From an uncultured Elusimicrobia bacterium (GTDB lineage Bacteria; Elusimicrobiota; Elusimicrobia; Elusimicrobiales; UBA9959), in contig CAIQNV010000143.1 in assembly GCA_903873295.1 (NCBI GenBank), positions 15,633 through 79,632 of the forward strand: a stretch of DNA of 64,000 nucleotides, in the 5' to 3' direction. The translations under genes were made by a program, and so were the position numbers. Below, one piece after another: positions 1 through 64,000 of this stretch (within the stretch, counting starts at the first letter, position 1; the number at the start of each line of letters is the position of its first letter). The notes beneath the pieces are model-generated. The model worked only from the letters and a program-made list of their open reading frames with translations, did not search any database and was not told the DNA's origin.

Positions 1-1
1 T

Positions 2-754
2 GAGGCGGAAATACTTTCCTCGCTGGATTATGTGGTGGGCGGCGAGGAGAAGATGGTTAATATCATAAGCGGGCTAGACGAGACGGTGCAGGAAAAAGCG
101 CTTGCGGCCTTCACCCGCCTCGCCCCCGCCATGTCCAGGAAACTTAATTCCTCCGTTATACGGCTTTCCAGCATTCAGGATATTGAACCCGCGCAGGCCC
201 AGGCGCTTGCCCGCAGGCTGCCCATGCGGGTGCTGGCCGCCGCGCTGAAAGGCTCCCCCTACGCCGAGATCTTCCTTTCTAAGCTGGCCGGCGGTATGCA
301 GGAGCGCTTCCGGCAGGAGCTCGACCTCACCCGCGAGCTGCCCGCCGGGGCTTATAAATCCGAGCGCGCCAAGCTGGTGGAGACGATACGGCAGATGATA
401 AAGGAAGGTTTTATCACGCTTAGGCCTCATGGAGCCCCCGCCCCGGCGCCCGCCCCGGCCTCCGCCGAAACCGGCCCGGCCGGGCTCCCGCCCCCGCCTC
501 CTCCGCCCCATATTAACGCCCTGGAAATACCGCCGGCGCCGGAAAATAATACCGGCCTGGAAGTGCCGCCGCTGCCCGGACTTAGCGCCGGCCCGGAAAT
601 GCCGGCCTCCTCTGAAGTTAAAACCGGCGATGAAATTCCGCCGCCACCGGGACTTGAACCCGGCCCGGCATTGCCGGGCGAAGAGCCGGCGGCAGCCGGC
701 GGCCCCGCCGCCGAGATACTAAACGACCTTAACGCCCGGGAAGCGAAACTCTGA
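2..754 (+). CDS. FliG C-terminal-domain-like protein with proline-rich C-terminal tail (5' partial, frame open to window edge)
   Basis: Frame is open from nt 2. Residues LKGSPYAEIFLSKLAGGMQERFRQELDL...KLVETIRQMIKEGFITL resemble, from memory, the FliG C-terminal (MotA-contacting) domain. The last ~105 aa are Pro-rich with repeated EIPPAP / EVPPLPGL / EIPPPPGLEPGP units. It lies directly upstream of the motA-like gene. Confidence 0.5.
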   Translation, partial: EAEILSSLDYVVGGEEKMVNIISGLDETVQEKALAAFTRLAPAMSRKLNSSVIRLSSIQDIEPAQAQALARRLPMRVLAAALKGSPYAEIFLSKLAGGMQERFRQELDLTRELPAGAYKSERAKLVETIRQMIKEGFITLRPHGAPAPAPAPASAETGPAGLPPPPPPPHINALEIPPAPENNTGLEVPPLPGLSAGPEMPASSEVKTGDEIPPPPGLEPGPALPGEEPAAAGGPAAEILNDLNAREAKL

Positions 755-807
755 CCGCGCCGGGTGAAGAGGTCCGGCACAATATGGCCGGCAAGAGGTA
801 AAATAAA

Positions 808-1584
808 ATGGATCTGATGACATTGTTCGGCGGCGTAATAGGGATAGGGGTCATAGTCTTCGTGCTGTCCGCCGGCGGCATGTTGAGATTCCTTCTTAAC
901 TGGGAAGCTATCGTGCTTATCTTCGGCGGCACTCTGGGCTCGGTGATGATAGCTTACCCCTGGGCGGCGCTTAAGTGGACGAAATCCTCTTTCAAATTAG
1001 TGCTCTTCCCCCCCAAGCGCCCGCCGATAGCGGAACTTATAAAAGCTCTTGTCAGCCTCGCCGAAATAAGCAGGAAGAACGGCGTCGAGTCGATCTCCGG
1101 CGAGCTGCGCAGACTGCCTCACCCGTTCATGACCGACGCCTGCCAGATGATGGTGGACGGCGTGGACATACACATCCTGCGCGAGCGCATGGAGAACGAC
1201 ATCAACACCACCCGCCTGCGCCACCAGCAGCAGACCAACGTCTTCAACTCAGCCGGCACTTTCGCCCCCATCTTCGGCCTGCTGGGCACGCTGATAGGAG
1301 TCGTGCAGGTGCTCAGGAACATCCAGAACCCCCAGATGATGGGCTCCTCCATGGCCATAGCCATGACGGCGTCCTTCTACGGCATCTTCTCGGCCAACTT
1401 CCTTTTCCTGCCTATCGCCAGCAAGCTCGGCTTTTATTCCGACGAGGACATCCTGAGCCGGGAAATAATAGCCAAGGGCGTCCTCTCCGTCTACGAGGGC
1501 GACGTGCCCTGGCTGGTTTCAAAAAAACTCGAAGGCTACCTGTCGCTGGCGCTCAGGCGCAAGGCTAAGGCGACGGCAAAATGA
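808..1584 (+). CDS. motA: MotA/PomA-type proton-channel stator subunit (MotA/TolQ/ExbB family)
   Basis: 258 aa with 4 predicted TM segments. C-terminal channel region FAPIFGLLGTLIGVVQVL...AIAMTASFYGIFSANFLFLPIASKL is typical of MotA/PomA. RBS-like AGAGG lies upstream. The stop overlaps the next start (ATGA at 1581-1584). Confidence 0.8.
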   Translation: MDLMTLFGGVIGIGVIVFVLSAGGMLRFLLNWEAIVLIFGGTLGSVMIAYPWAALKWTKSSFKLVLFPPKRPPIAELIKALVSLAEISRKNGVESISGELRRLPHPFMTDACQMMVDGVDIHILRERMENDINTTRLRHQQQTNVFNSAGTFAPIFGLLGTLIGVVQVLRNIQNPQMMGSSMAIAMTASFYGIFSANFLFLPIASKLGFYSDEDILSREIIAKGVLSVYEGDVPWLVSKKLEGYLSLALRRKAKATAK

Positions 1585-2252
1585 AATTTTTCATAGAGCG
1601 CTACTCAAAGCGCGCCAAGGAGAATCCGCTCTGGCTCGTCGTGCTGTCGGACATCATGACCAACCTCATGCTTTTTTTCCTCATCCTCTACGTCTTCAAC
1701 ATTCAGCCGGAAAGCGAGGCGAAAACCATTTTCATGAGCGGCTTCGACAAGGACAATCCGCAGGCGGTCAGGGAGAAAGCGGCCGACAAGGTCATACAGA
1801 AATTCAACGAGGAAGACGTGGCCAAAAGGCTGGCGGAGGAGCTCAATAAGGCGAACCTGAAAGACCTGGCCGACGTGCAGATAACCGAGAAGCAGATCAA
1901 GGTCAACATCGCGGCGCCGGTGCTTTTCGCCTCCGGCAAGGCGGAGCTCAGCCGGGCTTCGGCCGAGGTGCTGGGCGCGGTGGCCAGGGTCATAAGCAGG
2001 CTGCCCAACGATATCATAGTGGAGGGCCACACCGACAATATCCCGGTCAAGTCCGGCGGCTACGCCACCAACTGGGAGCTCTCGGCCGCGCGCGCCAACG
2101 CGGTGGTGGACCTGCTGGCCAGGAAATGCGGGCTGCCGCAGGAGCGCCTGGTGGCGGCGGCCTATGGCGAGCACCGCCCGGCGGCCTCCAACGATACGCC
2201 GGAAGGCCGGGCGCGCAACCGCAGGATAGAGATAATAGTGTCACGAAAATGA
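1581..2252 (+). CDS. motB: MotB-like stator subunit with OmpA-type peptidoglycan-binding domain
   Basis: N-terminal TM with conserved Asp (WLVVLSDIMTNLMLFFLILYVF). C-terminal OmpA_C-like domain (IIVEGHTDNIP...NWELSAARANAV...NRRIEI). ATGA overlap on both sides. Confidence 0.8.
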   Translation: MKFFIERYSKRAKENPLWLVVLSDIMTNLMLFFLILYVFNIQPESEAKTIFMSGFDKDNPQAVREKAADKVIQKFNEEDVAKRLAEELNKANLKDLADVQITEKQIKVNIAAPVLFASGKAELSRASAEVLGAVARVISRLPNDIIVEGHTDNIPVKSGGYATNWELSAARANAVVDLLARKCGLPQERLVAAAYGEHRPAASNDTPEGRARNRRIEIIVSRK

Positions 2253-2887
2253 GCGCAAAAGATCACTCCCAGCTCTGGATGGTGCCCTTCGCGGATTTGA
2301 TGTCCTGCCTGGTCATCCTTTTCCTTTCGCTGTACGTTTTTTCCTTCAATATGAAGAAGTCCGACTATGAGATCGCCATCGCGAACCTGCAGAAGGAGCT
2401 GGGCGTGAAAAACGCGGACAAAAAAATAGCGGAGCTGGAAGCCACCAAACAGGTGGAGAACGATTTGAAGAAGCAGATAGATGAAGGCAGCCTGGGCATG
2501 GAGATCACCACCTCGCGGATAAAGCTTACCTTCTCTTCCCCTATTCTTTTCGATTCCGGCTCCGCCCGGCTGAAGGACTCCGCGAAGGAGGTGCTGGACC
2601 CGGTGGCGGTCAGCCTGCTGAAAATGAACAACATGGTTATAGTGGAGGGCCATACCGACTCCGCCAGGATGCTGGGCCACAAGTTCGCTTCGAACCGGGA
2701 GCTCTCCATCATGAGGGCCTTTTCCGTGATAAGCTACCTGCTGAAAAAGGGAGTGCAGCCGGCCCGCATCTCGGCTTTCGGCTACGGCGAATTCCGCCCG
2801 GCCGCGCAGAACGACACCGAAGCTAACCGCTTTAAGAACCGCAGGATAGAGATGATAATAATGCGGCAGTCGGAAGGGAACTTATGA
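2249..2887 (+). CDS. Second MotB-like/OmpA-domain protein (paralogue)
   Basis: Start chosen at the internal ATG 2249 (MSAKDHSQLWMVPFADLMSCLVILFLSLYVF), which overlaps the upstream stop as ATGA. TM segment with Asp. OmpA-like domain (VIVEGHTDSA...NRELSIMRAFSV...NRRIEM). The tracked ORF start at 2126 is a spurious 5' extension over motB. Confidence 0.75.
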   Translation: MSAKDHSQLWMVPFADLMSCLVILFLSLYVFSFNMKKSDYEIAIANLQKELGVKNADKKIAELEATKQVENDLKKQIDEGSLGMEITTSRIKLTFSSPILFDSGSARLKDSAKEVLDPVAVSLLKMNNMVIVEGHTDSARMLGHKFASNRELSIMRAFSVISYLLKKGVQPARISAFGYGEFRPAAQNDTEANRFKNRRIEMIIMRQSEGNL

Positions 2888-3840
2888 GAATTTGCGTCCT
2901 GCTCCCGGCGCTGTTCCTCTGCTGCGCTCCCGCCGCCCGCGCGCAGGGCGGCGCGAGGGCGGAGAGCGCCGAGATAAAAGAATATTACGACAGAGCTTTC
3001 GCCTACTATGTCTCGGGCGACTACCCCAGGGCCATAGAGCATTGGAACCTGGTGCTGCACGCCGATCCCAAGCAGACCACCGCGCGCGACATGATAGAGG
3101 ACGCCCGCAAAAAAATGGCCAGGGCCGCGGTAACGCTCAAAAGCTCCTTCACCCGCCTGCTGGAAAAGTGCCGCTACGCGGACGCGCTTATCAAACTCGA
3201 GGAGCTGCTGGCCGCCGACCCCACGAACCCGTATTACCTTAAGCTCCAGGGCAAACTGCGCAGGATCTCCGCGCTGGCCCCGGTCAAACCGTCCGCTACA
3301 AAAGCCTGGAACGTCGCCTCGGAGGGCATCACCGCCTGGCTGGACGAGAAAGAGGACCTGCTCTTCGCCTATGACGCGCTGCGCTACGCTTCGGAGCTGG
3401 ACCCCTCGGATAAGGTTTTCGGCAGGCTCACCGCCGCGCTGGAGGAGGAGGCTCCCCATTTGAAGCTTAACGACACCAAGCCGGAAAACTCCGGCGTGCT
3501 GGAGCACAAGAAAGAGATGGCGCTGCACCAGATCTACGATTCGAAGTTTTACCTGGCGGTGAAGGAGCTGGAGGGGGTGCTCAGGCTGGAGCCGGACGAC
3601 GTGACCGCCCTGAAGCGCTCAGGCTCGGCCTATCTGCAGCTTAAGGATTACCCCCAGGCCAGGCTCGCCTGGCAGAAAGCTTTGAAGATCGCCCCCGGCG
3701 ACGAGCAGCTTAAAGAATATCTCGAAGCGCTGGAAAAAGCGGCCCCGGCTGAAGCCGCAAGGCCTAAACACCGGCCCGCCAGACAAAGAAAAAAGAAGAC
3801 CCGAGTTTCCCCCGGCCCTGAGGGCCGACCCGACCTATAA
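2884..3840 (+). CDS. Secreted TPR-repeat protein
   Basis: Signal-peptide-like N-terminus (MRICVLLPALFLCCAPAARAQG). TPR-like units (YYDRAFAYYVSGDYPRAIEHWNLVLHADP; SGSAYLQLKDYPQARLAWQKALKIAP). Basic tail. ATGA overlap with the upstream gene. Confidence 0.7.
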   Translation: MRICVLLPALFLCCAPAARAQGGARAESAEIKEYYDRAFAYYVSGDYPRAIEHWNLVLHADPKQTTARDMIEDARKKMARAAVTLKSSFTRLLEKCRYADALIKLEELLAADPTNPYYLKLQGKLRRISALAPVKPSATKAWNVASEGITAWLDEKEDLLFAYDALRYASELDPSDKVFGRLTAALEEEAPHLKLNDTKPENSGVLEHKKEMALHQIYDSKFYLAVKELEGVLRLEPDDVTALKRSGSAYLQLKDYPQARLAWQKALKIAPGDEQLKEYLEALEKAAPAEAARPKHRPARQRKKKTRVSPGPEGRPDL

Positions 3841-3856
3841 GATCGCCCCGTAAAAA

Positions 3857-3880
3857 CGGCGGCCCGGTTCCGGGCCGCCG
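3857..3880 (-). terminator. Intrinsic terminator hairpin for the minus-strand gene 3914..4579
   Basis: Perfect 11-bp GC stem CGGCGGCCCGG / CCGGGCCGCCG. It is followed by a T5 run on the minus strand (AAAAA at 3852-3856 on the plus strand). Confidence 0.55.
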
Positions 3881-3913
3881 TCAATATCGGACTGCGGATA
3901 ACAATACGGACCG

Positions 3914-4579
3914 TCAGGGCTGGGTTTTGACGACCAGGCTCTGGGCGTCATAGGAAATATCGCGGACCTTCCAGGTGAAGTCCCTGCCGTAGCGCGAAAT
4001 ATCCATGGCCTGCCACTGCGCGTTGTAGCCTATCAGTTCAGGCTTAGCGCCGCGCACGGCCCATTCCAGGCGCTGCGTCGAATTCTCGATATCGAACTGG
4101 GCGCGGTTAAGGAGGGTGCGGGCGTCCATGTCGATATTGCGGGCTATCCCGTTCAGCCCCTGGTCTTTCTGCGCGAGGTTAAGCAGATTTTTGACGTCCA
4201 TTCCCAGCCGCTGCGCGCCGCTGTTATAGCCGTTAAGTTTCCAGGCCATGTTCTGCAGATCGTTCTGGAAGAAGGGGTCGGAGCTGCCGGTCTGCGCTAT
4301 GCGGCGCGCGGTGCTTTCAAGACGATCGAGGTCGGAGCGCAGCCAGGTGGTATCGCTCTCCAATCTCCAGAGATCGTTCTTAACCTGGTTGAACTTGCTG
4401 ACGAGGTCCTGCGGCACCTGAGCCGTCTCTTTTGCCGGCGCGGCGGGAACAGGCACGGCGGCGGCCCCGGCCCCGACGGCGAGATCCGCGGCTTTCATAG
4501 CGGCGAGAGAGGAGAAGTCAGCGGAGAAAACCGGAGACACTAAGGAAACCAGCACGGCCGCAAGCATTGTTTTTTTCAT
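3914..4579 (-). CDS. Secreted hypothetical protein (coiled-coil-like)
   Basis: Signal peptide MKKTMLAAVLVSLVSPVFSA. No motif I recognise. Good GC3 coding bias. Terminator downstream. Confidence 0.6.
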   Translation of the reverse strand: MKKTMLAAVLVSLVSPVFSADFSSLAAMKAADLAVGAGAAAVPVPAAPAKETAQVPQDLVSKFNQVKNDLWRLESDTTWLRSDLDRLESTARRIAQTGSSDPFFQNDLQNMAWKLNGYNSGAQRLGMDVKNLLNLAQKDQGLNGIARNIDMDARTLLNRAQFDIENSTQRLEWAVRGAKPELIGYNAQWQAMDISRYGRDFTWKVRDISYDAQSLVVKTQP

Positions 4580-4691
4580 TCGTTAAGGAGCTCCTGTAAC
4601 CCGAGGATTTGGCGACATGTTAAGTATACAGCCGGAAGCGGCGCGCCGAAAGCGGCTTAAGTCCTATACGCGGCTGGGCCGAAAGTCCCGC

Positions 4692-7181
4692 CTACAGATC
4701 GAGGCGCAGAACGGCCAGCGAGAGCGGCTCTACCTCGAAAGTGCCCGTAACGGGAGCCCCCGGCTCCTTTATCAGCCCTATGGAGTCGAACGCCTCCAGC
4801 CAGTTCCCTTCGGGAAGGATGAATTTGCGCGGAGTTTTCTCAGGATTCACCAGCACCACTATGCGCCGCCAGCTGTCGCCGGCCTTGTCGCCGTAAAGCA
4901 GGTAGGCTATGCCCGGGGGCGCTACTTTCAGGCCCAGCTCTTCGTAGAACTTGAGGTTTTCCCTGACTTCCGGCGCGGTCTTCATGCGGAAAGCCGGGTG
5001 GGCCCTGCGCAGGGCTATCAGGTCCCTGTAGTAGGAGTAGACGGAGAATTTTTCCTTCTTGCGCGTCCAGTCCAGCCGGTTTATCTCGTCGGGCAGGTTA
5101 TAGGAATTTTCCTCCCCCTTCTTGGTGCGCAGGAATTCTTCGCCGGCCTGCAGGAAGGGGATCCCCTGCGAGGTGAGGACCAGCGCGTTGGCCAGTTTAT
5201 CCATGGCGACTTTATTGGGCAGCGGCTCGTCCTTGACCGACAGCTCGATGCGGTCCCATAAGGTATGGTTGTCGTGGCTGGAGACGTAATTCACGGTTTC
5301 CAGCGGCCCGTCGGTGAAGTCGTCCACCGAGCCCCGTATGCCGCGCAGCACGCCCTCCCGGTTGCGGGCGGCCTGCACGTAGCCCAGATCCGCCAGCGAG
5401 AACACGCTGCCCTTGATGGCGTCGCGGAACCCGTCGTTGAACACGGCGAAGCCCTGAGAGCGCTGGCTGCCTTTTTTTACGCCTTTTACCGGGGAGGAGC
5501 CCGCCGTCCAGGGCTCGCCGTAAATAAAGATATCCGGCTTTTCCAGCTTGAGCGCGCGCACTAGCTCCGCCGCCGTGCCGGTGTCGATGAGGCCCATCAG
5601 GTCGAAGCGGAACCCGTCCACCCTGTATTCGCGCACCCAGTGCAGCAGGCTGTCCAGCAGGAACTTGCGCGCCATGGGCGCTTCGGTCCTGAACTCGTTG
5701 CCGCAGCCGGAGCCGTTGGAATACGTGCCGTCGGCGTTGAGCCGGTAATAGTAGTCGGCGGCCGCCGCGTTGAAGTTATAGGTGGTGGCGCGCGTCTCGG
5801 CCGTGTGGTTGTAGACCACGTCCATTATGACCTTGAGCCCCTTGCGGTGAAAGGCGTCTATCATCTGCTTCGTCTCGCGCACCCGGGAGCCGTCGGCGGG
5901 GTTCGTAGCGTAGGAGCCCTCGGGAGAATTGAAGTTGACCGGCATATAGCCCCAGTTGTAAGAGGAAGTGCTGTCGCCGTTCTCAAAGTCCTGGAAGGGC
6001 AGGAGATGCACGGCGTTGACGCCGAGCTCGGCGATATGGTCCAGCCCCGTCGTTATGGCCGGGAACCGCGGATGGCGCGTGCCGCTCTCGGCGGCGCCCA
6101 GGTACTTCCCTTTGTTTTTCACTCCGGAAAACTCGTCCATGGTGAGGTCGCGCAAATGCACTTCGTAAACCACGGTCTCCGAGGCGTCGAAAGAGGGCCC
6201 GGGGGAAACAGGCGTTTCATCCTTTAATATCAGGGCTTTACCCCCCTCGCCGGTGACGCAGGCCGCGTAGGGATCAAGCCCCTCGTAAACTTTCCCGTTC
6301 TGCTCGGTCCGCAGCCGGTAAGATTTCCCCTCCAGCGACTCTCCGAATTTCTTTTCCCAGACGCCGCCGGGCTTGCTTCCCAGGAGGTGCACATAGGGCT
6401 GCGCGCCGGGGAAGTCGTAAACCAGCGCCTCCGCCTTTACCGCGTAAGGCGCGAAAACGCGCAGGACCGACCGCCCTTTTTCGGACGTCATCCCCATAGC
6501 GAGCGGACTATAGAACTCCGGCCCGTAGACCGCCCCGCCCAGCCGCAGCGCGACGGGCTCGAAGCCGGCGGAGGACAATTTATATTCTCCGGCGTTCAGG
6601 GCCTTATAATCGGGCTCGAAACCGCTGAAGACCAGCAGGGCCGCGCGCGAGTAGGCGCCGCCGACGGGCGCGACGGAAGCGGGCTTAAGTATTTCACCGC
6701 CGCGGCTGAGGTAAAAGCCCTGGGCGTCCAGGAAAGCGGCGGGGAGCGGGCGGGTGAAAGTTACGCGCACCTCTCCGGCCCCGTCCAGCCAGGCGCCGGT
6801 CACGGCGGTGGAGATCTCGGGCGGGGCGGAGTAGACCTTGCCGTCGCCTTCAAGCAGATATACTTCGCCCTGGCGGGCCGCGGCCAGTATCTTGTCCGGG
6901 GCGTCTTTATTAGTCCAGTTCCCCTGGCGCGGCAGGAAGCCGGTTTTTTTCCCGGACAGGCCTGAGGCGTCCAGGTCCAGCTCGAAAAACACGCCGAAGG
7001 GGTCGCTCCCCGACGGGGCAAGCTCGAGCCCCGGCGTCTTTTCCGCGTCGTTCCAGACCCAGAGGTTCCAGCCGGAGTAGACTTTATCCTGGCGGCTGTA
7101 ATGGATCACAAGTTTGTCCGCTCCGAAAACCTGCTGCGGCATAAGCATCGCTCCCAGTAAAAAGAGTTTCAGAAATTTCAT
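4692..7181 (-). CDS. pulA: Type I pullulanase (GH13)
   Basis: Signal peptide. Carries the YNWGY(M/D)P signature (YNWGYMPVNF) and GH13 conserved regions DVVYNHT, GFRFDLMG, YGEPW and YVSSHDN. Confidence 0.9.
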   Translation of the reverse strand: MKFLKLFLLGAMLMPQQVFGADKLVIHYSRQDKVYSGWNLWVWNDAEKTPGLELAPSGSDPFGVFFELDLDASGLSGKKTGFLPRQGNWTNKDAPDKILAAARQGEVYLLEGDGKVYSAPPEISTAVTGAWLDGAGEVRVTFTRPLPAAFLDAQGFYLSRGGEILKPASVAPVGGAYSRAALLVFSGFEPDYKALNAGEYKLSSAGFEPVALRLGGAVYGPEFYSPLAMGMTSEKGRSVLRVFAPYAVKAEALVYDFPGAQPYVHLLGSKPGGVWEKKFGESLEGKSYRLRTEQNGKVYEGLDPYAACVTGEGGKALILKDETPVSPGPSFDASETVVYEVHLRDLTMDEFSGVKNKGKYLGAAESGTRHPRFPAITTGLDHIAELGVNAVHLLPFQDFENGDSTSSYNWGYMPVNFNSPEGSYATNPADGSRVRETKQMIDAFHRKGLKVIMDVVYNHTAETRATTYNFNAAAADYYYRLNADGTYSNGSGCGNEFRTEAPMARKFLLDSLLHWVREYRVDGFRFDLMGLIDTGTAAELVRALKLEKPDIFIYGEPWTAGSSPVKGVKKGSQRSQGFAVFNDGFRDAIKGSVFSLADLGYVQAARNREGVLRGIRGSVDDFTDGPLETVNYVSSHDNHTLWDRIELSVKDEPLPNKVAMDKLANALVLTSQGIPFLQAGEEFLRTKKGEENSYNLPDEINRLDWTRKKEKFSVYSYYRDLIALRRAHPAFRMKTAPEVRENLKFYEELGLKVAPPGIAYLLYGDKAGDSWRRIVVLVNPEKTPRKFILPEGNWLEAFDSIGLIKEPGAPVTGTFEVEPLSLAVLRLDL

Positions 7182-7218
7182 GTCGAACCCCCTTCAGCCT
7201 CCTTAAATTGTAAAATAT

Positions 7219-8346
7219 ATGCCTATGCTTCATACAGCGTTATTTTTACTTCTTGCTTCTCACTGCTCCGCTTCCGACGGCGTTCAGGCCGCCACTGAAA
7301 CCGCCAGGATACAAATTTCCACTTCGGCGATCAGGGAGCTGGTCCTGGCCGGCCGCAGGGTGCGCGGCATACATCTGACCTGCTGGAGCGCCGGCTCCGC
7401 CAAGAGCAGGAAGGAACTGCTCAATAAGATCTCGGATTCCGTTATCAACACCGTGGTGATAGCCGTTAAGGAAACCGACGGCAGGGTTTACATCCCCGGC
7501 GTGGAAAAGGCGCACAAGTTCGGCTCCTACCAGGGGGCGATAAGCGACCCCGGGGCCATGCTGAAAGATTTCAAAGGGGCGGGCCTTTATACCGTGGCCC
7601 GCATAGTGGTTTTTAAGGACACGATGCTGCCCGGAATCCGGCAGGACCTGGCTGTAAAGACTCCGGGCGGCGACCTCTGGCGCAGCCGCAACGGGGCGGT
7701 CTGGCTCGACCCCTACAACAGGGAGGTCTGGGACTATACGCTCGACATAGCCGAGCGCGCTGCCAAGCTGGGTTTTGAGGAAATACAGTTCGACTACATC
7801 CGCTACCCGTCCGAGGGGAACACCTCGCTTTGCCGCTACTCGAAGCCCCACAACAGGCATACGGCGGTAAACAATCTCAGGGACTTCCTGGACTACGCGG
7901 CGAAGCGCCTCGCCCCGTACAAGGTTAAGATCTCGGCGGACGTGTTCGGCCTTACCACCTCGGTAAAGGACGACATGGGCATCGGCCAGGACATAAAGAC
8001 GCTGGCGGCCGGCGCCGATTACGTCTATCCCATGATGTACCCGTCGCATTACGCCGCCGGCGAGTATAACATTAAGAATCCCAACGGCAGCCCCTTCAAG
8101 GTGATCAACCGGGGTCTCAAGGACGCCATGGAAAAGCTCGGCCCGGACTACGCCAAGCTGCGCCCCTATCTGCAGGATTTTTCGCTGGGCTGGAAATACG
8201 GCCCCTCGGAAGTGCGCGCGCAACTGATGGCCGCGCATCTGAATTTACTTGAGAGCTGGGTGCTCTGGAACCCCGCGAACAAATATACCTGGTCCGCCCT
8301 CACGCCGCAGTTCTACCGGGCCTTCGTGGACCCGGAATATAAATAA
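7219..8346 (+). CDS. Putative glycoside-hydrolase-like TIM-barrel protein (COG1306/DUF4015-like)
   Basis: Signal peptide. Pattern RGIHLTCWSAGS...INTVVIAVKETDGRVYIP...EEIQFDYIRYP matches my recollection of DUF4015-type putative glycosyl hydrolases. Divergent from the pullulanase gene. Confidence 0.6.
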   Translation: MPMLHTALFLLLASHCSASDGVQAATETARIQISTSAIRELVLAGRRVRGIHLTCWSAGSAKSRKELLNKISDSVINTVVIAVKETDGRVYIPGVEKAHKFGSYQGAISDPGAMLKDFKGAGLYTVARIVVFKDTMLPGIRQDLAVKTPGGDLWRSRNGAVWLDPYNREVWDYTLDIAERAAKLGFEEIQFDYIRYPSEGNTSLCRYSKPHNRHTAVNNLRDFLDYAAKRLAPYKVKISADVFGLTTSVKDDMGIGQDIKTLAAGADYVYPMMYPSHYAAGEYNIKNPNGSPFKVINRGLKDAMEKLGPDYAKLRPYLQDFSLGWKYGPSEVRAQLMAAHLNLLESWVLWNPANKYTWSALTPQFYRAFVDPEYK

Positions 8347-8362
8347 GGATTATCTTTCTTTG

Positions 8363-8391
8363 AAAAAAAGACCGGGAAGTCCCGGTTTTTT
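8363..8391. terminator. Bidirectional intrinsic terminator
   Basis: AAAAAAA-GACCGGG-aagt-CCCGGT-TTTTTT immediately after the stop of 7219..8346. Confidence 0.7.
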
Positions 8392-8414
8392 CAATGAATA
8401 GAACTCAACGCTTG

Positions 8415-8576
8415 CCGCGGCTGCCAAGGGGACCGGAACGCAAAACACGGGGTCGGCCACACCGTGACCGCCCCTCCTCACTCGGCCTCGTCGCTTACGC
8501 AAGCCTCGGGCGGGGAACTGTCGCTTCGCTCCATCCCGTGAGGGTTTTGCTAACCCGGTCCCCTTGGCAGACGCGG
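8415..8576 (+). repeat. Copy A of a conserved structured intergenic element (core GGAACGCAAAAC...CGGCCACACCGTG...CGCTTACGCAAGCCTCGG...GGTTTTGCTAACC)
   Basis: Perfect 16-bp outer arms CTGCCAAGGGGACCGG (8421-8436) / CCGGTCCCCTTGGCAG (8555-8570). Shares core blocks with copies at 32358-32491, 32541-32677 and 43547-43676. Confidence 0.8.
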
Positions 8577-8581
8577 GGCTC

Positions 8582-9811
8582 TTATAGTTTAACGATCTTC
8601 CGGTACTCCGACTGCAGGCCGAAGAACTGGGCGAACACGCTGCCGATGTCGGCGAGGCCGGGCAGCAGCCCGGTCTTAAGCCCGCCGAGCTTCCTGTCAT
8701 AACCCTTCCTGTAAGCGAGAAAAGGCAGCGGCTCGTTGTTGTGATAGCCGTAATCCTCGCGGTGCAGCATGCCGTGGTCCGCGGTTATGCCCAGCAGGTC
8801 GCCCTTGGCCAGGTTCTTTTCGATAAGCGGCAGCGTCCTGTCTATCTCCTCAAGCGATCTCAGCGCCCCCTCCACGTCGCGCGTGTGGCCGTAGACGCTG
8901 TCCGTATCCACCAGGTTGGAGAAGATGAAGGTGCCCCTGGGCCGGTAAACCGAATGCGCAGCCTGGAGCGCGTTGATGGTGCCCTGTATGCAGAAAGGGT
9001 TGGTATCCTTCTTCTTGGGATGCACAAAGCGCAGCCCCAGCGACGGGTCGATGAAAATTTCCCTGTTGAGCTTTACCTTGGCGTGGTAGGCGGTGTTCAC
9101 CAGATCGCTGGTCTTGCCCACGGCCACCGTCCAGACGGCGCTGTCGTGCAGTATGTCCACCAGGGTCTTCTGCCCTATGGGCAGCACGGCGTCGTGGCGG
9201 TTAGAGGTGCGGATGATCTCGCCCTGCGCGTTCTTTATGTAGGAGCGGGCTATCGCGCGGGTTATCGGGAGCTTCAGCTCCATGGCCAGCGCGAAGGCGA
9301 TATCGGCTATCTTGTGCTGCTCGGGCACCGGGATCACGGCCTCGTTCATGGCCAGCTGGATCAGCGGGTCGCACTTGCTGGCGTAGGCGATGGGCCTGCC
9401 GGTCCGCTCGTGCTCCGCGGCGTTCAGCTCTATGGCTTCCATGCCGCCCGCCATCTTGTTGAAGAAGGTTTTGCGGCCAATGCGCTTTTCGAGCTCGGAA
9501 AGGTATTCCCGGCTGAACCCGTCGTTAAAAAGGCCGTAGGTGCGGTGGTCTATCACGCCCATCATCTCGCGGTGCCCGACCAGGCTGTCCGCCGTGGCGG
9601 AAACCTGGCTGACCCGCGCGGCGTAAGCCTTGCCGGAAGCTTTGAAAGCCAGGCGCTCCTTGAATTCAGGCAGCACTATTTCGCCCAGTCCCAGCCTGCA
9701 CAGGTTCGGCAATTTAACTCTCCCCGGATATTTTGAGAGCAGGTATTCCAGCGTGGAAAGCCCCACGGCGTCCAGCACCAGCAGCAGCGCGGTTTTCTGC
9801 GTATGTTTCAT
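8582..9811 (-). CDS. deoB: Phosphopentomutase-like alkaline-phosphatase-superfamily metalloenzyme
   Basis: NLVDTDSVYGHTRDVEGALRSLEEIDRTLP and ITADHG resemble DeoB motifs (NLVDFD..YGHR.DV.GYA.AL..FD.RLP; TADHG). Size is ~409 aa. Confidence 0.6.
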   Translation of the reverse strand: MKHTQKTALLLVLDAVGLSTLEYLLSKYPGRVKLPNLCRLGLGEIVLPEFKERLAFKASGKAYAARVSQVSATADSLVGHREMMGVIDHRTYGLFNDGFSREYLSELEKRIGRKTFFNKMAGGMEAIELNAAEHERTGRPIAYASKCDPLIQLAMNEAVIPVPEQHKIADIAFALAMELKLPITRAIARSYIKNAQGEIIRTSNRHDAVLPIGQKTLVDILHDSAVWTVAVGKTSDLVNTAYHAKVKLNREIFIDPSLGLRFVHPKKKDTNPFCIQGTINALQAAHSVYRPRGTFIFSNLVDTDSVYGHTRDVEGALRSLEEIDRTLPLIEKNLAKGDLLGITADHGMLHREDYGYHNNEPLPFLAYRKGYDRKLGGLKTGLLPGLADIGSVFAQFFGLQSEYRKIVKL

Positions 9812-9827
9812 AAGTTCTCCTTAAAAG

Positions 9828-10520
9828 CTACCATAAACCCGGCAGCAGCCGGCTGCGTACCCGGGCGGCATAATCGCGGTAGCCGGCGAGCGACCTCAGA
9901 AGCAGGCGGTCTTCCAGGGCGGTCCTGGCCGCCAGGGCGGCGACCAGCAGGCCGGCGGGGACAAAGCCGGCGGTTGAACCCAGCGCCGCCGGAGTACAGC
10001 TGAAAAAAACGATAGCGGCGAGATATAAAGGATGCCGGACGGCGCCATAGGGGCCTTTGTCCACGGGGACCTGGCCCTCCTGTATCGCGGCCACGCCGAT
10101 GGCGAAGCGGTTGGAGAGAAGCGCCCAGGTGGCCAGCCCATAGGCGGCGCAAAGGCCCAGGAAGGCCGCCACCGACAGGAAAGTAAACCCGCGGGAAGCC
10201 GCTCTCTCTGCCGAGCAGATGACCAGCAGGCCGGCCAGAAGAGCTCCTCCGAAGAAAATAAAGACCTTATCCCACTGCTCCCGCGCCTCCCGGCCCTCCC
10301 CTTCGCGCAGGAGCAGCAGCGCCGGGGAGCGGCGGGCCAGCAGGAGCATAGTAAGGGCCGACCAGGCGGAGTAAAGCGCGAGGTAAAGCCAGCCGGCGGG
10401 CCAGCGCAGGCTCCCGGCAGGCAGAAAAAGCAGCAGGGCCAGCAGCAGCACGCGGGCCGCGGCCTTTAAGTATATTTTCCGGAAGTATGCCTTTTCTCCC
10501 TGTTTATATTTCTCGTTCAT
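9828..10520 (-). CDS. Isoprenylcysteine carboxyl methyltransferase (ICMT/PEMT) family membrane protein
   Basis: Multi-TM protein with GPYGAVRHPLYLAAIVFF (family RHPxY motif). Confidence 0.65.
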   Translation of the reverse strand: MNEKYKQGEKAYFRKIYLKAAARVLLLALLLFLPAGSLRWPAGWLYLALYSAWSALTMLLLARRSPALLLLREGEGREAREQWDKVFIFFGGALLAGLLVICSAERAASRGFTFLSVAAFLGLCAAYGLATWALLSNRFAIGVAAIQEGQVPVDKGPYGAVRHPLYLAAIVFFSCTPAALGSTAGFVPAGLLVAALAARTALEDRLLLRSLAGYRDYAARVRSRLLPGLW

Positions 10521-10548
10521 CCCGAAAAATTATAGTATATCTGTAACT

Positions 10549-13500
10549 ATGCCCATGAAAATAATTTCCGCCTTCCTCCTCGCCGCAGTTCTTTTCACGC
10601 GCCCCGCCGCTGGCGCGCCGCCTGAAACTACGGCGCACAGGATCAGCGCGGAGCTCAGCCCGGCGGCCGGCAGCCTGACCGCGTCCGACCAGGTCTCCTT
10701 CAAGTCGCCGCGCAAAGAATTTATCTTTACCCTCCACCGCGGGCTGAACCCCGCGGCGGAAGGCGCCGTCATCGAGGAGCTCCCCCCGGAAACGGCCCGG
10801 GGCAAGTACGGGATAGACTTCTCCTCCGGGCCCGCGATCTACTCCGCGTACCGCCTTACTACGGCGGATACCGTCCGCGGCTTTACGCTTACGTACGGCG
10901 GCGTAATAAACCACCCTCCCGCCGAGCAGGCGCAGGAATATTCGCGCAGCTTCTCGGAAACCCCGGGGATAATTTCGGAAGAGGGCTGCTATCTTTCCGG
11001 AACTTCCGGGTGGTACCCCCGCTTCGGGAACTCGCTCTTAACTTTCCGCCTTGAGACGGTCCTGCCCTCCCCCTATGATTCCGTCGCCGGCGGCGACCGG
11101 GTCGGCCGGAGCAGCCCCGGCGGAAAAATCGTTTCGATCTGGGAAACGCTGAAGCCGCAGGACGAGATCGCCCTGACCTGCGGGAAATACACGGAATATT
11201 CGCGCAAAGACGGGCAGCTGACCTATTACGCCTTTCTGCGCTCCCAGGATAAAGCCCTGGCGGAGAAATACCTGGAAGCCACAGTCAAATACGTCGGGTT
11301 TTATTCCGCCCTTATAGGCGCCTACCCTTACGGCAAGTTCGCGCTGGTGGAGAATTTCTGGGACACCGGCTACGGCATGCCGTCCTTTACCCTGCTGGGC
11401 CCCAAGGTGCTGCGCCTGCCTTTCATAATAAATTCCTCCTACCCGCACGAGATCCTCCATAACTGGTGGGGCAACGGGGTGTTAGTGGACTACGACAAAG
11501 GCAACTGGTCCGAAGGTCTTACCGCCTACCTGGCGGATTATCTCATCGCCGAGAGCCGCGGCAAGGGCCGCGACTACAGGATGGCGGCCCTGCAGAAATA
11601 CGCCGACTATGTATCAAGGGGCAAGGATTTTCCGCTCACGGAGTTCCGCGCGCGCGATTCCTCGGCCTCGGAAGCGGTGGGCTACGGCAAGGCTATGATG
11701 GCTTACCATATGCTCCGCGGCCTGCTGGGCGACGAGAACTTCAAAAAAGGCCTGCGCGAATTTTACGCCGGAAACAGCTTTAAATCCGCTTCTTTTGAAG
11801 ACCTGCGCGCGGCCTTTGAAAAAGTCACGGGCAAGGGCCGCCTTAAGCCTTTCTTCGACCAGTGGACGCGCCGCACCGGCGCCCCGGCGCTGGCCCTGAA
11901 AAGCGCGAAAGTCACCCGCGGCGGACTGGAGGGCTACGACCTGGAATTCACGCTGGCGCAGACGCAGGACGGCCCGGCCTACGCCCTCAATGTGCCGGCC
12001 GCGATCTACCTTGAGAACTCCGAAATTCCCCGGATGAAAACCCTGCCGATGACGGCGAAAGAGGAAACCTTCCATTATAACTCCCCGCTGCTGCCGCTGC
12101 GCCTTGAGATAGATCCGGAATTCGATCTTTTCCGCGCCTTAAGCCCGCTGGAAACCCCGCCCACGCTTTCGCGCGTCCTCGGCGCCGTAAAGCCCGCGAT
12201 GATACTGCCCGCGGGCGAGGCGGGAGAGCCCTGGCTCGCCCTGGCCGGAACCTGGACCAAGGACAAGGACAACCTGCCGGTGATCTCGGACGACGCCGCG
12301 CGCTCCTCGGCCCCGGCCGGAGCTTACTGGGTCTTCGGCGGGGAGAACCTCCTGGCCGCCGATATTGAAAATGAGCTTGAGGTCTTCGGCGCCCGCTTTA
12401 CCCGGGAGTCGGTGACTATAGACGACCGCAGATTCCCCCGCGCGAGGAATACCTTCGTCTTCTCCGCCTTCAACCCGGCGAACCCGGCATTCACGGGGGC
12501 GCTGGTAATTTCAGGCTCTACCGACAAGCTGCAGCTGCTGGCCGCGAAACTGCCGCACTACGGCAAGTATTCCTGGCTGGTCTTCGACGAAGCGATGAAC
12601 TCGCTGGCCACGGGGGTCTGGAGCGTTTCCCGCACGCCGCTGGGCATGGACCTTAACGGGACGCCGCCCCGGGACCGCGTTTACCCGGCGCGCGCCCCCC
12701 TGGCGCCGCTGCCCTCGCTGTTCGCTGAAACGCGCATGGCGGAAACCGTGAGGGAGCTCTCCGGCCTGGACGGGGGCCGCGGCCCGGACTCCAGCGGCCA
12801 CGATAAGACCGCCGCCTACATCGAGGCCGCCTTGCGGCTGGCCGGGGTCAAGCCTTACGCTCAGGGAGCGTACGGAACAGCCGGGGACAAACCTGGCCCT
12901 AACAATATTATCGGCGTGATAGAGGGCTCGTCTAAGAAGGAGGAAGCGGTGGTGCTCTGCGCGCACTACGACCACCTGGCGCCGAAGGACGGAGAGGCTT
13001 TTCCCGGCGCCGACGACAACGCTTCCGGGGTGGCGCTGCTGCTGGAACTCGCGCGCCATTACGCGAAGAAACCCGGCGCGCGCTCCCTGATCTTCGCCGC
13101 TTTCGACGGCGAGGAGCAGGGCCGGCTGGGCTCAAAAAGTTTCCTGTCCGCCCTTCCTCCCGGAGAGAAAGTGAAAATGAACGCTGCGCTCAACTTTGAC
13201 ACCGTCGGCCGCCTGGAAACCGGCGAGCTCCTGCTGCTCAACTCCGGCTCTTCGGATAAATGGGCCGGTATTTTCAGAGGGGCCGGCTTCGTGACAGGTT
13301 TAGACTATCAGCTGGGCAAGGAAGATCTGGACGCCAGCGACCAGGCCAGCTTTATTGAAGCCGGGATCCCGGCCGTCCAGTTCTTCACCGGACCAAAGGC
13401 CGACTATCACAAGCCCTCGGATACGGCGGAGAAGATCGACGCCCCGGGGCTCGTAAAGCAGGCGGAGTTCGCCAGGGAAGTCATAGACTACCTCGCCGGA

Positions 13501-13836
13501 GATTCGGATTTCCTCACCAGGCCGCCCGCCGCCAAGCCGCCGGGCCGGAAGGCCGACCAGCTCCCGAATGCCAGGAAAGTCTCTACCGGCCTTGTGCCGG
13601 ACTTCGCGTTCCAGGGCAGCGGGGTGCGGGCGCTGAGGATCATGCCGGGCTCTCCGCTCGAGGCCGCGGGGTTAAAGCCGGGCGACGTGATAATTAAACT
13701 GAATGAAAACCCCGTAGAGGACCTGCGCGCCTATTCAGCTGAGCTGAAAAAGATCAGCCCCGGCCAGAAGATAAGAATAACTTATCTTTCGAACGGGGCA
13801 GAAAAGACCGTACAGGCGGAGCTGGCCGCGAAGTAA
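10549..13836 (+). CDS. Secreted multidomain peptidase: M1-like gluzincin domain + M28 aminopeptidase domain + C-terminal PDZ
   Basis: Signal peptide. HEILHNWWG...WSEG (HExxH...E). M28 motifs CAHYDH, ADDNASGVALLLELARHY, FAAFDGEEQGRLGS and DYHKPSDT. PDZ-like GLKPGDVIIKLNENPVEDL. Confidence 0.8.
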   Translation: MPMKIISAFLLAAVLFTRPAAGAPPETTAHRISAELSPAAGSLTASDQVSFKSPRKEFIFTLHRGLNPAAEGAVIEELPPETARGKYGIDFSSGPAIYSAYRLTTADTVRGFTLTYGGVINHPPAEQAQEYSRSFSETPGIISEEGCYLSGTSGWYPRFGNSLLTFRLETVLPSPYDSVAGGDRVGRSSPGGKIVSIWETLKPQDEIALTCGKYTEYSRKDGQLTYYAFLRSQDKALAEKYLEATVKYVGFYSALIGAYPYGKFALVENFWDTGYGMPSFTLLGPKVLRLPFIINSSYPHEILHNWWGNGVLVDYDKGNWSEGLTAYLADYLIAESRGKGRDYRMAALQKYADYVSRGKDFPLTEFRARDSSASEAVGYGKAMMAYHMLRGLLGDENFKKGLREFYAGNSFKSASFEDLRAAFEKVTGKGRLKPFFDQWTRRTGAPALALKSAKVTRGGLEGYDLEFTLAQTQDGPAYALNVPAAIYLENSEIPRMKTLPMTAKEETFHYNSPLLPLRLEIDPEFDLFRALSPLETPPTLSRVLGAVKPAMILPAGEAGEPWLALAGTWTKDKDNLPVISDDAARSSAPAGAYWVFGGENLLAADIENELEVFGARFTRESVTIDDRRFPRARNTFVFSAFNPANPAFTGALVISGSTDKLQLLAAKLPHYGKYSWLVFDEAMNSLATGVWSVSRTPLGMDLNGTPPRDRVYPARAPLAPLPSLFAETRMAETVRELSGLDGGRGPDSSGHDKTAAYIEAALRLAGVKPYAQGAYGTAGDKPGPNNIIGVIEGSSKKEEAVVLCAHYDHLAPKDGEAFPGADDNASGVALLLELARHYAKKPGARSLIFAAFDGEEQGRLGSKSFLSALPPGEKVKMNAALNFDTVGRLETGELLLLNSGSSDKWAGIFRGAGFVTGLDYQLGKEDLDASDQASFIEAGIPAVQFFTGPKADYHKPSDTAEKIDAPGLVKQAEFAREVIDYLAGDSDFLTRPPAAKPPGRKADQLPNARKVSTGLVPDFAFQGSGVRALRIMPGSPLEAAGLKPGDVIIKLNENPVEDLRAYSAELKKISPGQKIRITYLSNGAEKTVQAELAAK

Positions 13837-13838
13837 GG

Positions 13839-14489
13839 TCAGCGCAGGACTTTGAGCACGCCCATGAAATCGGCCGGCGGGTCGGCCTCTGCCGACATGG
13901 TCTTGCCGGCGAGGTCGGTGAATCTCAGCCGCCACGAATGCAGCATCAGGCGGGGATATTTGGACTGCTTCGCCGCCTCGCCGTAAAGACTGTCGCCCAG
14001 CACCGGATTGCCGATGGAATACAGGTGAGCCCTGATCTGGTGGCGCCGCCCGGTCACGATGGAAACCTCCAGGAGCGTGGCGCCGCGCAGCCTTTCCATA
14101 ACCGAGTATTTAGTGAGCGAGCGCTTGCCGTCAAAGGCCACCGACATGCGCCCCGACCCGCGCTGCTTAAGCGGCTTGTCTATTTCCCCCCGGTCCTCCG
14201 CCACTTTCCCCTCCGCTACCACCAGGTATTTTTTCTCTATCGCGCGCGTCTCGAAAAGCCCGGAATAATAGCGGTGCGCCTCCGGCGTGCGGGCGAAAAG
14301 TATCAGGCCGCTGGCGTCCCGGTCCAGGCGGTGCGTGATGAAAACGCTGCCGAAGCGCTGGTGCAGCAGCCCCACCAGGTGCTTTTCCTTCGCCAGGCCG
14401 CCGCGCGCCGGCATAGTGAGCAGGCCCGACGGCTTGTTTACCAGCAGGAGCTCGGGAGTTTCGCGGATAATTTCGAGTTCGTTCTTCAT
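13839..14489 (-). CDS. RluA-family pseudouridine synthase
   Basis: Catalytic motif HRLDRDASGLILFA and GRRHQIRAHL. Confidence 0.85.
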   Translation of the reverse strand: MKNELEIIRETPELLLVNKPSGLLTMPARGGLAKEKHLVGLLHQRFGSVFITHRLDRDASGLILFARTPEAHRYYSGLFETRAIEKKYLVVAEGKVAEDRGEIDKPLKQRGSGRMSVAFDGKRSLTKYSVMERLRGATLLEVSIVTGRRHQIRAHLYSIGNPVLGDSLYGEAAKQSKYPRLMLHSWRLRFTDLAGKTMSAEADPPADFMGVLKVLR

Positions 14490-15703
14490 ACGGCGTGGAA
14501 ATCCTTTTTATAAGCTTCTCCCGCCAGGATGGACGTAACCCCGCCCAGCAGCAGATAGAGCATGGCCAGGAACATGGCCACCGGCAGCCCGGCCGAATCG
14601 GAAACCACGCCCAGCAGGAAAGGCGAAATGGCGTCGCCGAGCGCGTGTATCATGAAAATGTTCAGGGCGAAAGCCATGGAGCGCATAGTGACCGGAACCG
14701 TTTCCACGATGGCGGCGTGGTAGGGGCCGGAGTAGGCGAAGATGAAGAACTCGGCGAAGAACATCAGCGCCAGGCAGGCGTTCAGGCTGTCGGCCAGCAC
14801 CGCCGACACACCGAAAGGAACGCTCAGGAAGAAGCTTATATAGCCTACGATAAAATAGGCCCTTTTAGTCCGCTTATGCAGCCAGTCCGCCGCCCACCCC
14901 CCGCCGAAACTTCCGGCCAGGCCGGCCAGCACAGTGACGAGGCCGAAGAGGAAGCCGGCCCTGGCCACGGAAACGTCGAAGGTCCTCACGAAATAAGACG
15001 GCATCCAGGCCGCCAGCCCGCCCACGGAAAACGTGCCGATGGACTGCGACAGGCAGATCAGCAGATAGGTGCGGTTCTTCAGCAGGGCCGCGTACCCCTT
15101 GAGCGGGATATGCTCCGAACGCCGGAGCTTCTCGGGCGTCTCCTTAAGAAAGAGCGCCGTTGCCCCCAGCAGCATGCCGGGCACCGCGACTATAAAAAAA
15201 GCGTTGCGCCAGCCGAAATGCTGGCCCAGAAAGCCTCCTATCAGGTAGCCGACGGCGCTCCCGGCCGGGATGGCGAGGGCGTAAAGCGCCATGACGCGCG
15301 CCCGCCGCTCCTTGGGGAACCACTCGGCCAGGTATGACGGGGAAACGGTGCCGTAACCGGCCTCCCCGACGCCTACCGCCGAGCGGGTAAAGATGAGCTG
15401 GCCGTAGCTCCGGATCAGGCCGCTGAAAAGCGTGGAGATGCTCCAGAAAACGGCGCTTACGCCTATTATCAGCGGCCGGCGCACTCTGTCGCCGAAATAG
15501 CCGACAAAAGGCGCGAAGCACATATAAACTATCATGAACGACGAGGCCAGGAAACCGAGCTCGGCGTCGCTGAGCCGCAGGTCGGCTTTTATAAGAGGAA
15601 AAACGGCGAAGAGCACCTGCCGGTCTATATAATTGAAAAGGCTGAGACCGAAAATAAGGATCAGCACTTTGCGCGGATAGGTAAGGGTCTTCATTGCCAC
15701 CAT
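14486..15703 (-). CDS. MFS transporter
   Basis: ~12 TM segments. MFS loop motif GYFGDRVRRP. 4-nt overlap with the downstream gene. Confidence 0.8.
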   Translation of the reverse strand: MVAMKTLTYPRKVLILIFGLSLFNYIDRQVLFAVFPLIKADLRLSDAELGFLASSFMIVYMCFAPFVGYFGDRVRRPLIIGVSAVFWSISTLFSGLIRSYGQLIFTRSAVGVGEAGYGTVSPSYLAEWFPKERRARVMALYALAIPAGSAVGYLIGGFLGQHFGWRNAFFIVAVPGMLLGATALFLKETPEKLRRSEHIPLKGYAALLKNRTYLLICLSQSIGTFSVGGLAAWMPSYFVRTFDVSVARAGFLFGLVTVLAGLAGSFGGGWAADWLHKRTKRAYFIVGYISFFLSVPFGVSAVLADSLNACLALMFFAEFFIFAYSGPYHAAIVETVPVTMRSMAFALNIFMIHALGDAISPFLLGVVSDSAGLPVAMFLAMLYLLLGGVTSILAGEAYKKDFHAV

Positions 15704-15796
15704 AATGATAGCAAAATGCTAATATATGAAAAATCCGGGCGGCCGTTTTTGAGCCGGCGCCCCGCGGCTAAACTTTCCGCCGTACAACCCGAACTT

Positions 15797-16303
15797 ATGA
15801 CCATAAAACTTTTTATCACCGGCGGGACTTTCGACAAGGAGTACAACGAGCTGAACGGGGAACTGTTCTTCCGCGAGACCCACCTGCCCGAAATGCTGAA
15901 GCTCGGCCGCTCGCGCGTGCCGGTCAGGGTGAAGACGCTGCTGATGATAGACAGCCTGTTCATGACCGCCGCGCACCGCCGCAAAGTGCTGGCGGAATGC
16001 ATTGCGTCGAAAGAAAAGCGCATAGTCATCACCCACGGCACGGACACCATGCCGGAGACCGCCAGGCTGCTGGGACAGAGCATTAAGGACAAGACCGTGG
16101 TGCTGACCGGCGCTATGGTGCCCTACAAATTCGGCTCCTCCGACGGGATGTTCAATCTCGGGTCGGCCCTTTCCTTCGCTCAGACGCTCCCGCCCGGCGT
16201 CTACATAGCCATGAACGGCAGGTACTTCAACTGGGATAATGTGCGCAAGAACAAGGCTAAAGGCGAGTTTGAGGAAGTGAGGAAAGGCGTAGCAGCGAAA
16301 TAG
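15797..16303 (+). CDS. Short asparaginase-family protein (N-terminal domain only)
   Basis: Start taken at ATG 15797 (MTIKLFITGGTFDK). Carries ITHGTDTM and VVLTGAMVP motifs of L-asparaginase/GatD-type N-domains. Only ~168 aa. Confidence 0.6.
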   Translation: MTIKLFITGGTFDKEYNELNGELFFRETHLPEMLKLGRSRVPVRVKTLLMIDSLFMTAAHRRKVLAECIASKEKRIVITHGTDTMPETARLLGQSIKDKTVVLTGAMVPYKFGSSDGMFNLGSALSFAQTLPPGVYIAMNGRYFNWDNVRKNKAKGEFEEVRKGVAAK

Positions 16304-16350
16304 CGCGGAACGGCGCGCGGCCGGAATGTGTCCGCCGCTTCGCCGCCTGA

Positions 16351-17367
16351 CTAGAACAGCCCCTTGGCCTTTTCCCACCGGGCGCCGCTGGCCGCGTTGA
16401 CGAATACGCTTTCTTTCCCGGAGCCGTCTATCCAGACGGCGGCGGCGCCCTTCATTTTGGAAAGCAGGCCGAAAGCCTTTTCCCTCCCCATCACGGCGAG
16501 CACCGCGGAGGCCAGGAAATCCTCGCTTTCCAGGTCGGGAAAATAAACCACCAGGTTGGAAAAATCGTCGAGCGGGTAGCCCGTCTTCAGGTCAAGGATA
16601 TGGGAATAGAGCTTCCCGCCTATCTGCACGAAATGCTCCCGCCCGGAGGAGGACAGGACGATGCCCCCGTCGAAAAAAAGCCGGCCGAAAGTCTTCTCGT
16701 CGTGGAAAGGGTCCTTGATCTCGTATTCCCAGTTCCTTTTGCCGTAGGCGAGCAGATTGCTGCCCAGGCGCAGCTCCACCGGATACGAAGGCGGATTTTC
16801 CCTCAGAATTCGCGCGGCGCGCGCGAAGCAGTAGCCGCGCAGCACTCCTCCCATATTCAGCTGCACCGGCCTGCTCAGCCGGACCATCATATTCGCGCGG
16901 TCCACCTGTATATAGGCGGAGCCCATATTGGAGAGCGCCTTTAAGATCTCCTCCTTTGCCGGCATCTTGCGCGTGGAGGCCGCCTCCTTCCAGATGGGCC
17001 AAAGCGGGGCGAAAGTTATGTCGAAGGCCCCGCCGGTGAGGTGGTAATAGTCCAGGGAGAGCAGCAGCAGGCGGAGAAATTCGGGCTCGACCTTGACCCA
17101 CTGGCCGTATGCCTTCTTGTTCACGACCGAGGTCTGGCTGTAAGGCTCGTTGAAGCTGAACTCGTCCGAGACCCTCTTCCATTCCGCCAGCACGGCGTCG
17201 GCGATGGGCTTGCCGGCCGCCTCGCCGGCGCCGTAAACCCTGACCTCGGCCGGCACGTTCATGATAAAAGCCGATTGCCGGTAGGCAGGCTCTTCTTTTT
17301 TCCCGCAGCCGGCCGCCAGCGCGGCGAGCGAAAGAATTAGCGGCAGTTTTAAATTTATTCCGATCAC
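16351..17367 (-). CDS. apbE: FAD:protein FMN transferase (ApbE family lipoprotein)
   Basis: Lipobox LAAGC. GGAFDITFAPLW, NMGGVLRGY and SSSGREHF...YSHILDLKTGYP are typical ApbE blocks. Confidence 0.85.
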   Translation of the reverse strand: MIGINLKLPLILSLAALAAGCGKKEEPAYRQSAFIMNVPAEVRVYGAGEAAGKPIADAVLAEWKRVSDEFSFNEPYSQTSVVNKKAYGQWVKVEPEFLRLLLLSLDYYHLTGGAFDITFAPLWPIWKEAASTRKMPAKEEILKALSNMGSAYIQVDRANMMVRLSRPVQLNMGGVLRGYCFARAARILRENPPSYPVELRLGSNLLAYGKRNWEYEIKDPFHDEKTFGRLFFDGGIVLSSSGREHFVQIGGKLYSHILDLKTGYPLDDFSNLVVYFPDLESEDFLASAVLAVMGREKAFGLLSKMKGAAAVWIDGSGKESVFVNAASGARWEKAKGLF

Positions 17368-17550
17368 GGGCCCCCCCTGATATTAGCTATACTAAGCTAC
17401 ATTTTATTTGCCCGGAGATTCAATAGCAAAAGAATGTTTTTGCCTTCCTTTTGCTTTCTTTTGTATCCTTGACCTTGGCCGTTACGGCGGAGGCCTTCGA
17501 GGCTTCGGCGCGGCCCTGTAAGCTCTTACGGTTAAAGGGAGACATTATTC

Positions 17551-19128
17551 ATGAAAGTCATAATCTTTAATATTTTTATCCTTATAGCCTTTAGCGGCGG
17601 CGCCCGGGCGCAGTCGCTCGACAAGCTGGCCGGAAAGCTGGCCGCGGGCCTCGGAGACCGCCCGTCCATAAAGCTGGCCGTGCTGGAGTTCCCCTACACC
17701 GGCGGGAAAGCCTCCGAAGGGCCCGTGGTGGTGCAGGAACGGCTTACCACGGCCCTCGCCCAGAATAAAAAGATAACCCTGATAGAGAGGGGCCTGTTAA
17801 AAAAAGTGATGGGAGAGCTGAACCTCCAGTCCTCCGGGGCTATAGACGAGGAGACCGTAAAAAAATTGGGAAAACTCCTGGGCGCCGACGCTATCGTGAC
17901 CGGCACCCTTAACGATCTTAAAGAGAACCAGACGGAAATAAACGCCCGCATCGTCGAGACCGAAACCGCCAAAATACTGGCCGCGGCCGCGCTCTCCGTA
18001 AAAAAGACCTGGAAGGATTCTTCCCAGGTGAGCGTAACCCCTCCGGTAAATCCCCCCCCCCAGAATTTCGGCTCTAAGCCGCTGGTCCAGGTGGCGGTGC
18101 TGCTTGACACCTCGAACTCGATGGACGGCCTGATAAACCAGGCCCGGACCCAGATCTGGAAAATAGTGAACGAGCTCGTTTCCGCCGAGAAAAGCGGCTC
18201 GAAGCCCGCGATAGAGGTGGCGCTTTACGAATACGGCAATTCCGCGCTTTCAAGAGAAACCGGCTGGCTGCGCCTGATAGTGCCTTTTACCACGGACCTG
18301 GACCTGGTCGCCCGCGAGCTCTTCGCGCTGAGGACCAACGGCGGGGACGAGTACTGCGGCCAGGTTATAAGCGCGGCGTTAAGCGGACTTAACTGGAGCC
18401 CTAAAGCGGACGTTTACAAGGCCATATTTATAGCCGGCAACGAACCTTTTACCCAGGGTCCGGTAAGCTTTCAGGAGGCGGTCCTTAAAGCAAAAGAAAA
18501 AAGCATCTTCGTAAACACGATCTATTGCGGCTCGCGCCAGCAGGGCCTGGCCGAGCAGTGGAAAGCCGGCGCGGACCTGGCCGAAGGCGATTACGCCAAT
18601 ATCGACCAGTCCGCCCAGAATTACGCCGTCGCCGCGCCGCAGGACGACAAGATCTCCCAGCTCAGCGCCAGCCTTAACGACACTTACGTCGCCTATGGCT
18701 CGGGAGCCGGCGGCAGAATGGCCGCCAAGATGGAAATGGATACCATGATGAAAAGCGCCGGCGCCTCCGTTATGGCCGAGCGCGCGGCTTTCAAGGCGGC
18801 GGCTCCGTCGGCCACCGCGTCCGAGTCCTCGTGGGACGTCGTCTCGGCCATAGAGAGCGGCTCCCTGAAGAAAGAGAATATAAAGACCGACCAGCTCCCG
18901 GAAGAACTCAAAAAAATGGATAAGCCGGCTCTCAACAGCTATATAGACGGGAAGCTGGCCGAGCGTAAAAAGATCAAAGATGAGATAACAAGGCTGCAGA
19001 CGGAGCGCAAAACATATATAGCGCTGGAAGAAAAAAAGAAAAATTCCGGCGCCTCCACGCTGGATAAGGCCATGATAAACACCATACGCCGGCAGGCTGC
19101 CCTGCGCGGCTACAAGTTCGCGCCATAA
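17551..19128 (+). CDS. Secreted vWA-domain protein with LpoB/FlgO/CsgG-like N-terminal domain and C-terminal coiled coil
   Basis: Signal peptide. VAVLEFPY...ITLIERGLLKKVMGEL...ADAIVTGTL (FlgO/LpoB-like). MIDAS-like VAVLLDTSNSMDG. Lys/Glu-rich C-terminus. Confidence 0.7.
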   Translation: MKVIIFNIFILIAFSGGARAQSLDKLAGKLAAGLGDRPSIKLAVLEFPYTGGKASEGPVVVQERLTTALAQNKKITLIERGLLKKVMGELNLQSSGAIDEETVKKLGKLLGADAIVTGTLNDLKENQTEINARIVETETAKILAAAALSVKKTWKDSSQVSVTPPVNPPPQNFGSKPLVQVAVLLDTSNSMDGLINQARTQIWKIVNELVSAEKSGSKPAIEVALYEYGNSALSRETGWLRLIVPFTTDLDLVARELFALRTNGGDEYCGQVISAALSGLNWSPKADVYKAIFIAGNEPFTQGPVSFQEAVLKAKEKSIFVNTIYCGSRQQGLAEQWKAGADLAEGDYANIDQSAQNYAVAAPQDDKISQLSASLNDTYVAYGSGAGGRMAAKMEMDTMMKSAGASVMAERAAFKAAAPSATASESSWDVVSAIESGSLKKENIKTDQLPEELKKMDKPALNSYIDGKLAERKKIKDEITRLQTERKTYIALEEKKKNSGASTLDKAMINTIRRQAALRGYKFAP

Positions 19129-19168
19129 GATCATACTGCCGGGCAGCGGGGCGGTCGGAAGATAAATA

Positions 19169-20773
19169 ATGCATCACGGTAAAACACTCACGCTGTTCAT
19201 AAGCATACTGGCCCTTCTGCCCCCCGGCCGCCTCGCCGCCCGGCCCTCCATCGAGGAAAAAGCGGCCCAGCTTTTAATAATTTCCTCCGAGGCCCGGGAT
19301 GTCTCGGCGGCCGCCGCAGCGGCCCGGGCCGGGCTGGGCGGCGTGCAGCTTCAGTGGGGCTCCTATTCGCTCGAGGAAACCCGCAAACTCACGGAAACCC
19401 TGCAGGCCGGGGCGGCAGCTTCCGAAGAAAAAACTCCGCTTTTCATTGCCGTGGACTATGAGGGCGGCAGCGTGTACGTGCCTACCACGCTGGGGCTGCT
19501 GGAGCTGCCGACCAATATGATGCTGGGCGCCGCCGACGACGAGAACAATACGGCCACGCTTTTTTATCTTGCCGGCAAAGAACTCAAACGGGCCGGCATA
19601 AACATGGCCTTCGGGCCCGTGCTGGACATAAACACCAATCCCAGGAACCCCATAATCGGGATCCGCTCGCTGGGCTCGGAGCCCGTCGGGGCCTCAAGGC
19701 TGGGCGGGGCTATAATAAACGGGTTCAAGGCGGCCGGCATAATAGCCGTGGGAAAACATTTCCCGGGGCACGGGGCCGCCGGACAGGACTCGCATAAAAC
19801 CCTGCCTGAGATCTCTATCTCCACCGCCGAACTGCAAGCCACGCATCTGGTCCCGTTCAAAAAAGCGGTAGAGCTGGGTATTCCGGCCATCATGACCGCC
19901 CATATCCGCTACCCCGCCCTGGACGCGAAAAACCCGGCTACGCTTTCGCGGGCCGTGCTTTCAGGACTTCTGAAAAGAGACCTGGGATTTAAAGGACTGG
20001 TCGTTACCGACAGCCTGGACATGCGGGCCATAGCAGCGCGTATGCCGGTGCCCAAAGCCGCCGCCGCGGCCCTGAAAGCGGGCGCCGACGTACTGCTCAT
20101 AGGCACGGGCGATCCCCGCGCCGCCGTAAGCGAAATAGCCGCGCAGGTGCGCTCGGGCGCGATAAACGAAGCCCGGCTCGACGATGCCTACCGCAAGGTG
20201 CTGAAAGCTAAGCATTCCGCCGGCCTTTTCGGGCTTGCGGAAGCGACCTCCCCCTTCGACAAGGCCTATCTGGAGATCACCGGCGACCTTTCAAGGCGGG
20301 CCGTAACTTTGGTCCGGGGCGGCGGCCTGATACCGCTGCCGAAGGATAAAAAAATAGCGGTCATAATTTTCTCCCCTCAGCGCTTCGCCGAGAACGCCAT
20401 ACATCTGTACCGCACCCTGCTTGAAAGCGGCTATCAGGCGAGCCAGTCGTTCTTCGACATCGGCCTTAAGAACGGAGAGCTTAAAAAAATAAAAGAGGCC
20501 GCCGCCGGAGCGGACCTGCTGGTGCTGGGCAGCTTCCAGTGGACCGGGGCGCAGAACGCCACCCAGCGGGCCGCCATAAACAGTTTACTGGCCACGGGCA
20601 AGCCCTCGGTCCTGCTCAGCCTGATGAACCCTTACGACATCCCGGCCTACCCGAAAGCGGCCGGCGTGATAGCCCTTTACGGAATGACCGCGCCGTCTAT
20701 GGCCGCCGCCGGAGAAGTGCTCACCGGCCAACTGGCCCCCGCCGGGAAACTGCCGGTGTCGCTCTCAAAATAA
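19169..20773 (+). CDS. nagZ: GH3 beta-N-acetylhexosaminidase-like glycoside hydrolase
   Basis: KHFPGHG...DSH motif, VVTDSLDM, signal peptide and an additional C-terminal alpha/beta domain. Confidence 0.75.
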   Translation: MHHGKTLTLFISILALLPPGRLAARPSIEEKAAQLLIISSEARDVSAAAAAARAGLGGVQLQWGSYSLEETRKLTETLQAGAAASEEKTPLFIAVDYEGGSVYVPTTLGLLELPTNMMLGAADDENNTATLFYLAGKELKRAGINMAFGPVLDINTNPRNPIIGIRSLGSEPVGASRLGGAIINGFKAAGIIAVGKHFPGHGAAGQDSHKTLPEISISTAELQATHLVPFKKAVELGIPAIMTAHIRYPALDAKNPATLSRAVLSGLLKRDLGFKGLVVTDSLDMRAIAARMPVPKAAAAALKAGADVLLIGTGDPRAAVSEIAAQVRSGAINEARLDDAYRKVLKAKHSAGLFGLAEATSPFDKAYLEITGDLSRRAVTLVRGGGLIPLPKDKKIAVIIFSPQRFAENAIHLYRTLLESGYQASQSFFDIGLKNGELKKIKEAAAGADLLVLGSFQWTGAQNATQRAAINSLLATGKPSVLLSLMNPYDIPAYPKAAGVIALYGMTAPSMAAAGEVLTGQLAPAGKLPVSLSK

Positions 20774-20785
20774 TCTATCTCATTT

Positions 20786-21301
20786 ATGAAGCCGCTGCGC
20801 ACGACTATAATCGTAATTATCACCCTGGCCGCCGCTTTCGCCGTCCGGCGCTGGGTCGCCGCGCCTATCTATATCGCCAGCGAATCCATGGCCCCCACCC
20901 TCGCCATAGGCCAACACCTCTTCCTCGACAGGGTCGCCTATCTTTTCAGGCAGCCCCGCCGCGGAGAAATTATCGCCTTCCACTCCCCCGTCGGCGAGGA
21001 CCACGAATCCGTAAAAAGAGTGATAGCCGTAGCCGGCGACACCGTTGAGCTGAGGCAGAAACAGGTCTACCTCAACGGCGAACACCAATTCGAAGGTTAC
21101 GCCTACTACGCGCGCCGGGAGGAGCGCCTGGCCGGCGACAACCTGGGCCCCCTCCGCGTCCCTCGGGGCCGCCTTTTCGTCCTCGGGGACAACAGGGACA
21201 ATTCTAACGACTCCGCCTCCTGGAAAGACCCCGTCACGGGAGAAAGCGTCTATTTCCTCCCGCTCACCCGGGTCACCGGCAAAATAAGGGGCGCTTACTG
21301 A
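20786..21301 (+). CDS. lepB: Signal peptidase I
   Basis: SESMAPTL (catalytic Ser box), KRVIAVAGD (Lys box) and GDNRDNSNDS. Confidence 0.85.
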   Translation: MKPLRTTIIVIITLAAAFAVRRWVAAPIYIASESMAPTLAIGQHLFLDRVAYLFRQPRRGEIIAFHSPVGEDHESVKRVIAVAGDTVELRQKQVYLNGEHQFEGYAYYARREERLAGDNLGPLRVPRGRLFVLGDNRDNSNDSASWKDPVTGESVYFLPLTRVTGKIRGAY

Positions 21302-21345
21302 GCCGCGCGTTTGTAATCTTTTCGTAAATTAATTACACTCTATAT

Positions 21346-22380
21346 ATGTCAAAGTACCGGGATCTACCGCGGCTCAACGCCTTCAGACGGGCGGCCCTGC
21401 TGCCGCTTTTCTTCGCGGGCCTCTGCGCCTGCACCCCCGGCGAGAAGTTCGACTCCTCCAAGCCGGCCGCGGGCCTGGTCTTCGACGTGGGGGGCCGCGG
21501 CGACAAGTCCTTCAACGATTCGGCCTACAACGGCATCGAAAGGGCCCAGAAGGATTTCAAGATACCGATAGACTATATAGAGCCCGGCGAGGGCGCCGAC
21601 AAGGAATCCGCCCTCAGGCAGCTGGCCTCCGGGCATTACGGGCTGATCTTCGGGACCGGCTTCCTGTTCACGGACGATATCAACACCGTCGCGGTCGACT
21701 TCCCGGCGAAGAAATTCGCCTGCATCGATTACGCCCTGGATCCCTCCAAGGCCATCCCCCCCAACGTGCTGGCCATCAAATTCAAGGAAGAGGAGGGCAG
21801 CTTCCTGGTGGGCGCCATCGCGGCGTTAACGACCAAAACTAACGCCGTCGGTTTCGTCGGCGGCATGGACATCCCGCTGATACATAAATTCGAGGCCGGC
21901 TACCGCGCCGGCGCCCTGCACGTCAATCCGAAGTGCAAAGTCCTCGTCGGCTACGCGGGCGTCACCGGCGAAGCCTTCAAGAATCCCGCCAAAGGAAAAG
22001 AGCTGGCTCTTTCCCAGATCGGCAAGGGCGCCGACGTTATTTTCCACGCTTCCGGCTCCACCGGCCTGGGCGTCTTCGAGGCCGCCCGCGACAGGCACAT
22101 TTACGCCATAGGGGTGGACTCTGACCAGTACGCCGAGGCCCCCGGCTATATTCTCACCTCCATGGTCAAGATGGTGGATATCTCGGTCTATAAGACCATA
22201 CGCGAATATCTGAACGGCACTTTCAAGGGCGGCCTGCAGGAATTCGGCCTGGCCGAGGACGGCGTGGGCTATGTCTACGACAAGAACAATAAAGATTTGA
22301 TAAAGCCCGAAGTGATCAAGAAAGTGGAAGAGCTGAAAAAGCTGATCATCGCCGGTAAAATTAAAGTGCCCAACAAATAA
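21346..22380 (+). CDS. BMP-family (PnrA/Med-like) ABC transporter substrate-binding lipoprotein
   Basis: Lipobox FAGLCAC. GGRGDKSFNDSAYNG block typical of the BMP family. First gene of a 4-gene ABC operon. Confidence 0.85.
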   Translation: MSKYRDLPRLNAFRRAALLPLFFAGLCACTPGEKFDSSKPAAGLVFDVGGRGDKSFNDSAYNGIERAQKDFKIPIDYIEPGEGADKESALRQLASGHYGLIFGTGFLFTDDINTVAVDFPAKKFACIDYALDPSKAIPPNVLAIKFKEEEGSFLVGAIAALTTKTNAVGFVGGMDIPLIHKFEAGYRAGALHVNPKCKVLVGYAGVTGEAFKNPAKGKELALSQIGKGADVIFHASGSTGLGVFEAARDRHIYAIGVDSDQYAEAPGYILTSMVKMVDISVYKTIREYLNGTFKGGLQEFGLAEDGVGYVYDKNNKDLIKPEVIKKVEELKKLIIAGKIKVPNK

Positions 22381-23925
22381 ATGGAAACCACCGAAACTTT
22401 CGCCATAGAACTCTCGGGCGTCACCAAGCGCTTCGGCGGCATTTACGCGAACAAGGACGCCTCGCTCAAAGTAAGAAAAGGCGAGATCCACGCCCTGGTG
22501 GGAGAGAACGGCGCCGGCAAATCCACTTTGATGAAGATCCTCTACGGCATGTACCGCCCCGACGCCGGCGAGATAAAAGTGAACGGCAGGGCGGTGACGC
22601 TTAAATCCCCCAAGGACGCCATCGACCTCAGGATAGGAATGGTCCACCAGTATTTTATGCTGGTCAAGACCCTCACCGTCGCCGAGAACGTGGTCCTGGG
22701 AGAAGAGCCCGTAAAGAACGGTTTCTCGATGGACTACGCCGGGGCCAGGGAAGAGACCAGGCGCCTTATCGAGAAGTTCAACCTGCTCCTGGACCCCGAC
22801 GCCCTGGTTTCGAACCTGAGCGTGGGCGAGGAACAGCGCCTGGAGATCCTGAAGATACTCTACCGCAAGGCCGATATCCTCATCCTGGACGAGCCGACGG
22901 CCGTGCTCACCCCCCAGGAAATAAAATATTTTTTCGACATCATCAGGAAGCTCAGTTCCGAGGGCAAGACCGTGGTGCTTATCACCCATAAGCTCAAGGA
23001 AGTGCTCGCGCTCTCCGGCTCGGTGACCGTCATGCGCCAGGGCGCCACCGTGGCGCGGGTAGAGACCGCCGGAGCCACCGAGAGTTCTCTCGCCCAGCTG
23101 ATGGTAGGCCGCCCGGTGGTCTTCCAGGTGGAAAGGGCTCCGAGAACGAAAGAGGAACTGGAAAAGAGCGACACCGCGCTTTCGGTAAGGGAGCTGAAGG
23201 CGATGTCCGCCAAAGGCCACGCGGCGCTGAACGGCCTCTCGCTCGAGATAAAAAAAGGCGAGATCTTCGGCATCGCGGGCGTCGAGGGCAACGGCCAGTC
23301 CGAACTGATAGAGATCCTCACGGGCCTTAAACGCCCGGTCTCCGGTTCGGTGGTGATGCTGGGCAAAGACATAGACTTCTCCCGGAACTCCCCCCGGCGG
23401 ATGTTCGACTCCGGTATTGCCCATATCCCCGAAGACCGCCACAAAAAAGGCCTGGTTCTGGACTACTCCGTGGCGGAGAACCTGATCCTCGGCAGACACC
23501 GCGAGCCGGCTTTCTCCACCATGACCGCCATCGATTTTAAAAGCGTGGCCGCCTTCTCAGCGAAAGCGGCCGGCGATTACGGCATTTATCCCCCCCGGAC
23601 CGACCTGCGGGCCGGCGCGCTGTCGGGCGGCAACCAGCAGAAGATAGTGGTGGCCAGAGAGCTCTCGCGCGAACCCAGGCTGCTTATAGTTTCACAGCCC
23701 ACCCGCGGCGTGGATGTGGGCGCCATAGAATTCATCCATAAGAAGATCATAGAGACCCGGGACCTCGGCTGCGCGGTGCTGCTTATCTCCGCGGAGCTGT
23801 CGGAGATACTTTCCCTCTCCGACCGGGTAGGAGTCATCTACCGCGGCCAGCTGGCGGGCGTCTTCGGCGCCGGCGAGGTCGGAGAAGAGCAGCTCGGCCT
23901 CCTGATGATGGGCGGCAAGGCATGA
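22381..23925 (+). CDS. ABC transporter ATP-binding protein (duplicated ATPase, sugar/nucleoside type)
   Basis: Walker A GENGAGKST, signature LSVGEEQR / LSGGNQQK, Walker B ILILDEPT / LLIVSQPT. Confidence 0.9.
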   Translation: METTETFAIELSGVTKRFGGIYANKDASLKVRKGEIHALVGENGAGKSTLMKILYGMYRPDAGEIKVNGRAVTLKSPKDAIDLRIGMVHQYFMLVKTLTVAENVVLGEEPVKNGFSMDYAGAREETRRLIEKFNLLLDPDALVSNLSVGEEQRLEILKILYRKADILILDEPTAVLTPQEIKYFFDIIRKLSSEGKTVVLITHKLKEVLALSGSVTVMRQGATVARVETAGATESSLAQLMVGRPVVFQVERAPRTKEELEKSDTALSVRELKAMSAKGHAALNGLSLEIKKGEIFGIAGVEGNGQSELIEILTGLKRPVSGSVVMLGKDIDFSRNSPRRMFDSGIAHIPEDRHKKGLVLDYSVAENLILGRHREPAFSTMTAIDFKSVAAFSAKAAGDYGIYPPRTDLRAGALSGGNQQKIVVARELSREPRLLIVSQPTRGVDVGAIEFIHKKIIETRDLGCAVLLISAELSEILSLSDRVGVIYRGQLAGVFGAGEVGEEQLGLLMMGGKA

Positions 23926-24988
23926 CCATGAAACTTTCAAAGACCTCCAAGGGCTTCCTTATCAATATCGGAGTTACGCTCGCCGCGATCCTCGCGTCCT
24001 TCATCGTCGGCGCTTTCTTCATCCTGCTGGTGGGCGTCAACCCTCTGTCGGTATACTGGAAGCTCTTCGAGGGGATAGTCCTGAATCCCTACGGTTTGGC
24101 GCAGACGCTGTTCAAGGCCACCCCCCTTATAATGACGGGGCTCGCCATCGCGCTGGGCTTCAAAGCCAACATCTTCAATATCGGCGCCGAGGGCCAGATG
24201 GTCGTAGGGGGCTTCGTCTGCGCCTGGCTGGGCTTCACTTTCTCCGGCCTCCCGGCGTTCTTCCTGGTGCCGCTCTGTATCCTGGGCGCGTTCCTGGGCG
24301 GTGTGCTCTGGGCGGCGGTGCCGGCCATACTGAAGGTGAGGACCGGCGCGCACGAGGTTATCACCACTATAATGATGAACTTCATCGCCCTGGCGCTCAC
24401 TAACTATTTGGTAACTTATTTTTTTCATCTCCCCGAAACCGTCCACACGCAGCTGACCTCACAGGCCGCCTTCCTGCCCAGGCTTGACCAGTATATTTCA
24501 GCGTTCAAGGGCTCCCCGGCTAACGTAACGCTTTTTCTGGCAGTCGCACTGTGCGCGGCCTTCTGGTGGCTGATCTGGAAGACCCCCTACGGCTATGAAA
24601 CCCGCGCCATAGGCCTCAACCCTTCCGCGGCCGAGACCGGCGGCATAAACATCAGGCGCAATATTCTCCTGACCTTCCTTATTTCCGGCGGCTTGAGCGG
24701 GCTGGCGGCCACTAATTTCATCATGGGCTACAAGCATTATTTCGAGGAGGGCTTTTCCCAGGGCGTGGGCTTCATGGGGATAGCGGTGGCGCTGGTCGGA
24801 CAGAACAACCCCTTCGGCATTATCTTCGCCGCGCTGCTGTTCGGCGCTCTTTCGCACGGCACGCTGGTCATCAACGCCCTGGTCCCAAAAGACATAATAC
24901 AGATACTTCAGGCCCTTGTAATATTCTTTGTGATCTCGGCCAATCTGCTGATCAAAAAATATACAGCTAAGCTCAACGAAGACAGATC

Positions 24989-24992
<4 letters not shown>
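23922..24992 (+). CDS. ABC transporter permease (BMP/ribose-type)
   Basis: Multi-TM protein. 4-nt overlaps with flanking operon genes. Confidence 0.85.
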
Positions 24993-25912
<920 letters not shown>

Positions 25913-25998
25913 AGCCGGCCGCCGCAGTCAGGTTCGCCTGAGCCGGAGCCCGCGGGCCCGGGGCAAATTTATTTTTTTATAATGTTCCTGAACCGCTT

Positions 25999-27213
25999 AT
26001 GGGCCTTAAACTTCTGATAAATTCTTTGTTCCGGGGCGGCGCCGAAAAGCAGTTCGCCGCGCTGGCCCGGCTGCTGCCCCACGACGCGCTGATACTGCTC
26101 GAGAACGAGATAGCGCAGCCGGCTGACGCGGCTGAGATAAAGATCCTTTCCAGCCACCGCTCCACCACCAGCTCCCTGCTCAAAACCGCTTCCATCCCGC
26201 TTTACGCGCGCCGGCTGGCCGCCGCGGTACGGCCCGGAGACACGGTGCTGTCCTTCATGGAGCGGGCTAATATAGTGAACGTGCTGGCGGCAAAGCGCAG
26301 CGGCCACCGGGCCGTGATCTGCGAACGCACCAGTCCTTCCGGAGAATTCTCCGGCCTGCGCGGGGCGCTGATGCGCCCGCTCATCAGGCGGTATTATCCC
26401 GGGGCCGCCCTGATAGCGGCCAATTCAGCCGGAGTAAAAAAAGACCTGTCCGAGAATTTCGCCGTGCCGGCGGAGAAGATCCGCGTGATACACAACGGCT
26501 GCGACATCGCCGGAATAGACGCGCTGGCGGCCGCCCCCCTTCCGCCCGGCTGGGCCTCCGTCTTCGAAAGGCCGGTCATCGCCGCGGGCGGCAGGCTGAC
26601 CGCCGCCAAGGGCCACTGGCACCTGCTGAGAATTTTCAGGAAATTGAAGGAAACCCTGCCCGGGGCCGCACTCGTGCTGCTCGGAGAGGGCGAACTGCGG
26701 AGCTACCTGCTTAGCCTGTCCGCCGGGCTCGGCTTTAAAACTTTTTCCGGCCCCGGCGCTCCGCCGCCGGACGCCGATGTGTATTTTACCGGCTTTTGCG
26801 AAAATCCTTATCTGTTCATCGCTAAGGCCCGCCTCTTCGCTTTTACCTCCCTCTGGGAAGGTTTCCCCAACGCCCTGCTGGAGGCCATGGCCTGCGGGAC
26901 GCCCGTGGCGTCGTCCGACTGCGCCTCGGGACCGCGGGAAATACTCGCGCCAGCGACCGCTTTAGCCGATCGCGCGCTGGCCCCGTACCACGCCCCCTAC
27001 GGCCTGCTGATGCCGGTTCTCTCGGGAGCCAGGCTGCCGGCCGGGACGCCGCCGGAGGCGGAGGAACTTGCCTGGGCTGAAAAACTTGCCGAGATGCTCT
27101 CGGCGCCGGCTGCGCTGAGAAGCTACGCCTCAGCCGGGCTTAAAAGGGCGGCCGACTTCGATCTGAGGAAAACCGCCGCGCTCTGGCTGGAGCTGCTTAA
27201 GCCCGGGGCATAG
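25999..27213 (+). CDS. Glycosyltransferase family 4 (GT-B fold)
   Basis: C-terminal EGFPNALLEAMACGTPVASSD motif of GT4/GT1 enzymes. Confidence 0.8.
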   Translation: MGLKLLINSLFRGGAEKQFAALARLLPHDALILLENEIAQPADAAEIKILSSHRSTTSSLLKTASIPLYARRLAAAVRPGDTVLSFMERANIVNVLAAKRSGHRAVICERTSPSGEFSGLRGALMRPLIRRYYPGAALIAANSAGVKKDLSENFAVPAEKIRVIHNGCDIAGIDALAAAPLPPGWASVFERPVIAAGGRLTAAKGHWHLLRIFRKLKETLPGAALVLLGEGELRSYLLSLSAGLGFKTFSGPGAPPPDADVYFTGFCENPYLFIAKARLFAFTSLWEGFPNALLEAMACGTPVASSDCASGPREILAPATALADRALAPYHAPYGLLMPVLSGARLPAGTPPEAEELAWAEKLAEMLSAPAALRSYASAGLKRAADFDLRKTAALWLELLKPGA

Positions 27214-27216
27214 AAA

Positions 27217-28323
27217 CTACCACATGAAATAAACTTCGCTGGGCACTTTTTCAGCTTTCTTTTTTTCTTTCCCGGCCGCTTTCTTTTTTTCTTTCACGCT
27301 CACTTTCTTTTTTTCCGCTTTTCCGGGCGCCTTAGGGTCAGGCGCCGGAGCCGCCTGTTTTTTAAGGAGCGGCTTCGGCAGACCGACGTAAGGCTGTCTC
27401 TTGAATTCCTCAGGGCGCGGCTCGCCGAACCTTAAAGCCACGGTCACCCTGTGCGCGTCGCCCAGCTCTCCGTACGGGGCGAAGGCGTAATCCACGCTCA
27501 GATCCCTGCTCATAAGCCCGATCCCGGCCGTATAGCCGGGGCCGGCGTAGCGGCTGCGCCCGGTCTTGTAGCCGGCCCGCAGGAAAAAGAATTCCTTAGG
27601 TCCGGCCTGCAGGCGCCCCTCCGCTCCCAGCGCTGCGGCCGTGCCGGAACTCCCGGCCTTTATCCCGTCGACCGAGAGCGTGAAATTATCGAGGAAGCTC
27701 CGGGAAACCCCCGCCCTGAGGATCAGCGGCGGAGCGAAACTGCGGGAGCCGAATTTAAGCCTGCCGCCGAAATTAGCCGCGGCGGCGCCTAGCCTCCAGC
27801 CGTCATAAACCTTTAAAAGCCCGGCGTCCCCGGCCCAGGCCATAGCCTTCCGTCCCGCGGCCTGCTGCGACAAGGCCTTCACCGCCGCCCCGCCGTAATA
27901 GCCGCTTCCGAAGCCGCCCGCAAGCCCGGCGGAAACAGCGCCCTCCATGGAATTGAACGCGCCTGTCCTGTCTCCGACAGCGTCGTACTTGTTCATACTG
28001 CCGCTGAAAAGCGCGTTAATGCCGCCGAAAACCGTCAGGCTTTCGCCAAGGGGATGCACATAGGCCAGGGTTTCATTGCGTATCCCCTCCAGCCACTCGT
28101 TGTGGCCCAGCAGTATTTCCTTTTTTTTAACGAGGGCCGTCCCGGCCGGATTATAAAACACGCTAAGCGCGTCGCCGCCCGCGGCGCAGTAGGCGCCGGA
28201 AAGGGCCGCGCCGCGCGCCCCGGCGTCCAGCTTAAGAAAAGGCAAAGCGTCGCTCCCCGCTCCCCCCCAGGCGGAGGGGAGGGCGGAAAAGAGCAGGATC
28301 AAAAGCGCGGCGGTTCTTTCCAT
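27217..28323 (-). CDS. PorV/PorQ-like (UPF0164-like) outer-membrane beta-barrel protein with Lys-rich C-terminal extension
   Basis: Start taken at ATG 28323 (MERTAALLILLFSALPSAWG), 1 nt after the upstream stop. N-terminal block ALPFLKLDAGARGAALSGAY...DALSVFYNPAG resembles PorV/PorQ-family proteins. The tracked start at 28431 overlaps the upstream gene. Confidence 0.6.
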   Translation of the reverse strand: MERTAALLILLFSALPSAWGGAGSDALPFLKLDAGARGAALSGAYCAAGGDALSVFYNPAGTALVKKKEILLGHNEWLEGIRNETLAYVHPLGESLTVFGGINALFSGSMNKYDAVGDRTGAFNSMEGAVSAGLAGGFGSGYYGGAAVKALSQQAAGRKAMAWAGDAGLLKVYDGWRLGAAAANFGGRLKFGSRSFAPPLILRAGVSRSFLDNFTLSVDGIKAGSSGTAAALGAEGRLQAGPKEFFFLRAGYKTGRSRYAGPGYTAGIGLMSRDLSVDYAFAPYGELGDAHRVTVALRFGEPRPEEFKRQPYVGLPKPLLKKQAAPAPDPKAPGKAEKKKVSVKEKKKAAGKEKKKAEKVPSEVYFMW

Positions 28324-28324
28324 A

Positions 28325-30898
28325 TCACCAGACGATAAAGAATTTCCCTCCTCCTTTTCCGTAGTTGGAGGTCTTAACCAGGTAAAGATAAAGCCCGCTG
28401 GCCGCCCTCGCGCCGCTGTTAAGCCGCCCATCCCACTCCGCGACGTTCAGTCCGCTTATCCCGTCGCCCCGGGCCAGTGTCCTGACCAGTTCGCCCGCCT
28501 CGTTGTAAATATATACCCGCGCGCCGGCGGCGTCGGCCGGAATGCCCTCTATCGTAAGGGCGTGTACGGAGCGGAGATCGCACGGGTTAGGGTAGGCCTT
28601 GAGCGCGCTGATATCGGCCGCGGAGGAGCCCGCTGACCTGACCGAATAGACGGAGAAATGGGAGACCTCCGCCGACACCGTATTGGCGGCGGTGTTCCGC
28701 ACCACGCCCGGCAGCGGAACCCACTTGCCGAAGGCGGGGTCAAGATAATAGATCCAGGCGGTGGTTTCCTTCAGCAGGTCAATATCGATCCTGCCGTCAT
28801 TGTCGGCGTCGGGGTAGGACATTGTTATGGTAAGCGGGGCCAGAAAGGCGGTGACCGGGGACCAGGCCGCGTCCCTGGCGGAGAACGCCCGCGTCAGATC
28901 TTTTGAAAAGATCTTCCTTGAATCGGGAGAGGCGGCGTCGGCGCCCGACACCGCGGCGGCGGGCACGGTCGAGATCGAAATATAAAGCGTTCCGGGGTAA
29001 GCGCCGGCTGGCACGGCCGCGGCATCCCCGTCGCTGTTCGAGATAAAGCCGGCGGAGCCCCCGGAAAGTGAAGGGTTGATAATAAAGGAGTTGCCGGAGG
29101 TTATAGAAGCACCGGTATTGCCGGCCGTGTCAGTCGCGCTGAACTGGAAAGAAGCCGTGCCGGTCGAATAATAGGATTCAATATAGCCGGAGGCCGTCCA
29201 CTTTGAACCGCCCGAATAGCTCAAAGTCAGCGGGACTGAAAGCCCGCCGGAAGTGGTAAAACCCAGTTGCGGGGTGCCTGCCACGGCGTTTAGTTCGTCT
29301 ACTGTAAGCTCCGCGCTGAAGGCGCCGGTTTTCGCCGGCTCCGGAGAAGTTATCAGCACGCTGGCCGTGGGACTCGTAGTGTCCACCCTCAGCCCGTCGG
29401 AAGTGGTGACACCGGAAGCCGCGCCAATGTTAGGATAAGCCCTCACCGAGAAATAATAATCCGCCGCCTCCGCAAGGGACAGGCCGGTTTTGGTTACGGA
29501 CAGCGCGGTCCCCGCCGAAGTCCAGGCGACGGTATTAGAAGCTCCGGGAGTGGTGCCCGCGGCGTATTCATAGCGGTTAATGCCGCTGTCGTGGGAGGAA
29601 GCGCCCCAGTTGGCCGAGAGCGAACTTTTAGAGCGCGTATAATCGATATCCTGCCCTGTGCCGTCGTTAACATAAGGGATATCCCGCGCCTGCCCCAGGT
29701 CCACCAGAAGCGAGTCCGCGGCCGGAGTGGCGTCATAGGCGCCGAAAATATCCAGGGCGCGGGCCTGCATGATATGCGTGCCGGCAGTCAGCGAGGCGGC
29801 GGTAAAGGTGAAGCTGTCCACGCTATGCCCAAAGGCGCCCTCGCGCGGGGTCGCGGCCAGCCAGCCTCCGGAATCCACCTGATACTCCACCGAGGCTATG
29901 CGGTTTATGGTTATATTATTGGCCGCTCGGGCGGCGCCCCAGAAAGCGTAAGTGTTGCTGCTGGGGTAGGCGGCGGTGGAATGTGCCATACCGTAGTAGA
30001 CCGGCGAGGGGTTGTTCGTCGGATCGGGCATGAAAGAATTAAGCGCCGTGGTCGGCGGCAGATCGATCAGGTCCAATTTCCCGTTGGCGGGATCGTCGTC
30101 GCTCCAGCCCAGCATCCGCGCCGTATGCTGGCAGACCGCGTCCGCATAATAGGGCGGAGTGTCGCCGATCATGATGCAGTTTAGCCCCGCGCCGCCGTTT
30201 TCGCAGTTGGTATTGGCCTCGTTAAGATATCCCGCCCTCTCCGAGGTGGTGCAGCCGGAAGCCGCATACTCATCCAAAGCGTAAAAAATATGTCCCGTTT
30301 CATGGGCGGTGACGGCGGCTATATCTCCTATTCCGTAGCTGTCATTATCGTATGTCATCACCATGAAAGGCCCGCCCACATAGGCGTAAGCGAAATAGCC
30401 GTCGGAAAATTGCCCGTTCGCGTCTTTCTCGCTGTCCACCATGAAGATCGTGAAGGCCCAGTCGGCCGCGTTAGCCGAGCGCTTATCATTGTTGTAGTGG
30501 AAAACCCTGTCGCTATAGCCGGCTTCATTATAGCCGAGCTTGCCCATCACCTGCCCTATCCAGAGACCTTCGTCGGAACTGGGGCGGTTTATCGGCTCAT
30601 ATTTAGTGGTTAGGGTGGTATAGTTGTAAACAAAAGTCAGACCGGCCGCGGTATTGCGCGCCGCCCACCAGGCCATGGCTTTTTCCACTCCGGCGTTCAC
30701 AGCGTTTATTTTGGACTGAGTCCAGCCGACGGTCTCGGTCTTGGAGTCCGCCGTGCCGTCGCTTTGCACGAAAACTATATTCACCGCCACCCTGCCTATC
30801 AGGTATTCGCTCGTGTCGTAAAAGCCCGCACCGTACGGGGCGGCGCCGGCGCACAGCGGACAAGCGAGGAGCAGCAGCAGGGCGGCCGTTCTTTTCAT
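28325..30898 (-). CDS. Secreted zinc metallopeptidase-like protein (HExxH...DEY, M64-like) with FlgD-Ig/T9SS-type C-terminal tail
   Basis: Signal peptide. HETGHIFYALDEY. Long Ig-like middle region. C-terminal ~90 aa YPNPCD...VYIYNEAGELV...WDGRLNSGARAASGLYLYLV resemble T9SS type-A/FlgD-Ig sorting domains. Confidence 0.65.
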   Translation of the reverse strand: MKRTAALLLLLACPLCAGAAPYGAGFYDTSEYLIGRVAVNIVFVQSDGTADSKTETVGWTQSKINAVNAGVEKAMAWWAARNTAAGLTFVYNYTTLTTKYEPINRPSSDEGLWIGQVMGKLGYNEAGYSDRVFHYNNDKRSANAADWAFTIFMVDSEKDANGQFSDGYFAYAYVGGPFMVMTYDNDSYGIGDIAAVTAHETGHIFYALDEYAASGCTTSERAGYLNEANTNCENGGAGLNCIMIGDTPPYYADAVCQHTARMLGWSDDDPANGKLDLIDLPPTTALNSFMPDPTNNPSPVYYGMAHSTAAYPSSNTYAFWGAARAANNITINRIASVEYQVDSGGWLAATPREGAFGHSVDSFTFTAASLTAGTHIMQARALDIFGAYDATPAADSLLVDLGQARDIPYVNDGTGQDIDYTRSKSSLSANWGASSHDSGINRYEYAAGTTPGASNTVAWTSAGTALSVTKTGLSLAEAADYYFSVRAYPNIGAASGVTTSDGLRVDTTSPTASVLITSPEPAKTGAFSAELTVDELNAVAGTPQLGFTTSGGLSVPLTLSYSGGSKWTASGYIESYYSTGTASFQFSATDTAGNTGASITSGNSFIINPSLSGGSAGFISNSDGDAAAVPAGAYPGTLYISISTVPAAAVSGADAASPDSRKIFSKDLTRAFSARDAAWSPVTAFLAPLTITMSYPDADNDGRIDIDLLKETTAWIYYLDPAFGKWVPLPGVVRNTAANTVSAEVSHFSVYSVRSAGSSAADISALKAYPNPCDLRSVHALTIEGIPADAAGARVYIYNEAGELVRTLARGDGISGLNVAEWDGRLNSGARAASGLYLYLVKTSNYGKGGGKFFIVW

Positions 30899-31893
30899 TT
30901 GGCATTCCGCTTAAGCCTGCGCATATCTCCGGCGATAGGGCCCGGCGTCTCCACGATGATCTCGGAGACCCCGGACCAGTCTCCGGCGGCGGCGCCGTCG
31001 GATCCCATCACGCGCATATAATAGGGAGTATCGCGCTTCACGGGAAGGCCGGAAAGTTTATAGGCGCAGGTGTCGGTAAAAACATCCAGCAGCGGGGCTT
31101 TAAAATCAGCCGTCTCCGAAAGCTGCAGGCGATAATACTTGAAGGAGACCGGCGAGGCCCAGGAGAGCGGCTTTCCCTTGAATTTGTTCTTGCCCGGCAG
31201 CGGCGGCGCGCCCAGCTTTGGTGCGGCGGCGCGGGAGGGTTTGGAGACGGCGAAAGAATAGCTCTCCGAAAAAGCCCCTTCCTTAGCTTCCCCGGTATTA
31301 AGCGTCAGAACGCCGGCCACGCGCCAGTAATAAACTCCGTCCTTCCAGAAAGCCGGGATCAGGCGGTAATTGTTCCTGGCCAGAACGGTATCCAGGGCTA
31401 AAGTTGCAAAGGCTTCGTCCGCGCTTATCTGCAGCCTGTAGGAAGAGGCCTTCATCACGTCGTTCCAGGTCAGCATCAGCGCGTCACCGCCGCGGCCGGC
31501 CTGCTGCACCTGCGAGCTGACTATCAGCGGAGCCTCGGGCGGGTCCTCCACGAAGCGCTTGTTCCAGGCGTTGACGGCGAAGACCGCGCTCTCGCCGTAG
31601 CGGGCGAAAGAGCTCCAGTCGTCCACCCTGTCCCGGTAAACCAGCGCGCCGTATGTTTCCTTCAGCTGCTTGTCCAGCTCCCTGGGGATATAGCCCACAA
31701 AAACGCTGGGCGGGTGGGAATGCAGCAGCTTGGCGCCGTTCTTCTCCAGGAAGTCCTGGAATTTTTTATCGAAGACCGTCTGCTCCGAGGGCACCACCAG
31801 CAGCGCGTTCGCCGGGGAGTCGCCGGCGGCGCGGGCGGGCCCGCAGAACGCGAAGAAAGCCGGCAGCAAAACTGACAGAAATCTTTTTTTCAT
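30895..31893 (-). CDS. Secreted protein with two Fn3/Ig-like repeats
   Basis: Signal peptide. Internal repeat SYRLQISADEAFA...YYWRV / YYRLQLSETADFK...YYMRV. ATGA-type 4-nt overlap with the downstream metallopeptidase gene. Confidence 0.55.
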   Translation of the reverse strand: MKKRFLSVLLPAFFAFCGPARAAGDSPANALLVVPSEQTVFDKKFQDFLEKNGAKLLHSHPPSVFVGYIPRELDKQLKETYGALVYRDRVDDWSSFARYGESAVFAVNAWNKRFVEDPPEAPLIVSSQVQQAGRGGDALMLTWNDVMKASSYRLQISADEAFATLALDTVLARNNYRLIPAFWKDGVYYWRVAGVLTLNTGEAKEGAFSESYSFAVSKPSRAAAPKLGAPPLPGKNKFKGKPLSWASPVSFKYYRLQLSETADFKAPLLDVFTDTCAYKLSGLPVKRDTPYYMRVMGSDGAAAGDWSGVSEIIVETPGPIAGDMRRLKRNAK

Positions 31894-31975
31894 AACTCTC
31901 CCTGAAATATCCGCTCTGTATATTATATATCCGCGTCTTTACGGATTTATTGCGCAGTTTTGGTAAAATAAGAGT

Positions 31976-32308
31976 ATGACCGAAAGGCGAATAGCCGTCA
32001 GCGAGGAGTGCGTTGAGCCGGAACTTCTAAGCTCCGGCGGAGACGCCTTTAAGCCGCGCGGGCAAGAAGCCCGCAGCCGGCTTCCCCCCGAAAAGCCCGG
32101 CCTGCTGACGCGCCTCAAAATGCTGCTGGCCGGCGGCCTGGCCCTTCTCGGTGCGGGACTCTTCATAGCCGGGGCACTCCTCACCTCAACGGTAATAGGG
32201 GCCATAATAGGCATACCGCTCATGCTGGCCGGCGCGCTGTTCTTCTTCCTGCTTCTCAAGCTCCTCGCCTCCGGCTCCCAGAACGCCTTCATCTTCCGCC
32301 GTTTTTAA
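31976..32308 (+). CDS. Small two-TM membrane protein (hypothetical)
   Basis: 110 aa with two hydrophobic helices (LLAGGLALLGAGLFIAGALL; IIGIPLMLAGALFFFLLL). No recognised family. Confidence 0.45.
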   Translation: MTERRIAVSEECVEPELLSSGGDAFKPRGQEARSRLPPEKPGLLTRLKMLLAGGLALLGAGLFIAGALLTSTVIGAIIGIPLMLAGALFFFLLLKLLASGSQNAFIFRRF

Positions 32309-32357
32309 TATCTTCCCGTTCGCTGACAAACATAAAAAGAGCCGCGAGATGCGAAGT

Positions 32358-32491
32358 CGGGGCCTACCACAGGCGCCAGAACGCAAAATCGGCGTCTCGC
32401 ACACCGTGCTCGCGCCTGCCGCTCTCGGCCTCGGCGCTGCGCAAGCCTCGGCCTCCGAGGGGCTTTTGCTAACCTGGCGCCTGTGGTCTCC
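32358..32491 (+). repeat. Copy B of the conserved structured intergenic element
   Basis: Outer arms ACCACAGGCGCCAG (32366-32379) / CTGGCGCCTGTGGT (32474-32487) are perfectly complementary, with a GGGG/CCCC extension. Core blocks AGAACGCAAAAT, GCACACCGTGC, CGCTGCGCAAGCCTCGG and GCTTTTGCTAACC. Confidence 0.8.
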
Positions 32492-32540
32492 CCTCCGTAC
32501 AGCTTTACAGGCGAGACATATTTCGTTAAACCGAGTAACC

Positions 32541-32677
32541 GGGCGGAGACCGTGCGGGCCGGGTTAGCAAAACCGTCGTTGAGCCCGACGCTTGCGTAAG
32601 CGCGGAGGGCGAATACCGAGTGAGGCCACGGTGTGGCCGAACGCGTTTTGCGTTCCGGCCCGTACGGTAGGCCGCCC
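32541..32677 (-). repeat. Copy C of the conserved structured intergenic element (inverted relative to copy B)
   Basis: Reverse complement reads ACCGTACGGGCC-GGAACGCAAAAC-...CGGCCACACCGTGGCC...GCGCTTACGCAAGCGTCGG...GGTTTTGCTAACC-CGGCCCGCACGGT. 14-bp outer arms at 32549-32562 / 32655-32668 with one G-T pair. Confidence 0.8.
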
Positions 32678-32703
32678 GCAGACCTTTCGCAGTAGCGTGC
32701 TTC

Positions 32704-35700
32704 CTACTTCACGTTCAGGGTGATGCCTGACGAATGGGCGGCGAACTCGGGGGCGTACATCGACTGGATCACCGCCGCCCCGGCCTTGAAAGTGCCCGGC
32801 GTCGTCGGGCGCAGGCGGTACTTCAGCACATACTCGCCGTGCGGCAGCCACTCCATGAAGAAGTTGGTCAGCGAATCCCGCGGCTCCTCGTAGCGCCCCA
32901 GCTGGTCCCAGTGCCAGCCGCTGGTCAGCGTCTCCGCCTCGAAACCCGCGGCCTTGGGATCCTTCAGGTGCACATACTCGAACTGGCTGCGCGTGTTCAC
33001 CGTCAGGTGCACCTCTACCTGGTCGCCCACCGCCACCGTAGCGCCGTCGGCAAGAGGCTTCAGAATATAATCCTCCCCCTCTTTTACACGCAGGAAATAT
33101 TTCCTGGAAACATTCATCATCCCCGCCGGAGATTCTTCCGCGGTCTTATCCGTGGTATAGATCCCGGTAAAAGCCGCGAAGGCCAGCCCCGGGCCCTTCT
33201 TCCCGATCTCGGGCGCCAGGTCCTTGCTGGTGATCTCCGACCCGTATTTTGACCAGCGCAGCGGCTTCGCCACCCAGTCGAAAGGCTGCAGCTCGAAGGC
33301 CTCCGCCGTATCCCCCCATTTAAGTCCGTAGCTCTCCGGCTTGTCCAGAGCGCCCTTACCCTTCATCACGTCCAGCAGCGAATAGATAGCCGCCGCCGAG
33401 GCCTTTGTGGATTTCCACTCATTGGCCTTGCGGTTGAAAAGCAGCCAGCGCACCATGCCCGCGATCTTGGGATCCTTCGGACGCACCGCCAGCAGCGTCC
33501 TGAGGAGGAAAGCGTGCTTCTCCACCGTGTCGTTATACCAGAGCCAGGAGATCTTCTCCGGCGTCCAGTAAACTCCCGCGATATCGTCGGAGCGCGCCCC
33601 GTCCATCGCCCGGGCCAGATAGCTTTCCGCCTTCGCCCTCTCGCCCAGCCTCAGATAGACATAGGCGGCGTAAGCCTTGCCGAAGGCCGTCATCGCATCA
33701 GAATGCTTGTCGGCGTAATCCGCCCAGACCTTGGCGTAGGTCAGCGCGGTTTTGCTCTCCGGCCAGGACGCCGGGAACGAGGTGACGACATAGGCCGCGT
33801 AAAGGATAAGCGAAGTCTGGTCCTCCTCAGGCTTCATATGCGCCGGGATCTCGCCCAGCACATAAGCCAGCGCTTTCCTCGCCGTGTCCTGCGGGATGTC
33901 CACCCCGTAGCGCGAGGCTTCGCCAAGGCCCTCCAGCACATAAAGCGTCATGTAGAGGTTAGGATGGCCGCCCGGGAACCAGGGGAAGGATCCGTCGGAA
34001 GATTGATAAGCCTTCAGCTTGGCCAAGGCGTCCTCCTTTTCCCCCGCCACCAGCTTCGGGTCCAGCATGTCCACTACAGGAAGAGAGGAGCGGCGGCCTT
34101 TAGACTCCTGCTCCCAGGGGGTCTCCATCAGACTCATCAGCCGCACCGGGTTGTCGCGCTCCCACTCCGGCGTGAGCGTGGTCCGCTTCGGGATCTTCGC
34201 CACGGAGGCGCGCAGCTCCGGGTATTTGTTATAGAAGCTGTTGGTGATGGCCAGCGGCACATACCGGTTAAGCAGCTGCTCGGTGCACTCATACGGGTAA
34301 TGCACCAGGAAAGGCAGGCTGTTAAGCACCGTCAGGATCAGCTGCGGCTGGATCTCCAGGTGGAGCGCTTCCACCTCCCGCGTTGGGTCCGCGGACTCAA
34401 GCTCGGGCAGCCTGAAGGTTTTGGAAGCATTCCCGTCGAGAGAAGCTACGCCGGAGGCGATCAGCCGCTCCCTGGAGGGCAGCACCGGCAGGTCGTTCTC
34501 CTGCGCGTCGGCGAGCGCCCCCGCGCGGGCCACGGCGCGCACCTTGTAGGCAGCGACGCCCCGCGGCGCTTCAATTTCCCAATATACAGAAACCGTGCCT
34601 TTGGGCTTAACGGTAAAAGGCCGCGACAGCTCTTTAAGGCTGAACTTTTCGTGGGCGGCCGCGCCGTCCAGCGTTACGGACAGCGCCACTTCACCCGAAA
34701 GCTCCACGGCGGTATCGTTGGTAATTACTGCGGTCAGCCGGGACCTGTCGCCCTCGCGGAAGAACCTCGGAATATCCAGCCGCACCATCAGGTCCTTTTT
34801 GGTAACGGTCTCGGCGCTGAAAGAGCCGCGCCGCGCGCTTCGGGTGAGCAGGTAGGAACTTATCTTCCACGACGTAAGCCGCTCGGGTATTTTGAAAGAG
34901 AACTTCCCTTCGCCTTTGAAGACCTTAAGCTGCGGATTATAGTAAGCCGTCTCGGAGAAATCCGTGCGCGTTTTAACTTCGGGCTCGGCGCTGGAAGCAG
35001 CCTTCCCCGGGGCCATTTCGGACTTATCTTTCCTGCTTGTATCTCTTATCATGGACTGTGAAGGCGCGGCGGCAGGGGCGCTCATCTCGGCCATATTTGA
35101 CCCGCCGGCCAGGCTCGCGTCAGCCATCCCCAGGCTTTCGCCTTCGAAAGCCAGGCCTTTGGCAAAGCCCCTGGCCGCGCCCATGAAGCCCCCCCGGCCG
35201 TAAAGCCTTGAGGCGCCGACGCGCAGCGAGGCCAGACGCTCCTCGGCGACGGACAGCCTGAAGGCGTCCATCATGCGCTGTATGAGCCCGGTGCGTATGG
35301 GCAGCCCCACCGCGTAGGGGGTGAACAGCGAGCCCCAACCTTCCCCTGAGGAGCGCCTCGCCGGATAAAGAGCGTCGCCCCAGAACCCGGCATCGCGGCC
35401 GTAATATTCCAGGGACCTGTCGAATATTTTTACCAGCGCCTCGCCGGAGGCGGGCCTGCCGGCGGAATCCTTCGCCCTCAGCAGCCAGGAAGCCGTCTGT
35501 CCCGGCGCCAGCGCTTTGTCATAGTCGAGCGAAAGCGAAATGGTCTTATCTTTAAGCGGAACCTCCGCCCCGTCCATGGCGGAATAAACCTTAAAATCTC
35601 CGGCCCCGAGCCAGCGCAGGGCGAAACCGCCGCGATGCGCGCCTCCCACCTTCAGACTTAAGATGGAAAGGCCGCCGTCCTGCAGGGTCTCGCGGGAAAG

Positions 35701-38685
35701 CATAAAGCTCCCGGCCAGGACTTCTGCGTATTTAACCCCTTTCAGCGCCGAGGCCCCTATAAGGGCCCTGGCCGTTTCCCCCGCCTGATAGGAAGCGTGC
35801 TCGAACAGCGCCACCGGCGGCAGTTTAAGGGCCGCGTTCGCGCGGCTGTCGGTTGAAGCGGAAATTATTATAAGCTGCGAACCGCTCTCGCCACCCCAGG
35901 GGTCGGCGGCTTTAAGTTTAAGGCGGTAAGCCCCGGGCGCGAGCCTCTTGAGATCTATCTTAACCGGACCCTGCTTCAGTAATTGCGCCTTTCCTTTCCC
36001 GGCCAGCGGCCCGTCAGGAACCTGGCTGAACGCCTGTTCTAGCGAGGGGTTGGTTCTGAACTGCCCCCATTCCCCGCTGCCCGCGTCCGCTGCCGGAGCT
36101 TTCTCAAGCCTGTAAAGCTCGTACGAGGCCGCCCCTTCCTGTTGTACGTCGTTAAGGTCCAGCAGCCGGGCGTCGACCAGGGCCGGCTTTTCCGGAGTAA
36201 AGAAGCCGGCTTCAGGCTTTATGTCGAATAAATAAGCTTTAGCTCCGGCCCTGTACGAGCGCGAATCCGCGATCGTGCGCCCGCCGGCGTCGCGCGCCTC
36301 CGCTTCGACCTGGTAGGAGGAAGGATACGCCCCGAAGGCTTCGCTTTCGGGCTGCGGAACGAAGCTGAAGGTGAAGCGACCGTCGTCGCCGGTCTTGATT
36401 TCGCCCGAAGTTACTTCGGAGGAGCCCGAGGCTCCATAGAACCAGGCCCATTGCCAACAGTACCAGGGGATATAGCGGGAGCGGGTAACGCGGTACTTGA
36501 CCGCGGCCCCGGGCACCGGGGAGCCGAAGTAGTATTTGACTTCGCCGGCAATTTCCGCTTTTTCGCCGTAGCGGTAGGGCTTTGCGGCCTCGCCCAATTT
36601 AACCTCGAACTCCGGCCGCTTATATTCCTCTACGCTGAAGCCGGCCGACCCGCTGAAATCATGGCCGTACTCGTTCAACTGCGCGGTGACGGAATACCCG
36701 CCCAGCAGGCGCCCCTCCGGGACCTTGAAAGAGCCGGCCGCGCTGCCCAGGCCGGTGAAAGGGAGTATCTTTGTATAAACCTCCTGCCAGTTGGGGTCCC
36801 GCGCGGTGACGGTCAGCCTGCTTTTTCCGTCGTAGACCCGGTAGCCGCGCGGCTCGCGCAGCAGGGCGGTGGCCTTGAACTTAACTTCCTGCCCCGGCCT
36901 GTAGACCGGGCGGTCCGTCTCCACAAACACGCTGACCGGCTGCGGCACCTGCAGCCCGGCCGAGGCCTGGGAGTTCCAGTAGGCGTAGGCCCCGTCATGG
37001 CTGAGCAGCGGATCGAGAGAAAAATATTCGTTCGAAGGATAGGTAACGGTAAAAGGCAGGCTGAAAAGCGCCGCGCCGTCCGCTCCGGTCTCGAAGCCGG
37101 CCCTTTCCCAGGAGCCGGAATGCGACCGGTGATAAAAAGCGTCTATCCCGGCGCCGGCCAGCGGCCTGCCGGTGAGCGCGTTGACGGCGTAGAGGCGGAA
37201 CATGTCGGAGGAAACCTGGCGGGAAGGAGCCGCAGGGTCGTAGAGAAAATCCTCCGGATCGCCTTTTACTCCGGAAGTTCCCAACAGGAAGATATCGGTT
37301 ATGTTCAGCGTCACGGCTTTCAGCAGCGAGGAGCCGTCCTCGAAGCCGCTGTCGCCGGAGGCGATGACGACATAAAGACCCTTTTTGAAGGCCGGAGAGG
37401 AAACCTCCTGGTCCTTGTACTGGTACGGCGCCGGATAATCTACCTTCTGCCGCCATTCAAGGTCCGCGCTTTTACCGAGGAAGCCGCGCACGGCCTCCTG
37501 CTGCAGGTACTTCACGGCGCCCCAACCCTGCCCGCCGTTCCGGCCGAAAGCGGACAGCTCCTGCGGCGTAGTTCTATAGGCCCTGAAATAGATCACCGGC
37601 AGATTGCGGGCGTTAACCCTGAGAGTTTTAGCGCCGGGCGGCGGAGCGAACGAGCCCGAAAGGTCCAGGCCGGGCATTTCTATTTCCGCGCGTATTTTCG
37701 CGCAAAGAGAGGCCGGCTTCGACTTAGAGGCTTCGCCTTCCGCCTTTTTACACAGCTCCACCGCGGCCTTGAAATCAGGCGCCTCCTGCTCCAGGGCCGC
37801 CGCGCGGTAGAACGCCCAGCTCCGCCCGAGCGCCGATTTAAAAGAAGCGGCCCACCCGCCAAGCGTCCCCAGAGCCGCCGCGCGCAGCTTAGCGCGGTCG
37901 TAGGCGGCCACTTTCTCGCCGTGCTCGAAGGGGATCAGCAGGCGCTGCAGCCGCCAGTACTCGCGGGCGAAATCGGCGGAAGGGGAACTCATACCGGCCG
38001 CGTCCTCGAAGATGGCGGCCGCTTTAAGCGCCGGCGGCGCCGAGGCGCTGTAATCGGCCCGGAAGACGGGCTCCGCAAACCCCTCCGCCGGCGGCGGCGC
38101 GCCGGTATTATCGGCTTCCTCCAGCAGATACCCCGTCCAGCGCAGCACTGCGAAGTCCCAGAGCGTGGGCGTATAGGCCAGCTCGGCGCCTTTCAGGTCA
38201 ATGAAATAAGCCTGGCCTTCGAGCCGGCATTTCAGCAGCTCCCCCCTCAGGTCCCAAAGCGAATTATAATCGGCCTCTATCAGGCGGCGCCACTGGGCGG
38301 AGGTCAGCTTGGTGACATCCTTGACCCCTTCCTGTATGTCGGCGGGCAGCGAGTAGCCGTACTGCTGCAGTAACTGGCGGCCAGTCTCGGCCCGGAGCAG
38401 CAGCAGCCTGCCCTGCCACAGCGGGTCCGGCGGCAGCTTCATATCGGCCAGGCGCTGGGCCGCCTCCCCGTAGCGGAAGAGGAGAGCCTCGCATTCCGCG
38501 GCACGGTAGAGCGCTTTCAGGCCGTCTTCCCCCGGGGCGGCGGCCGCCGTGGAATAAATTACCAGCGCTTCCTGATAAAGGTTCTTTGAGAACAGCTGGT
38601 CGGCCTTTTGCAGGTCCGCGCCCCCGTACGCAAAGCACGGAAAAAGGAGTATGGCTATGATAGTTTTCATTTTGTCCCCCGACAT
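32704..38685 (-). CDS. Bacterial alpha-2-macroglobulin family protein with intact thioester motif
   Basis: 1993 aa. Signal peptide after an alternative start at 38670 (MKTIIAILLFPCFAYG). Thioester CxEQ in HYPYECTEQLLNRY. Long MG-domain-like beta-rich body. TPR-like N-terminal ~350 aa. Confidence 0.9.
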   Translation of the reverse strand: MSGDKMKTIIAILLFPCFAYGGADLQKADQLFSKNLYQEALVIYSTAAAAPGEDGLKALYRAAECEALLFRYGEAAQRLADMKLPPDPLWQGRLLLLRAETGRQLLQQYGYSLPADIQEGVKDVTKLTSAQWRRLIEADYNSLWDLRGELLKCRLEGQAYFIDLKGAELAYTPTLWDFAVLRWTGYLLEEADNTGAPPPAEGFAEPVFRADYSASAPPALKAAAIFEDAAGMSSPSADFAREYWRLQRLLIPFEHGEKVAAYDRAKLRAAALGTLGGWAASFKSALGRSWAFYRAAALEQEAPDFKAAVELCKKAEGEASKSKPASLCAKIRAEIEMPGLDLSGSFAPPPGAKTLRVNARNLPVIYFRAYRTTPQELSAFGRNGGQGWGAVKYLQQEAVRGFLGKSADLEWRQKVDYPAPYQYKDQEVSSPAFKKGLYVVIASGDSGFEDGSSLLKAVTLNITDIFLLGTSGVKGDPEDFLYDPAAPSRQVSSDMFRLYAVNALTGRPLAGAGIDAFYHRSHSGSWERAGFETGADGAALFSLPFTVTYPSNEYFSLDPLLSHDGAYAYWNSQASAGLQVPQPVSVFVETDRPVYRPGQEVKFKATALLREPRGYRVYDGKSRLTVTARDPNWQEVYTKILPFTGLGSAAGSFKVPEGRLLGGYSVTAQLNEYGHDFSGSAGFSVEEYKRPEFEVKLGEAAKPYRYGEKAEIAGEVKYYFGSPVPGAAVKYRVTRSRYIPWYCWQWAWFYGASGSSEVTSGEIKTGDDGRFTFSFVPQPESEAFGAYPSSYQVEAEARDAGGRTIADSRSYRAGAKAYLFDIKPEAGFFTPEKPALVDARLLDLNDVQQEGAASYELYRLEKAPAADAGSGEWGQFRTNPSLEQAFSQVPDGPLAGKGKAQLLKQGPVKIDLKRLAPGAYRLKLKAADPWGGESGSQLIIISASTDSRANAALKLPPVALFEHASYQAGETARALIGASALKGVKYAEVLAGSFMLSRETLQDGGLSILSLKVGGAHRGGFALRWLGAGDFKVYSAMDGAEVPLKDKTISLSLDYDKALAPGQTASWLLRAKDSAGRPASGEALVKIFDRSLEYYGRDAGFWGDALYPARRSSGEGWGSLFTPYAVGLPIRTGLIQRMMDAFRLSVAEERLASLRVGASRLYGRGGFMGAARGFAKGLAFEGESLGMADASLAGGSNMAEMSAPAAAPSQSMIRDTSRKDKSEMAPGKAASSAEPEVKTRTDFSETAYYNPQLKVFKGEGKFSFKIPERLTSWKISSYLLTRSARRGSFSAETVTKKDLMVRLDIPRFFREGDRSRLTAVITNDTAVELSGEVALSVTLDGAAAHEKFSLKELSRPFTVKPKGTVSVYWEIEAPRGVAAYKVRAVARAGALADAQENDLPVLPSRERLIASGVASLDGNASKTFRLPELESADPTREVEALHLEIQPQLILTVLNSLPFLVHYPYECTEQLLNRYVPLAITNSFYNKYPELRASVAKIPKRTTLTPEWERDNPVRLMSLMETPWEQESKGRRSSLPVVDMLDPKLVAGEKEDALAKLKAYQSSDGSFPWFPGGHPNLYMTLYVLEGLGEASRYGVDIPQDTARKALAYVLGEIPAHMKPEEDQTSLILYAAYVVTSFPASWPESKTALTYAKVWADYADKHSDAMTAFGKAYAAYVYLRLGERAKAESYLARAMDGARSDDIAGVYWTPEKISWLWYNDTVEKHAFLLRTLLAVRPKDPKIAGMVRWLLFNRKANEWKSTKASAAAIYSLLDVMKGKGALDKPESYGLKWGDTAEAFELQPFDWVAKPLRWSKYGSEITSKDLAPEIGKKGPGLAFAAFTGIYTTDKTAEESPAGMMNVSRKYFLRVKEGEDYILKPLADGATVAVGDQVEVHLTVNTRSQFEYVHLKDPKAAGFEAETLTSGWHWDQLGRYEEPRDSLTNFFMEWLPHGEYVLKYRLRPTTPGTFKAGAAVIQSMYAPEFAAHSSGITLNVK

Positions 38686-38690
38686 TATGT

Positions 38691-39587
38691 TCAGAATTCG
38701 CCCAGCAGGATCTGTTCCAGCTCCAACACAACCCCGGTCTTCTCTTTTACCGCCGCCCGCACTTCGCCTATAAGGGCGTAGATCTCGGCGGCCGTAGCGC
38801 CGCCTGAATTTATTATAAAGCCGGCGTGCTTCGCCGACACTTCCGCGCCGCCGATCTTGCGGCCTTTCAGCCCGGATGCGTCTATGAGGCGGGAGGCGTA
38901 ATCCCCGGGCGGCCGCTTGAAAACGCTGCCGGCCGACGGGAAATCCAGCGGCTGCTTAACTTCGCGGGCGGCCAATACGCAGGAGCGGTCCTGTATCAGC
39001 GCGGCGCTGTCCCCCCGCTCGAATTTAAATACGGCGGAAAGCAAAACGAGGCCGTCCAGCCCTGCCGCCCGGCGGTAGCCGAAAGAGAGCTCTTTCTTCA
39101 GCAGTTTAACGGTCTCCCCGGCCGCGTTGAAGGCCTCTATGGAAACCAGGCGGTCGAAAGTCTCCTGCCCGAAGGCCCCGGCGTTCATGCGCAGCGCGCC
39201 GCCCACGGAGCCCGGAATACCGGAGGTCTTTTCAAAGCCCGCCAGGCCGCTCTCCGCCGAGAGGCGGGCGACCTCGTCCCAGAGAACTCCGGCCTGGGCC
39301 GTGACGGCGGTTCCGGAGACTTCTATTATTGAAAGTTTTTCGGTCAGCGCCGTTACGCCGGGCAGCCCTTTATCGCTCACCAGCACGTTGGAGCCCCGGC
39401 CCAGCACCAGCAGCGGGGCCGAATTCGCGCGGCACCAGCCGGCCAGCCAGAGAAGCTCCTCAGCGTCTGCCGGCTTTACCAGAACTTCTGCGCAGCCGCC
39501 GGCGCGGTACGTGGTAAAATTCTCCGCCGGCTCGCTAAAGCGGCAGTGTTCTCCGAATTTGGTCTTAAGAGAGGAATAATCAGGCAT
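38691..39587 (-). CDS. murB: UDP-N-acetylenolpyruvoylglucosamine reductase
   Basis: FAD-binding PCMH-type N-domain (TTYRAGGCAEVLV...LVLGRGSNVLV) and MurB C-domain (GSVFKRP...GGAEVSAKHAGFIIN). Confidence 0.9.
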   Translation of the reverse strand: MPDYSSLKTKFGEHCRFSEPAENFTTYRAGGCAEVLVKPADAEELLWLAGWCRANSAPLLVLGRGSNVLVSDKGLPGVTALTEKLSIIEVSGTAVTAQAGVLWDEVARLSAESGLAGFEKTSGIPGSVGGALRMNAGAFGQETFDRLVSIEAFNAAGETVKLLKKELSFGYRRAAGLDGLVLLSAVFKFERGDSAALIQDRSCVLAAREVKQPLDFPSAGSVFKRPPGDYASRLIDASGLKGRKIGGAEVSAKHAGFIINSGGATAAEIYALIGEVRAAVKEKTGVVLELEQILLGEF

Positions 39588-39662
39588 GCAGGGAACTTAA
39601 AAACTCAGCGGATAGCGCCCGGGAACAATTTCCCCTGCGCTATCCGCAAGCTGCGGCAACCG

Positions 39663-40877
<1,215 letters not shown>

Positions 40878-40902
40878 ATTGATCTCCTGTTAGAGTTAAA
40901 AC

Positions 40903-41634
40903 TTAAAACTTCGCGCCGGCGCCCATCGAATAGCCGGTCTGCCCGTGCAGCATATTGTAGGCCCCGTAGACATAGAGCAGAGGCAGCGGCGAGAAGCGCA
41001 CGCCCACCGTGTAGCGGGGTTTCGAGATGGTGCCGGAAGCGCTGATCCCGGGAACGTTCTTCACCTCGAGCTTCGTCCGGTCTATCCCGACGCCCGCGAA
41101 GGGCTTTATGACCGGGATATTAAAAGAAGCCGCCGCGTCGAGGGACATATGGCTGCCCTTGAAATAATCATAGTTTATCACGTCGTAAAAGGCGGAAACG
41201 GAAACGTCGGGAATAAACATGGTAATTGTGCCGCTTTTCAGTACCGGGTAGCGCAGGCCGCCGCCGATTATGGAGAAGCCGGAATAACCGATGCCGCGCA
41301 GCATCACGTCAGCGCCGATCAAAGGCAGGGCCGCGCCGGCGTGCAGCATTGCGGTCCCGAAAGTCGTAACCTTCGCGTTGCGGAGTATGCGGTTTTCGGC
41401 GCTGGGCTTGGACTGCAGGGTGGCGGCCAGCCCGGCATCGAAACCCGGGAAGCCTATGGCGCGGCCGGAGTTGAAGTCGTTTCCGCCTAAAACGCCGCCT
41501 AAGTCCGCGGCAAAAGGCTTAAGCTGGGCCGAGCCGAGGGCCTGGATCTGGGTTTTGAATTTAGCAAAAGGATCGGCTTTAGCTCCGGCTGCCAGCAGCG
41601 GCAGAATGCATAGTGCAAGTATAAGTTTTTTCAT
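40903..41634 (-). CDS. Outer-membrane beta-barrel protein (hypothetical)
   Basis: Signal peptide MKKLILALCILPLLAAGAKA. Alternating beta-strand pattern. C-terminal ...GAGAKF aromatic terminus. Confidence 0.55.
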   Translation of the reverse strand: MKKLILALCILPLLAAGAKADPFAKFKTQIQALGSAQLKPFAADLGGVLGGNDFNSGRAIGFPGFDAGLAATLQSKPSAENRILRNAKVTTFGTAMLHAGAALPLIGADVMLRGIGYSGFSIIGGGLRYPVLKSGTITMFIPDVSVSAFYDVINYDYFKGSHMSLDAAASFNIPVIKPFAGVGIDRTKLEVKNVPGISASGTISKPRYTVGVRFSPLPLLYVYGAYNMLHGQTGYSMGAGAKF

Positions 41635-41762
41635 TTGTTTCTCCTTAGGTTGAGGGGCGTAAGGACCCGTCTCCTAATATTACAAATAATATAGATAGGG
41701 CTCAACCCCAATCTGGCGGCTTGCACCTTTACTCCAGCGGCCTTTTTGCTATTATTTAACCT

Positions 41763-43532
41763 ATGGAATTCCTGCCGGTAACTCCCGAAGAAGTTAAAAA
41801 GCGGGGCTGGGACGCCGTTGATGTAGTACTTGTCACCGGCGACGCCTATGTGGACCACCCCTCTTTCGCCATGGCGCTGGTCGGCCGGGTGCTGGAGGCG
41901 GAGGGCCTGCGGGTAGCCATACTTTCACAGCCGCGCTGGGAAAACTGCGCCGATTTCAGAATGTTCGGCAGGCCGCGCCTGTTCTTCGGCGTTTCAGCCG
42001 GGAACATGGACTCGATGATAAATAAGTACACCCACAACCGGAAGATCCGGTCCTCCGATGATTTTTCCCCCGGCGCCCGGCCCGGCCTGCGCCCGGACAG
42101 GGCCACTATAATATACTCACAGCGCGCCCGCGAGGCTTATCCCGACGCCGCCATCGTCATAGGCGGCATAGAAGCCACCATGCGCCGCTTCGCCCATTAC
42201 GACTACTGGTCCGACAAGGTGCGCAAAAGCGTCCTGCTGGATTCAAAGGCGGACCTGCTGGTCTACGGCATGGGCGAGCGCCAGGCGAGGGAAATAGCCG
42301 CCCGCCTGAACGCGGGAGAAAAGATCCAGGCGTTGAGGGATATACGCGGCACGGCCTACCCGCTGGGCGCCAAAGAAGCGGCCGCCCCGGCTATTCCCGG
42401 CGCGCTGGAGCTGCCCTCCGCCGGCGAAGTCGCCGGGGACCGGGTTAAATTCTCCACAGCCACCCGCATCATCTACGAGGAATCTAACCCCTATAACGCG
42501 AAGCCTCTCGTGCAGAAAAGCGAGGGCCGCGCCGTGGTCCAGAATCCCCCCGCCCTGCCCCTGACTACGGAGGAGATGGACGCGGTCTACGGCCTGCCTT
42601 TCACAAAACGCGCCCATCCGTCGTACAAGGAGCCCGTCCCGGCGCTGGAAATGATAAAGGATTCCATCGTCATCCACCGGGGCTGCTTCGGCGGCTGCGC
42701 TTTCTGCTCGCTCGCACTGCACCAGGGCCGGTTCATCCAGAGCCGCAGCGAGGCCTCCGTCGAAACCGAGGCCCGCCGCCTGCTGGAAACCCCGCGCCAT
42801 CCCGGCAACATCTCCGACCTCGGTGCCCCGTCGGCGAACATGTACAGGATGGGAGGCAAGGACATGGAGCTCTGCGGGCGATGTAAGAAGATCTCCTGCC
42901 TGCACCCCGTGATCTGCCCGAACCTGGACACGGACCACAAGCCGCTGCTGTCGCTGATGCGCAGGATAAGGACGGCCAAAGGACTTAAAAAAGCTTTCGT
43001 GGCCAGCGGCATACGAATGGACCTGGCGCTGAAATGCGGCGAATATATTTCGGAGATAGCGCGCTTCCATACCGGAGGCCAGTTAAAGGTGGCCCCGGAA
43101 CACATTTCCCCCAAAGTGCTTTCAGTGATGAAGAAGCCTTCCGTCGAGGTCTTCAAAGAGTTCGCTGACAAGTTCCTGGCAGAGTCGAAGAAGGCCGGCA
43201 AAGAGCAGTACCTGGTGCTTTACTTCATCTCCGCCCACCCGGGCTCTACGCTGACGGACATGGCGGAACTTGCGGTCTTTCTGAAGGAACGCCGCATTCG
43301 CCCGCAGCAGATCAACGATTTTCTGCCCGCCCCGATGGAGCTGGCCACTTCCATCTATTTCACCGGCCTCGACCCGTTCACGCTGGAGCCGGTCTATGTC
43401 CCCAAAAAAGAGACGGAGCGCCGGATGCAGCGGGCGCTCCTCCAGTATTACAAGCCTGAAAACAAACCCCTCATCATAAAAGCCCTGCGCGAAATAAGCC
43501 GCCCGGACCTGATCAAAAAACTGCTCAGCTAG
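41763..43532 (+). CDS. ygiQ: YgiQ-family (UPF0313) radical SAM protein
   Basis: N-terminus FLPVTPEEVKKRGWDAVDVVLVTGDAYVDHPSF, typical of YgiQ. Cys cluster region HRGCFGGCAFCS. Confidence 0.9.
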   Translation: MEFLPVTPEEVKKRGWDAVDVVLVTGDAYVDHPSFAMALVGRVLEAEGLRVAILSQPRWENCADFRMFGRPRLFFGVSAGNMDSMINKYTHNRKIRSSDDFSPGARPGLRPDRATIIYSQRAREAYPDAAIVIGGIEATMRRFAHYDYWSDKVRKSVLLDSKADLLVYGMGERQAREIAARLNAGEKIQALRDIRGTAYPLGAKEAAAPAIPGALELPSAGEVAGDRVKFSTATRIIYEESNPYNAKPLVQKSEGRAVVQNPPALPLTTEEMDAVYGLPFTKRAHPSYKEPVPALEMIKDSIVIHRGCFGGCAFCSLALHQGRFIQSRSEASVETEARRLLETPRHPGNISDLGAPSANMYRMGGKDMELCGRCKKISCLHPVICPNLDTDHKPLLSLMRRIRTAKGLKKAFVASGIRMDLALKCGEYISEIARFHTGGQLKVAPEHISPKVLSVMKKPSVEVFKEFADKFLAESKKAGKEQYLVLYFISAHPGSTLTDMAELAVFLKERRIRPQQINDFLPAPMELATSIYFTGLDPFTLEPVYVPKKETERRMQRALLQYYKPENKPLIIKALREISRPDLIKKLLS

Positions 43533-43546
43533 CTGGTTTAAGCTCG

Positions 43547-43676
43547 GGGTTTGCCGACGTGACCGGAACGCAAAACGCGGTCGGCCACACCGTGGCCTCC
43601 CTCATCTCTCGGCCTCGGCGCTATGCAAGCCTCGGCCTCAAGAAGGTTTTGCTAACCCGGTCACCTCGTCAAACCC
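43547..43676 (+). repeat. Copy D of the conserved structured intergenic element
   Basis: TGACCGG (43560-43566) / CCGGTCA (43657-43663), with additional GACG/CGTC and GGGTTT/AAACCC outer pairs. Core GGAACGCAAAAC, CGGCCACACCGTGGCC, CGCTATGCAAGCCTCGG and GGTTTTGCTAACC. Confidence 0.8.
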
Positions 43677-43699
43677 GGTCAACAAGAGATAGTAAGGAT

Positions 43700-44842
43700 T
43701 TATTTTGTCAGGTGGTGCTTCTTCACGAATTCGAGGAGTTCCAGCCCGTAGAGCGCCACTTTCTCGGCCCCGAGCCCGCGCACGGCGTGCAGGTCCTCGA
43801 ACGTCCTCGGCTGGGAAAGCGCCACCCGCTCCAGCACGTCGTTGCCCATTATGGCTTCCGGCAGCATATTGCGCCTGATGGCGATCTCCTTGCGCCACAT
43901 TTTCAGGTTTTTGAACCGGGTCTTGACGGTTTCGAAATAGGCGCGCTTCTCCCTTGAGATCTCCCGCCTCGGCACGTGGTACTCCGGAGATTTGAGGCCT
44001 TTCTGCAGCGCCTCGCGTATCCAGCCGCCGTGGTTGGCCAGCACATAGCCGCTCACGCCCTTGAAAATAGAAAGATTATGGAGGCCTTCGCGCGGCGCTA
44101 CCGAAAGGCGCAGCATCAGGTCCTCGCTTATTATCTTGAAGGACGGGGAGTTGCGCTTTATCGCGGCGACTTCGCGCGCCAGGTAAAGCTCGCGCAGCAC
44201 GGCGAGGCCCCTCCCGTTCAGCTGGCGGGCGCTCTTCAGCGTCAGGAAGCCGCTCTCGTCGAAGCGCATGGGCTGCGGCTCGATCTTGCAGATCTGCGCG
44301 AACTGCCCGGTCACTTCCTCCAGGCGGCCTTTCTTCACCAGCTCGGCGGACAGGAGGTCGCGCAGCTTCTTCAGATGCACCGTGTCGGAGCTGGCATAAT
44401 CCAGCATTTCCTTCGTGAGCGGCCTGCGGCCCCAGTCGGCCTTCTGGAATTTCTTGTTCATCTCCAGGCCGAAGAATTCCTTCACCATGTTGTCCAGGCC
44501 GCACTTTATGATGCCCAGGTATTTCGCGGCCACCATCACGTCGAAAATATTGACGAAGGTGCAGCCCATCGCCGCCTTAAAAACCCTGATGTCGGAATCC
44601 GCCGAGTGGAAGATCTTTTCCACCGCCGGATCGGCGAAAACGGGGAGGATGGATTTTATATCCAGCGCCAGCGTATCGACTACGGCGTTAATGTGCTCTC
44701 CGGAGAGCTGCATCAGGCAGAACTTTTCTTTGTAGGCGTAGAGGCTGTTGGATTCCGTATCTATGGCTATATATTTGTGCTTCGCCAGCTTCGCGGCCAG
44801 CTCGTCAAAATCCTTCTGGTTATCGATAAAGATGTAACTCAT
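43700..44842 (-). CDS. rnd: Ribonuclease D (DEDD 3'-5' exonuclease + HRDC domain)
   Basis: Start taken at ATG 44842 (MSYIFIDNQKDF). Exo motifs IAIDTES, HSADSDIRV and YASSDTVHL. C-terminal HRDC-like region. Confidence 0.85.
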   Translation of the reverse strand: MSYIFIDNQKDFDELAAKLAKHKYIAIDTESNSLYAYKEKFCLMQLSGEHINAVVDTLALDIKSILPVFADPAVEKIFHSADSDIRVFKAAMGCTFVNIFDVMVAAKYLGIIKCGLDNMVKEFFGLEMNKKFQKADWGRRPLTKEMLDYASSDTVHLKKLRDLLSAELVKKGRLEEVTGQFAQICKIEPQPMRFDESGFLTLKSARQLNGRGLAVLRELYLAREVAAIKRNSPSFKIISEDLMLRLSVAPREGLHNLSIFKGVSGYVLANHGGWIREALQKGLKSPEYHVPRREISREKRAYFETVKTRFKNLKMWRKEIAIRRNMLPEAIMGNDVLERVALSQPRTFEDLHAVRGLGAEKVALYGLELLEFVKKHHLTK

Positions 44843-44920
44843 AATAAAATATAATAACATATTAAAGCCGGGTTCCCGGAGCATGAAGCCGGCGGCGGAG
44901 AATCTTTACGGTTTTGCGTT

Positions 44921-45487
44921 ATGCCTACGATTATTTTCAACAAGCCTTACGGAGTGCTTTCCCAGTTCACGCGCGAGCACGGGCACAGCTCGCTCAGGGA
45001 TTTTAATTTACCAGGCGGCGTTTATCCCGCCGGGCGCCTGGACCACGACAGCGAGGGCCTGCTGCTGCTTACCTCCGACGGCGCCCTGCAGGCCGGGATC
45101 GCTGACCCCCGGTATAAAATGCCCAAGATCTACTGGGCGCAGGTCGAGAGGGAAATAACGCGGGAGGCCGTTTTAGAACTGCGCGGCGGCCTTACGCTTA
45201 ACGACGGGCCTACGCTCCCCTGCGGCGCCCGGGTTTTGCCCGACCCGGAACTCCCTCCGCGAAACCCGCCCATCCGCTTCCGCAAGACCGTGCCTACCTC
45301 CTGGGCTGAAATAACATTGAAGGAAGGGCGCAACCGGCAGGTGAGGCGCATGCTGGCCGCGGTCGGTTTCCCGGTGCTCAGGCTCATCCGCCGGAAGATC
45401 GGACCGCTGACGCTGGAAGGCCTGGAGCCGGGCCAGTGGCGCGAATTGACGACAAAAGAAATACAAAGCCTAAAACACATAAAGTAA
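44921..45487 (+). CDS. rluE: 23S rRNA pseudouridine synthase RluE-like
   Basis: [52 protein letters not shown] and [10 protein letters not shown] align closely, from memory, with E. coli RluE. Confidence 0.85.
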
Positions 45488-45510
45488 ATTTAATATAGGA
45501 GAGATTAAAT

Positions 45511-46395
45511 ATGTCACTTCCCCCGCGCATTGGTTTTATCGGGCTCGGCATAATGGGCCGGGCGATGGCGATGAGTCTGGCAAAAGCCGGATTCCGGGTT
45601 TCGGTTTACAACCGCACCCGCCAGCGCACTATAGAATTCGCGGACATAGGCTGCGAAGTGGCGGCTACCCCGCGCGCCCTGACTAAAATGTCCGACACCG
45701 TGATAACCATGGTCTCCGACCCGGCGGCCATGGAGGCCGTCATGGAAGGCCCGGAGGGAGTTATCTCCGCCTTCTCCGGCGGCAGCGCCCTGATAAACAT
45801 GAGCACCCTCTCGCCCGATTACACCTCCTCCCTGGCAAAAAAATGTTATAGCGCGGGCGTCATTTTCCTCGACTGTCCGGTCTCGGGCTCAAAAAGCGCG
45901 GCGGAAAGCGGGCAGCTGGTGATCCTCGCGGGCGGAGAAAGAAACACGGTGGAGAAGTTCTCCCCCATCCTGAAAGCCATGGGCAAAGCCGTGGTTTACG
46001 CCGGGCCCGCGCCGGCCGGCACGGCGCTCAAGCTGTGCGTGAACCGTATCGTGGCCCAGCTTACCACGGCGCTGGCGGAGTCCGCGGCCCTTGCGCGGGC
46101 GCAGGGGCTGGGCCCGGAGCTTATTTTCGAGACGCTCGCCCTCAGCCCGGTCCTCAACTGCGGCTATTTCGAACTGAAAAAGGACAATATCCTGAAGAAC
46201 GATTTCCAGCCGGCTTTTCCGCTTAAGCATATGCTCAAGGACGCCAGGTTCATGCTGGCCGAGGCCGCGAAGAAAAAACTTTCCCTCCCGGTAACGGCGG
46301 CCGTGGAAAAGCTGATGGAGAAATCCTATAATAGCGGTTACGGCGAAAAGGATCTGAGCGTGGTGCTCAGGAACCTGGCCGAGCCCCTGGGGTAA
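45511..46395 (+). CDS. NAD(P)-dependent beta-hydroxyacid dehydrogenase (HIBADH/6PGDH-NAD-binding family)
   Basis: Rossmann motif IGFIGLGIMGRAMA plus family blocks DCPVSGS and KD. Confidence 0.85.
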   Translation: MSLPPRIGFIGLGIMGRAMAMSLAKAGFRVSVYNRTRQRTIEFADIGCEVAATPRALTKMSDTVITMVSDPAAMEAVMEGPEGVISAFSGGSALINMSTLSPDYTSSLAKKCYSAGVIFLDCPVSGSKSAAESGQLVILAGGERNTVEKFSPILKAMGKAVVYAGPAPAGTALKLCVNRIVAQLTTALAESAALARAQGLGPELIFETLALSPVLNCGYFELKKDNILKNDFQPAFPLKHMLKDARFMLAEAAKKKLSLPVTAAVEKLMEKSYNSGYGEKDLSVVLRNLAEPLG

Positions 46396-46399
46396 AAAC

Positions 46400-46579
46400 A
46401 TGATACGCAAAATTATAGCCGCCGGACTTACCTCTTACTGGGAATTTATACAGAAGTACCCGCTGCTGAGCATAGCTTTCTCGCTGTTGGCGGCGGCCTC
46501 CTGCGTCGGCGGCATTTACCTTATAATAGTCAAGTTCCCCTCTTTCGCCCCCTGCTTTACCGGCCGCTGCGGGAATTAA
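46400..46579 (+). CDS. Candidate small membrane protein (59 aa)
   Basis: ATG 4 nt after the upstream stop. Hydrophobic core LLSIAFSLLAAASCVGGIYLIIV. Below the ORF-track length cutoff and supported by no homology I can recognise. Confidence 0.25.
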   Translation: MIRKIIAAGLTSYWEFIQKYPLLSIAFSLLAAASCVGGIYLIIVKFPSFAPCFTGRCGN

Positions 46580-46657
46580 GAGACAGCCGAAGCCGCTCGC
46601 CCGCCCTCGCGCCGGGCTCGATACTATCAGCGGTGTTTTTATCCGCAGAGGAACATC

Positions 46658-47854
46658 ATGGGTTTTTTAAAAGATATGAGGGCAGGGCTTACCCGCAACG
46701 TTACTTTTATGGGCGTTGTCAGCGGCCTCACGGACATCTCCAGCGAGATGCTCTACCCCATAGTTCCCATTTTCCTCACCTCGGTGCTGGGCGCCCCCAT
46801 GCAGGTGGTGGGCCTCATCGAAGGCGTGGCGGAAGCCACGGCGAGCCTGCTTAAGATCGCGGGAGGCCGGCTGTCCGACCGCGCCGGAAAAAGGAAGCCT
46901 TTCGTCGTGGCGGGCTATTCCCTCTCCGCCCTTTCGAAACCGCTTCTGGCGCTCGCGGCCACCTGGCATTTCGTCCTGTTCTCCCGGTTCATAGACCGCG
47001 TCGGAAAAGGCCTGCGCACCTCGGCGCGCGACGCGCTGATAGCCGGCTCCGTGGAAAAGGAGCACTGGGGAAAAGCCTTCGGCTTCCACCGGGCCATGGA
47101 CACGCTGGGGGCCGCCCTCGGTCCCCTTGCCGCTCTCGCGATAATACACTTCATGCCGGCGGAAAAACCCGATTACCGCTTTATTTTCATGGCAGCTTTC
47201 ATCCCGGCCCTGCTCGGGGTTTTCGTCCTGCTCTACTTCGTCAGGGAGGCCGCGGCCGCGCCCAGGCTCCCCGGAGAGGCCCCCGCCGTCCGTACGCCCA
47301 TGACCTCCGATTTCAAGGTCTTTGTTTTTCTTTACGCCATCTTCGCCCTCGGCAATTCCAGCGACGTCTTCCTGATAATGAAAGCCAAAGCGACAGGCTT
47401 CACTCTGACCCAGGTGATACTCGCCTATACCGGCTATAACCTTGTCTACGCGCTGCTGGCCGCTCCGGCCGGCTGGCTTTCGGACAAGCTGGGCAAGATA
47501 AAGACTATGGCCTTCGGCTTTCTGGTTTTTGCCGCGGTTTATCTCGGCTTCGCCCTGGCGGCCAAAGCCTGGCTGGTCTGGGTCCTCTTCGCGCTTTACG
47601 GCTTCTACGGCGCCTTCAACGAGGGCATAGCCAAAGCCGTGGTCGCGCATTTAAGCGCGGGCGACAACCGCGCCTCGGCCATGGGTTATTTCCAGGGCGT
47701 TACGGGCCTTCTGTCTTTCTTCGCCAGCGTCATGGCCGGCCTGCTGTGGGACAGACTCTCCCCCTCCGCTCCGTTCGTAGCCGGCGCGGCCTGCGCTTTT
47801 ATTTCCATGTCGGCCCTGGTGCTCTGGACGCGCAAAAGGAAATTTTCTTTTTAA
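46658..47854 (+). CDS. MFS transporter
   Basis: ~12 TM segments with the MFS loop GGRLSDRAGKRKP. Confidence 0.8.
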   Translation: MGFLKDMRAGLTRNVTFMGVVSGLTDISSEMLYPIVPIFLTSVLGAPMQVVGLIEGVAEATASLLKIAGGRLSDRAGKRKPFVVAGYSLSALSKPLLALAATWHFVLFSRFIDRVGKGLRTSARDALIAGSVEKEHWGKAFGFHRAMDTLGAALGPLAALAIIHFMPAEKPDYRFIFMAAFIPALLGVFVLLYFVREAAAAPRLPGEAPAVRTPMTSDFKVFVFLYAIFALGNSSDVFLIMKAKATGFTLTQVILAYTGYNLVYALLAAPAGWLSDKLGKIKTMAFGFLVFAAVYLGFALAAKAWLVWVLFALYGFYGAFNEGIAKAVVAHLSAGDNRASAMGYFQGVTGLLSFFASVMAGLLWDRLSPSAPFVAGAACAFISMSALVLWTRKRKFSF

Positions 47855-49137
47855 TGACTACACTCCTACAGGAAGTTTTAAAACACGAAGTATATCCCGC
47901 CATGGGCTGCACCGAGCCGGTGGCCGTAGCTTTCGCCGCGGCCAGCGCGGCGAAACTGCTGAAAGGCCGCATCACCGGCATCTCTATAAGAACCGACCCC
48001 GGCACCTACAAGAACGGGCTCGCGGTAGCCATTCCCAATGCCGGAGGCAGGAAAGGCAATTTGCTGGCCGCCGCCATAGGCGCGGTAGTGCGCCGGCCGG
48101 AGCTGGGCGCCGAGCTTTTCAAGGGCCTGCCTGCCGCGAGGCTCAAAGAGGCCGCGGCGCTGGTAAAGGCGGGCCGCGCCGCGATAACCGTGGATTATTC
48201 CCGGCGCGGGATCTATATCTCGGCCGAAGTCAGGTCGGCAAATGGAAAGGCGCTTTGTCTGCTCGAAGGCAGCCACAAGCAGGTGGCGCTGCTCACGCTG
48301 AACGGCAGGACCGTCCTTAAGGCTGCGCGCCCCGGCGGGAAGAAAGAAGGGCCGCCTTATAAACAGGCTCTGCGCAAAGCCACTTTCAGGGACCTTTTCC
48401 GCCAGGTGGAAAAAGTTTCCGCCGCCGATCTCGCCTACCTGAAGGCCGGAGTGGAGATGAACCTCGCCGCGGCGAAGGAAGGGCTTAAGCTGAAAAAGGT
48501 CGGCTACTACATGGAGGACCTGATCAGGAAAGGGTATCTCAAGCGCGACATCCTCTCCGGCGCCAAGCTGAAGGCCGCCGCCGCCACCGACGCGCGCATG
48601 GCCGGCGTCCCCGTCCCGGTAATGTCCAGCGGGGAATCCGGCAACCAGGGCGTGGTGGCGGTGCTGGTGCCCTGGCTGGTGGGCAAGGCTTTCAGCGTGC
48701 CGGAAAAGCGCATACTCAGGAGCATAGCGCTCTCGCACCTGGTAAACTCGTACATAAAAGTTTTTACCGGCGAGCTGGCCCCCATCTGCGGCTGCGCGGT
48801 AGCCGCCGGGGTCGGAGCTTCCGTGGCCGTGGTCTGGCAGCGCGCCGGGGCCGACGCGAAAAAAGCGACGCTGGCGGTAAACACCGTGATAAGCGACATA
48901 GGAGGCATGCTCTGCGACGGCGCCAAGAGCGGCTGCGCGCTTAAGGTGGCGTCCTCGGCCGACTCCGCCATTCGCGCCGCCTGGATGGCCCTGAACAACG
49001 AGGGCATCACCGAGGCCGAAGGCTTTATCGGAAGTTCAGCCGAGGCCACCATACAGAACATAGCCCGCATCTCCAGCCTGGGCATGGACAAGGTGGACCG
49101 GATAATACTGGAGATAATGTCGGCGAAAACATCATGA
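47854..49137 (+). CDS. L-cysteine desulfidase family protein (UPF0597, serine-dehydratase-alpha-like)
   Basis: Start taken at ATG 47854 (MTTLLQEVLKHEVYPAMGCTEPVAVAFAA), overlapping the upstream TAA by 1 nt. GCTEP motif. The tracked start at 47746 lies inside the MFS gene. Confidence 0.75.
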   Translation: MTTLLQEVLKHEVYPAMGCTEPVAVAFAAASAAKLLKGRITGISIRTDPGTYKNGLAVAIPNAGGRKGNLLAAAIGAVVRRPELGAELFKGLPAARLKEAAALVKAGRAAITVDYSRRGIYISAEVRSANGKALCLLEGSHKQVALLTLNGRTVLKAARPGGKKEGPPYKQALRKATFRDLFRQVEKVSAADLAYLKAGVEMNLAAAKEGLKLKKVGYYMEDLIRKGYLKRDILSGAKLKAAAATDARMAGVPVPVMSSGESGNQGVVAVLVPWLVGKAFSVPEKRILRSIALSHLVNSYIKVFTGELAPICGCAVAAGVGASVAVVWQRAGADAKKATLAVNTVISDIGGMLCDGAKSGCALKVASSADSAIRAAWMALNNEGITEAEGFIGSSAEATIQNIARISSLGMDKVDRIILEIMSAKTS

Positions 49138-49889
49138 GCACATACGCTTTAGCACGTAAAGAGATAGAGCCAGAGCCTTTAGCCCCGCTCGCCTTCCTGT
49201 CGGGTGTAAAAGGCTATAGCCGCGACTCAGCGCGCGAGTTCCTGCGCGCCCAGCCCGGCTTCCTGGGCAGGAACCTTCAGCTCGAGGCGGCGCGCGAACT
49301 TTCCGCCGCGGCCGGCCTGGCCGGCTTTGAAACTATGCTGATAAAGGAGACCGAGCTCCCGGCTGCGCCGCATCCCATAGAACCAGACATGATCGAACCT
49401 AAGGACGGCGGTTTTCAGGCCCGGGCCGGAGGCGCGCTCACCTTCATCCCTTACGACTCCATAACCATTTTCTCGGCCGCCGCTTTTGACGCGCCCGCGG
49501 CCGTCGACAATATTCAGGCCCTTGAGTCCGGCCTCTTCGAAAGAATAGCGCGCTTCGCCGGCGCCCGGGTCCCTCCGGTTCCGGCCCCGAGGCGTGATAC
49601 TTTTTTTCGCGCTGACCTGATCTCCGGCGAAGAGCGCCTGCGGCTGCTGCTTAAGCCGGAGAAACTGGATTTTTCCCCTTTGGGTCCCGCCCGCTCTCCT
49701 GCAAGCCAGATAAATTTCCGCAGCCTGCTCGGCACGCTCGCCGCGCATTGTCCCAAGGCCGCAAAAAACGCTTTTCTCCGCGCCTTTCTGGCGGGCGGCC
49801 CCCTGACTCCCCTCAAGATAGCCTCCACCGAAGCCGCCGACGCCGAACTTTCCCGGCTTCTCCTGCTTGCGCCAAAGCTCAAAGGATAA
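49134..49889 (+). CDS. Hypothetical protein
   Basis: 4-nt overlap with the upstream gene and coding-like GC3. No recognisable motif. Confidence 0.5.
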   Translation: MSTYALARKEIEPEPLAPLAFLSGVKGYSRDSAREFLRAQPGFLGRNLQLEAARELSAAAGLAGFETMLIKETELPAAPHPIEPDMIEPKDGGFQARAGGALTFIPYDSITIFSAAAFDAPAAVDNIQALESGLFERIARFAGARVPPVPAPRRDTFFRADLISGEERLRLLLKPEKLDFSPLGPARSPASQINFRSLLGTLAAHCPKAAKNAFLRAFLAGGPLTPLKIASTEAADAELSRLLLLAPKLKG

Positions 49890-50010
49890 CCTGCCGCGGC
49901 CTTAAATGCCGGAAAAAAGCTACAGAGGAACACCCTCCAGCGGATAATAAAAGTACAGGCCCGGGCCGCTCTTGTAAGCCCCCCCGCCATTGGTCTATAA
50001 TTAATAAATA

Positions 50011-52479
50011 ATGGAAAAGCATCACACCGCTCATAACAAATTTTTCGCGCTGCACGCACATTTCTACCAGCCCCCACGTGAAAACCCCTGGACCGGAAAA
50101 ATAGACCCCCAGCCTTCCGCCTGGCCTTTCCACGACTGGAACTCGCGCATAGCCCGGGAATGCTACCTCCCCAACGCCTGCGCCCGCATCAACGACTCCT
50201 CCGGCCGCGTGCTTGAGCTGGCCAACAACTATCTGCGGCTGAACTTCAACTTCGGCCCCACGCTCTTCTCCTGGCTCGAGAAACATTATCCTTTCTATTA
50301 CAATAAGATAATCCAGGCGGGCCGCGAATCAAGGGAGAGGACGGGCCACTCCAACGCCATAGCCCAGGCCTACAACCACGTAATAATGCCGCTGGCCTCC
50401 TTCCAGGACCAGCTCACGCAGGCCCTGTGGGGGATCAGGGATTTCGAACACCGCTTCGGCTTCAAGCCCGAGTCCATGTGGCTGCCTGAGACCGCCGCTT
50501 CCGACGATACGCTCCGCCTGCTGGTGGACCTGGGGATGAAATACGTGATCCTTTCCCCCTACCAGGCCGAAAAAATAACAGGGGAGACAGCCGGAGAATG
50601 GACGGACGTCTCCTCCGGGAATTTTGACACCACCCGCCCCTACGCCTGGCACGATACCCTGCCGGACGGAAGCCGGGCTAAAGGCCGCAGCCTCGCCGTC
50701 TTTTTTTACGACGGGCCGCTTTCGAAAGCGGCGGCTTTCGAGGGGCTCACCAAGGACTCCGCGGCTTTCGCCGACAGGGTGGAAGCCTGCTACAGGCACG
50801 GCAGGCACGGGCCGCAGCTGGTAAGCATGGCCGTGGACGGGGAAACCTTCGGCCACCACCACAAGTTCGGCGATATGACGCTGGCGCACGCCTTTCAGCA
50901 CGAGTTGAAGAAGCGGGGGATAGAGACGGTGAACTTCGGCCAATATCTTGAGGCGCACCCCCCCGCCCATGAGGTCAGGATAAAGCCCGGCCCCGACGGG
51001 GAAGGCACGGCCTGGAGCTGCGCGCACGGCGTGCGCCGCTGGAAAGGCGGCTGCGACTGCGGCGGCGAGGGCAGCTTCAGCCTTAACTGGCGCCTGCCTT
51101 TAAGGGCCGCCCTCAACAGCCTGCGCGACGCCGCCGCCGCCGTTTACGCGGCCGAGTGCGCGAAATTCTTCCGCGCCCCGTGGGAGGCGAGGAACGACTA
51201 TGCGGACATCTTTCTCGACCGCTCGCCGGAAGCTGAAGAAGCGTTTTTTTCAAAACACTCCGCCCGCCCTCTTAACAAGGCCGAAAGAGCCCGGGCGCTT
51301 GAACTGCTGGAAATGCAGAAGCATGCCATGCTGATGTTCACCAGCTGCGGCTGGTTCTTCGCCGACATCTCCCGCATAGAGACCCTCCAGAACCTGCGCT
51401 ACGCGGCCCGCGCGGCCGAGACCATGCGGGGCCTCGGCTTTGAAAACGCGGACCGGGCCTTCCTCTCGCTCCTGGAAATGGCCCAGTCTAACTATCCCGA
51501 TGCCGAGAACGGGCTGAAGCTCTACCAGAGAACCCTGGCCGGGAACTCCCTTCCCAGGCAGAAAGCGGCCGCGCTTATAATAGCGGAAGCCCTGCTGGGC
51601 CCGGCGGAAAGTCGCGGCGGCCGCGCGGCCCTGCGGGAAGAGGAACGCATCAACAGGGACGGAGCGCTCTGCCTTCGCGGCCAGGTCATGGCCCCGGGGC
51701 CCGACGGCCCCTCCCCCCTGGCTTTCTGCTACCTGCGCCGCGATGAAGAGTTCCCCCTTATGTTTTTTTCGGCGCGGTCCGGCGAGGCGCGCCTAAAGGA
51801 GCTCTTCGCCCTGGGCGGGCCGGCGGCCATACAGGCGGCCCTGGAACAAGAGCCGGCTTTCGCGCGCATAACTTTCGATGATTTTTCCTGGGAGGAAAAA
51901 ACTCTTTACGCCTGGATGCTGGCCGACGCGGCAAGGCACGGCCACTCCGCGGCTATCTTCGAGATACTGGAAGACTATCTTTATCTGCTGGCCCGCCTGC
52001 CGGGCAGGGCGCTGTCCTCCTGGGCGCCCCTGCGCTCCCAGGCCGCGGCCTACGCCAGGCAGGCGGCGGAAATAGCTTTCAGCCGCGCCCTGGGCTCAGC
52101 CTCTTCGGGCGAAATAGAGAATTTCGCCGCGCTCGCCGCGCGCCTGAAGGCGGCCGGGCTTGAGCCCGGCTTCGACCCGTCCCCTGAGGCCTCGGCGGAG
52201 CTGGCGGCCAAAGCCGCAGGCCCGGCCCTGGCCTCCCCCTCCCCGCTGACGCTGGCCCCGCTGCGCGGCCTGCTGAAGGCCGCGCTGGACCTGGGAGCCA
52301 AGGACCTGCTGTTCCATCTGCAGAACTACCTGATGGACCTTTTCGCGGAGGCGGAAAAAACCGACCTCCCCCCGGAAACTGCGGTAGCCGTGCGGGAAAT
52401 ATATTCTTTGTCGGGGATAATAATCGAAAGGTTCAACAGCCGGCTGGAAAAGATGACGGCCGGGCGGCCGGGCGGTTAG
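50011..52479 (+). CDS. GH57-family glycoside hydrolase with DUF3536-like C-terminal region
   Basis: N-terminal FALHAHFYQPPRENPWTG...HDWNSRIARECY, typical of GH57/DUF3536 proteins. Catalytic-region blocks WLPETA and VDGETFGHH. Confidence 0.8.
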   Translation: MEKHHTAHNKFFALHAHFYQPPRENPWTGKIDPQPSAWPFHDWNSRIARECYLPNACARINDSSGRVLELANNYLRLNFNFGPTLFSWLEKHYPFYYNKIIQAGRESRERTGHSNAIAQAYNHVIMPLASFQDQLTQALWGIRDFEHRFGFKPESMWLPETAASDDTLRLLVDLGMKYVILSPYQAEKITGETAGEWTDVSSGNFDTTRPYAWHDTLPDGSRAKGRSLAVFFYDGPLSKAAAFEGLTKDSAAFADRVEACYRHGRHGPQLVSMAVDGETFGHHHKFGDMTLAHAFQHELKKRGIETVNFGQYLEAHPPAHEVRIKPGPDGEGTAWSCAHGVRRWKGGCDCGGEGSFSLNWRLPLRAALNSLRDAAAAVYAAECAKFFRAPWEARNDYADIFLDRSPEAEEAFFSKHSARPLNKAERARALELLEMQKHAMLMFTSCGWFFADISRIETLQNLRYAARAAETMRGLGFENADRAFLSLLEMAQSNYPDAENGLKLYQRTLAGNSLPRQKAAALIIAEALLGPAESRGGRAALREEERINRDGALCLRGQVMAPGPDGPSPLAFCYLRRDEEFPLMFFSARSGEARLKELFALGGPAAIQAALEQEPAFARITFDDFSWEEKTLYAWMLADAARHGHSAAIFEILEDYLYLLARLPGRALSSWAPLRSQAAAYARQAAEIAFSRALGSASSGEIENFAALAARLKAAGLEPGFDPSPEASAELAAKAAGPALASPSPLTLAPLRGLLKAALDLGAKDLLFHLQNYLMDLFAEAEKTDLPPETAVAVREIYSLSGIIIERFNSRLEKMTAGRPGG

Positions 52480-52499
52480 AAGCCGGGCGCCCGGACGCA

Positions 52500-52533
52500 A
52501 AAGAACCGCGGCTTGAACGGCCGCGGTTCTTTA
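52500..52533. terminator. Bidirectional intrinsic terminator between convergent GH57 genes
   Basis: AAAAGAACCGCGGC-ttgaacg-GCCGCGGTTCTTT followed by a T-rich tract. Confidence 0.6.
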
Positions 52534-52544
52534 GTTTTCACCGT

Positions 52545-54164
52545 TCAGCTGCGCGAGGCTTTCTCCATTTCCTCCGTTGAAAAAACTCTGTAGTTCAGCT
52601 CCGGGAAAATATTGTCGCGCCACTCGATGTCCTTAAGGAAGTTCTCCTCCAGCCGGTTGCCCATTATCTGCTCGTAAAGACCGTTGAAGCGGTGCGTATG
52701 CGCCACAAAGCGCTTTGTGGAATAGCTCTTGGCTGTCCCGACGGTCATCAGGAAGGCCCAGTCGGAAGACATCCCCAGCACCACTTCCCGCGCGCACTGG
52801 TTCAGCGCCCGCAGCAGCGTGCCGTCGGCGGCCGGGAACTTATTGGCCAGCTCCACCATGCGCTCCACCTGCTTGTGCAGATGGCGGTACATCCAGTCAT
52901 TGGTGCCGTTCAGCCAGACTTCGTTATAACCTTTGTCGCCCCAGGTCGACATGCAGGGCTGCACCACCTGGTTATCGGGGTGAATACCGAGGTACTCGCT
53001 GGGCGTGACCATCTTAATAGCTTTCTGGTCGTGGTGGATCTTCTTAAAAAGGAACTCAAGGAAGTCCACTCCCTCATACCACCAGTGGCCGTAAAGCTCG
53101 GCATCATACATCGAGACGACCACGGGCTTGCGGCCGAGGAACCCGTTAAGATGCTCTATCTGCCGCTCGCGGTTGAACATGAAGTTTCCCGCGTGGCTGG
53201 CGGCCATCTCGCGCGCCTCCGCCGGGTTATACGGGGCCTTCTCGTTCAACTGCACCTTGCCGGTGATCTTGCAGTACTTCATGCCGATATTGCGGCGCAC
53301 GCCGTCCTGGTGCAGGTAGGGTTTTACGTAATCGTATTCCAGGTCGTAGCCCAGGTCGCGGTAGAACTCGCGGTAGCGGTTGTCGCCAGGGTAGCCGGTC
53401 TCGGCGCTCCAGACCTGCTGGGCGCTTTCCATGTCGCGGCCGAAGGCGGCCACGCCGCTGGGGCAGTAGACCGGGGCGTACACGCCGTAGCGGGGCCGCG
53501 GGCTGCCGTAAATTATGCCGTGCGTCTCCAGGAAGAAATAGCGTATTCCCTGCGCCTTCAAAAAAACGTCGTCGCCCGGATTATAGGCGCACTCCGCCAG
53601 CCAGATCCCCCGCGGGCCGCGCCCGAAATGCCTGCGGTAATCGTCGGCGGCCAGCTTTATCTGGGCGTGCACCGCCTCTTTGCGCAGCTCCAGCGGCAGG
53701 AAGCCGTGGGTGGCGCCGCAGGTGATGATCTCGAGCTTCCCCATGTCCTGGAACTTCTTGAAGCCTTCGAGGATCCTGCCGTGGTAATAGTCCTCGTAAA
53801 GTTCCCGGATGCGGCGGAACTTGGTCTCGTACATCTTTGCCACGTCGTAGAATTTGGTGTTGCGGTTGCGCACCACTTCCTTCTCTGCCAGCTCCAGCCT
53901 GAGGCTGTAGTAGCGGCGGAAGCGCTCGCGCAGCAGGTCGTCCGCCATCATATTGCACAGCGGCGGCGTGATGGACATGGTCACGCGGAAATCCGTGCCT
54001 TCGGCGGTCAGCCGCTCGTAAACATCGAGCAGCGGGATATAGGTCTCGCACATCGCCTCGAAGAACCAGTCTTCCTCCAGGAAGTCCTCGTACTCGGGAT
54101 GGCGGATGAAGGGCAGATGCGCGTGGAGAACTAAAGCAAGATAGCCTTTTTCTTTATTTGCCAT
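52545..54164 (-). CDS. GH57-family 1,4-alpha-glucan branching enzyme (DUF1957-type)
   Basis: GYLALVLHAHLPFIRHPEYEDFLEEDWFFEA N-terminus plus WLAECAY and YDAELYGHWW blocks characteristic of GH57 branching enzymes. Confidence 0.85.
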   Translation of the reverse strand: MANKEKGYLALVLHAHLPFIRHPEYEDFLEEDWFFEAMCETYIPLLDVYERLTAEGTDFRVTMSITPPLCNMMADDLLRERFRRYYSLRLELAEKEVVRNRNTKFYDVAKMYETKFRRIRELYEDYYHGRILEGFKKFQDMGKLEIITCGATHGFLPLELRKEAVHAQIKLAADDYRRHFGRGPRGIWLAECAYNPGDDVFLKAQGIRYFFLETHGIIYGSPRPRYGVYAPVYCPSGVAAFGRDMESAQQVWSAETGYPGDNRYREFYRDLGYDLEYDYVKPYLHQDGVRRNIGMKYCKITGKVQLNEKAPYNPAEAREMAASHAGNFMFNRERQIEHLNGFLGRKPVVVSMYDAELYGHWWYEGVDFLEFLFKKIHHDQKAIKMVTPSEYLGIHPDNQVVQPCMSTWGDKGYNEVWLNGTNDWMYRHLHKQVERMVELANKFPAADGTLLRALNQCAREVVLGMSSDWAFLMTVGTAKSYSTKRFVAHTHRFNGLYEQIMGNRLEENFLKDIEWRDNIFPELNYRVFSTEEMEKASRS

Positions 54165-55023
54165 CGGTGGTTGTGGCCCTGGTGACTTTTATCGCTATCT
54201 CTCTCGTCTCGGTCTCATCCTTTGAGAGGGCCTTTATAGGCAGGTCGACGACGCCGTCCGGCAGCGCGAAGCGCATTGAGAAGGTTCCGTCCGGGTTCAG
54301 GTTCACTTTGCGGCCGGAAACGGTTACGAAGGCGTCGGGCTCGGTAGCCCCGTAAAGGATAAGCTCGCAGTCGGCCACCAGCCAGAAATTCTTCTTCTGC
54401 TGCTGCTGTTCGGGTTTCTGCAGCGCCTGCGAGGACATGGAGCTTACGCCCCAGGAGGAGGCGCGGGAGAAAACGGCGCGCAGCATCTCCCAGCGCTGGG
54501 CCAGGGACTTGGCCACCTCGCCGGAGCCTTTGCCGATATGCTCCACGCCCGAAAGCTGCAGGAGCTTCTCAAAGTCGGCGCTGACGGCCATCCATTTCTC
54601 GTCCGTCACGTCGGAAACGCGGCCCGCGGGCAGGCTCACGGTATTGGTCTTTACCAGGCCGACGAAGGAGCCGTCCGGCATTACCAGGCCGACCTCGCAA
54701 CAGTAGGCGCGGCCGCCCTCCTGCACGTTTATATACCAGCTCCTGGCCTCGAGCATCACAGGAACGTCGAAATATCTGCCGGCGGTGTCCGCGGCGGAGA
54801 CGTCATAAACCCTGATCACCTGGCGGCTCTTCTGAAAAACATCTTCGCCGTGCAGGCGGCAGATATTTTTTTTAGAATTTTCCGTGATCTCCCAATAAAT
54901 GAACATCCAGTTGGGATCGCGCGGCAGGAGTGCCGCCTCGGTAGCGCCGTAACCTTCAGGCAGCGCCTTGTGCTCGGCTTCGGGCCCGGTATTGTTTTTT
55001 TTGATCTGCCCTGACGAAGTCAT
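54154..55023 (-). CDS. DUF4912-domain protein
   Basis: LLPRDPNWMFIYWEI block typical of DUF4912. Overlaps the start of the GH57 branching enzyme by 11 nt. Confidence 0.7.
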   Translation of the reverse strand: MTSSGQIKKNNTGPEAEHKALPEGYGATEAALLPRDPNWMFIYWEITENSKKNICRLHGEDVFQKSRQVIRVYDVSAADTAGRYFDVPVMLEARSWYINVQEGGRAYCCEVGLVMPDGSFVGLVKTNTVSLPAGRVSDVTDEKWMAVSADFEKLLQLSGVEHIGKGSGEVAKSLAQRWEMLRAVFSRASSWGVSSMSSQALQKPEQQQQKKNFWLVADCELILYGATEPDAFVTVSGRKVNLNPDGTFSMRFALPDGVVDLPIKALSKDETETREIAIKVTRATTTDGK

Positions 55024-55271
55024 CAGTTTCTCCTTGCGGATTTATAATATTGGTGCGAACTGAGGGTCGTGTTTCGGCTGTCAGCGTGAATCGGTCCCCT
55101 CATAACCCAACGCTTTTATTATAGCAAATTTGAAGCCTGCTGGAAGCCTGAAGGCCGGCCTTTAGGGGCCTAAAAAGCCCGCCCAAAAGGCCTGTGCTGT
55201 AGGTCCAAAGTCTGCCTGCGTCTGGGCCCTTTGACGCTGGTCAAGCGGGCGGCCTTACCCTACAATATGTC

Positions 55272-56267
55272 ATGAGAATAAAGACCCAGCGCCTGTGCGT
55301 AAACACCATGAAAAGGCTCTGCCTCACCGCGGTTCTACTCGTCTTTACGGCAGCCGGCCTAAGAGCGCAGCTCAACGCCTACTTCGTTAACGTAGGGCAG
55401 GGCGACGCGATATACCTGGAGTTTCCTAACGGCACCAACGCGCTCATCGACGGCGGACCTTCCGGGGAACCGATCTACCAGTTCCTGAAAAGCAAGGGCG
55501 TCACTAAGCTCGACCGCGTCCTTCTGACCCATCCCCACAGCGACCATTACCGCGGCCTTAAGAAAGTCTTCACGGCTTTTGAGGTGAAAAATTTTTACGA
55601 CACCCGGGCGGAGAACGTGGACGCCCAGGGTGACAACAATCTGCGCGAGCTGGCCAAGGCGGAACCCGGCTGCAGGATAATCTACCCCGAGCCCGGCAGC
55701 GAGCTCAAATGGGACAGCAGGGTCACGGTAAAAGTCATGAACTCCTGCACCGAGGCGGTGCAGATGCACGACAATAACGAGACCAATAACTGTTCCTTGG
55801 TGCTGCGCGTTTATTACAACGGGAACGGCATACTTTTGATGGGGGACGCCGAAGCCCCCATAGAGAACGCGATGATGCGCATTTTCAAATCCGGCCTTAA
55901 CTCCACTTACCTGAAAGTCGCCCACCACGGGTCGAGATATTCCTCCACCGACAAGTTCCTGGAGCGCGTACAGCCCAAAATAGCCATAATCTCGGTCGGC
56001 AAAGACAATGTCTACGGGCATCCCCATAAAGAAGCCCTGGACCGCCTGCGCGCGGCCGGCGCCCAGATATACACTACCCTCGGCGGCACTCAATCGCTTA
56101 CTATTCCCGCCCCGAATAAGGGCATGGAATTGCTCCTGGACGGACAGCCCCAGTTCGGAGACCTCCTTTCCACGGAGGCCCCGAAGTTCAACATGGAAGA
56201 GCGCCCCTTTGAAAGCGCCGACGCCGCCGCTCTGCAGCAGCTGAAGGAAAACGCCGAAGTTAAATAA
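55272..56267 (+). CDS. Secreted MBL-fold hydrolase (ComEC/Rec2 C-terminal-domain-like)
   Basis: VNVGQGDAIYLEFPNGTNALIDGG and LLTHPHSDHYRGL, then KVAHHGS. An alternative start at 55308 (MKRLCLTAVLL) gives a cleaner signal peptide. Confidence 0.75.
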   Translation: MRIKTQRLCVNTMKRLCLTAVLLVFTAAGLRAQLNAYFVNVGQGDAIYLEFPNGTNALIDGGPSGEPIYQFLKSKGVTKLDRVLLTHPHSDHYRGLKKVFTAFEVKNFYDTRAENVDAQGDNNLRELAKAEPGCRIIYPEPGSELKWDSRVTVKVMNSCTEAVQMHDNNETNNCSLVLRVYYNGNGILLMGDAEAPIENAMMRIFKSGLNSTYLKVAHHGSRYSSTDKFLERVQPKIAIISVGKDNVYGHPHKEALDRLRAAGAQIYTTLGGTQSLTIPAPNKGMELLLDGQPQFGDLLSTEAPKFNMEERPFESADAAALQQLKENAEVK

Positions 56268-56287
56268 AGTTTAGTCCGGGAATAAAG

Positions 56288-56311
56288 ACGCGTCCGAAAG
56301 GGCGCGTTTTT
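56288..56311. terminator. Intrinsic terminator hairpin between convergent genes
   Basis: ACGCGTCC-gaaa-GGGCGCGT followed by TTTTT. Confidence 0.55.
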
Positions 56312-56313
56312 AT

Positions 56314-57054
56314 TTAAGGGAGGAGAGGTGAATCGATCGGCAGGCCGTAGGCGGCCGCCAGGCGCTCCGGGGAGAGCATTTCAGACTCCGCGCCGAAAGA
56401 ATACGCGCCGCCCCCGTTCAGGAGAAGCGCCTTATTGCAGCCCAGCCGCGCCAGCGCCGGCTCGTGCAGCACCGCCGCCACCGCCAGCCCCCGCCGGCCC
56501 AGCCGCGCCAGCAGCGCCATGATCTCAGCCTTATATTTAAGGTCCAGGTGCGAGGTAGGCTCGTCCAGCAGCAGCAGGCCGGCTTCCTGCGCCAGCGCCT
56601 GAGCTATAAAGACAAGCTGCCGCTCGCCGGTTGAAAGCGTGTTTATGGACCGCTCTGCCAGCGCCGTTATCCCGGTCTCCTCCATGGCCAGGCCGGCCGC
56701 CGCTCCGTCCTCGGCGCGATAACCGCGCCAGAACCCCGCCCGGGCGGTGCGCCCCAGCAGGACCGTCTCCCTGACCGAAAAATCGTAAGGGGTGGAAGTT
56801 TCGCTGGCCACATAGGCCGCCAGGCGCGCCAGCCGCCCAGGCTCGATCAATGCTGCCTCTTTACCCCCGAGCTTGACGGAGCCGGAAGACGCCTTCATAA
56901 AGCCCGTAAGCAGTTTCAGAAGCGTGGATTTGCCCGAGCCGTTGGGCCCGAGCACGCACATAAAATCCCCGGAGCGCAGCTCGAACGACAAGCCCTGTAT
57001 GAGCGGTCGCGGCCCGTAGGAAAAAGTAAGCCCGGTGACCTTCAGGACCGGCAT
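56314..57054 (-). CDS. ABC transporter ATP-binding protein (FecE/BtuD type)
   Basis: Walker A GPNGSGKST, signature LSTGERQ, Walker B LLLLDEPT. Start taken at ATG 57054 (MPVLKV), overlapping the upstream TGA by 1 nt. Confidence 0.85.
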   Translation of the reverse strand: MPVLKVTGLTFSYGPRPLIQGLSFELRSGDFMCVLGPNGSGKSTLLKLLTGFMKASSGSVKLGGKEAALIEPGRLARLAAYVASETSTPYDFSVRETVLLGRTARAGFWRGYRAEDGAAAGLAMEETGITALAERSINTLSTGERQLVFIAQALAQEAGLLLLDEPTSHLDLKYKAEIMALLARLGRRGLAVAAVLHEPALARLGCNKALLLNGGGAYSFGAESEMLSPERLAAAYGLPIDSPLLP

Positions 57055-57992
57055 CAGTTCTTCCCCCTTGAGCTTTTCCACAGCAGCCACATGAAGAAAG
57101 GCGCGCCGGCCAGCGCCATCACTACCCCGGCCGGAATTTCCGAAGGAGAAAAGAAAGAGCGCCCCGCCGCGTCCGCGGCGGTAAGCAGGGCCGCCCCGCC
57201 CAGCGCCGCCGCCGGCACCAGGACGCGCGCGGACGGCCCGGTCATGCGCCTTATTATATGCGGCGTCATCAGCCCCACAAAGCCTATTGTGCCGCCGATG
57301 GCCACAGCCGCCGAGGTGGCGGCGCAGGCCAGAGCAAAAAACAAAATACGCTCGCGCTCCGGGTCTACGCCCAGATGATACGCGTTTTCCGAGCCCAGCG
57401 CCATGGCGTCGAGGGCGCGCCAGCGCGCCATGGCCACCGCCCCGGCCGCCAGTATGATCAGCGACGAGGCGATAAGCACTCCGGGCTGGACCGAATACAG
57501 GCCTCCCAGCACAAAATAGAAAAGAGAAAAAGACCGCTCGCGCGCCGAGGTGAGGGTAAGCATTACCAGCGCGGAGAGGAAGGCGCTGACGGCCACGCCG
57601 GCCAGCACCAGAGCGGCGTCGGACAGCCGCCCGGCCAGCCGCGCCAGCCAGTAAGAGAGGAAAGTGGCGCCGAAAGCCCCCGCAAAAACGGCCAGGAAGA
57701 ACACGGGCGAAGTCCTTTCGATGCCGGCTAAAAAACAGAAGACCGCGGCGGCGGTGGCGCCGGACGAGGTGCCGAGTATATAGGGGTCGCTGAGCGGATT
57801 CTTAAGCACGCCCTGAAAAAGAGCGCCGGCAAGGCCCAGGCCCGCGCCGACGGCCAGTGCGGCCAAAGTGCGGGGAAGCCGCAGGTTAATGATGATGTCC
57901 GCGCTCGACCAGCCGGCGGGGCCGGCCGCGAGGGAGAACAGGCAGGCGGCCGCGAGCGCCGCGAAAAATATCAGGGATTTATTTCTTGTCAT
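57054..57992 (-). CDS. FecCD/BtuC-family ABC permease
   Basis: ~9-10 TM segments and a typical FecCD C-terminal region (IPAGVVMALAGAPFF). Confidence 0.85.
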   Translation of the reverse strand: MTRNKSLIFFAALAAACLFSLAAGPAGWSSADIIINLRLPRTLAALAVGAGLGLAGALFQGVLKNPLSDPYILGTSSGATAAAVFCFLAGIERTSPVFFLAVFAGAFGATFLSYWLARLAGRLSDAALVLAGVAVSAFLSALVMLTLTSARERSFSLFYFVLGGLYSVQPGVLIASSLIILAAGAVAMARWRALDAMALGSENAYHLGVDPERERILFFALACAATSAAVAIGGTIGFVGLMTPHIIRRMTGPSARVLVPAAALGGAALLTAADAAGRSFFSPSEIPAGVVMALAGAPFFMWLLWKSSRGKN

Positions 57993-58806
57993 CGAGATAC
58001 GCGGCCAGTTTTCTGATCTCGCTGAAAAGCCTGGGCCCGGGGCGGGAAAAAGCGTCGCGGTTCAGCCCGGTTATAATGCGCCCGGCCTTTACCGCTGCCA
58101 GGTCCTTAGCCATCGGGCGCGCAAGGAATTCTTCCTTTGTCCCCGAAAGCAGTATGACAGCTTCGGGGTCCAGCAGCAGCACCTCTTCCCAGGAGGCCTG
58201 GAAATAGCCTCTTTTTTCTCCCCCGAAAATATTCCTGCCTCCGGCCAGCCGCACCGCGTCGGAAAGAAAAGACCGCCCCCCGGCGGTCCAGCCGCCGCTA
58301 TCCGCCTCCAGATAAACCTTCAGCGGCTTTTCAGGAAGCTTTTCGGGCATAAGGGCTGAAAGCCTCTTGATGAGATTCTCTCCGGCCCGTTTGACTCCCA
58401 GTTCGGCGGCTATTAGGCGCACCGCCCCTAAAATTTCGTCCGCGCTTTTTTCTTCCGGCAGAGAAACCACTTTAACGCCAAGCGAGGAAAGCTGCTTCGA
58501 GGAGGAGGAATCGGCCCAGGCCCCGGCGAATACGATGTCGGGCTTAAGCGAATAGATCTTCTCTATATTCGGGCGCAGATAATCACCGGTCTTTTCTATT
58601 TTCGCGGCAGCGGGAGGCCAGTTGCAAAAATTAGAGACCCCGACAAGGTCTTTTCCCGCGCCCAGCTCGAAAATTATCTCGGTATAGGAAGGCATCAGGG
58701 AAACGACGCGCCGGGCCTGTAAAGGGAGAGCCGCGGCAATGATCAAAAAAGGCAGCGCGGCGAGAACCGGCGCTATTTTATTATCTTTTAAATTTATGCG
58801 TCCCAT
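57979..58806 (-). CDS. Periplasmic binding protein (BtuF/class-III cluster A type)
   Basis: RVVSLMPSYTEIIFELGAGKDLVGVS and KPDIVFA are typical of BtuF/FhuD-like binding proteins. Immediately downstream of a cobalamin riboswitch. Confidence 0.8.
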   Translation of the reverse strand: MGRINLKDNKIAPVLAALPFLIIAAALPLQARRVVSLMPSYTEIIFELGAGKDLVGVSNFCNWPPAAAKIEKTGDYLRPNIEKIYSLKPDIVFAGAWADSSSSKQLSSLGVKVVSLPEEKSADEILGAVRLIAAELGVKRAGENLIKRLSALMPEKLPEKPLKVYLEADSGGWTAGGRSFLSDAVRLAGGRNIFGGEKRGYFQASWEEVLLLDPEAVILLSGTKEEFLARPMAKDLAAVKAGRIITGLNRDAFSRPGPRLFSEIRKLAAYLDDKK

Positions 58807-58839
58807 ATTAAAAAAGCCCGGCCGAAAGGTCGAGCTTTA

Positions 58840-58960
58840 TCTCTCCCCCTCGGAATGCCGGACGCTTCCGTCCGTGCTGGCAGTAGACCGGGCTTAGCCC
58901 TGAGGCATCACCGTTGCGGGGCAGCCGGGGAATCGCACCCCGTTCCTTCTGCGACAACAA
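58840..58960 (-). promoter_or_regulatory. Cobalamin (AdoCbl) riboswitch
   Basis: Minus strand reads AAGGAACGGGGTGCGATTCCCCGGCTGCCCCGCAACGGTGATGCC...GGGCTAAGCCCGGTCTACTGCCAGC. This matches the conserved GGUG.GAUUCC / CUGCCCCGCAACGGU core and a B12-box-like AGCCCGGUCUACUGCC. A TATAAT sits just upstream on the minus strand (58962-58967), and a weak hairpin plus U-run precedes the ATG at 58806. Confidence 0.8.
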
Positions 58961-59003
58961 AATTATAATACTAAATCCGCAACGATACCTGTAGAGTTAA
59001 TGC

Positions 59004-60275
59004 TCAGGCCGCGGGGATGGAGGTTATAACCGCAAGGCCGCCCCCCTCGCGGTTGTGCAGCTTTATCCCACCGTCGTTGCGCATCAGCAGATCGCGCGTT
59101 ATAAGCAGCCCGACCCCGGTGCCGTCCTTCTTGGTGGTAACGGAATTATTAAAAAGCGTCTTCAGCACTTCTTCCGGGATGCCGGGACCATTGTCGGAAA
59201 TTGAAACCCTTACCTCTTTTCCCTCCCGCTCTATGGCTATCTCTATCTTCTTCCCGCCGGTATTTCCGCCGACAGCCTCTACCGCGTTTTTAATTATATT
59301 GAAGTAAGCCTGCTGCAGGTCGATGCGCGAGGCGTTCACGGACAAATCCTTGCTTTCCGGAGCCGAAGTCTCGAACTTTACGCCCTTAGCCTGCGGGGAA
59401 AAGGCGATTATCGCCAGCAGGTTGTGCATAAAATCGCTGAGCGGGATTTTTTCGCAGGCCGGGCCTCCGGGCTTGCCGAAGCGCGTTATGGCGTGAAGGG
59501 ATTCCGCCATGCCTGTCACGGTTGAGTTGAGATCTTCCAGCAGCTCCGTATCTTCGGGGGTTTTTACCTTGGCCATTTCACACTGTATATAGCCGGAGAT
59601 GCACGATAAGGGGCCGCGCAGGTCGTGCGCGATGCGATGGGCTATCACGCCTATCGGCGTCGCGGAGTTAAGCTCGGAGAATTTCCGCAGCAGCACCTCT
59701 TTCTCCGCCCCCTCCCGCTCAAGCTTGGCGCGCAGGTTGTCGATTATACGATGCACTGTGCTGCGGGTCTGCGCCAGATAAAAGGCCGTCACGGCGGCTA
59801 TCAGTAAAGTGGCGGGCAGACTGCCGTAAACTTCTGAAGCCCGGGAATTAGTTTGAGGGAGAAATCCGGAAAACTGCCCGGCCACCACCAGCAGGTAACC
59901 CGCCAGCGACACCGGGAGCGTTATCGGATTTTCAAGCCCGTAAAGCGCTTCCGAGATAAGAATACAGAAGTAAAAAAAGATAAGGGGGGAAACTATACCG
60001 CCGGTTAAATGGACCACGAGGGTGAGCAGGAGCACTCCCAGCACGCTCACCGTGACTCCAATTTCGTAATAACAGGTCTTGCAGATCCGGTCAAATAGCA
60101 GGTAATAGGTGAAGTAGCCGGCCGAAGCCAGGAGAGCTGTGCAGGCTGCGGCCTTAAGGGAAGGGAAGCAAACGACGAAACAAGTAAGCGCCGCAAAGAG
60201 GGACGTAAAGCCCGTCAACAGGATCTGCCGCCTCAGCAGATCTTTATTTTTTGTATCGGGGCCGTTCTGTGTCAT
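59004..60275 (-). CDS. Membrane sensor histidine kinase
   Basis: Start taken at ATG 60275 (MTQNGPD), just after the upstream stop. ~5-6 TM N-terminal domain. H-box IAHDLRGPL. HATPase blocks NIIKNAVEA, DNGPGIP and GTGVGL. Confidence 0.8.
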   Translation of the reverse strand: MTQNGPDTKNKDLLRRQILLTGFTSLFAALTCFVVCFPSLKAAACTALLASAGYFTYYLLFDRICKTCYYEIGVTVSVLGVLLLTLVVHLTGGIVSPLIFFYFCILISEALYGLENPITLPVSLAGYLLVVAGQFSGFLPQTNSRASEVYGSLPATLLIAAVTAFYLAQTRSTVHRIIDNLRAKLEREGAEKEVLLRKFSELNSATPIGVIAHRIAHDLRGPLSCISGYIQCEMAKVKTPEDTELLEDLNSTVTGMAESLHAITRFGKPGGPACEKIPLSDFMHNLLAIIAFSPQAKGVKFETSAPESKDLSVNASRIDLQQAYFNIIKNAVEAVGGNTGGKKIEIAIEREGKEVRVSISDNGPGIPEEVLKTLFNNSVTTKKDGTGVGLLITRDLLMRNDGGIKLHNREGGGLAVITSIPAA

Positions 60276-60294
60276 AAGGATAGCGCCGCGCGGC

Positions 60295-60999
60295 TCAGGA
60301 AAGCCCCAGCGGTTTAAGCGCGCGGCCCAGGTCGGCCGAGAAAGCGGTCTTAAGCAGCGCCGCCGGGCGGCCCAGGGCTTTTTCAAGCCCGCTGTCCCGC
60401 CTTATGACCGCGGCCGCGCCCTTCGCCTTTCCCCCCTCCGACATATTTTCAACCACGCCCAGCACCGGGACCTTAAGACCCCGGTAAAGTTCCAGGGAGC
60501 GGGCCAGCACGTCGCGGGCTATCAAAGATGGCGTGGTAACGGCCAGCACTTCCGCCTTCCGCGCGAAGCGCATGACGTCCAGCGCCGCGTCGTTTATGCC
60601 GGGAGGCATGTCCAGCACCAGGAAGTCCAAGTCCCCCCACTGCGTTATGGCCAGCAATTCTATTATAGCGTCGGAGACATTGGCGCCGCGCAGCGGCACG
60701 GCTTTGTTCTCGGAAAAAAATACCACCGACATGAACTTGATCCCTTCCAGCAGCGGCGGCTCAAGGCCTTTTTCCTCTTTAGGGAACAGGCCCTTGGCGC
60801 CCAGAATAAGATGATCGGAAGCCCCGGCGAAATCAAGGTCGAACAGGCCGGTCTTATAACCCTTTTTCGCCAGCAGCAGCGCCAGAGCGCAGGCCGTAAC
60901 GCTTTTGCCGATACCGCCCTTCCAGCCGGTAACGGCGATGATGCGCCTGACGTTCTTAAGGCGTTCGTCGATAACGGAGGGGCGAGGGTCGAGGTTCAT
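60295..60999 (-). CDS. MinD/Mrp(ParA)-family P-loop ATPase, possible ATPase-type HypB
   Basis: Deviant Walker A GWKGGIGKS. LVLDMPPG switch region. 4-nt overlap with upstream hypA. Confidence 0.7.
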   Translation of the reverse strand: MNLDPRPSVIDERLKNVRRIIAVTGWKGGIGKSVTACALALLLAKKGYKTGLFDLDFAGASDHLILGAKGLFPKEEKGLEPPLLEGIKFMSVVFFSENKAVPLRGANVSDAIIELLAITQWGDLDFLVLDMPPGINDAALDVMRFARKAEVLAVTTPSLIARDVLARSLELYRGLKVPVLGVVENMSEGGKAKGAAAVIRRDSGLEKALGRPAALLKTAFSADLGRALKPLGLS

Positions 61000-61400
61000 T
61001 TATCGCCCTTGATATAGCTGATGCTTACGCCGCGCCCGGCGGCTATTTCAAAATCGGGGCTGCCGCACTTGGGGCATTTCAGGAAAGTGTGCGCCATCTC
61101 GGGCACGAAGTGGATGAACTCGGCTTCGTCTTTTGTTTTCTTCAGGCCTTTCAAGGGGAACTCATGGGAGCAGGCCTTGCAGCGGAAAGCCGCCGGCTGT
61201 TTTGTTATCTTGAATTTACAGGCCGCGGCGCCTGGGAACTGTTTGCGGAGCTCCTCCAGGGCAAAGGTAAAGATCTCTTTATCTATCGCCTGCAGCTCGC
61301 CGAAGACCACGCCGGTCTCATTAAGCTTTTTAAATTTTTCATTCCCGGCGTGTTCGACCGCCGCTTTTATGACAGATTCGGCCAGAGCCCATTCGTGCAT
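60996..61400 (-). CDS. hypA: Hydrogenase nickel-insertion protein HypA
   Basis: N-terminal MHEWALAESVI (Ni-binding MHE motif). Zn site CKAC...CPKCGS. Confidence 0.85.
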   Translation of the reverse strand: MHEWALAESVIKAAVEHAGNEKFKKLNETGVVFGELQAIDKEIFTFALEELRKQFPGAAACKFKITKQPAAFRCKACSHEFPLKGLKKTKDEAEFIHFVPEMAHTFLKCPKCGSPDFEIAAGRGVSISYIKGDK

Positions 61401-61457
61401 ACACTAATTATATAAATTAACCCGCCCCAACCGAAGTTTTTTAAATCCGGCTTTATC

Positions 61458-62150
61458 TCATTTCTTCCGGCTCACCGTCAGCTGATCTTTTACCGGGTCA
61501 TATTTAAAGCTGAAACCGCCCGCTTCAGGCGGAAGCGCTTTAACCGTGTAAGCCTTCATTTTCCCGGGGAAATCAGCGGAGCATAGGCGGTCCAGGTCCC
61601 GGAAGCCGTCCTTTCCGGGGGCCGGAAGAACCCAGGGATGGGTCTTGACCAACAGGGTTTTCAGAGGCCCGAGGGAAAGGTTTTCGTCTTTAATGGCGAA
61701 ATCCCCGGTCTTATCAGGGAGCCGCAGACTGGAGCCTTTATACCCGAGGTAGTGCCGGCCTGAGCAGACTACGGCCGCCCAGGACAGCGCGGGCGCTGAG
61801 CCGGGCCCTGAATATTTGATAAAAAGGGAAGCTCTGAACCCCGAACGCGCCTCTTCGTCTTCCGCCCTGGGGAAAGTTATCTCCGCCCTTTGCTCTTCGC
61901 CGTAGATAAACACCGTTACGGCGCTGTCCAGCCGCACGCCGCCCGCTTTGGCCCTTGAATAATAGCCTGTATCGGTGGGCGGCGGGACGGGAGGGATCTC
62001 ACCGCACGGCAGGTTCGGGAGACTTGAAATTCTCACGGAATTCAGCCGGAACTCCGGCAGCTTTTTTTCCCCGGCGGCCAGGCCTGCGCTTACAGGCCCC
62101 AGCGCGAGGCTGAGCAGCAGCGCCAGTTTTTTTACCGCCTCGCTTTTCAT
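61458..62150 (-). CDS. Secreted hypothetical protein
   Basis: Signal peptide KKLALLLSLALGPVSAGLAA. No recognised domain. Confidence 0.5.
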   Translation of the reverse strand: MKSEAVKKLALLLSLALGPVSAGLAAGEKKLPEFRLNSVRISSLPNLPCGEIPPVPPPTDTGYYSRAKAGGVRLDSAVTVFIYGEEQRAEITFPRAEDEEARSGFRASLFIKYSGPGSAPALSWAAVVCSGRHYLGYKGSSLRLPDKTGDFAIKDENLSLGPLKTLLVKTHPWVLPAPGKDGFRDLDRLCSADFPGKMKAYTVKALPPEAGGFSFKYDPVKDQLTVSRKK

Positions 62151-62212
62151 AAGCCCGGCCTTTTCCCGCCCGGAAAGCCCGCCCGGAAGGACGGGCCTCC
62201 CGCGTCCCGCTG

Positions 62213-63253
62213 TTATTTGAACAGCTTCCGGAAGCTCGCTATCTCCATCGGACGCATCTCCATATCCCCGGCCGCGCGCCGCACCAGGACTATATTGCCG
62301 GCCTGCGCGAAGCTGAGCGCCGCGTACTGCGCCTCATTGGGATTACAGAGGAGCTGCACCACGCCGGTCCCGGCCGCTGTCTCCGGCCTGTGCACCTTTA
62401 CTACGACCACGTTCTGCAGTATGGTGGCTGTGACCTTATCTTTGGTGCCGGAGCCCATCTGCGCGTCGAAAGTCACGAGCATATCCACCCTGTCCCCGCT
62501 CTCGAGGAACAGCGCCTGCGAGCCGGCAACCTTCACACTTACCCCCCTGTACCCCGGGAGCAGCCGCGCCTCCGGAGTGTATTTCGGCTTGAATTTCCCG
62601 CCGGGAGCGGCCCGCGGCGCTTCGAACAGCTGCGCGAATACCTCGCGGCTGAGCTTCAGCCCTCCGGAGGCGCTCTTATTGAAGGCCTCCTGGTCGCCTT
62701 TCTCTACGGCGCGGGTCATGGCGTCCAGGCGCTCAATGACGGTATTCATTGTGGCGAGGAGAGCCGTTCCCCTGCCGCCGAAGGAGCCCTCCAGCTCCGC
62801 CCTGGTGATGCGGTCGAGGCTCATGATGAAGCGCAGGCGCATATCGTTATACTGCGCCTCAAGGGCGGAAAGAGGCGCTCCCGCCCCCCCCTCCGACGGA
62901 GGCAGCGTTTTTTTAGTCGTAGCGGCCAGCTCGTAAAGGATGGAGAACGCCGTCTGCCAGAGCCCGGCTTCGCTCAGCTTCCCCTCCTCCGGGTCCGTCC
63001 AGACCTTCCGCTCGCGCATGGCCGGCAGATCTTTTTCAAGCCAGCCAGGCATCTTAAGCGTGGCCTGCGCGCCGTGGCATTTGGTGGGACGCTCCGTCAC
63101 GGTCTTGCCGGGCTCGGGCGCCAGGTAGTAATAAAGCACCTGCATATCCTCCGTCGCGCAGTTCACCTCTTCGGCGGTGAGGGCGGCGCAGTATCCCGCC
63201 GCGGGGGCGGCCAGCAGGGCCGACAGCATGAGAATAATTATCCTGATCTTCAT
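62213..63253 (-). CDS. CpaB/RcpC-like (Flp pilus assembly) C-terminal-domain protein with novel N-terminal region
   Basis: Signal peptide. C-terminal LPGYRGVSVKV...SGDRVDMLVTF...ILQNVVVVKV...LLCNPNEAQYAALSFAQAGNIVLVRR fits the CpaB RcpC-domain pattern. No SAF domain seen. Confidence 0.55.
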   Translation of the reverse strand: MKIRIIILMLSALLAAPAAGYCAALTAEEVNCATEDMQVLYYYLAPEPGKTVTERPTKCHGAQATLKMPGWLEKDLPAMRERKVWTDPEEGKLSEAGLWQTAFSILYELAATTKKTLPPSEGGAGAPLSALEAQYNDMRLRFIMSLDRITRAELEGSFGGRGTALLATMNTVIERLDAMTRAVEKGDQEAFNKSASGGLKLSREVFAQLFEAPRAAPGGKFKPKYTPEARLLPGYRGVSVKVAGSQALFLESGDRVDMLVTFDAQMGSGTKDKVTATILQNVVVVKVHRPETAAGTGVVQLLCNPNEAQYAALSFAQAGNIVLVRRAAGDMEMRPMEIASFRKLFK

Positions 63254-63274
63254 AAGTCCTCCTCGGGCCCTTGA

Positions 63275-63799
63275 TTATTTTATCAGCTTGCGGAAGCTGG
63301 CCATCTCCATCGGGTGCAGTTCCGTATCGCCGAAAGCGCGCACGCTTATGTGGATATTCCCCTGGCCCAGGGCCAGGGCCGCGTACTGGGCCTCGACGGG
63401 GTTGAGCAGGAGCTCCACCGCCCCGAGGTCGTCCACCTTCGCGGGCCTGCTCACGTTCAGCACTATGATGTTCTGCAGGATGGTCGAGGTGATCTTCTCC
63501 TTGCGCTCCGTTTTATCCTCGCTCTGCATCACGGCGTCGAAGGTGACCAGCACGTCGACGCGGTCGCCTTTCCTGACATAAAGGAGCTGATCACCGCCCA
63601 GAGGGAGGGAAGTTGCCCTGTAGCCATGCGCCAGCGCCACGGGCGGCGCCGCCCGGTCCGGGGGAGAAACGGCGGCGGACACCGCCGGGGTCCCGGTGGA
63701 AACCGCCGCCGGCTCCGCCGGGCCCGCTCCTGCCGCGCGCGGCGCCGCCGGCGCCGTCAGCACGGCCGCGCACACTATCGCGAGTTTAATTGTTTTCAT
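63275..63799 (-). CDS. Short CpaB/RcpC-like protein (paralogue of 62213..63253)
   Basis: Signal peptide plus Ala/Pro-rich linker. YRATSLPL...KGDRVDVLVTF...ILQNIIVLNV...LLLNPVEAQYAALALGQGNIHISVR. Shares the C-terminal PMEMASFRKLIK tail with its neighbour. Confidence 0.55.
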   Translation of the reverse strand: MKTIKLAIVCAAVLTAPAAPRAAGAGPAEPAAVSTGTPAVSAAVSPPDRAAPPVALAHGYRATSLPLGGDQLLYVRKGDRVDVLVTFDAVMQSEDKTERKEKITSTILQNIIVLNVSRPAKVDDLGAVELLLNPVEAQYAALALGQGNIHISVRAFGDTELHPMEMASFRKLIK

Positions 63800-63823
63800 A
63801 AGGCCTCCTTTCGTTCCGCCCGC

Positions 63824-64000
63824 TCAAAGTACCCTGCGCTCAAAAATATCCTCGGGGTTGATAACGCGCCTTTCAAGAATGAAGACGCCGCTCCCGGTTT
63901 CAAATACCAGGCCGGAGCCGTTCTCCAGCTTTACCTCCCGGCCCGCGGCCAGGACTACCGGGGACCCGGCCCCGGCCGAAGCTATCGGAAAATCCTTAAG
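63824..64000 (-). CDS. 3' end of an unidentified gene (partial, runs off the window)
   Basis: Minus-strand frame is open from 64000 to the TGA at 63826-63824 (...GREVKLENGSGLVFETGSGVFILERRVINPEDIFERRVL*). Same strand and spacing as the downstream CpaB-like genes. My own hand translation. Confidence 0.3.
   Translation of the reverse strand, partial: LKDFPIASAGAGSPVVLAAGREVKLENGSGLVFETGSGVFILERRVINPEDIFERRVL

Follow-up and report, generated by a model that had tools for sequence, protein, structure and literature searches.

A putative non-flagellar stator-rotor module encoded by a conserved five-gene operon in Elusimicrobiota

The first five genes of the window (the whole 64-kb stretch of DNA that was analysed) encode a natural FliF-FliG fusion protein, a flagellar-type MotA, two MotB paralogs and a secreted TPR protein. 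The evidence tips modestly towards reading this operon as a stand-alone, non-flagellar counterpart of the flagellar torque generator, linked to the outer membrane. The features are as follows.

2-754, + strand, 5′ end open at the window edge, stop codon at 752-754: g1, the 3′ part of a FliF(RBM3)-TM-FliG(MC) fusion gene (codons 311-560 plus stop)
122-421, + strand: FliG_C domain of g1 (Pfam match, aa 41-140 of the window fragment), with the torque-helix equivalent 'LAGGMQERFRQELDL'
425-751, + strand: low-complexity C-terminal tail of g1, rich in Pro/Ala/Gly/Glu by composition (109 aa, 27.5% Pro)
808-1584, + strand: g2, motA, flagellar-type stator A subunit (258 aa)
1581-2252, + strand: g3, motB1, stator B subunit paralog 1 (223 aa)
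2249-2887, + strand: g4, motB2, stator B subunit paralog 2 (212 aa)
2884-3840, + strand: g5, secreted periplasmic TPR protein (318 aa)
3856-3881, no strand assigned: perfect 12-bp inverted repeat forming a GC-rich hairpin (repeat search)

The initial annotation had described five genes in the same direction with three ATGA start/stop overlaps, and the ORF calls reproduce these coordinates exactly: five co-directional plus-strand ORFs lie at the start of the window, with overlaps at 1581-1584 (g2/g3), 2249-2252 (g3/g4) and 2884-2887 (g4/g5). The spacing between g1 and g2 is 53 nt and includes an AAGAGG ribosome-binding site. The hairpin is situated between g5 and a convergent minus-strand gene (221 aa) and has an RNA folding energy of -32.7 kcal/mol (z -3.6). 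A consensus terminator scan did not flag it; it is probably a bidirectional terminator that forms the 3′ boundary of the operon.

The missing 5′ part of g1 was recovered from the full-length product, P0030 (560 aa), whose C-terminus is identical to the window translation; P0030 and P0253, which is 100% identical to the g5 product, lie on the same 107,646-bp contig. The upstream portion is not a canonical FliG within a flagellar cluster. P0030 consists of a signal peptide, a periplasmic domain resembling the RBM3/S-ring domain of FliF, one transmembrane helix, a linker, FliG_M, FliG_C and a variable Pro-rich tail; the window covers the end of FliG_M, the VGGE ‘Gly-Gly’ linker, FliG_C and the tail. 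Full-length fusion ORFs of ~500 aa were found in 97 close homologs. P0030 is a natural FliF-FliG fusion that lacks RBM1 and RBM2, which in FliF house the export gate, as well as FliG_N and the FliM-binding EHPQ motif. The first protein had been proposed to be a FliG_C-like adaptor; the FliG_C part of that proposal stands, while ‘adaptor’ falls short of a protein that carries the rotor-ring parts FliF(RBM3)-TM-FliG(MC). Engineered FliF-FliG fusions are reportedly functional in Salmonella. A FliF-FliG fusion chain is also represented among solved structures (PDB ID: 8z4d, judged by molecule name and its 945-aa length).

The FliG_C similarity was borne out by Pfam (36.6 bits, E 5.8e-9; cut-off 23.3) and extends to FliG_M, since the g1 family profile matches the FliG_MC structure of T. 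maritima (PDB ID: 1LKV) with an E value of 2.8e-28, and Foldseek gives a FliG_MC match at E 2e-7. The predicted C-terminal subdomain superposes on MotAB-bound FliG_C (8ucs_H) with an rmsd of 1.9 Å and a TM of 0.74. FliG_M, FliG_C and the Gly-Gly linker, the parts that build the FliG ring, are all kept in the fusion protein. However, alignment to T. maritima FliG places Gly at the position of the canonical torque-helix Arg (R281 in E. coli) throughout the fusion family; D288 is replaced by Gln and D289 by an invariant Glu. The subfamily of g1 also lacks the MFXF hinge of FliG and the EHPQ motif, and these losses may mean that rotor and stator engage in a different way.

The periplasmic domain has the α-β-β-α-β topology of an RBM in the predicted structure, with an insertion at the position of the FliF β-collar that is short and poorly predicted. 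A model of this domain alone matches almost exclusively FliF RBM3/S-ring structures (E 3e-4 to 2e-2, probability 1.0), and it aligns with PrgK RBM2 with a TM of 0.73 and 2.3 Å. P0030 itself scores below the Pfam YscJ_FliF_C threshold (12.6 bits), and a PDB search with a sequence profile of its periplasmic domain failed to recover FliF (E 1.6), so the relationship to FliF rests on fold and on transitive homology. Distant members of the family pass the YscJ_FliF_C cut-off across the whole profile, and the same members carry FliG_M and FliG_C, with up to 110 bits.

The identification of MotA and two MotB proteins in the initial annotation was confirmed by significant Pfam matches, to MotA_ExbB for g2 (83.6 bits) and to MotB_plug (about 30 bits each) plus OmpA (74 and 70 bits) for g3 and g4. 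MotA matches flagellar MotA (9lu9, E 9.4e-52) and PomA (8bri, E 2.7e-40) from end to end, and the NCBIfam flagellar MotA/PomA/MotP models give 173-190 bits. Its R89, K90 and E99 align to the rotor-contact charges R88, K89 and E96 of PomA, and the prolines P154 and P202 are conserved without change in 45-46 of the 46 orthologs. MotA is a full-length flagellar-type stator subunit, with four transmembrane helices, a full cytoplasmic domain and the rotor-contact charges retained. MotB1 combines a peptidoglycan-binding domain of the OmpA type with a transmembrane helix that contains Asp24, and matches C. sporogenes MotB (6ysf_A) at E 3e-30; D24 is present in 42 of 46 orthologs and the NRR motif in all 46. 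MotB2, which is ~38% identical to MotB1, has the same organization, with Asp16 in the transmembrane helix (40 of 42 orthologs); 41-42 of the 42 carry the T-D, N, S and RR motifs. Both paralogs are present at every one of ~45 loci, and both retain the Asp of the channel as well as the motifs for peptidoglycan binding.

That the last gene encodes a secreted TPR protein is supported by Pfam TPR matches and by an N-terminal signal peptide of the SPase I type (A-x-A|Q); in g5 orthologs the signal peptide is conserved and a Cys is not. In four distant Elusimicrobiota lineages, a fusion protein of a PorV-like barrel and a TPR part is encoded directly upstream of the FliF-FliG fusion gene, and the g5 HMM hits these fusions over their last ~215 aa (loci L051/L058, L055, L056 and L057; E 1e-26 to 1e-45). 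The g5 product is homologous to the C-terminal half of the PorV/PorQ-barrel-TPR fusions. In the lineage studied here the barrel is a separate divergent gene upstream (up1), seen in related loci and present in 36 of them; it scores 97.6 bits on the NCBIfam PorV/PorQ model (cut-off 90), and the fused protein 81 bits. This gene lies outside the 64-kb window and is known from related loci; in the closest relative with gene context, a gene sits at the up1 position. The second conserved neighbour of the relatives, dn1, which encodes a 637-aa outer-membrane protein, is missing from this locus. The partner of the TPR protein appears to be a PorV/PorQ-family outer-membrane barrel.

In the arrangement we favour, the fusion protein would oligomerize through its RBM3/S-ring-like ring-building domain into an inner-membrane ring; the covalent joining of FliG to FliF would set their ratio at 1:1 and make FliG_N dispensable. 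MotA pentamers around a MotB1/MotB2 pair, probably a heterodimer, would form ion-conducting stator units anchored to peptidoglycan by the OmpA-like domains, and ion flow via the conserved Asp residues would turn MotA against FliG_C, driving the ring. In contrast with the flagellum, the cassette lacks the FliM/FliN switch, the type III export gate, the rod, the hook and the filament. The periplasmic TPR protein would connect the machine to the PorV/PorQ-family barrel, and with this link its work would probably be spent on a process at the outer membrane or the cell surface, with movement, secretion and the anchoring of surface proteins as possible outputs.

The same proteins might also operate without continuous rotation, which we regard as possible but unlikely. 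MotA, MotB1 and MotB2 would then push single FliF-FliG fusions or small oligomers, as a PMF-dependent conformational switch or force transducer, comparable in logic to ExbBD-TonB or GldLM, acting to gate, position or energise the outer-membrane protein of the PorV/PorQ type. The missing torque-helix Arg, MFXF hinge and EHPQ motif are consistent with such a device, as are the single RBM, with its short insertion instead of a long β-collar, and the outer-membrane partner indicated by the g5 HMM and the PorV/PorQ matches. Having two different MotBs is reminiscent of AglQ and AglS in the Agl gliding motor, whose output is non-rotary; AglRQS is counted among the 5:2 motors (PMC12204202). However, RBM domains are ring-building modules in every structural match, FliG_M, FliG_C and the Gly-Gly linker persist, and MotA keeps the complete flagellar cytoplasmic domain and its charges.

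Every core protein is homologous to flagellar motor parts, as expected of an accessory or second stator-rotor set for a true flagellum whose genes lie elsewhere in the genome, but this is very unlikely. As stated in the initial annotation, the window holds no other flagellar genes: Pfam scans of 43 further ORFs (3.9-63.8 kb) found none, and flagellum-named matches were limited to generic domains in two proteins. One, of 857 aa, ends in an Ig-like domain (FlgD_ig/CHU_C); the other is a VWA protein whose fold resembles LpoB/CsgG/FlgO. Seven related loci and one further contig likewise show no flagellar genes in their gene tables over ±10 kb. All Elusimicrobiota genomes are reported to lack flagellar machinery, and isolates to be non-motile (PMC11257099); motAB and fliG homologs have been noted in the phylum, with structural flagellum proteins absent and the role called unclear (bioRxiv 10.1101/2022.07.08.499144). 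For the source genome, the claim that there is no flagellum rests on this literature and on local gene context. The architecture of the fusion, without RBM1/RBM2, FliG_N and EHPQ, also speaks against a flagellar accessory. The earlier proposal of a 5:2-type ion-driven stator with a FliG_C-bearing partner outside the flagellum is supported by the profiles, the recovered g1 and these phylum reports.

A decaying, functionless relic of a lost flagellum would suit a non-flagellated phylum (PMC11257099) and a FliG_C diverged to only 36 bits, but is highly improbable, being effectively refuted by the conservation data. The ORFs are all intact and translationally coupled, and the functional residues are kept. 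The suggested check of cassette co-occurrence gave an identical gene order in every related locus with enough flanking sequence (~45 loci), so the cassette is not a chance arrangement; the ~45 Elusimicrobiota genomes carrying it include lineages in which fusion-protein identity is down to 27%. Over 21 genomes, median identity is higher for MotA (84.6%) than for the essential enzyme DXS (81.2%), indicating slower evolution of MotA. The fusion family profile is matched at E <= 1e-30 by 237 clusters (50% identity), and all sampled clusters with a source name are from Elusimicrobiota.

The initial annotation also saw a layout recalling tolQ-tolR-tolA...pal-cpoB; in such a system the tail would bridge the periplasm as TolA does, with the TPR protein as the CpoB equivalent. 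The ~105-aa proline-rich tail described there is present (109 aa, with 30 Pro, 19 Ala, 12 Gly and 12 Glu), a TPR protein does end the operon, and a Pro-rich TolA has been reported from Elusimicrobia (PMC12204202). Topology and domain content contradict this reading, which we find hardly credible. The tail follows the cytoplasmic FliG_C, and no hydrophobic segment was found after the single transmembrane helix of P0030; the tail is predicted by this topology to be cytoplasmic, and so could not span the periplasm like TolA. It has a pLDDT below 50, is hypervariable in length and sequence among orthologs, and is replaced by a TPR or IPT/TIG domain in some relatives. MotA scores 18.6 bits on TolQ versus 190 bits on flagellar MotA, the B subunits are MotB_plug plus OmpA proteins with a sub-threshold 15.7 bits on ExbD/TolR, and the CpoB model (tol_pal_ybgF) gives 17 bits against a cut-off of 90. 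TolB and Pal are not present, and a distinct tol-pal locus has been reported for Elusimicrobia (PMC12204202). Least credible of all is a Zorya-like anti-phage defence built on MotAB homologs: MotB1 and MotB2 match PADLOC ZorB models (E 1e-22 to 1e-25), but these matches reflect generic MotB/OmpA homology, MotA, the fusion and the TPR protein have no PADLOC match, a ZorA-type long tail and ZorC/D/E are not present, and in dozens of genomes the cassette is found next to dxs and ispA at a constant site in the chromosome, not within a variable defence island.

We found no published description of such a FliF-FliG/MotA/two-MotB/TPR module. A torque-generating flagellar core is present in a phylum reported to be non-flagellated, and it looks like an uncharacterised ion-driven motor with a job other than swimming.

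The five genes lie in the same direction between positions 2 and 3840 of the window, the last four joined by ATGA overlaps (1581–1584, 2249–2252 and 2884–2887) exactly as the initial annotation had placed them. The domain assignments proposed there were borne out in the Pfam search, in which each of the five reaches or exceeds its curated cut-off.

Genes of the cassette (positions in the window)
..2–754, plus strand: 3′ part of the fusion gene; ORF open at the window edge
808–1584, plus strand: motA; Pfam MotA_ExbB, 83.6 bits
1581–2252, plus strand: motB1; Pfam MotB_plug and OmpA
2249–2887, plus strand: motB2; Pfam MotB_plug and OmpA
2884–3840, plus strand: TPR gene; Pfam TPR repeats after a signal peptide

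The first product ends in a tail of 109 aa, of which 27.5% is proline. A GC-rich hairpin (perfect, 12 bp; 3856–3881), located by repeat search and folding between the TPR gene and the convergent next gene, is probably the end of the operon; a scan for consensus promoters and terminators gave nothing exceeding background. The absence of other flagellar genes from the window was confirmed with Pfam on 43 further ORFs from the rest of it. The only flagellum-named matches there are to a generic Ig-like FlgD_ig/CHU_C domain and to an LpoB/CsgG/FlgO-like fold. The latter fold forms the N-terminal part of a 525-aa protein that also has a VWA domain (17551–19125, plus strand); because the fold is shared, the ‘FlgO’ match is not evidence of a flagellar gene. 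Other genes of the window include a 1993-aa bacterial alpha-2-macroglobulin with MG2, A2M and bMG10 domains (32707–38685, minus strand) and scattered genes of alpha-glucan (glycogen/starch) metabolism at 4695–8343 and 50011–55023 (pullulanase, DUF4015, two GH57 proteins, one of them a branching enzyme, and DUF4912). Two adjacent RcpC/CpaB-like proteins (62216–63799, minus strand) probably lie at the border of a Tad/Flp pilus cluster that runs on past the window. The one cobalamin riboswitch in the window (58862–58995, minus strand; 38.2 bits) is upstream of a btuFCD-like ABC importer (Peripla_BP_2, 57982–58806; FecCD, 57057–57992; ABC ATPase, 56317–57090); a tRNA search of the window found none.

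Homologs of the truncated first protein all come from Elusimicrobia metagenome-assembled genomes. In one related locus, L001, the ORF reaches about 800 bp 5′ of the annotated start and codes for 506 aa; with this ORF as query, 97 full-length proteins of about 500 aa were retrieved. The part missing from the window was recovered in a protein of 560 aa (P0030), whose residues 311–560 the window codes for. P0030 is the window's own complete protein, since its C-terminus is identical to that in the window and a 107,646-bp contig encodes both it and a copy of the TPR protein with 100% identity. The fusion protein consists of a signal peptide, a periplasmic domain of about 135 aa, one TM helix, a disordered linker, a ‘PPFWF’ motif followed by about 200 aa, and a hypervariable Pro/Ala-rich tail. 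One ortholog (P0090, 601 aa) carries an IPT/TIG-like domain at its end, after the Pro-rich tail, which is unexpected where topology predicts cytoplasm.

The cytoplasmic part of the fusion protein is FliG_MC. The resemblance to FliG_C first noticed from the sequence alone is upheld by the profile search (Pfam FliG_C, 36.6 bits, E 5.8e-9, cut-off 23.3), and a profile of the family matches the middle and C domains of T. maritima FliG (1LKV) with E 2.8e-28, starting at ‘PPFWF’, which corresponds to T. maritima ‘KPFSF’. Foldseek of the fusion-protein model ranks FliG_MC structures at the top (E 2e-7); the FliG_C domain matches the fold of 8ucs_H and 1qc7 with TM 0.72–0.75, and its C-terminal subdomain superposes on MotAB-bound FliG_C (8ucs_H) at 1.9 Å. 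The Gly-Gly linker (VGGE) is nearly invariant, and Pfam FliG_M is significant in distant family members. No independent FliG_N region was found: the TM helix and disordered linker stand immediately before FliG_M, and Pfam FliG_N matches in the family are confined to the FliG_M repeat. The NCBIfam FliG equivalog (TIGR00207), whose cut-off is 226.7 bits, gives 19. EHPQ, the motif for FliM binding, has not been conserved and is R-P-x-E in the window's subfamily; this fits the lack of FliM/FliN in the scanned regions. On the torque helix, only one member of the charged ridge formed in E. coli by R281, D288, D289 and R297 is kept, the D289 position being an invariant Glu; the R281 position is Gly family-wide, the D288 position is Gln or Glu, and the R297 position is not conserved. 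The MFXF hinge is gone in the window's subfamily, and distant subfamilies retain IFxF.

The periplasmic part is, judging by its predicted structure, a ring-building motif (RBM) like that of the FliF RBM3/S-ring; the support at sequence level is weaker and indirect. The modelled domain has the α-β-β-α-β topology of the motif and is interrupted between its first two strands, the site of the β-collar in FliF RBM3. Foldseek of a domain-only model (matches almost all FliF RBM3/S-ring structures) gave E 3e-4 to 2e-2 at a probability of 1.0, and the model also matches RBM2 of the T3SS inner-ring protein PrgK (TM 0.73, 2.3 Å). A sequence profile of the domain had no significant FliF match in the PDB (E 1.6), so that recognition of the FliF kinship needed fold comparison and the distant family members. 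Pfam YscJ_FliF_C remains sub-threshold on the window's own protein (12.6 bits), and distant members exceed its cut-off across the entire profile; the same members match FliG_M and FliG_C, scoring up to 110 bits. In FliF, which has about 550 aa before its C-terminal tail, RBM1 and RBM2 build the inner ring round the export gate; both are absent from the periplasmic part here, with its single RBM in about 135 aa.

The fusion protein is thus a natural join of the C-terminal half of FliF (RBM3 and TM2) to FliG minus the N domain. The normal job of FliG_N is to bind FliF, and it is dispensable where the link is covalent. The same 1:1 covalent link is found in engineered FliF–FliG fusions, which assemble and rotate. 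The chain of 8z4d and 8z4g named ‘Flagellar M-ring protein, Flagellar motor switch protein FliG’ joins full-length FliF to full-length FliG in 945 aa, whereas the cassette protein is natural, has 500–560 aa, and keeps RBM3, the TM helix and FliG_MC only.

MotA aligns end to end with Paenibacillus MotA (9lu9; residues 1–246, E 9.4e-52) and with Vibrio PomA (8bri; residues 1–248, E 2.7e-40). It has four TM helices and the expanded cytoplasmic torque-generating domain. The NCBIfam flagellar MotA/PomA/MotP models score 173–190 bits, below their equivalog cut-offs of 237–394, and the TolQ model scores 18.6 bits (cut-off 221); since the flagellar-MotA scores are far higher than those for TolQ/ExbB, the protein would belong to the FIT clade of flagellar stators (PMC12505986). 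Residues R89/K90 and E99 align with the rotor-contact charges R88/K89 and E96 of PomA. Of 46 orthologs, 45 have a basic residue at position 89, 45 have one at position 90 and 38 have an acidic residue at position 99; the prolines of the channel, P154 and P202, are retained by 45–46. MotB1 and MotB2 are about 38% identical. Both have conserved the plug region, the OmpA-like peptidoglycan-binding domain and the N..LS..RA and NRR motifs, and the transmembrane Asp is present in 42 of 46 MotB1 orthologs (D24) and 40 of 42 MotB2 orthologs (D16). As both paralogs occur in every locus and are translationally coupled to motA in the window, we infer that the stator is a MotA5:MotB1:MotB2 heteromer.

The TPR protein is likely to work with an outer-membrane barrel of the PorV/PorQ type, encoded by a separate gene in the window's lineage; the link is of the Rosetta-stone type, the two domains being fused in distant lineages. 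In four of these (L051/L058, L055, L056 and L057) a protein of about 530 aa is encoded immediately upstream of the fusion gene. In custom HMM comparisons its N-terminal 320 aa or so match the barrel gene up1 (E 1e-15 to 1e-21) and its C-terminal 215 aa or so match the window's TPR protein (E 1e-26 to 1e-45). Up1, a divergent gene next to the Elusimicrobiales cassettes on their upstream side, was found in 36 loci and scores 97.6 bits on the PorV/PorQ model NF033709 (cut-off 90), on which the N-terminal half of the fused barrel–TPR protein reaches 81 bits (E 1e-22; cut-off 90). In the window the position of up1 falls just past the 5′ edge; in the closest relative for which context is available, this position is taken by a gene for 345 aa, and the downstream genes match the window's.

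A second barrel gene, dn1, is conserved beside the cassette in about 30 relatives, even at 27–42% identity, and codes for a predicted outer-membrane β-barrel of 637 aa (C-terminal ...YNYSF). It lies at 13866–15776 (minus strand) in L001 and at 7994–9859 (plus strand) in L048, here directly upstream of the cassette and on the same strand. Neither Pfam nor NCBIfam assigns the barrel to a family. An HMM built from dn1 found no copy in the window or in the most distant lineages, so dn1 is not a universal component. In its stead, a 221-aa secreted protein is encoded after the cassette in the window (3914–4579, minus strand) and in two related loci (L009 and L012).

Further PorV-like genes were seen in the window and in related loci. 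A PorV/PorQ-family barrel (27220–28431, minus strand; NF033709, 120 bits) adjoins an 857-aa protein (28328–30898, minus strand) whose C-terminal domain, of the CHU_C/FlgD_ig type, is a cargo signal in the T9SS style; shuttle/cargo pairs resembling those of T9SS recur near the cassette in L055 and L057, in a phylum that is not Bacteroidota. In a second fusion subfamily (L055 10001–12019; L056 10001–11905) a C-terminal TPR domain replaces the Pro-rich tail, a gene for a PorV-like barrel joined to TPR precedes, and very large proteins of no Pfam family (830, 1604 and 1118 aa) follow. No motAB was found within 10 kb of these two genes; L056 has a 17,141-aa protein upstream, and L055 a Roadblock/LC7 gene nearby. 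In L057 the gene directly after motB2 is that of a MerR-plus-receiver response regulator (14096–14737), and before the cassette come a paired histidine kinase and response regulator (6480–8408); in some lineages the motor may thus be under two-component control.

The best-supported reading of the cassette is a rotary ring, built on what is directly observed of homology, topology, retained functional residues, linkage and selection. The fusion protein would form a ring in the inner membrane. Ion flow through peptidoglycan-anchored MotA5–MotB1/B2 units would push on the FliG_C domains of this ring, presumably rotating it, with the stoichiometry presumed as well. The work would pass to the RBM ring in the periplasm, the TPR protein or both, from there to the PorV/PorQ-type outer-membrane protein, and finally, it is supposed, to some cell-surface process. 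The main rival takes the same proteins to be a non-rotary, PMF-driven switch; the loss of the torque-helix Arg and of the hinge motifs allows for it, and we regard it as doubtful yet serious. The rotary reading can be carried further, tentatively, to a possible envelope machine of the Elusimicrobiota, so far undescribed. In this machine a FliF-RBM3/FliG ring, driven by MotA–MotB1–MotB2, would be a minimal rotary engine of the flagellar type; a TPR adaptor would couple it to PorV/PorQ-family barrels, and its role would be to move, secrete or anchor surface proteins.

It is unlikely that the cassette serves a true flagellum. No flagellar gene is listed in the gene tables for seven related loci or for one DNA-less contig, and the host phylum is reported to be non-motile and without flagellar machinery (PMC11257099). 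In free-living Elusimicrobiota, motAB and fliG homologs have been noted in the absence of structural flagellar proteins, and their role was called unclear (bioRxiv 10.1101/2022.07.08.499144). A canonical flagellar cluster upstream was also considered and rejected, as the upstream genes of relatives are those of a PorV/PorQ-like outer-membrane protein, ispA and dxs.

A functionless relic is likewise a reading that we consider unlikely, given how the cassette is distributed and conserved. When one genome was scanned for each GTDB species, 51 loci were found, all from Elusimicrobia/Elusimicrobiota or from unclassified MAGs of similar sequence. The co-occurrence of the five genes, raised as a question by the initial annotation, proved general: the order fusion gene, motA, motB1, motB2, TPR gene is present in every locus with enough flank, holds down to lineages with 27–46% fusion-protein identity, and is seen on further metagenomic contigs. 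An exhaustive HMM search returned 237 clusters (50% identity) at E ≤ 1e-30, mostly full-length matches; among those sampled, the clusters with a named source were all Elusimicrobiota.

Median identity to L001 over 21 genomes
MotA: 84.6%
DXS: 81.2%
IspA: 77.2%
MotB1 and MotB2: about 74%
Fusion protein and TPR protein: 66–67%

These medians, with MotA above DXS, indicate at the level of sequence that the cassette is under strong purifying selection, with which a decaying relic is incompatible.

Compared with known systems, the cassette consists of homologs of the flagellar rotor–stator core and would function like it. It shares with the motor core the FliF RBM3/S-ring-like domain and TM helix and FliG_MC with its Gly-Gly linker; with the stator (MotA5B2/PomA5B2) a four-TM MotA, the full cytoplasmic torque domain, the rotor-contact charges and the two prolines; and with MotB the channel Asp, plug region and OmpA-like peptidoglycan anchor. 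In contrast to the flagellar motor, FliF and FliG are one polypeptide without RBM1, RBM2, FliG_N or EHPQ and with Gly for the torque-helix Arg; two MotB paralogs accompany each MotA; a periplasmic TPR protein and a PorV/PorQ-family outer-membrane barrel are added; and FliM/N, export apparatus, rod, hook and filament are not present. The cassette accordingly does not qualify as FliG (no FliG_N, no EHPQ, 19 bits), as FliF (no RBM1/2) or as a whole flagellum.

The GldLM (PorLM) motor of T9SS and gliding in Bacteroidota is likewise a 5:2-type ion-driven motor of the inner membrane tied to PorV/PorQ-family barrels. Such a barrel, as defined by NF033709, is associated with the cassette, and CTD-type cargo genes and PorV-like genes lie near it in several Elusimicrobiota loci. 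The cassette motor, however, is made of flagellar-type MotA/MotB and a FliF–FliG rotor protein, not GldL/GldM, and its presumed tie to the barrel comes from gene fusion and neighbourhood only; GldL/M (PorL/M), GldK/N, SprA/Sov and PorU were not found in the scanned neighbourhoods. Myxococcus AglRQS also combines one A-type with two different B-type subunits and is non-flagellar, but has no FliG-like partner. AglR falls among the generic ion transporters, in which the cytoplasmic domain is condensed; B subunits of this group are described as lacking the plug and linker and the OmpA-related domain (PMC12505986). The same classification treats flagellar-type stators as flagellum-specific (PMC12505986), a rule to which the cassette MotA is an exception.

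High-torque flagellar motors have periplasmic TPR scaffolds, PflA/PflB in Campylobacterota and FlcA in spirochaetes. These resemble the cassette in that a periplasmic TPR protein is encoded with MotB-type stators and presumably positioned around them; the TPR domain of the cassette differs in being homologous to the C-terminal half of the PorV/PorQ-barrel fusion proteins. The Tol-Pal system with CpoB, to which the initial annotation had likened the operon, has a motor of the MotA/TolQ superfamily, an OmpA-like peptidoglycan-binding domain and a TPR protein at the operon end. The analogy fails on domain scores and topology: ExbD gives a sub-threshold 15.7 bits and tol_pal_ybgF 17 bits (cut-off 90), and TolA, TolB and Pal are missing from the cassette, making a Tol-Pal analogue unlikely. 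A Zorya defence system, with long-tailed ZorA, ZorB and ZorC/D or ZorE, is also unlikely and was rejected, MotA having no PADLOC match and the MotBs only generic ZorB-level ones.

There is a substantial chance that the cassette is a genuinely new envelope machine. Searches of the available literature turned up no account of the fusion protein, of the cassette or of the outer-membrane link, and non-flagellar FliG/MotAB in Elusimicrobiota only as a passing remark. To our knowledge, the well-studied FliG–MotAB pairs all drive flagella; a FliF–FliG/MotAB set that is phylum-wide and strongly conserved in bacteria lacking flagella would mean that the torque generator can exist, and be of use, by itself. 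The fusion protein would offer structural and biophysical work a natural minimal rotor, a single polypeptide with no switch, export gate or rod. The cassette would account for the “enigmatic” motAB and fliG genes of the Elusimicrobiota (bioRxiv 10.1101/2022.07.08.499144), and may reveal a new route by which inner-membrane ion-motive energy reaches PorV/PorQ-type proteins of the outer membrane. It also bears on the evolution of the flagellar motor, namely on whether rotor and stator existed before the export and axial parts or survived after them. If the proposed envelope machine is real, it is an independent, flagellum-free use of the rotor–stator pair, and the branching of the Elusimicrobial MotA and FliG would decide between a radical change of use once the flagellum had been lost and a surviving relative of a rotor–stator module older than the export and axial apparatus.

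Follow-up and report, generated by a model that had tools for sequence, protein, structure and literature searches.

The ERIC (IRU) elements of the Enterobacteria and the Correia elements of Neisseria are long MITEs in the form of imperfect palindromes, 100-155 bp in length, which lie in transcribed intergenic regions. RAYTs are Y1 HUH enzymes encoded by a single-copy gene that is usually flanked by repeats. The REP/BIME/REPIN repeats form doublets, persist vertically, lack target duplications and are served in trans by a single-copy RAYT (PMC3116915, PMC3337134, bioRxiv 10.1101/2021.07.10.451892, PMC6006769). REPs are imperfect palindromes of 21-65 nt that carry a GTAG/GTGG tetranucleotide within 0-2 nt of the hairpin foot, on its 5' side (PMC6006769). 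A templated mode of correction has also been described for quasipalindromes (PMC7202029).

The window analysed here, a stretch of 64 kb, carries four copies of an element that belongs to an abundant repeat family in one bacterial order, the Elusimicrobiales, for which we found no earlier Rfam entry or paper. These elements are probably a new, lineage-specific family of interspersed, non-coding DNA palindromes akin to REP/BIME/REPIN or ERIC, unusually large and branched, and maintained at the DNA level. Their evolution is unusual for REP-like elements, combining arms that are locus-specific yet always complementary with core homogenisation, module shuffling, inversions and fixed doublets.

Four copies in the window

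A first-pass annotation had proposed four copies of an intergenic element, termed A to D. All four are there, as seen from the sequence and from a search with a covariance model of 111 family members, which returned exactly four matches in the window (107-136 bits). The ordered core blocks that had been described, GAACGCAAAA, CACACCGTG, CGC..GCAAGC and TTTTGCTAAC, are common to all of them. The features are listed by position.

8363-8391, classical bidirectional intrinsic terminator (A-tract, GACCGGGA/TCCCGGT hairpin, T-tract), adjoining copy A, outside the element
8413-8578, plus strand, copy A, covariance-model match of 107 bits
8421-8436 and 8555-8570, plus strand, outer-stem arms of copy A
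8455-8469, plus strand, H1 of copy A
8492-8504, plus strand, H2 tip of copy A
8512-8537, plus strand, nested mini-hairpin module GGGGAACTGTCGCTTCGCTCCATCCC within copy A, 3' of H2
32342-32355, plus strand, B/C doublet, outer inverted repeat, left half (CCGCGAGATGCGAA)
32356-32497, plus strand, copy B, long core subtype, covariance-model match of 127 bits, with the consensus fold
32359-32362 and 32490-32493, plus strand, P0 of copy B (GGGG/CCCC)
32366-32379 and 32474-32487, plus strand, P1 of copy B (5' arm/3' arm)
32380-32382 and 32470-32473, plus strand, loops of copy B (AAC/TAAC)
32383-32388 and 32464-32469, plus strand, P2 of copy B (GCAAAA/TTTTGC)
32397-32411, plus strand, H1 of copy B
32435-32446, plus strand, H2 tip of copy B
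32498-32538, AT-rich spacer of 41 nt separating the tail-to-tail copies B and C
32539-32678, minus strand, copy C, short core subtype with GGCGG..CCTACC-type arms, covariance-model match of 130.9 bits
32590-32602, minus strand, H2 tip of copy C
32624-32638, minus strand, H1 of copy C
32679-32692, minus strand, B/C doublet, outer inverted repeat, degenerate right half (CTGCGAAAGGTCTG on the minus strand)
43543-43680, plus strand, copy D, short core subtype, covariance-model match of 135.8 bits
43583-43597, plus strand, H1 of copy D
43619-43630, plus strand, H2 tip of copy D

Copy A sits between the stop codon of a minus-strand gene (8582) and the bidirectional terminator. Copy D is the only hairpin in the gap between a radical-SAM gene (stop 43532) and a convergent RNase D gene (stop 43700). 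The left-half flank of the B/C doublet recurs at doublets in loci L070, L095 and L105, and its partner, GCATCTCGCGG, is present at L041 and L105. The possibility that the elements are intrinsic terminators was rejected: such terminators have a GC-rich hairpin that runs straight into a U-tract, no T-run follows the stem here on either side, and separate classical terminators adjoin copies.

Distribution of the family

The element was found more than 130 times, in Elusimicrobia genomes that number at least 29 and carry several copies each; the first 80 loci already represent at least 29 assemblies. In a one-genome-per-species collection, 106 of the 112 pattern matches fell in Elusimicrobia or Elusimicrobiales MAGs. 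The covariance model gave 125 matches in 758 kb, and the sequence sampled contains roughly one copy every 16-30 kb. All 120 pattern matches in viral contigs were chance matches as judged by nhmmer. The first-pass annotation could not place the element in any RNA family, and Rfam agrees: the only match in the window at the gathering threshold was to a cobalamin riboswitch elsewhere, and positions 32300-32720 gave none even at E<=10. A literature search for an Elusimicrobia palindromic repeat returned nothing relevant.

Copies occur as singlets or as fixed tail-to-tail doublets within a further inverted repeat. Adjacent doublets are tail-to-tail in 18 of 18 cases, with spacers of 7-65 nt in the 15 doublets extracted. 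Other copies carry the mini-module of copy A at three separate junction positions, and it is found apart from the element as well.

Fold, covariation and pairing chemistry

The unit is branched and about 140 bp long. An outer stem of 20-22 bp leads through an asymmetric AAC/TAAC loop to a 6-bp A-tract helix (GCAAAA/TTTTGC) and then to a three-way junction, which bears two hairpins whose tips (CAC-ACC-GTG and GCTTACGCAAGC) are almost invariant. H1 has the ACC tip in 107 of 116 copies, and the H2 tip has a variant, GCTTGCGTAAGC, that is exactly reverse-complementary to the common form. Conservation along the element is highest in the junction region. Loops and relative module orientation are strongly conserved on one strand, which could reflect an RNA or protein-binding function.

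Each window copy folds far better than its shuffles on either strand, with z-scores of -4.4 to -7.2. Over the 111 family members, helices are 93.4% paired (74.8% in shuffles) and contain 656 double-change cells (203 in shuffles), and sliding the 3' partners by 1-3 columns reduces pairing to 27-44%. One-sided changes make up about 1% of P1 cells. The conserved single-strand fold with compensatory change that had been claimed from four copies is thus borne out across the family. That GCAAAA/TTTTGC is invariant in the 111 copies is due in part to the pattern used to collect them; among variants recovered with the model, this helix carries compensated changes (GAAAAAC/GTTTTTC, CCAAAAC/GTTTTGG). 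A 3' hairpin drawn earlier as CCTCGG/CCGAGG in copy B and CGTCG/CGACG in copy C is in neither subtype consensus; the family supports instead a helix, P3, that closes H2.

Strong covariation, a three-way junction and near-invariant loops would suit a functional structured RNA, that is, transcribed copies acting as a 3'-UTR stabiliser or insulator or as a protein-binding RNA, with selection on the RNA at each locus. We consider this reading unlikely, in part from the pairing chemistry. Curated RNA families generally show clear wobble enrichment. Here, P1 contains 24 G·T (G·U) against 52 A·C, the folds of the whole subtype consensuses contain 30 against 52 and 38 against 52, and G·U was judged no commoner than A·C on either strand, the G·U/A·C ratio of the reverse strand being 2:1 at best. 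This points to complementarity of the Watson-Crick, DNA type, and Watson-Crick pairs account almost wholly for the pairing that is kept. Assignment of an RNA strand from wobble pairs was abandoned: A·C outnumbers G·T 2:1 on the GAACGC strand, a bias that is too slight and varies too much with lineage.

Gene context and orientation

All copies had been described as lying between convergent genes, which is correct for the window and not for the family. With genes called by GC3, co-directional gaps contain 40 sense and 25 antisense copies, convergent gaps 31 copies and divergent gaps 5, and the background comprises 220 tandem, 92 convergent and 65 divergent gaps. These calls were used because a context count from longest open reading frames is unreliable in high-GC DNA, owing to antisense frames. 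Several features of the placement favour the RNA reading. Copies avoid promoter gaps (5/101, compared with 65/377 background gaps), they lie a median of 16-50 nt past stop codons, and the element at site A is upstream of the terminator. The balance of sense and antisense copies is weakly in favour of sense (40:25), and a tail-to-tail doublet between convergent genes, as in B/C, presents its sense copy first to each gene.

Other observations speak against that reading. In co-directional gaps 38% of copies are antisense, orientation is flipped in 8 of 23 orthologous species pairs, and the flanks of copies contain no conserved promoter or terminator. The strand-specific 3'-UTR RNA element proposed in the first-pass annotation is therefore not sustained, given these orientations, the wobble counts, orthologous sites that are empty in relatives (below), shuffled helix variants, nested hairpin modules and a fixed doublet architecture. 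Mixed orientation, insertion polymorphism, module shuffling, nesting and doublets are properties of interspersed palindromic DNA repeats.

Filled, empty and flipped orthologous sites

Site A is filled in the window and in L113, L114, L118 and L120/121. It is empty in L115-L117, whose proteins share 91-92% amino-acid identity, and in more distant relatives; there, the same terminator is present alone. Relatives of site D were found through RNase D homologues, the exact RNase D protein of the window having no record. This site is filled in the window, L282 and L283, in three different states of arm, core and orientation, and is empty in L284 and L285. The empty sites at both loci contain neither arms nor core, and they also miss some flanking spacer, which leaves the insertion boundaries undefined at the base level. 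At a locus, arms and core come and go jointly. Such close relatives without copies speak further against an RNA under selection at each locus.

Where a copy persists, its orthologous arms are kept while the core may be swapped for another subtype and the element or a hairpin tip inverted. L113 matches copy A in its arms and in its rare core subtype but lies in inverted orientation, and the asymmetric arm mismatches flip along with the core, which indicates that the whole element was inverted. At site D, the proximal arm (positions 5-12) changed along with the core.

Mosaic evolution of arms and cores

The arms follow a family consensus, GCC-NNN-GGGRCCGG, in which positions 10-11 alone have about zero information, and the 3' arm has the counterpart CCGGYCCC-NNN-GKC. 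Two asymmetric mismatches are fixed, A·C at position 11 and C·T at position 13. Each copy does have its own self-complementary arms, as first noted. They are not unrelated: they share this consensus, and those of B and C are part of a recurrent doublet scaffold. Arms at orthologous loci are often recognisable and differ by compensated changes, which the RNA reading would also accommodate; core subtypes swapped at a fixed locus fit that reading poorly. Core identity has a median of 0.80 in orthologous pairs and 0.80 in random pairs. Core pairs at least 95% identical are more frequent within genomes (8.1%) than between genomes (1.2%), and their arms are only 53-61% identical; thus core similarity, and not arm similarity, is higher within a genome than between genomes. 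Identical arms occur with different core subtypes (L018- and L043-, L085 and L109) and at unrelated loci. Variants of H1, H2 and the arms are found in nearly every combination.

Such mosaics invite readings in which the core moves independently. It is conceivable, if quite unlikely, that the conserved core is a cassette recognised, in folded single-stranded form, by a structure-specific enzyme not yet described, which would insert, invert and exchange cores between hairpin scaffolds, or build a new complementary pair of arms at each insertion. If true, this would constitute a mode of DNA mobility distinct from terminal-repeat transposons and from REP/RAYT elements. In a narrower version, which we regard as very unlikely, the core alone is mobile or exchangeable, and a structure- or site-specific recombinase inverts and swaps cores between long-lived hairpin scaffolds at the junctions CCGG-AAC-GCAAAAC and GTTTTGC-TAAC-CCGG, in inverted orientation, in the manner of folded attC sites or recombinase-mediated cassette exchange. 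The different subtypes in identical arms, the near-identical cores within unrelated arms of one genome, the inverted cores at orthologous sites and the conservation of the junction region agree with this narrower version, and a conserved structure with variable stems and fixed mismatches recalls the extrahelical bases of attC. It is opposed by end-points of exchange that vary, as in the proximal arm at site D, and by the inversion of the whole element at site A. Arms-only scaffolds are also absent: neither a motif search nor a general hairpin scan of 1.14 Mb found any, and simple hairpins with stems of at least 13 bp in that sequence are nearly all A/T-tract terminators, none of them arm-like. 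A recombinase gene was found in neither the window nor the loci, and the R'/R'' motifs and cassette arrays of attC are missing.

An ordinary MITE core inserted in pre-existing palindromes (terminators or REP-like hairpins), the arms being target sequence, is scarcely tenable: arms that outlast cores at their locus, the subterminal GCAAAAC/GTTTTGC inverted repeat, which resembles a terminal inverted repeat, and placement where terminators occur would fit, but this pre-existing target-hairpin model is largely refuted by the lack of arms-only hairpins and by the two loci with armless empty sites, and it is further contradicted by the arm consensus, the identical arms at unrelated loci and arms that are not followed by a T-tract.

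Termini and the search for a mobilising enzyme

The ends of the elements vary in sequence, without a conserved terminal motif. No GTAG/GTGG-type tetranucleotide is present at the hairpin foot, information outside the stem is about 0 bits, and there is no conserved cleavage or guide motif beyond the stem. Target-site duplications of at least 4 bp were not detected, flanking direct repeats being in marginal excess over the control (14 compared with 9.7 for 4-mers; 5/111 for 6-mers). The earlier view that this is not an ordinary MITE holds on both counts, termini and duplication. A co-occurring transposase or RAYT, which had been suggested as a check, was sought in the window and the loci: no transposase, integrase or RAYT was detected in the window, where a Pfam sweep gave housekeeping genes only, and no transposase-like cluster recurs in 106 loci of 8 kb. 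The search for an autonomous version or an adjacent enzyme yielded only clusters of histidine kinases, housekeeping proteins (such as an ABC transporter) and antisense-frame artefacts. At L072, two copies 2 kb apart lie either side of a phosphoglycerate mutase gene.

Discussion

We propose that palindromic DNA repeats of this kind would be inserted rarely and in trans. The substrate would probably be folded single-stranded DNA and the enzyme the product of a gene elsewhere in the genome, with an HUH/RAYT-like or other structure-specific enzyme as the obvious candidate. Cores may later be homogenised or exchanged among copies by gene conversion or replication template switching, with the conserved blocks as the presumed homology, and complementarity of the arms could be kept by intrastrand (quasipalindrome) templated correction, by hairpin selection, or by both. 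When read through by RNA polymerase, an element would form a very stable hairpin in either orientation and may secondarily protect or delimit transcripts. Several observations count against a REP-like reading: no candidate enzyme was found in the window or recurrently in the 8-kb loci, the hairpin-foot tetranucleotide and conserved termini are missing, the decoupling of arms from cores is not expected of a simple REPIN/MITE master-copy burst, and the sense excess and the sense-first doublets between convergent genes point the other way.

The family is a caution for RNA discovery, in that textbook-looking multi-helix covariation can come from a family of DNA palindromes; telling the two apart needs orientation, wobble content and insertion polymorphism. 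With it, a phylum that is little studied and largely uncultivated gains an abundant repeat family, which offers a natural system for the study of ectopic gene conversion, of palindrome correction by templating and possibly of a new single-strand DNA enzyme that acts in trans. In practice, the elements will break assemblies and mislead terminator and sRNA predictors, and they can be used as strain markers in Elusimicrobiales MAGs.

Comparison with known systems

Like cis-regulatory and small RNAs in Rfam, the element has a multi-helix fold, covariation and conserved loops; it differs from them in its orientation independent of transcription, lack of wobble enrichment, insertion polymorphism and module shuffling. 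Classical MITEs have conserved terminal inverted repeats and a target-site duplication, neither of which is seen here, and they share presence/absence polymorphism at orthologous sites with the element (sites A and D). As in integron attC sites, structure is kept with little sequence conservation in the stem, short conserved motifs lie at the stem junction, fixed asymmetric mismatches mark the strand, the terminal structure is variable and recognition is likely to be of folded single-stranded DNA. In contrast to attC, copies are scattered among housekeeping genes rather than arrayed as cassettes beside an integrase, which the window lacks; compared with the R''/R' motifs (RYYYAAC/GTTRRRY), TGCTAAC misfits RYYYAAC, and AAC faces TAAC, unpaired, in a loop.

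With ERIC and Correia elements the family shares imperfect palindromes in both orientations, size variants that arise by internal insertions at defined places and a long RNA hairpin upon transcription. Those elements are conserved from end to end, termini included, and have a TA duplication on their flanks, whereas here the termini vary and a duplication is not seen; no sequence resemblance was noted. The closest likeness in behaviour is to the REP/BIME/REPIN repeats of Enterobacteria and Pseudomonas, which are extragenic, high-copy, lineage-specific palindromes past stop codons (PMC3116915, PMC3337134, PMC6006769). A known REP/MITE family, a match to which had been named at the outset as a refuting outcome, is not matched by identity; the elements nevertheless behave like members of that class. 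Both occur as singlets and inverted doublets of fixed relative orientation with mosaic unit types, lack target-site duplication and persist vertically for long periods at each locus. In REP/BIME/REPIN systems an adjacent transposase is lacking because the enzyme (RAYT/TnpA-REP) acts in trans. REPs are simple or bulged hairpins of 21-65 nt with a GTAG/GTGG guide at the foot, while the Elusimicrobiales unit is branched, of about 140 bp, with a three-way junction and without that guide. The arrangement of conservation is the reverse of that in REPs: here the outer stem is variable and locus-specific, and the interior is conserved.

A multicopy structured repeat in Elusimicrobia

The window carries four copies of a repeat unit of about 140 bp, in which outer arms (P1) enclose a core formed by a helix (P2) and a three-way junction with hairpins H1 and H2:

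8413-8578, plus strand, copy A
32356-32497, plus strand, copy B, tail-to-tail with C
32539-32678, minus strand, copy C
43543-43680, plus strand, copy D

A four-way alignment bore out the first-pass annotation, which had described four segments with shared core blocks (GAACGCAAAA, CACACCGTG, CGC..GCAAGC and TTTTGCTAACC) and self-complementary flanks particular to each copy. Both strands of copies A-D fold far above dinucleotide shuffles (z-scores -4.4 to -7.2). The element had been put down as unlike any familiar RNA family, and indeed Rfam gave no match to it, whether the window was searched at gathering thresholds or 32300-32720 at E<=10. The window itself is unremarkable chromosomal DNA of about 60% G+C, whose genes are all housekeeping. 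A very large alpha-2-macroglobulin-like bacterial protein (at least 1993 aa; MG2, A2M and bMG10 domains; 32704-38685, minus strand) directly adjoins the B/C doublet. Elsewhere, a cobalamin riboswitch (Rfam RF00174, 38.2 bits; 58862-58995, minus strand) lies directly upstream of an operon probably serving B12 or corrinoid uptake:

57979-58806, minus strand, periplasmic binding protein
57054-57992, minus strand, FecCD permease
56314-57090, minus strand, ABC ATPase

The exact pattern GAACGCAAAA-N70-100-TTTTGCTAAC, searched against one genome per prokaryotic species, occurred at at least 112 loci; among the 112 matches listed, 106 fell in Elusimicrobia/Elusimicrobiales MAGs and 6 were chance matches in other phyla. 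The pattern loci yielded 116 copies, 111 of which were used to build a covariance model. This model recovered exactly the four described copies in the window and 125 copies in 100 loci (758 kb in total), with more in later loci. It also caught variant types that keep the two inner hairpins alone, with different closing helices and arms. Type II repeats were seen at L009 748-891, L050 145-285, L095 2457-2597 and L105 1205-1371, and type III at L056 2506-2628, L059 3146-3275, L076 2192-2312 and L101 2508-2646 (L-numbers denote compared loci from other genomes and metagenomes). Both have only the hairpins GGCCACACCGTGGCC and ..CGCTTACGCAAGC.. in common with the main repeat, and share neither its closing helices nor its arms (type II, ..GGGTATGGGCCCG..CGAACCCATACCC..; type III, GGGGGTATGCCTTCTCCGGGTACGCTC..GAGGCCCCTGCGAAGGCATACCCCC). 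Thus, the superfamily is wider than the search pattern. Viral contigs contained no copies, and a literature search found no publication describing the element.

Fold and covariation

The long (~95-nt core) and short (~91-nt core) subtypes, folded separately, gave agreeing consensus folds:

P1, outermost, about 21 bp
Internal loop AAC/UAAC, between P1 and P2
P2, GCAAAA/UUUUGC
Three-way junction, inside P2, bearing H1 and P3-H2
H1, covarying lower stem with a CAC-ACC-GUG tip
P3-H2, tip GCUUACGCAAGC

A 3' hairpin proposed earlier is missing from the consensus of either subtype. In the 111-copy alignment, 93.4% of helix cells are paired versus 74.8% in shuffles, double-change cells number 656 versus 203, and shifting the 3' partners by 1-3 columns reduces pairing to 27-44%. 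Flank pairing extends about 20 positions from the core, beyond which it falls to background (25%); Watson-Crick pairs make up 84-100% at positions 1-12, and position 10 is occupied by GC (33), CG (32), AT (26) and TA (16). The arms, first taken to be unrelated, are not arbitrary and follow the pattern GCC-NNN-GGGRCCGG; asymmetric mismatches recur in them, A·C (position 11) and C·T (position 13).

Doublets, nested modules and mosaic evolution

Adjacent copies are arranged tail-to-tail in 18 of 18 pairs, B/C included. The 15 doublets examined in sequence mostly combine a GTCGGGG-armed with a GGCGG-armed unit, either of which may have any core subtype, and several are enclosed by an outer inverted repeat, CCGCGAGATGC / GCATCTCGCGG. 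Small hairpin modules of 25-35 nt occur inside copies at three junction positions and are of three kinds (..TGTCGCTTCGCTCC..; ..GCAGTGGCC-N-GGCCAC..; ..AGAAAGTGGC-N-GCCAC...). They are found in copy A (8512-8537) and at L008, L016, L034, L040, L043, L049, L084, L088, L091, L099, L101, L105 and L120/121, and outside copies at L018, L032 and L081; one kind also lies in the outer flank of doublets. The modules look like a nested repeat family in their own right, smaller than the first.

Arms of orthologous copies are often clearly related, with differences compensated on both sides (L003/L086, L086/L106, L085/L109, L015/L020). Orthologous cores are no closer than random pairs (median identity 0.80 vs 0.80), and long and short subtypes substitute for each other at orthologous sites. 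Unrelated loci of one genome carry different cores in identical arms, core pairs at least 95% identical have arms merely 53-61% identical, and nearly all combinations of H1, H2 and arm variants exist. Cores are homogenised within genomes: 8.1% of within-genome pairs are at least 95% identical, compared to 1.2% between genomes, and the nearest-neighbour core is from the same genome in 17 of 61 cases (4.1 expected). An inverted hairpin tip was also seen in H2, where the variant GCTTGCGTAAGC exactly matches the reverse complement of the usual tip. At L003 784-943, an arm with 19 nt from the start of one core subtype directly precedes an entire copy of a different subtype, whose arm is nearly identical. 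This partial duplication looks like a trace left by unequal exchange or template switching involving two copies.

Orientation relative to genes

The first-pass annotation had suggested a 3'-UTR element or a protein-binding sRNA. Gene contexts were taken from GC3-based calls, which recover the real genes of the window; the antisense frame is often the longest ORF in this high-GC DNA, and naive ORF lists therefore misplace contexts. At 31976-32308 (plus strand), both GC at third codon positions and a clear hydrophobic helix argue for a 110-aa ORF rather than the longer one at 31939-32292 (minus strand). Of the 101 copies so placed, 40 lie sense and 25 antisense in tandem gaps, 31 in convergent gaps and 5 in divergent ones; among background gaps, tandem ones number 220, convergent ones 92 and divergent ones 65. 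The repeat avoids promoter gaps, and its orientation bias is weak. The copy is flipped in 8 of 23 orthologous locus pairs from different species (flanks 76-95% identical). Wobble is not favoured in P1 (G·T 24 vs A·C 52, one-sided changes making up ~1% of cells) or across the whole fold (G·U vs A·C, 30 vs 52 and 38 vs 52), and no conserved promoter, T-tract or motif outside the stem was found in the flanks. Mixed orientation, flipped orthologous copies, no wobble preference and no flank motifs speak against a strand-specific UTR RNA.

Classical bidirectional terminators of the intrinsic type, each with an A-tract, a GC hairpin and a T-tract, lie between convergent genes at 8363-8391 and at many loci of the lineage. 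At L066, one is placed mid-spacer of a doublet, so that transcription of either convergent gene passes through a sense copy of its own before the shared terminator.

Filled and empty sites

Site A, the position of copy A downstream of the gene at 8582-9811, was compared in 49 orthologous metagenome loci. It is occupied in the window, L113, L114 and L118 and, disrupted, in L120/121. Core and arms are both missing from L115-L117, at 91-92% protein identity, and from every more distant locus; there the stop codon is followed by ~10 nt and the same bidirectional terminator. Copy A and its L113 counterpart have common arms and the same rare core subtype but lie in opposite orientations with respect to the genes. 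The asymmetric arm mismatches track core orientation in L113 and L118, so the whole element flips. In L120/L121 (~3800-3950), an unrelated palindromic repeat (ccaaggtccggccagggggaggtccc ... gggacctccccctggttggaccgg) truncates the copy; another in the lineage consists of GGGGTCAGACC-type tandem/inverted units (L133 2405-2459; L131 1944-1996). Site D, the position of copy D, compared via RNase D homologues, is occupied in the window, L282 and L283 and empty in L284 and L285. L282 has the orientation of the window with a different core subtype, a retained distal arm and a proximal arm altered with compensation; in L283 the copy points the other way and its arms differ.

A simple-hairpin scan of 1.14 Mb matched almost exclusively A/T-tract terminators and no arms-only hairpin. 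Since empty sites are armless and arms-only hairpins absent from the scan, arms come and go together with the core, and arms as pre-existing targets are largely ruled out. Neither target-site duplications of at least 4 bp nor a transposase or recombinase near copies or within the window were found.

Proposed mechanism and comparison with known repeats

We propose that a trans-acting enzyme would work on folded single-stranded DNA, that cores may be homogenised and swapped via gene conversion or template switching at conserved blocks, and that arm complementarity could be kept by quasipalindrome-type templated correction (PMC7202029), hairpin selection, or both. Whichever way round it lies, a copy that is transcribed must give a very stable hairpin, and protection of mRNA 3' ends is therefore a possible secondary role. 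A more novel mechanism, a structure-specific core cassette system, seems unlikely to us; it stays in consideration because unique yet complementary new arm pairs accompany shared cores and because of the fixed tail-to-tail rule.

The REP/BIME/REPIN and ERIC class is marked by extragenic, lineage-specific, multicopy and mosaic repeats, present as singlets and fixed inverted doublets, with insertion polymorphism, orientation indifference, exclusively Watson-Crick pairing, no target duplication and no adjacent enzyme (PMC3116915, PMC3337134, PMC6006769, bioRxiv 10.1101/2021.07.10.451892). The Elusimicrobial repeat is likewise extragenic, lineage-specific, multicopy, mosaic, insertion-polymorphic and orientation-indifferent, forms doublets of fixed inverted orientation, pairs almost purely by Watson-Crick rules, and has neither target duplication nor adjacent enzyme. 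However, at 140 bp, branched and without a GTAG/GTGG foot motif, it falls outside the formal REP definition, and it also fails that of a classical MITE; we therefore do not place it in a named family. On balance, we favour its belonging with the REP/BIME/REPIN and ERIC kind, outside any named family.
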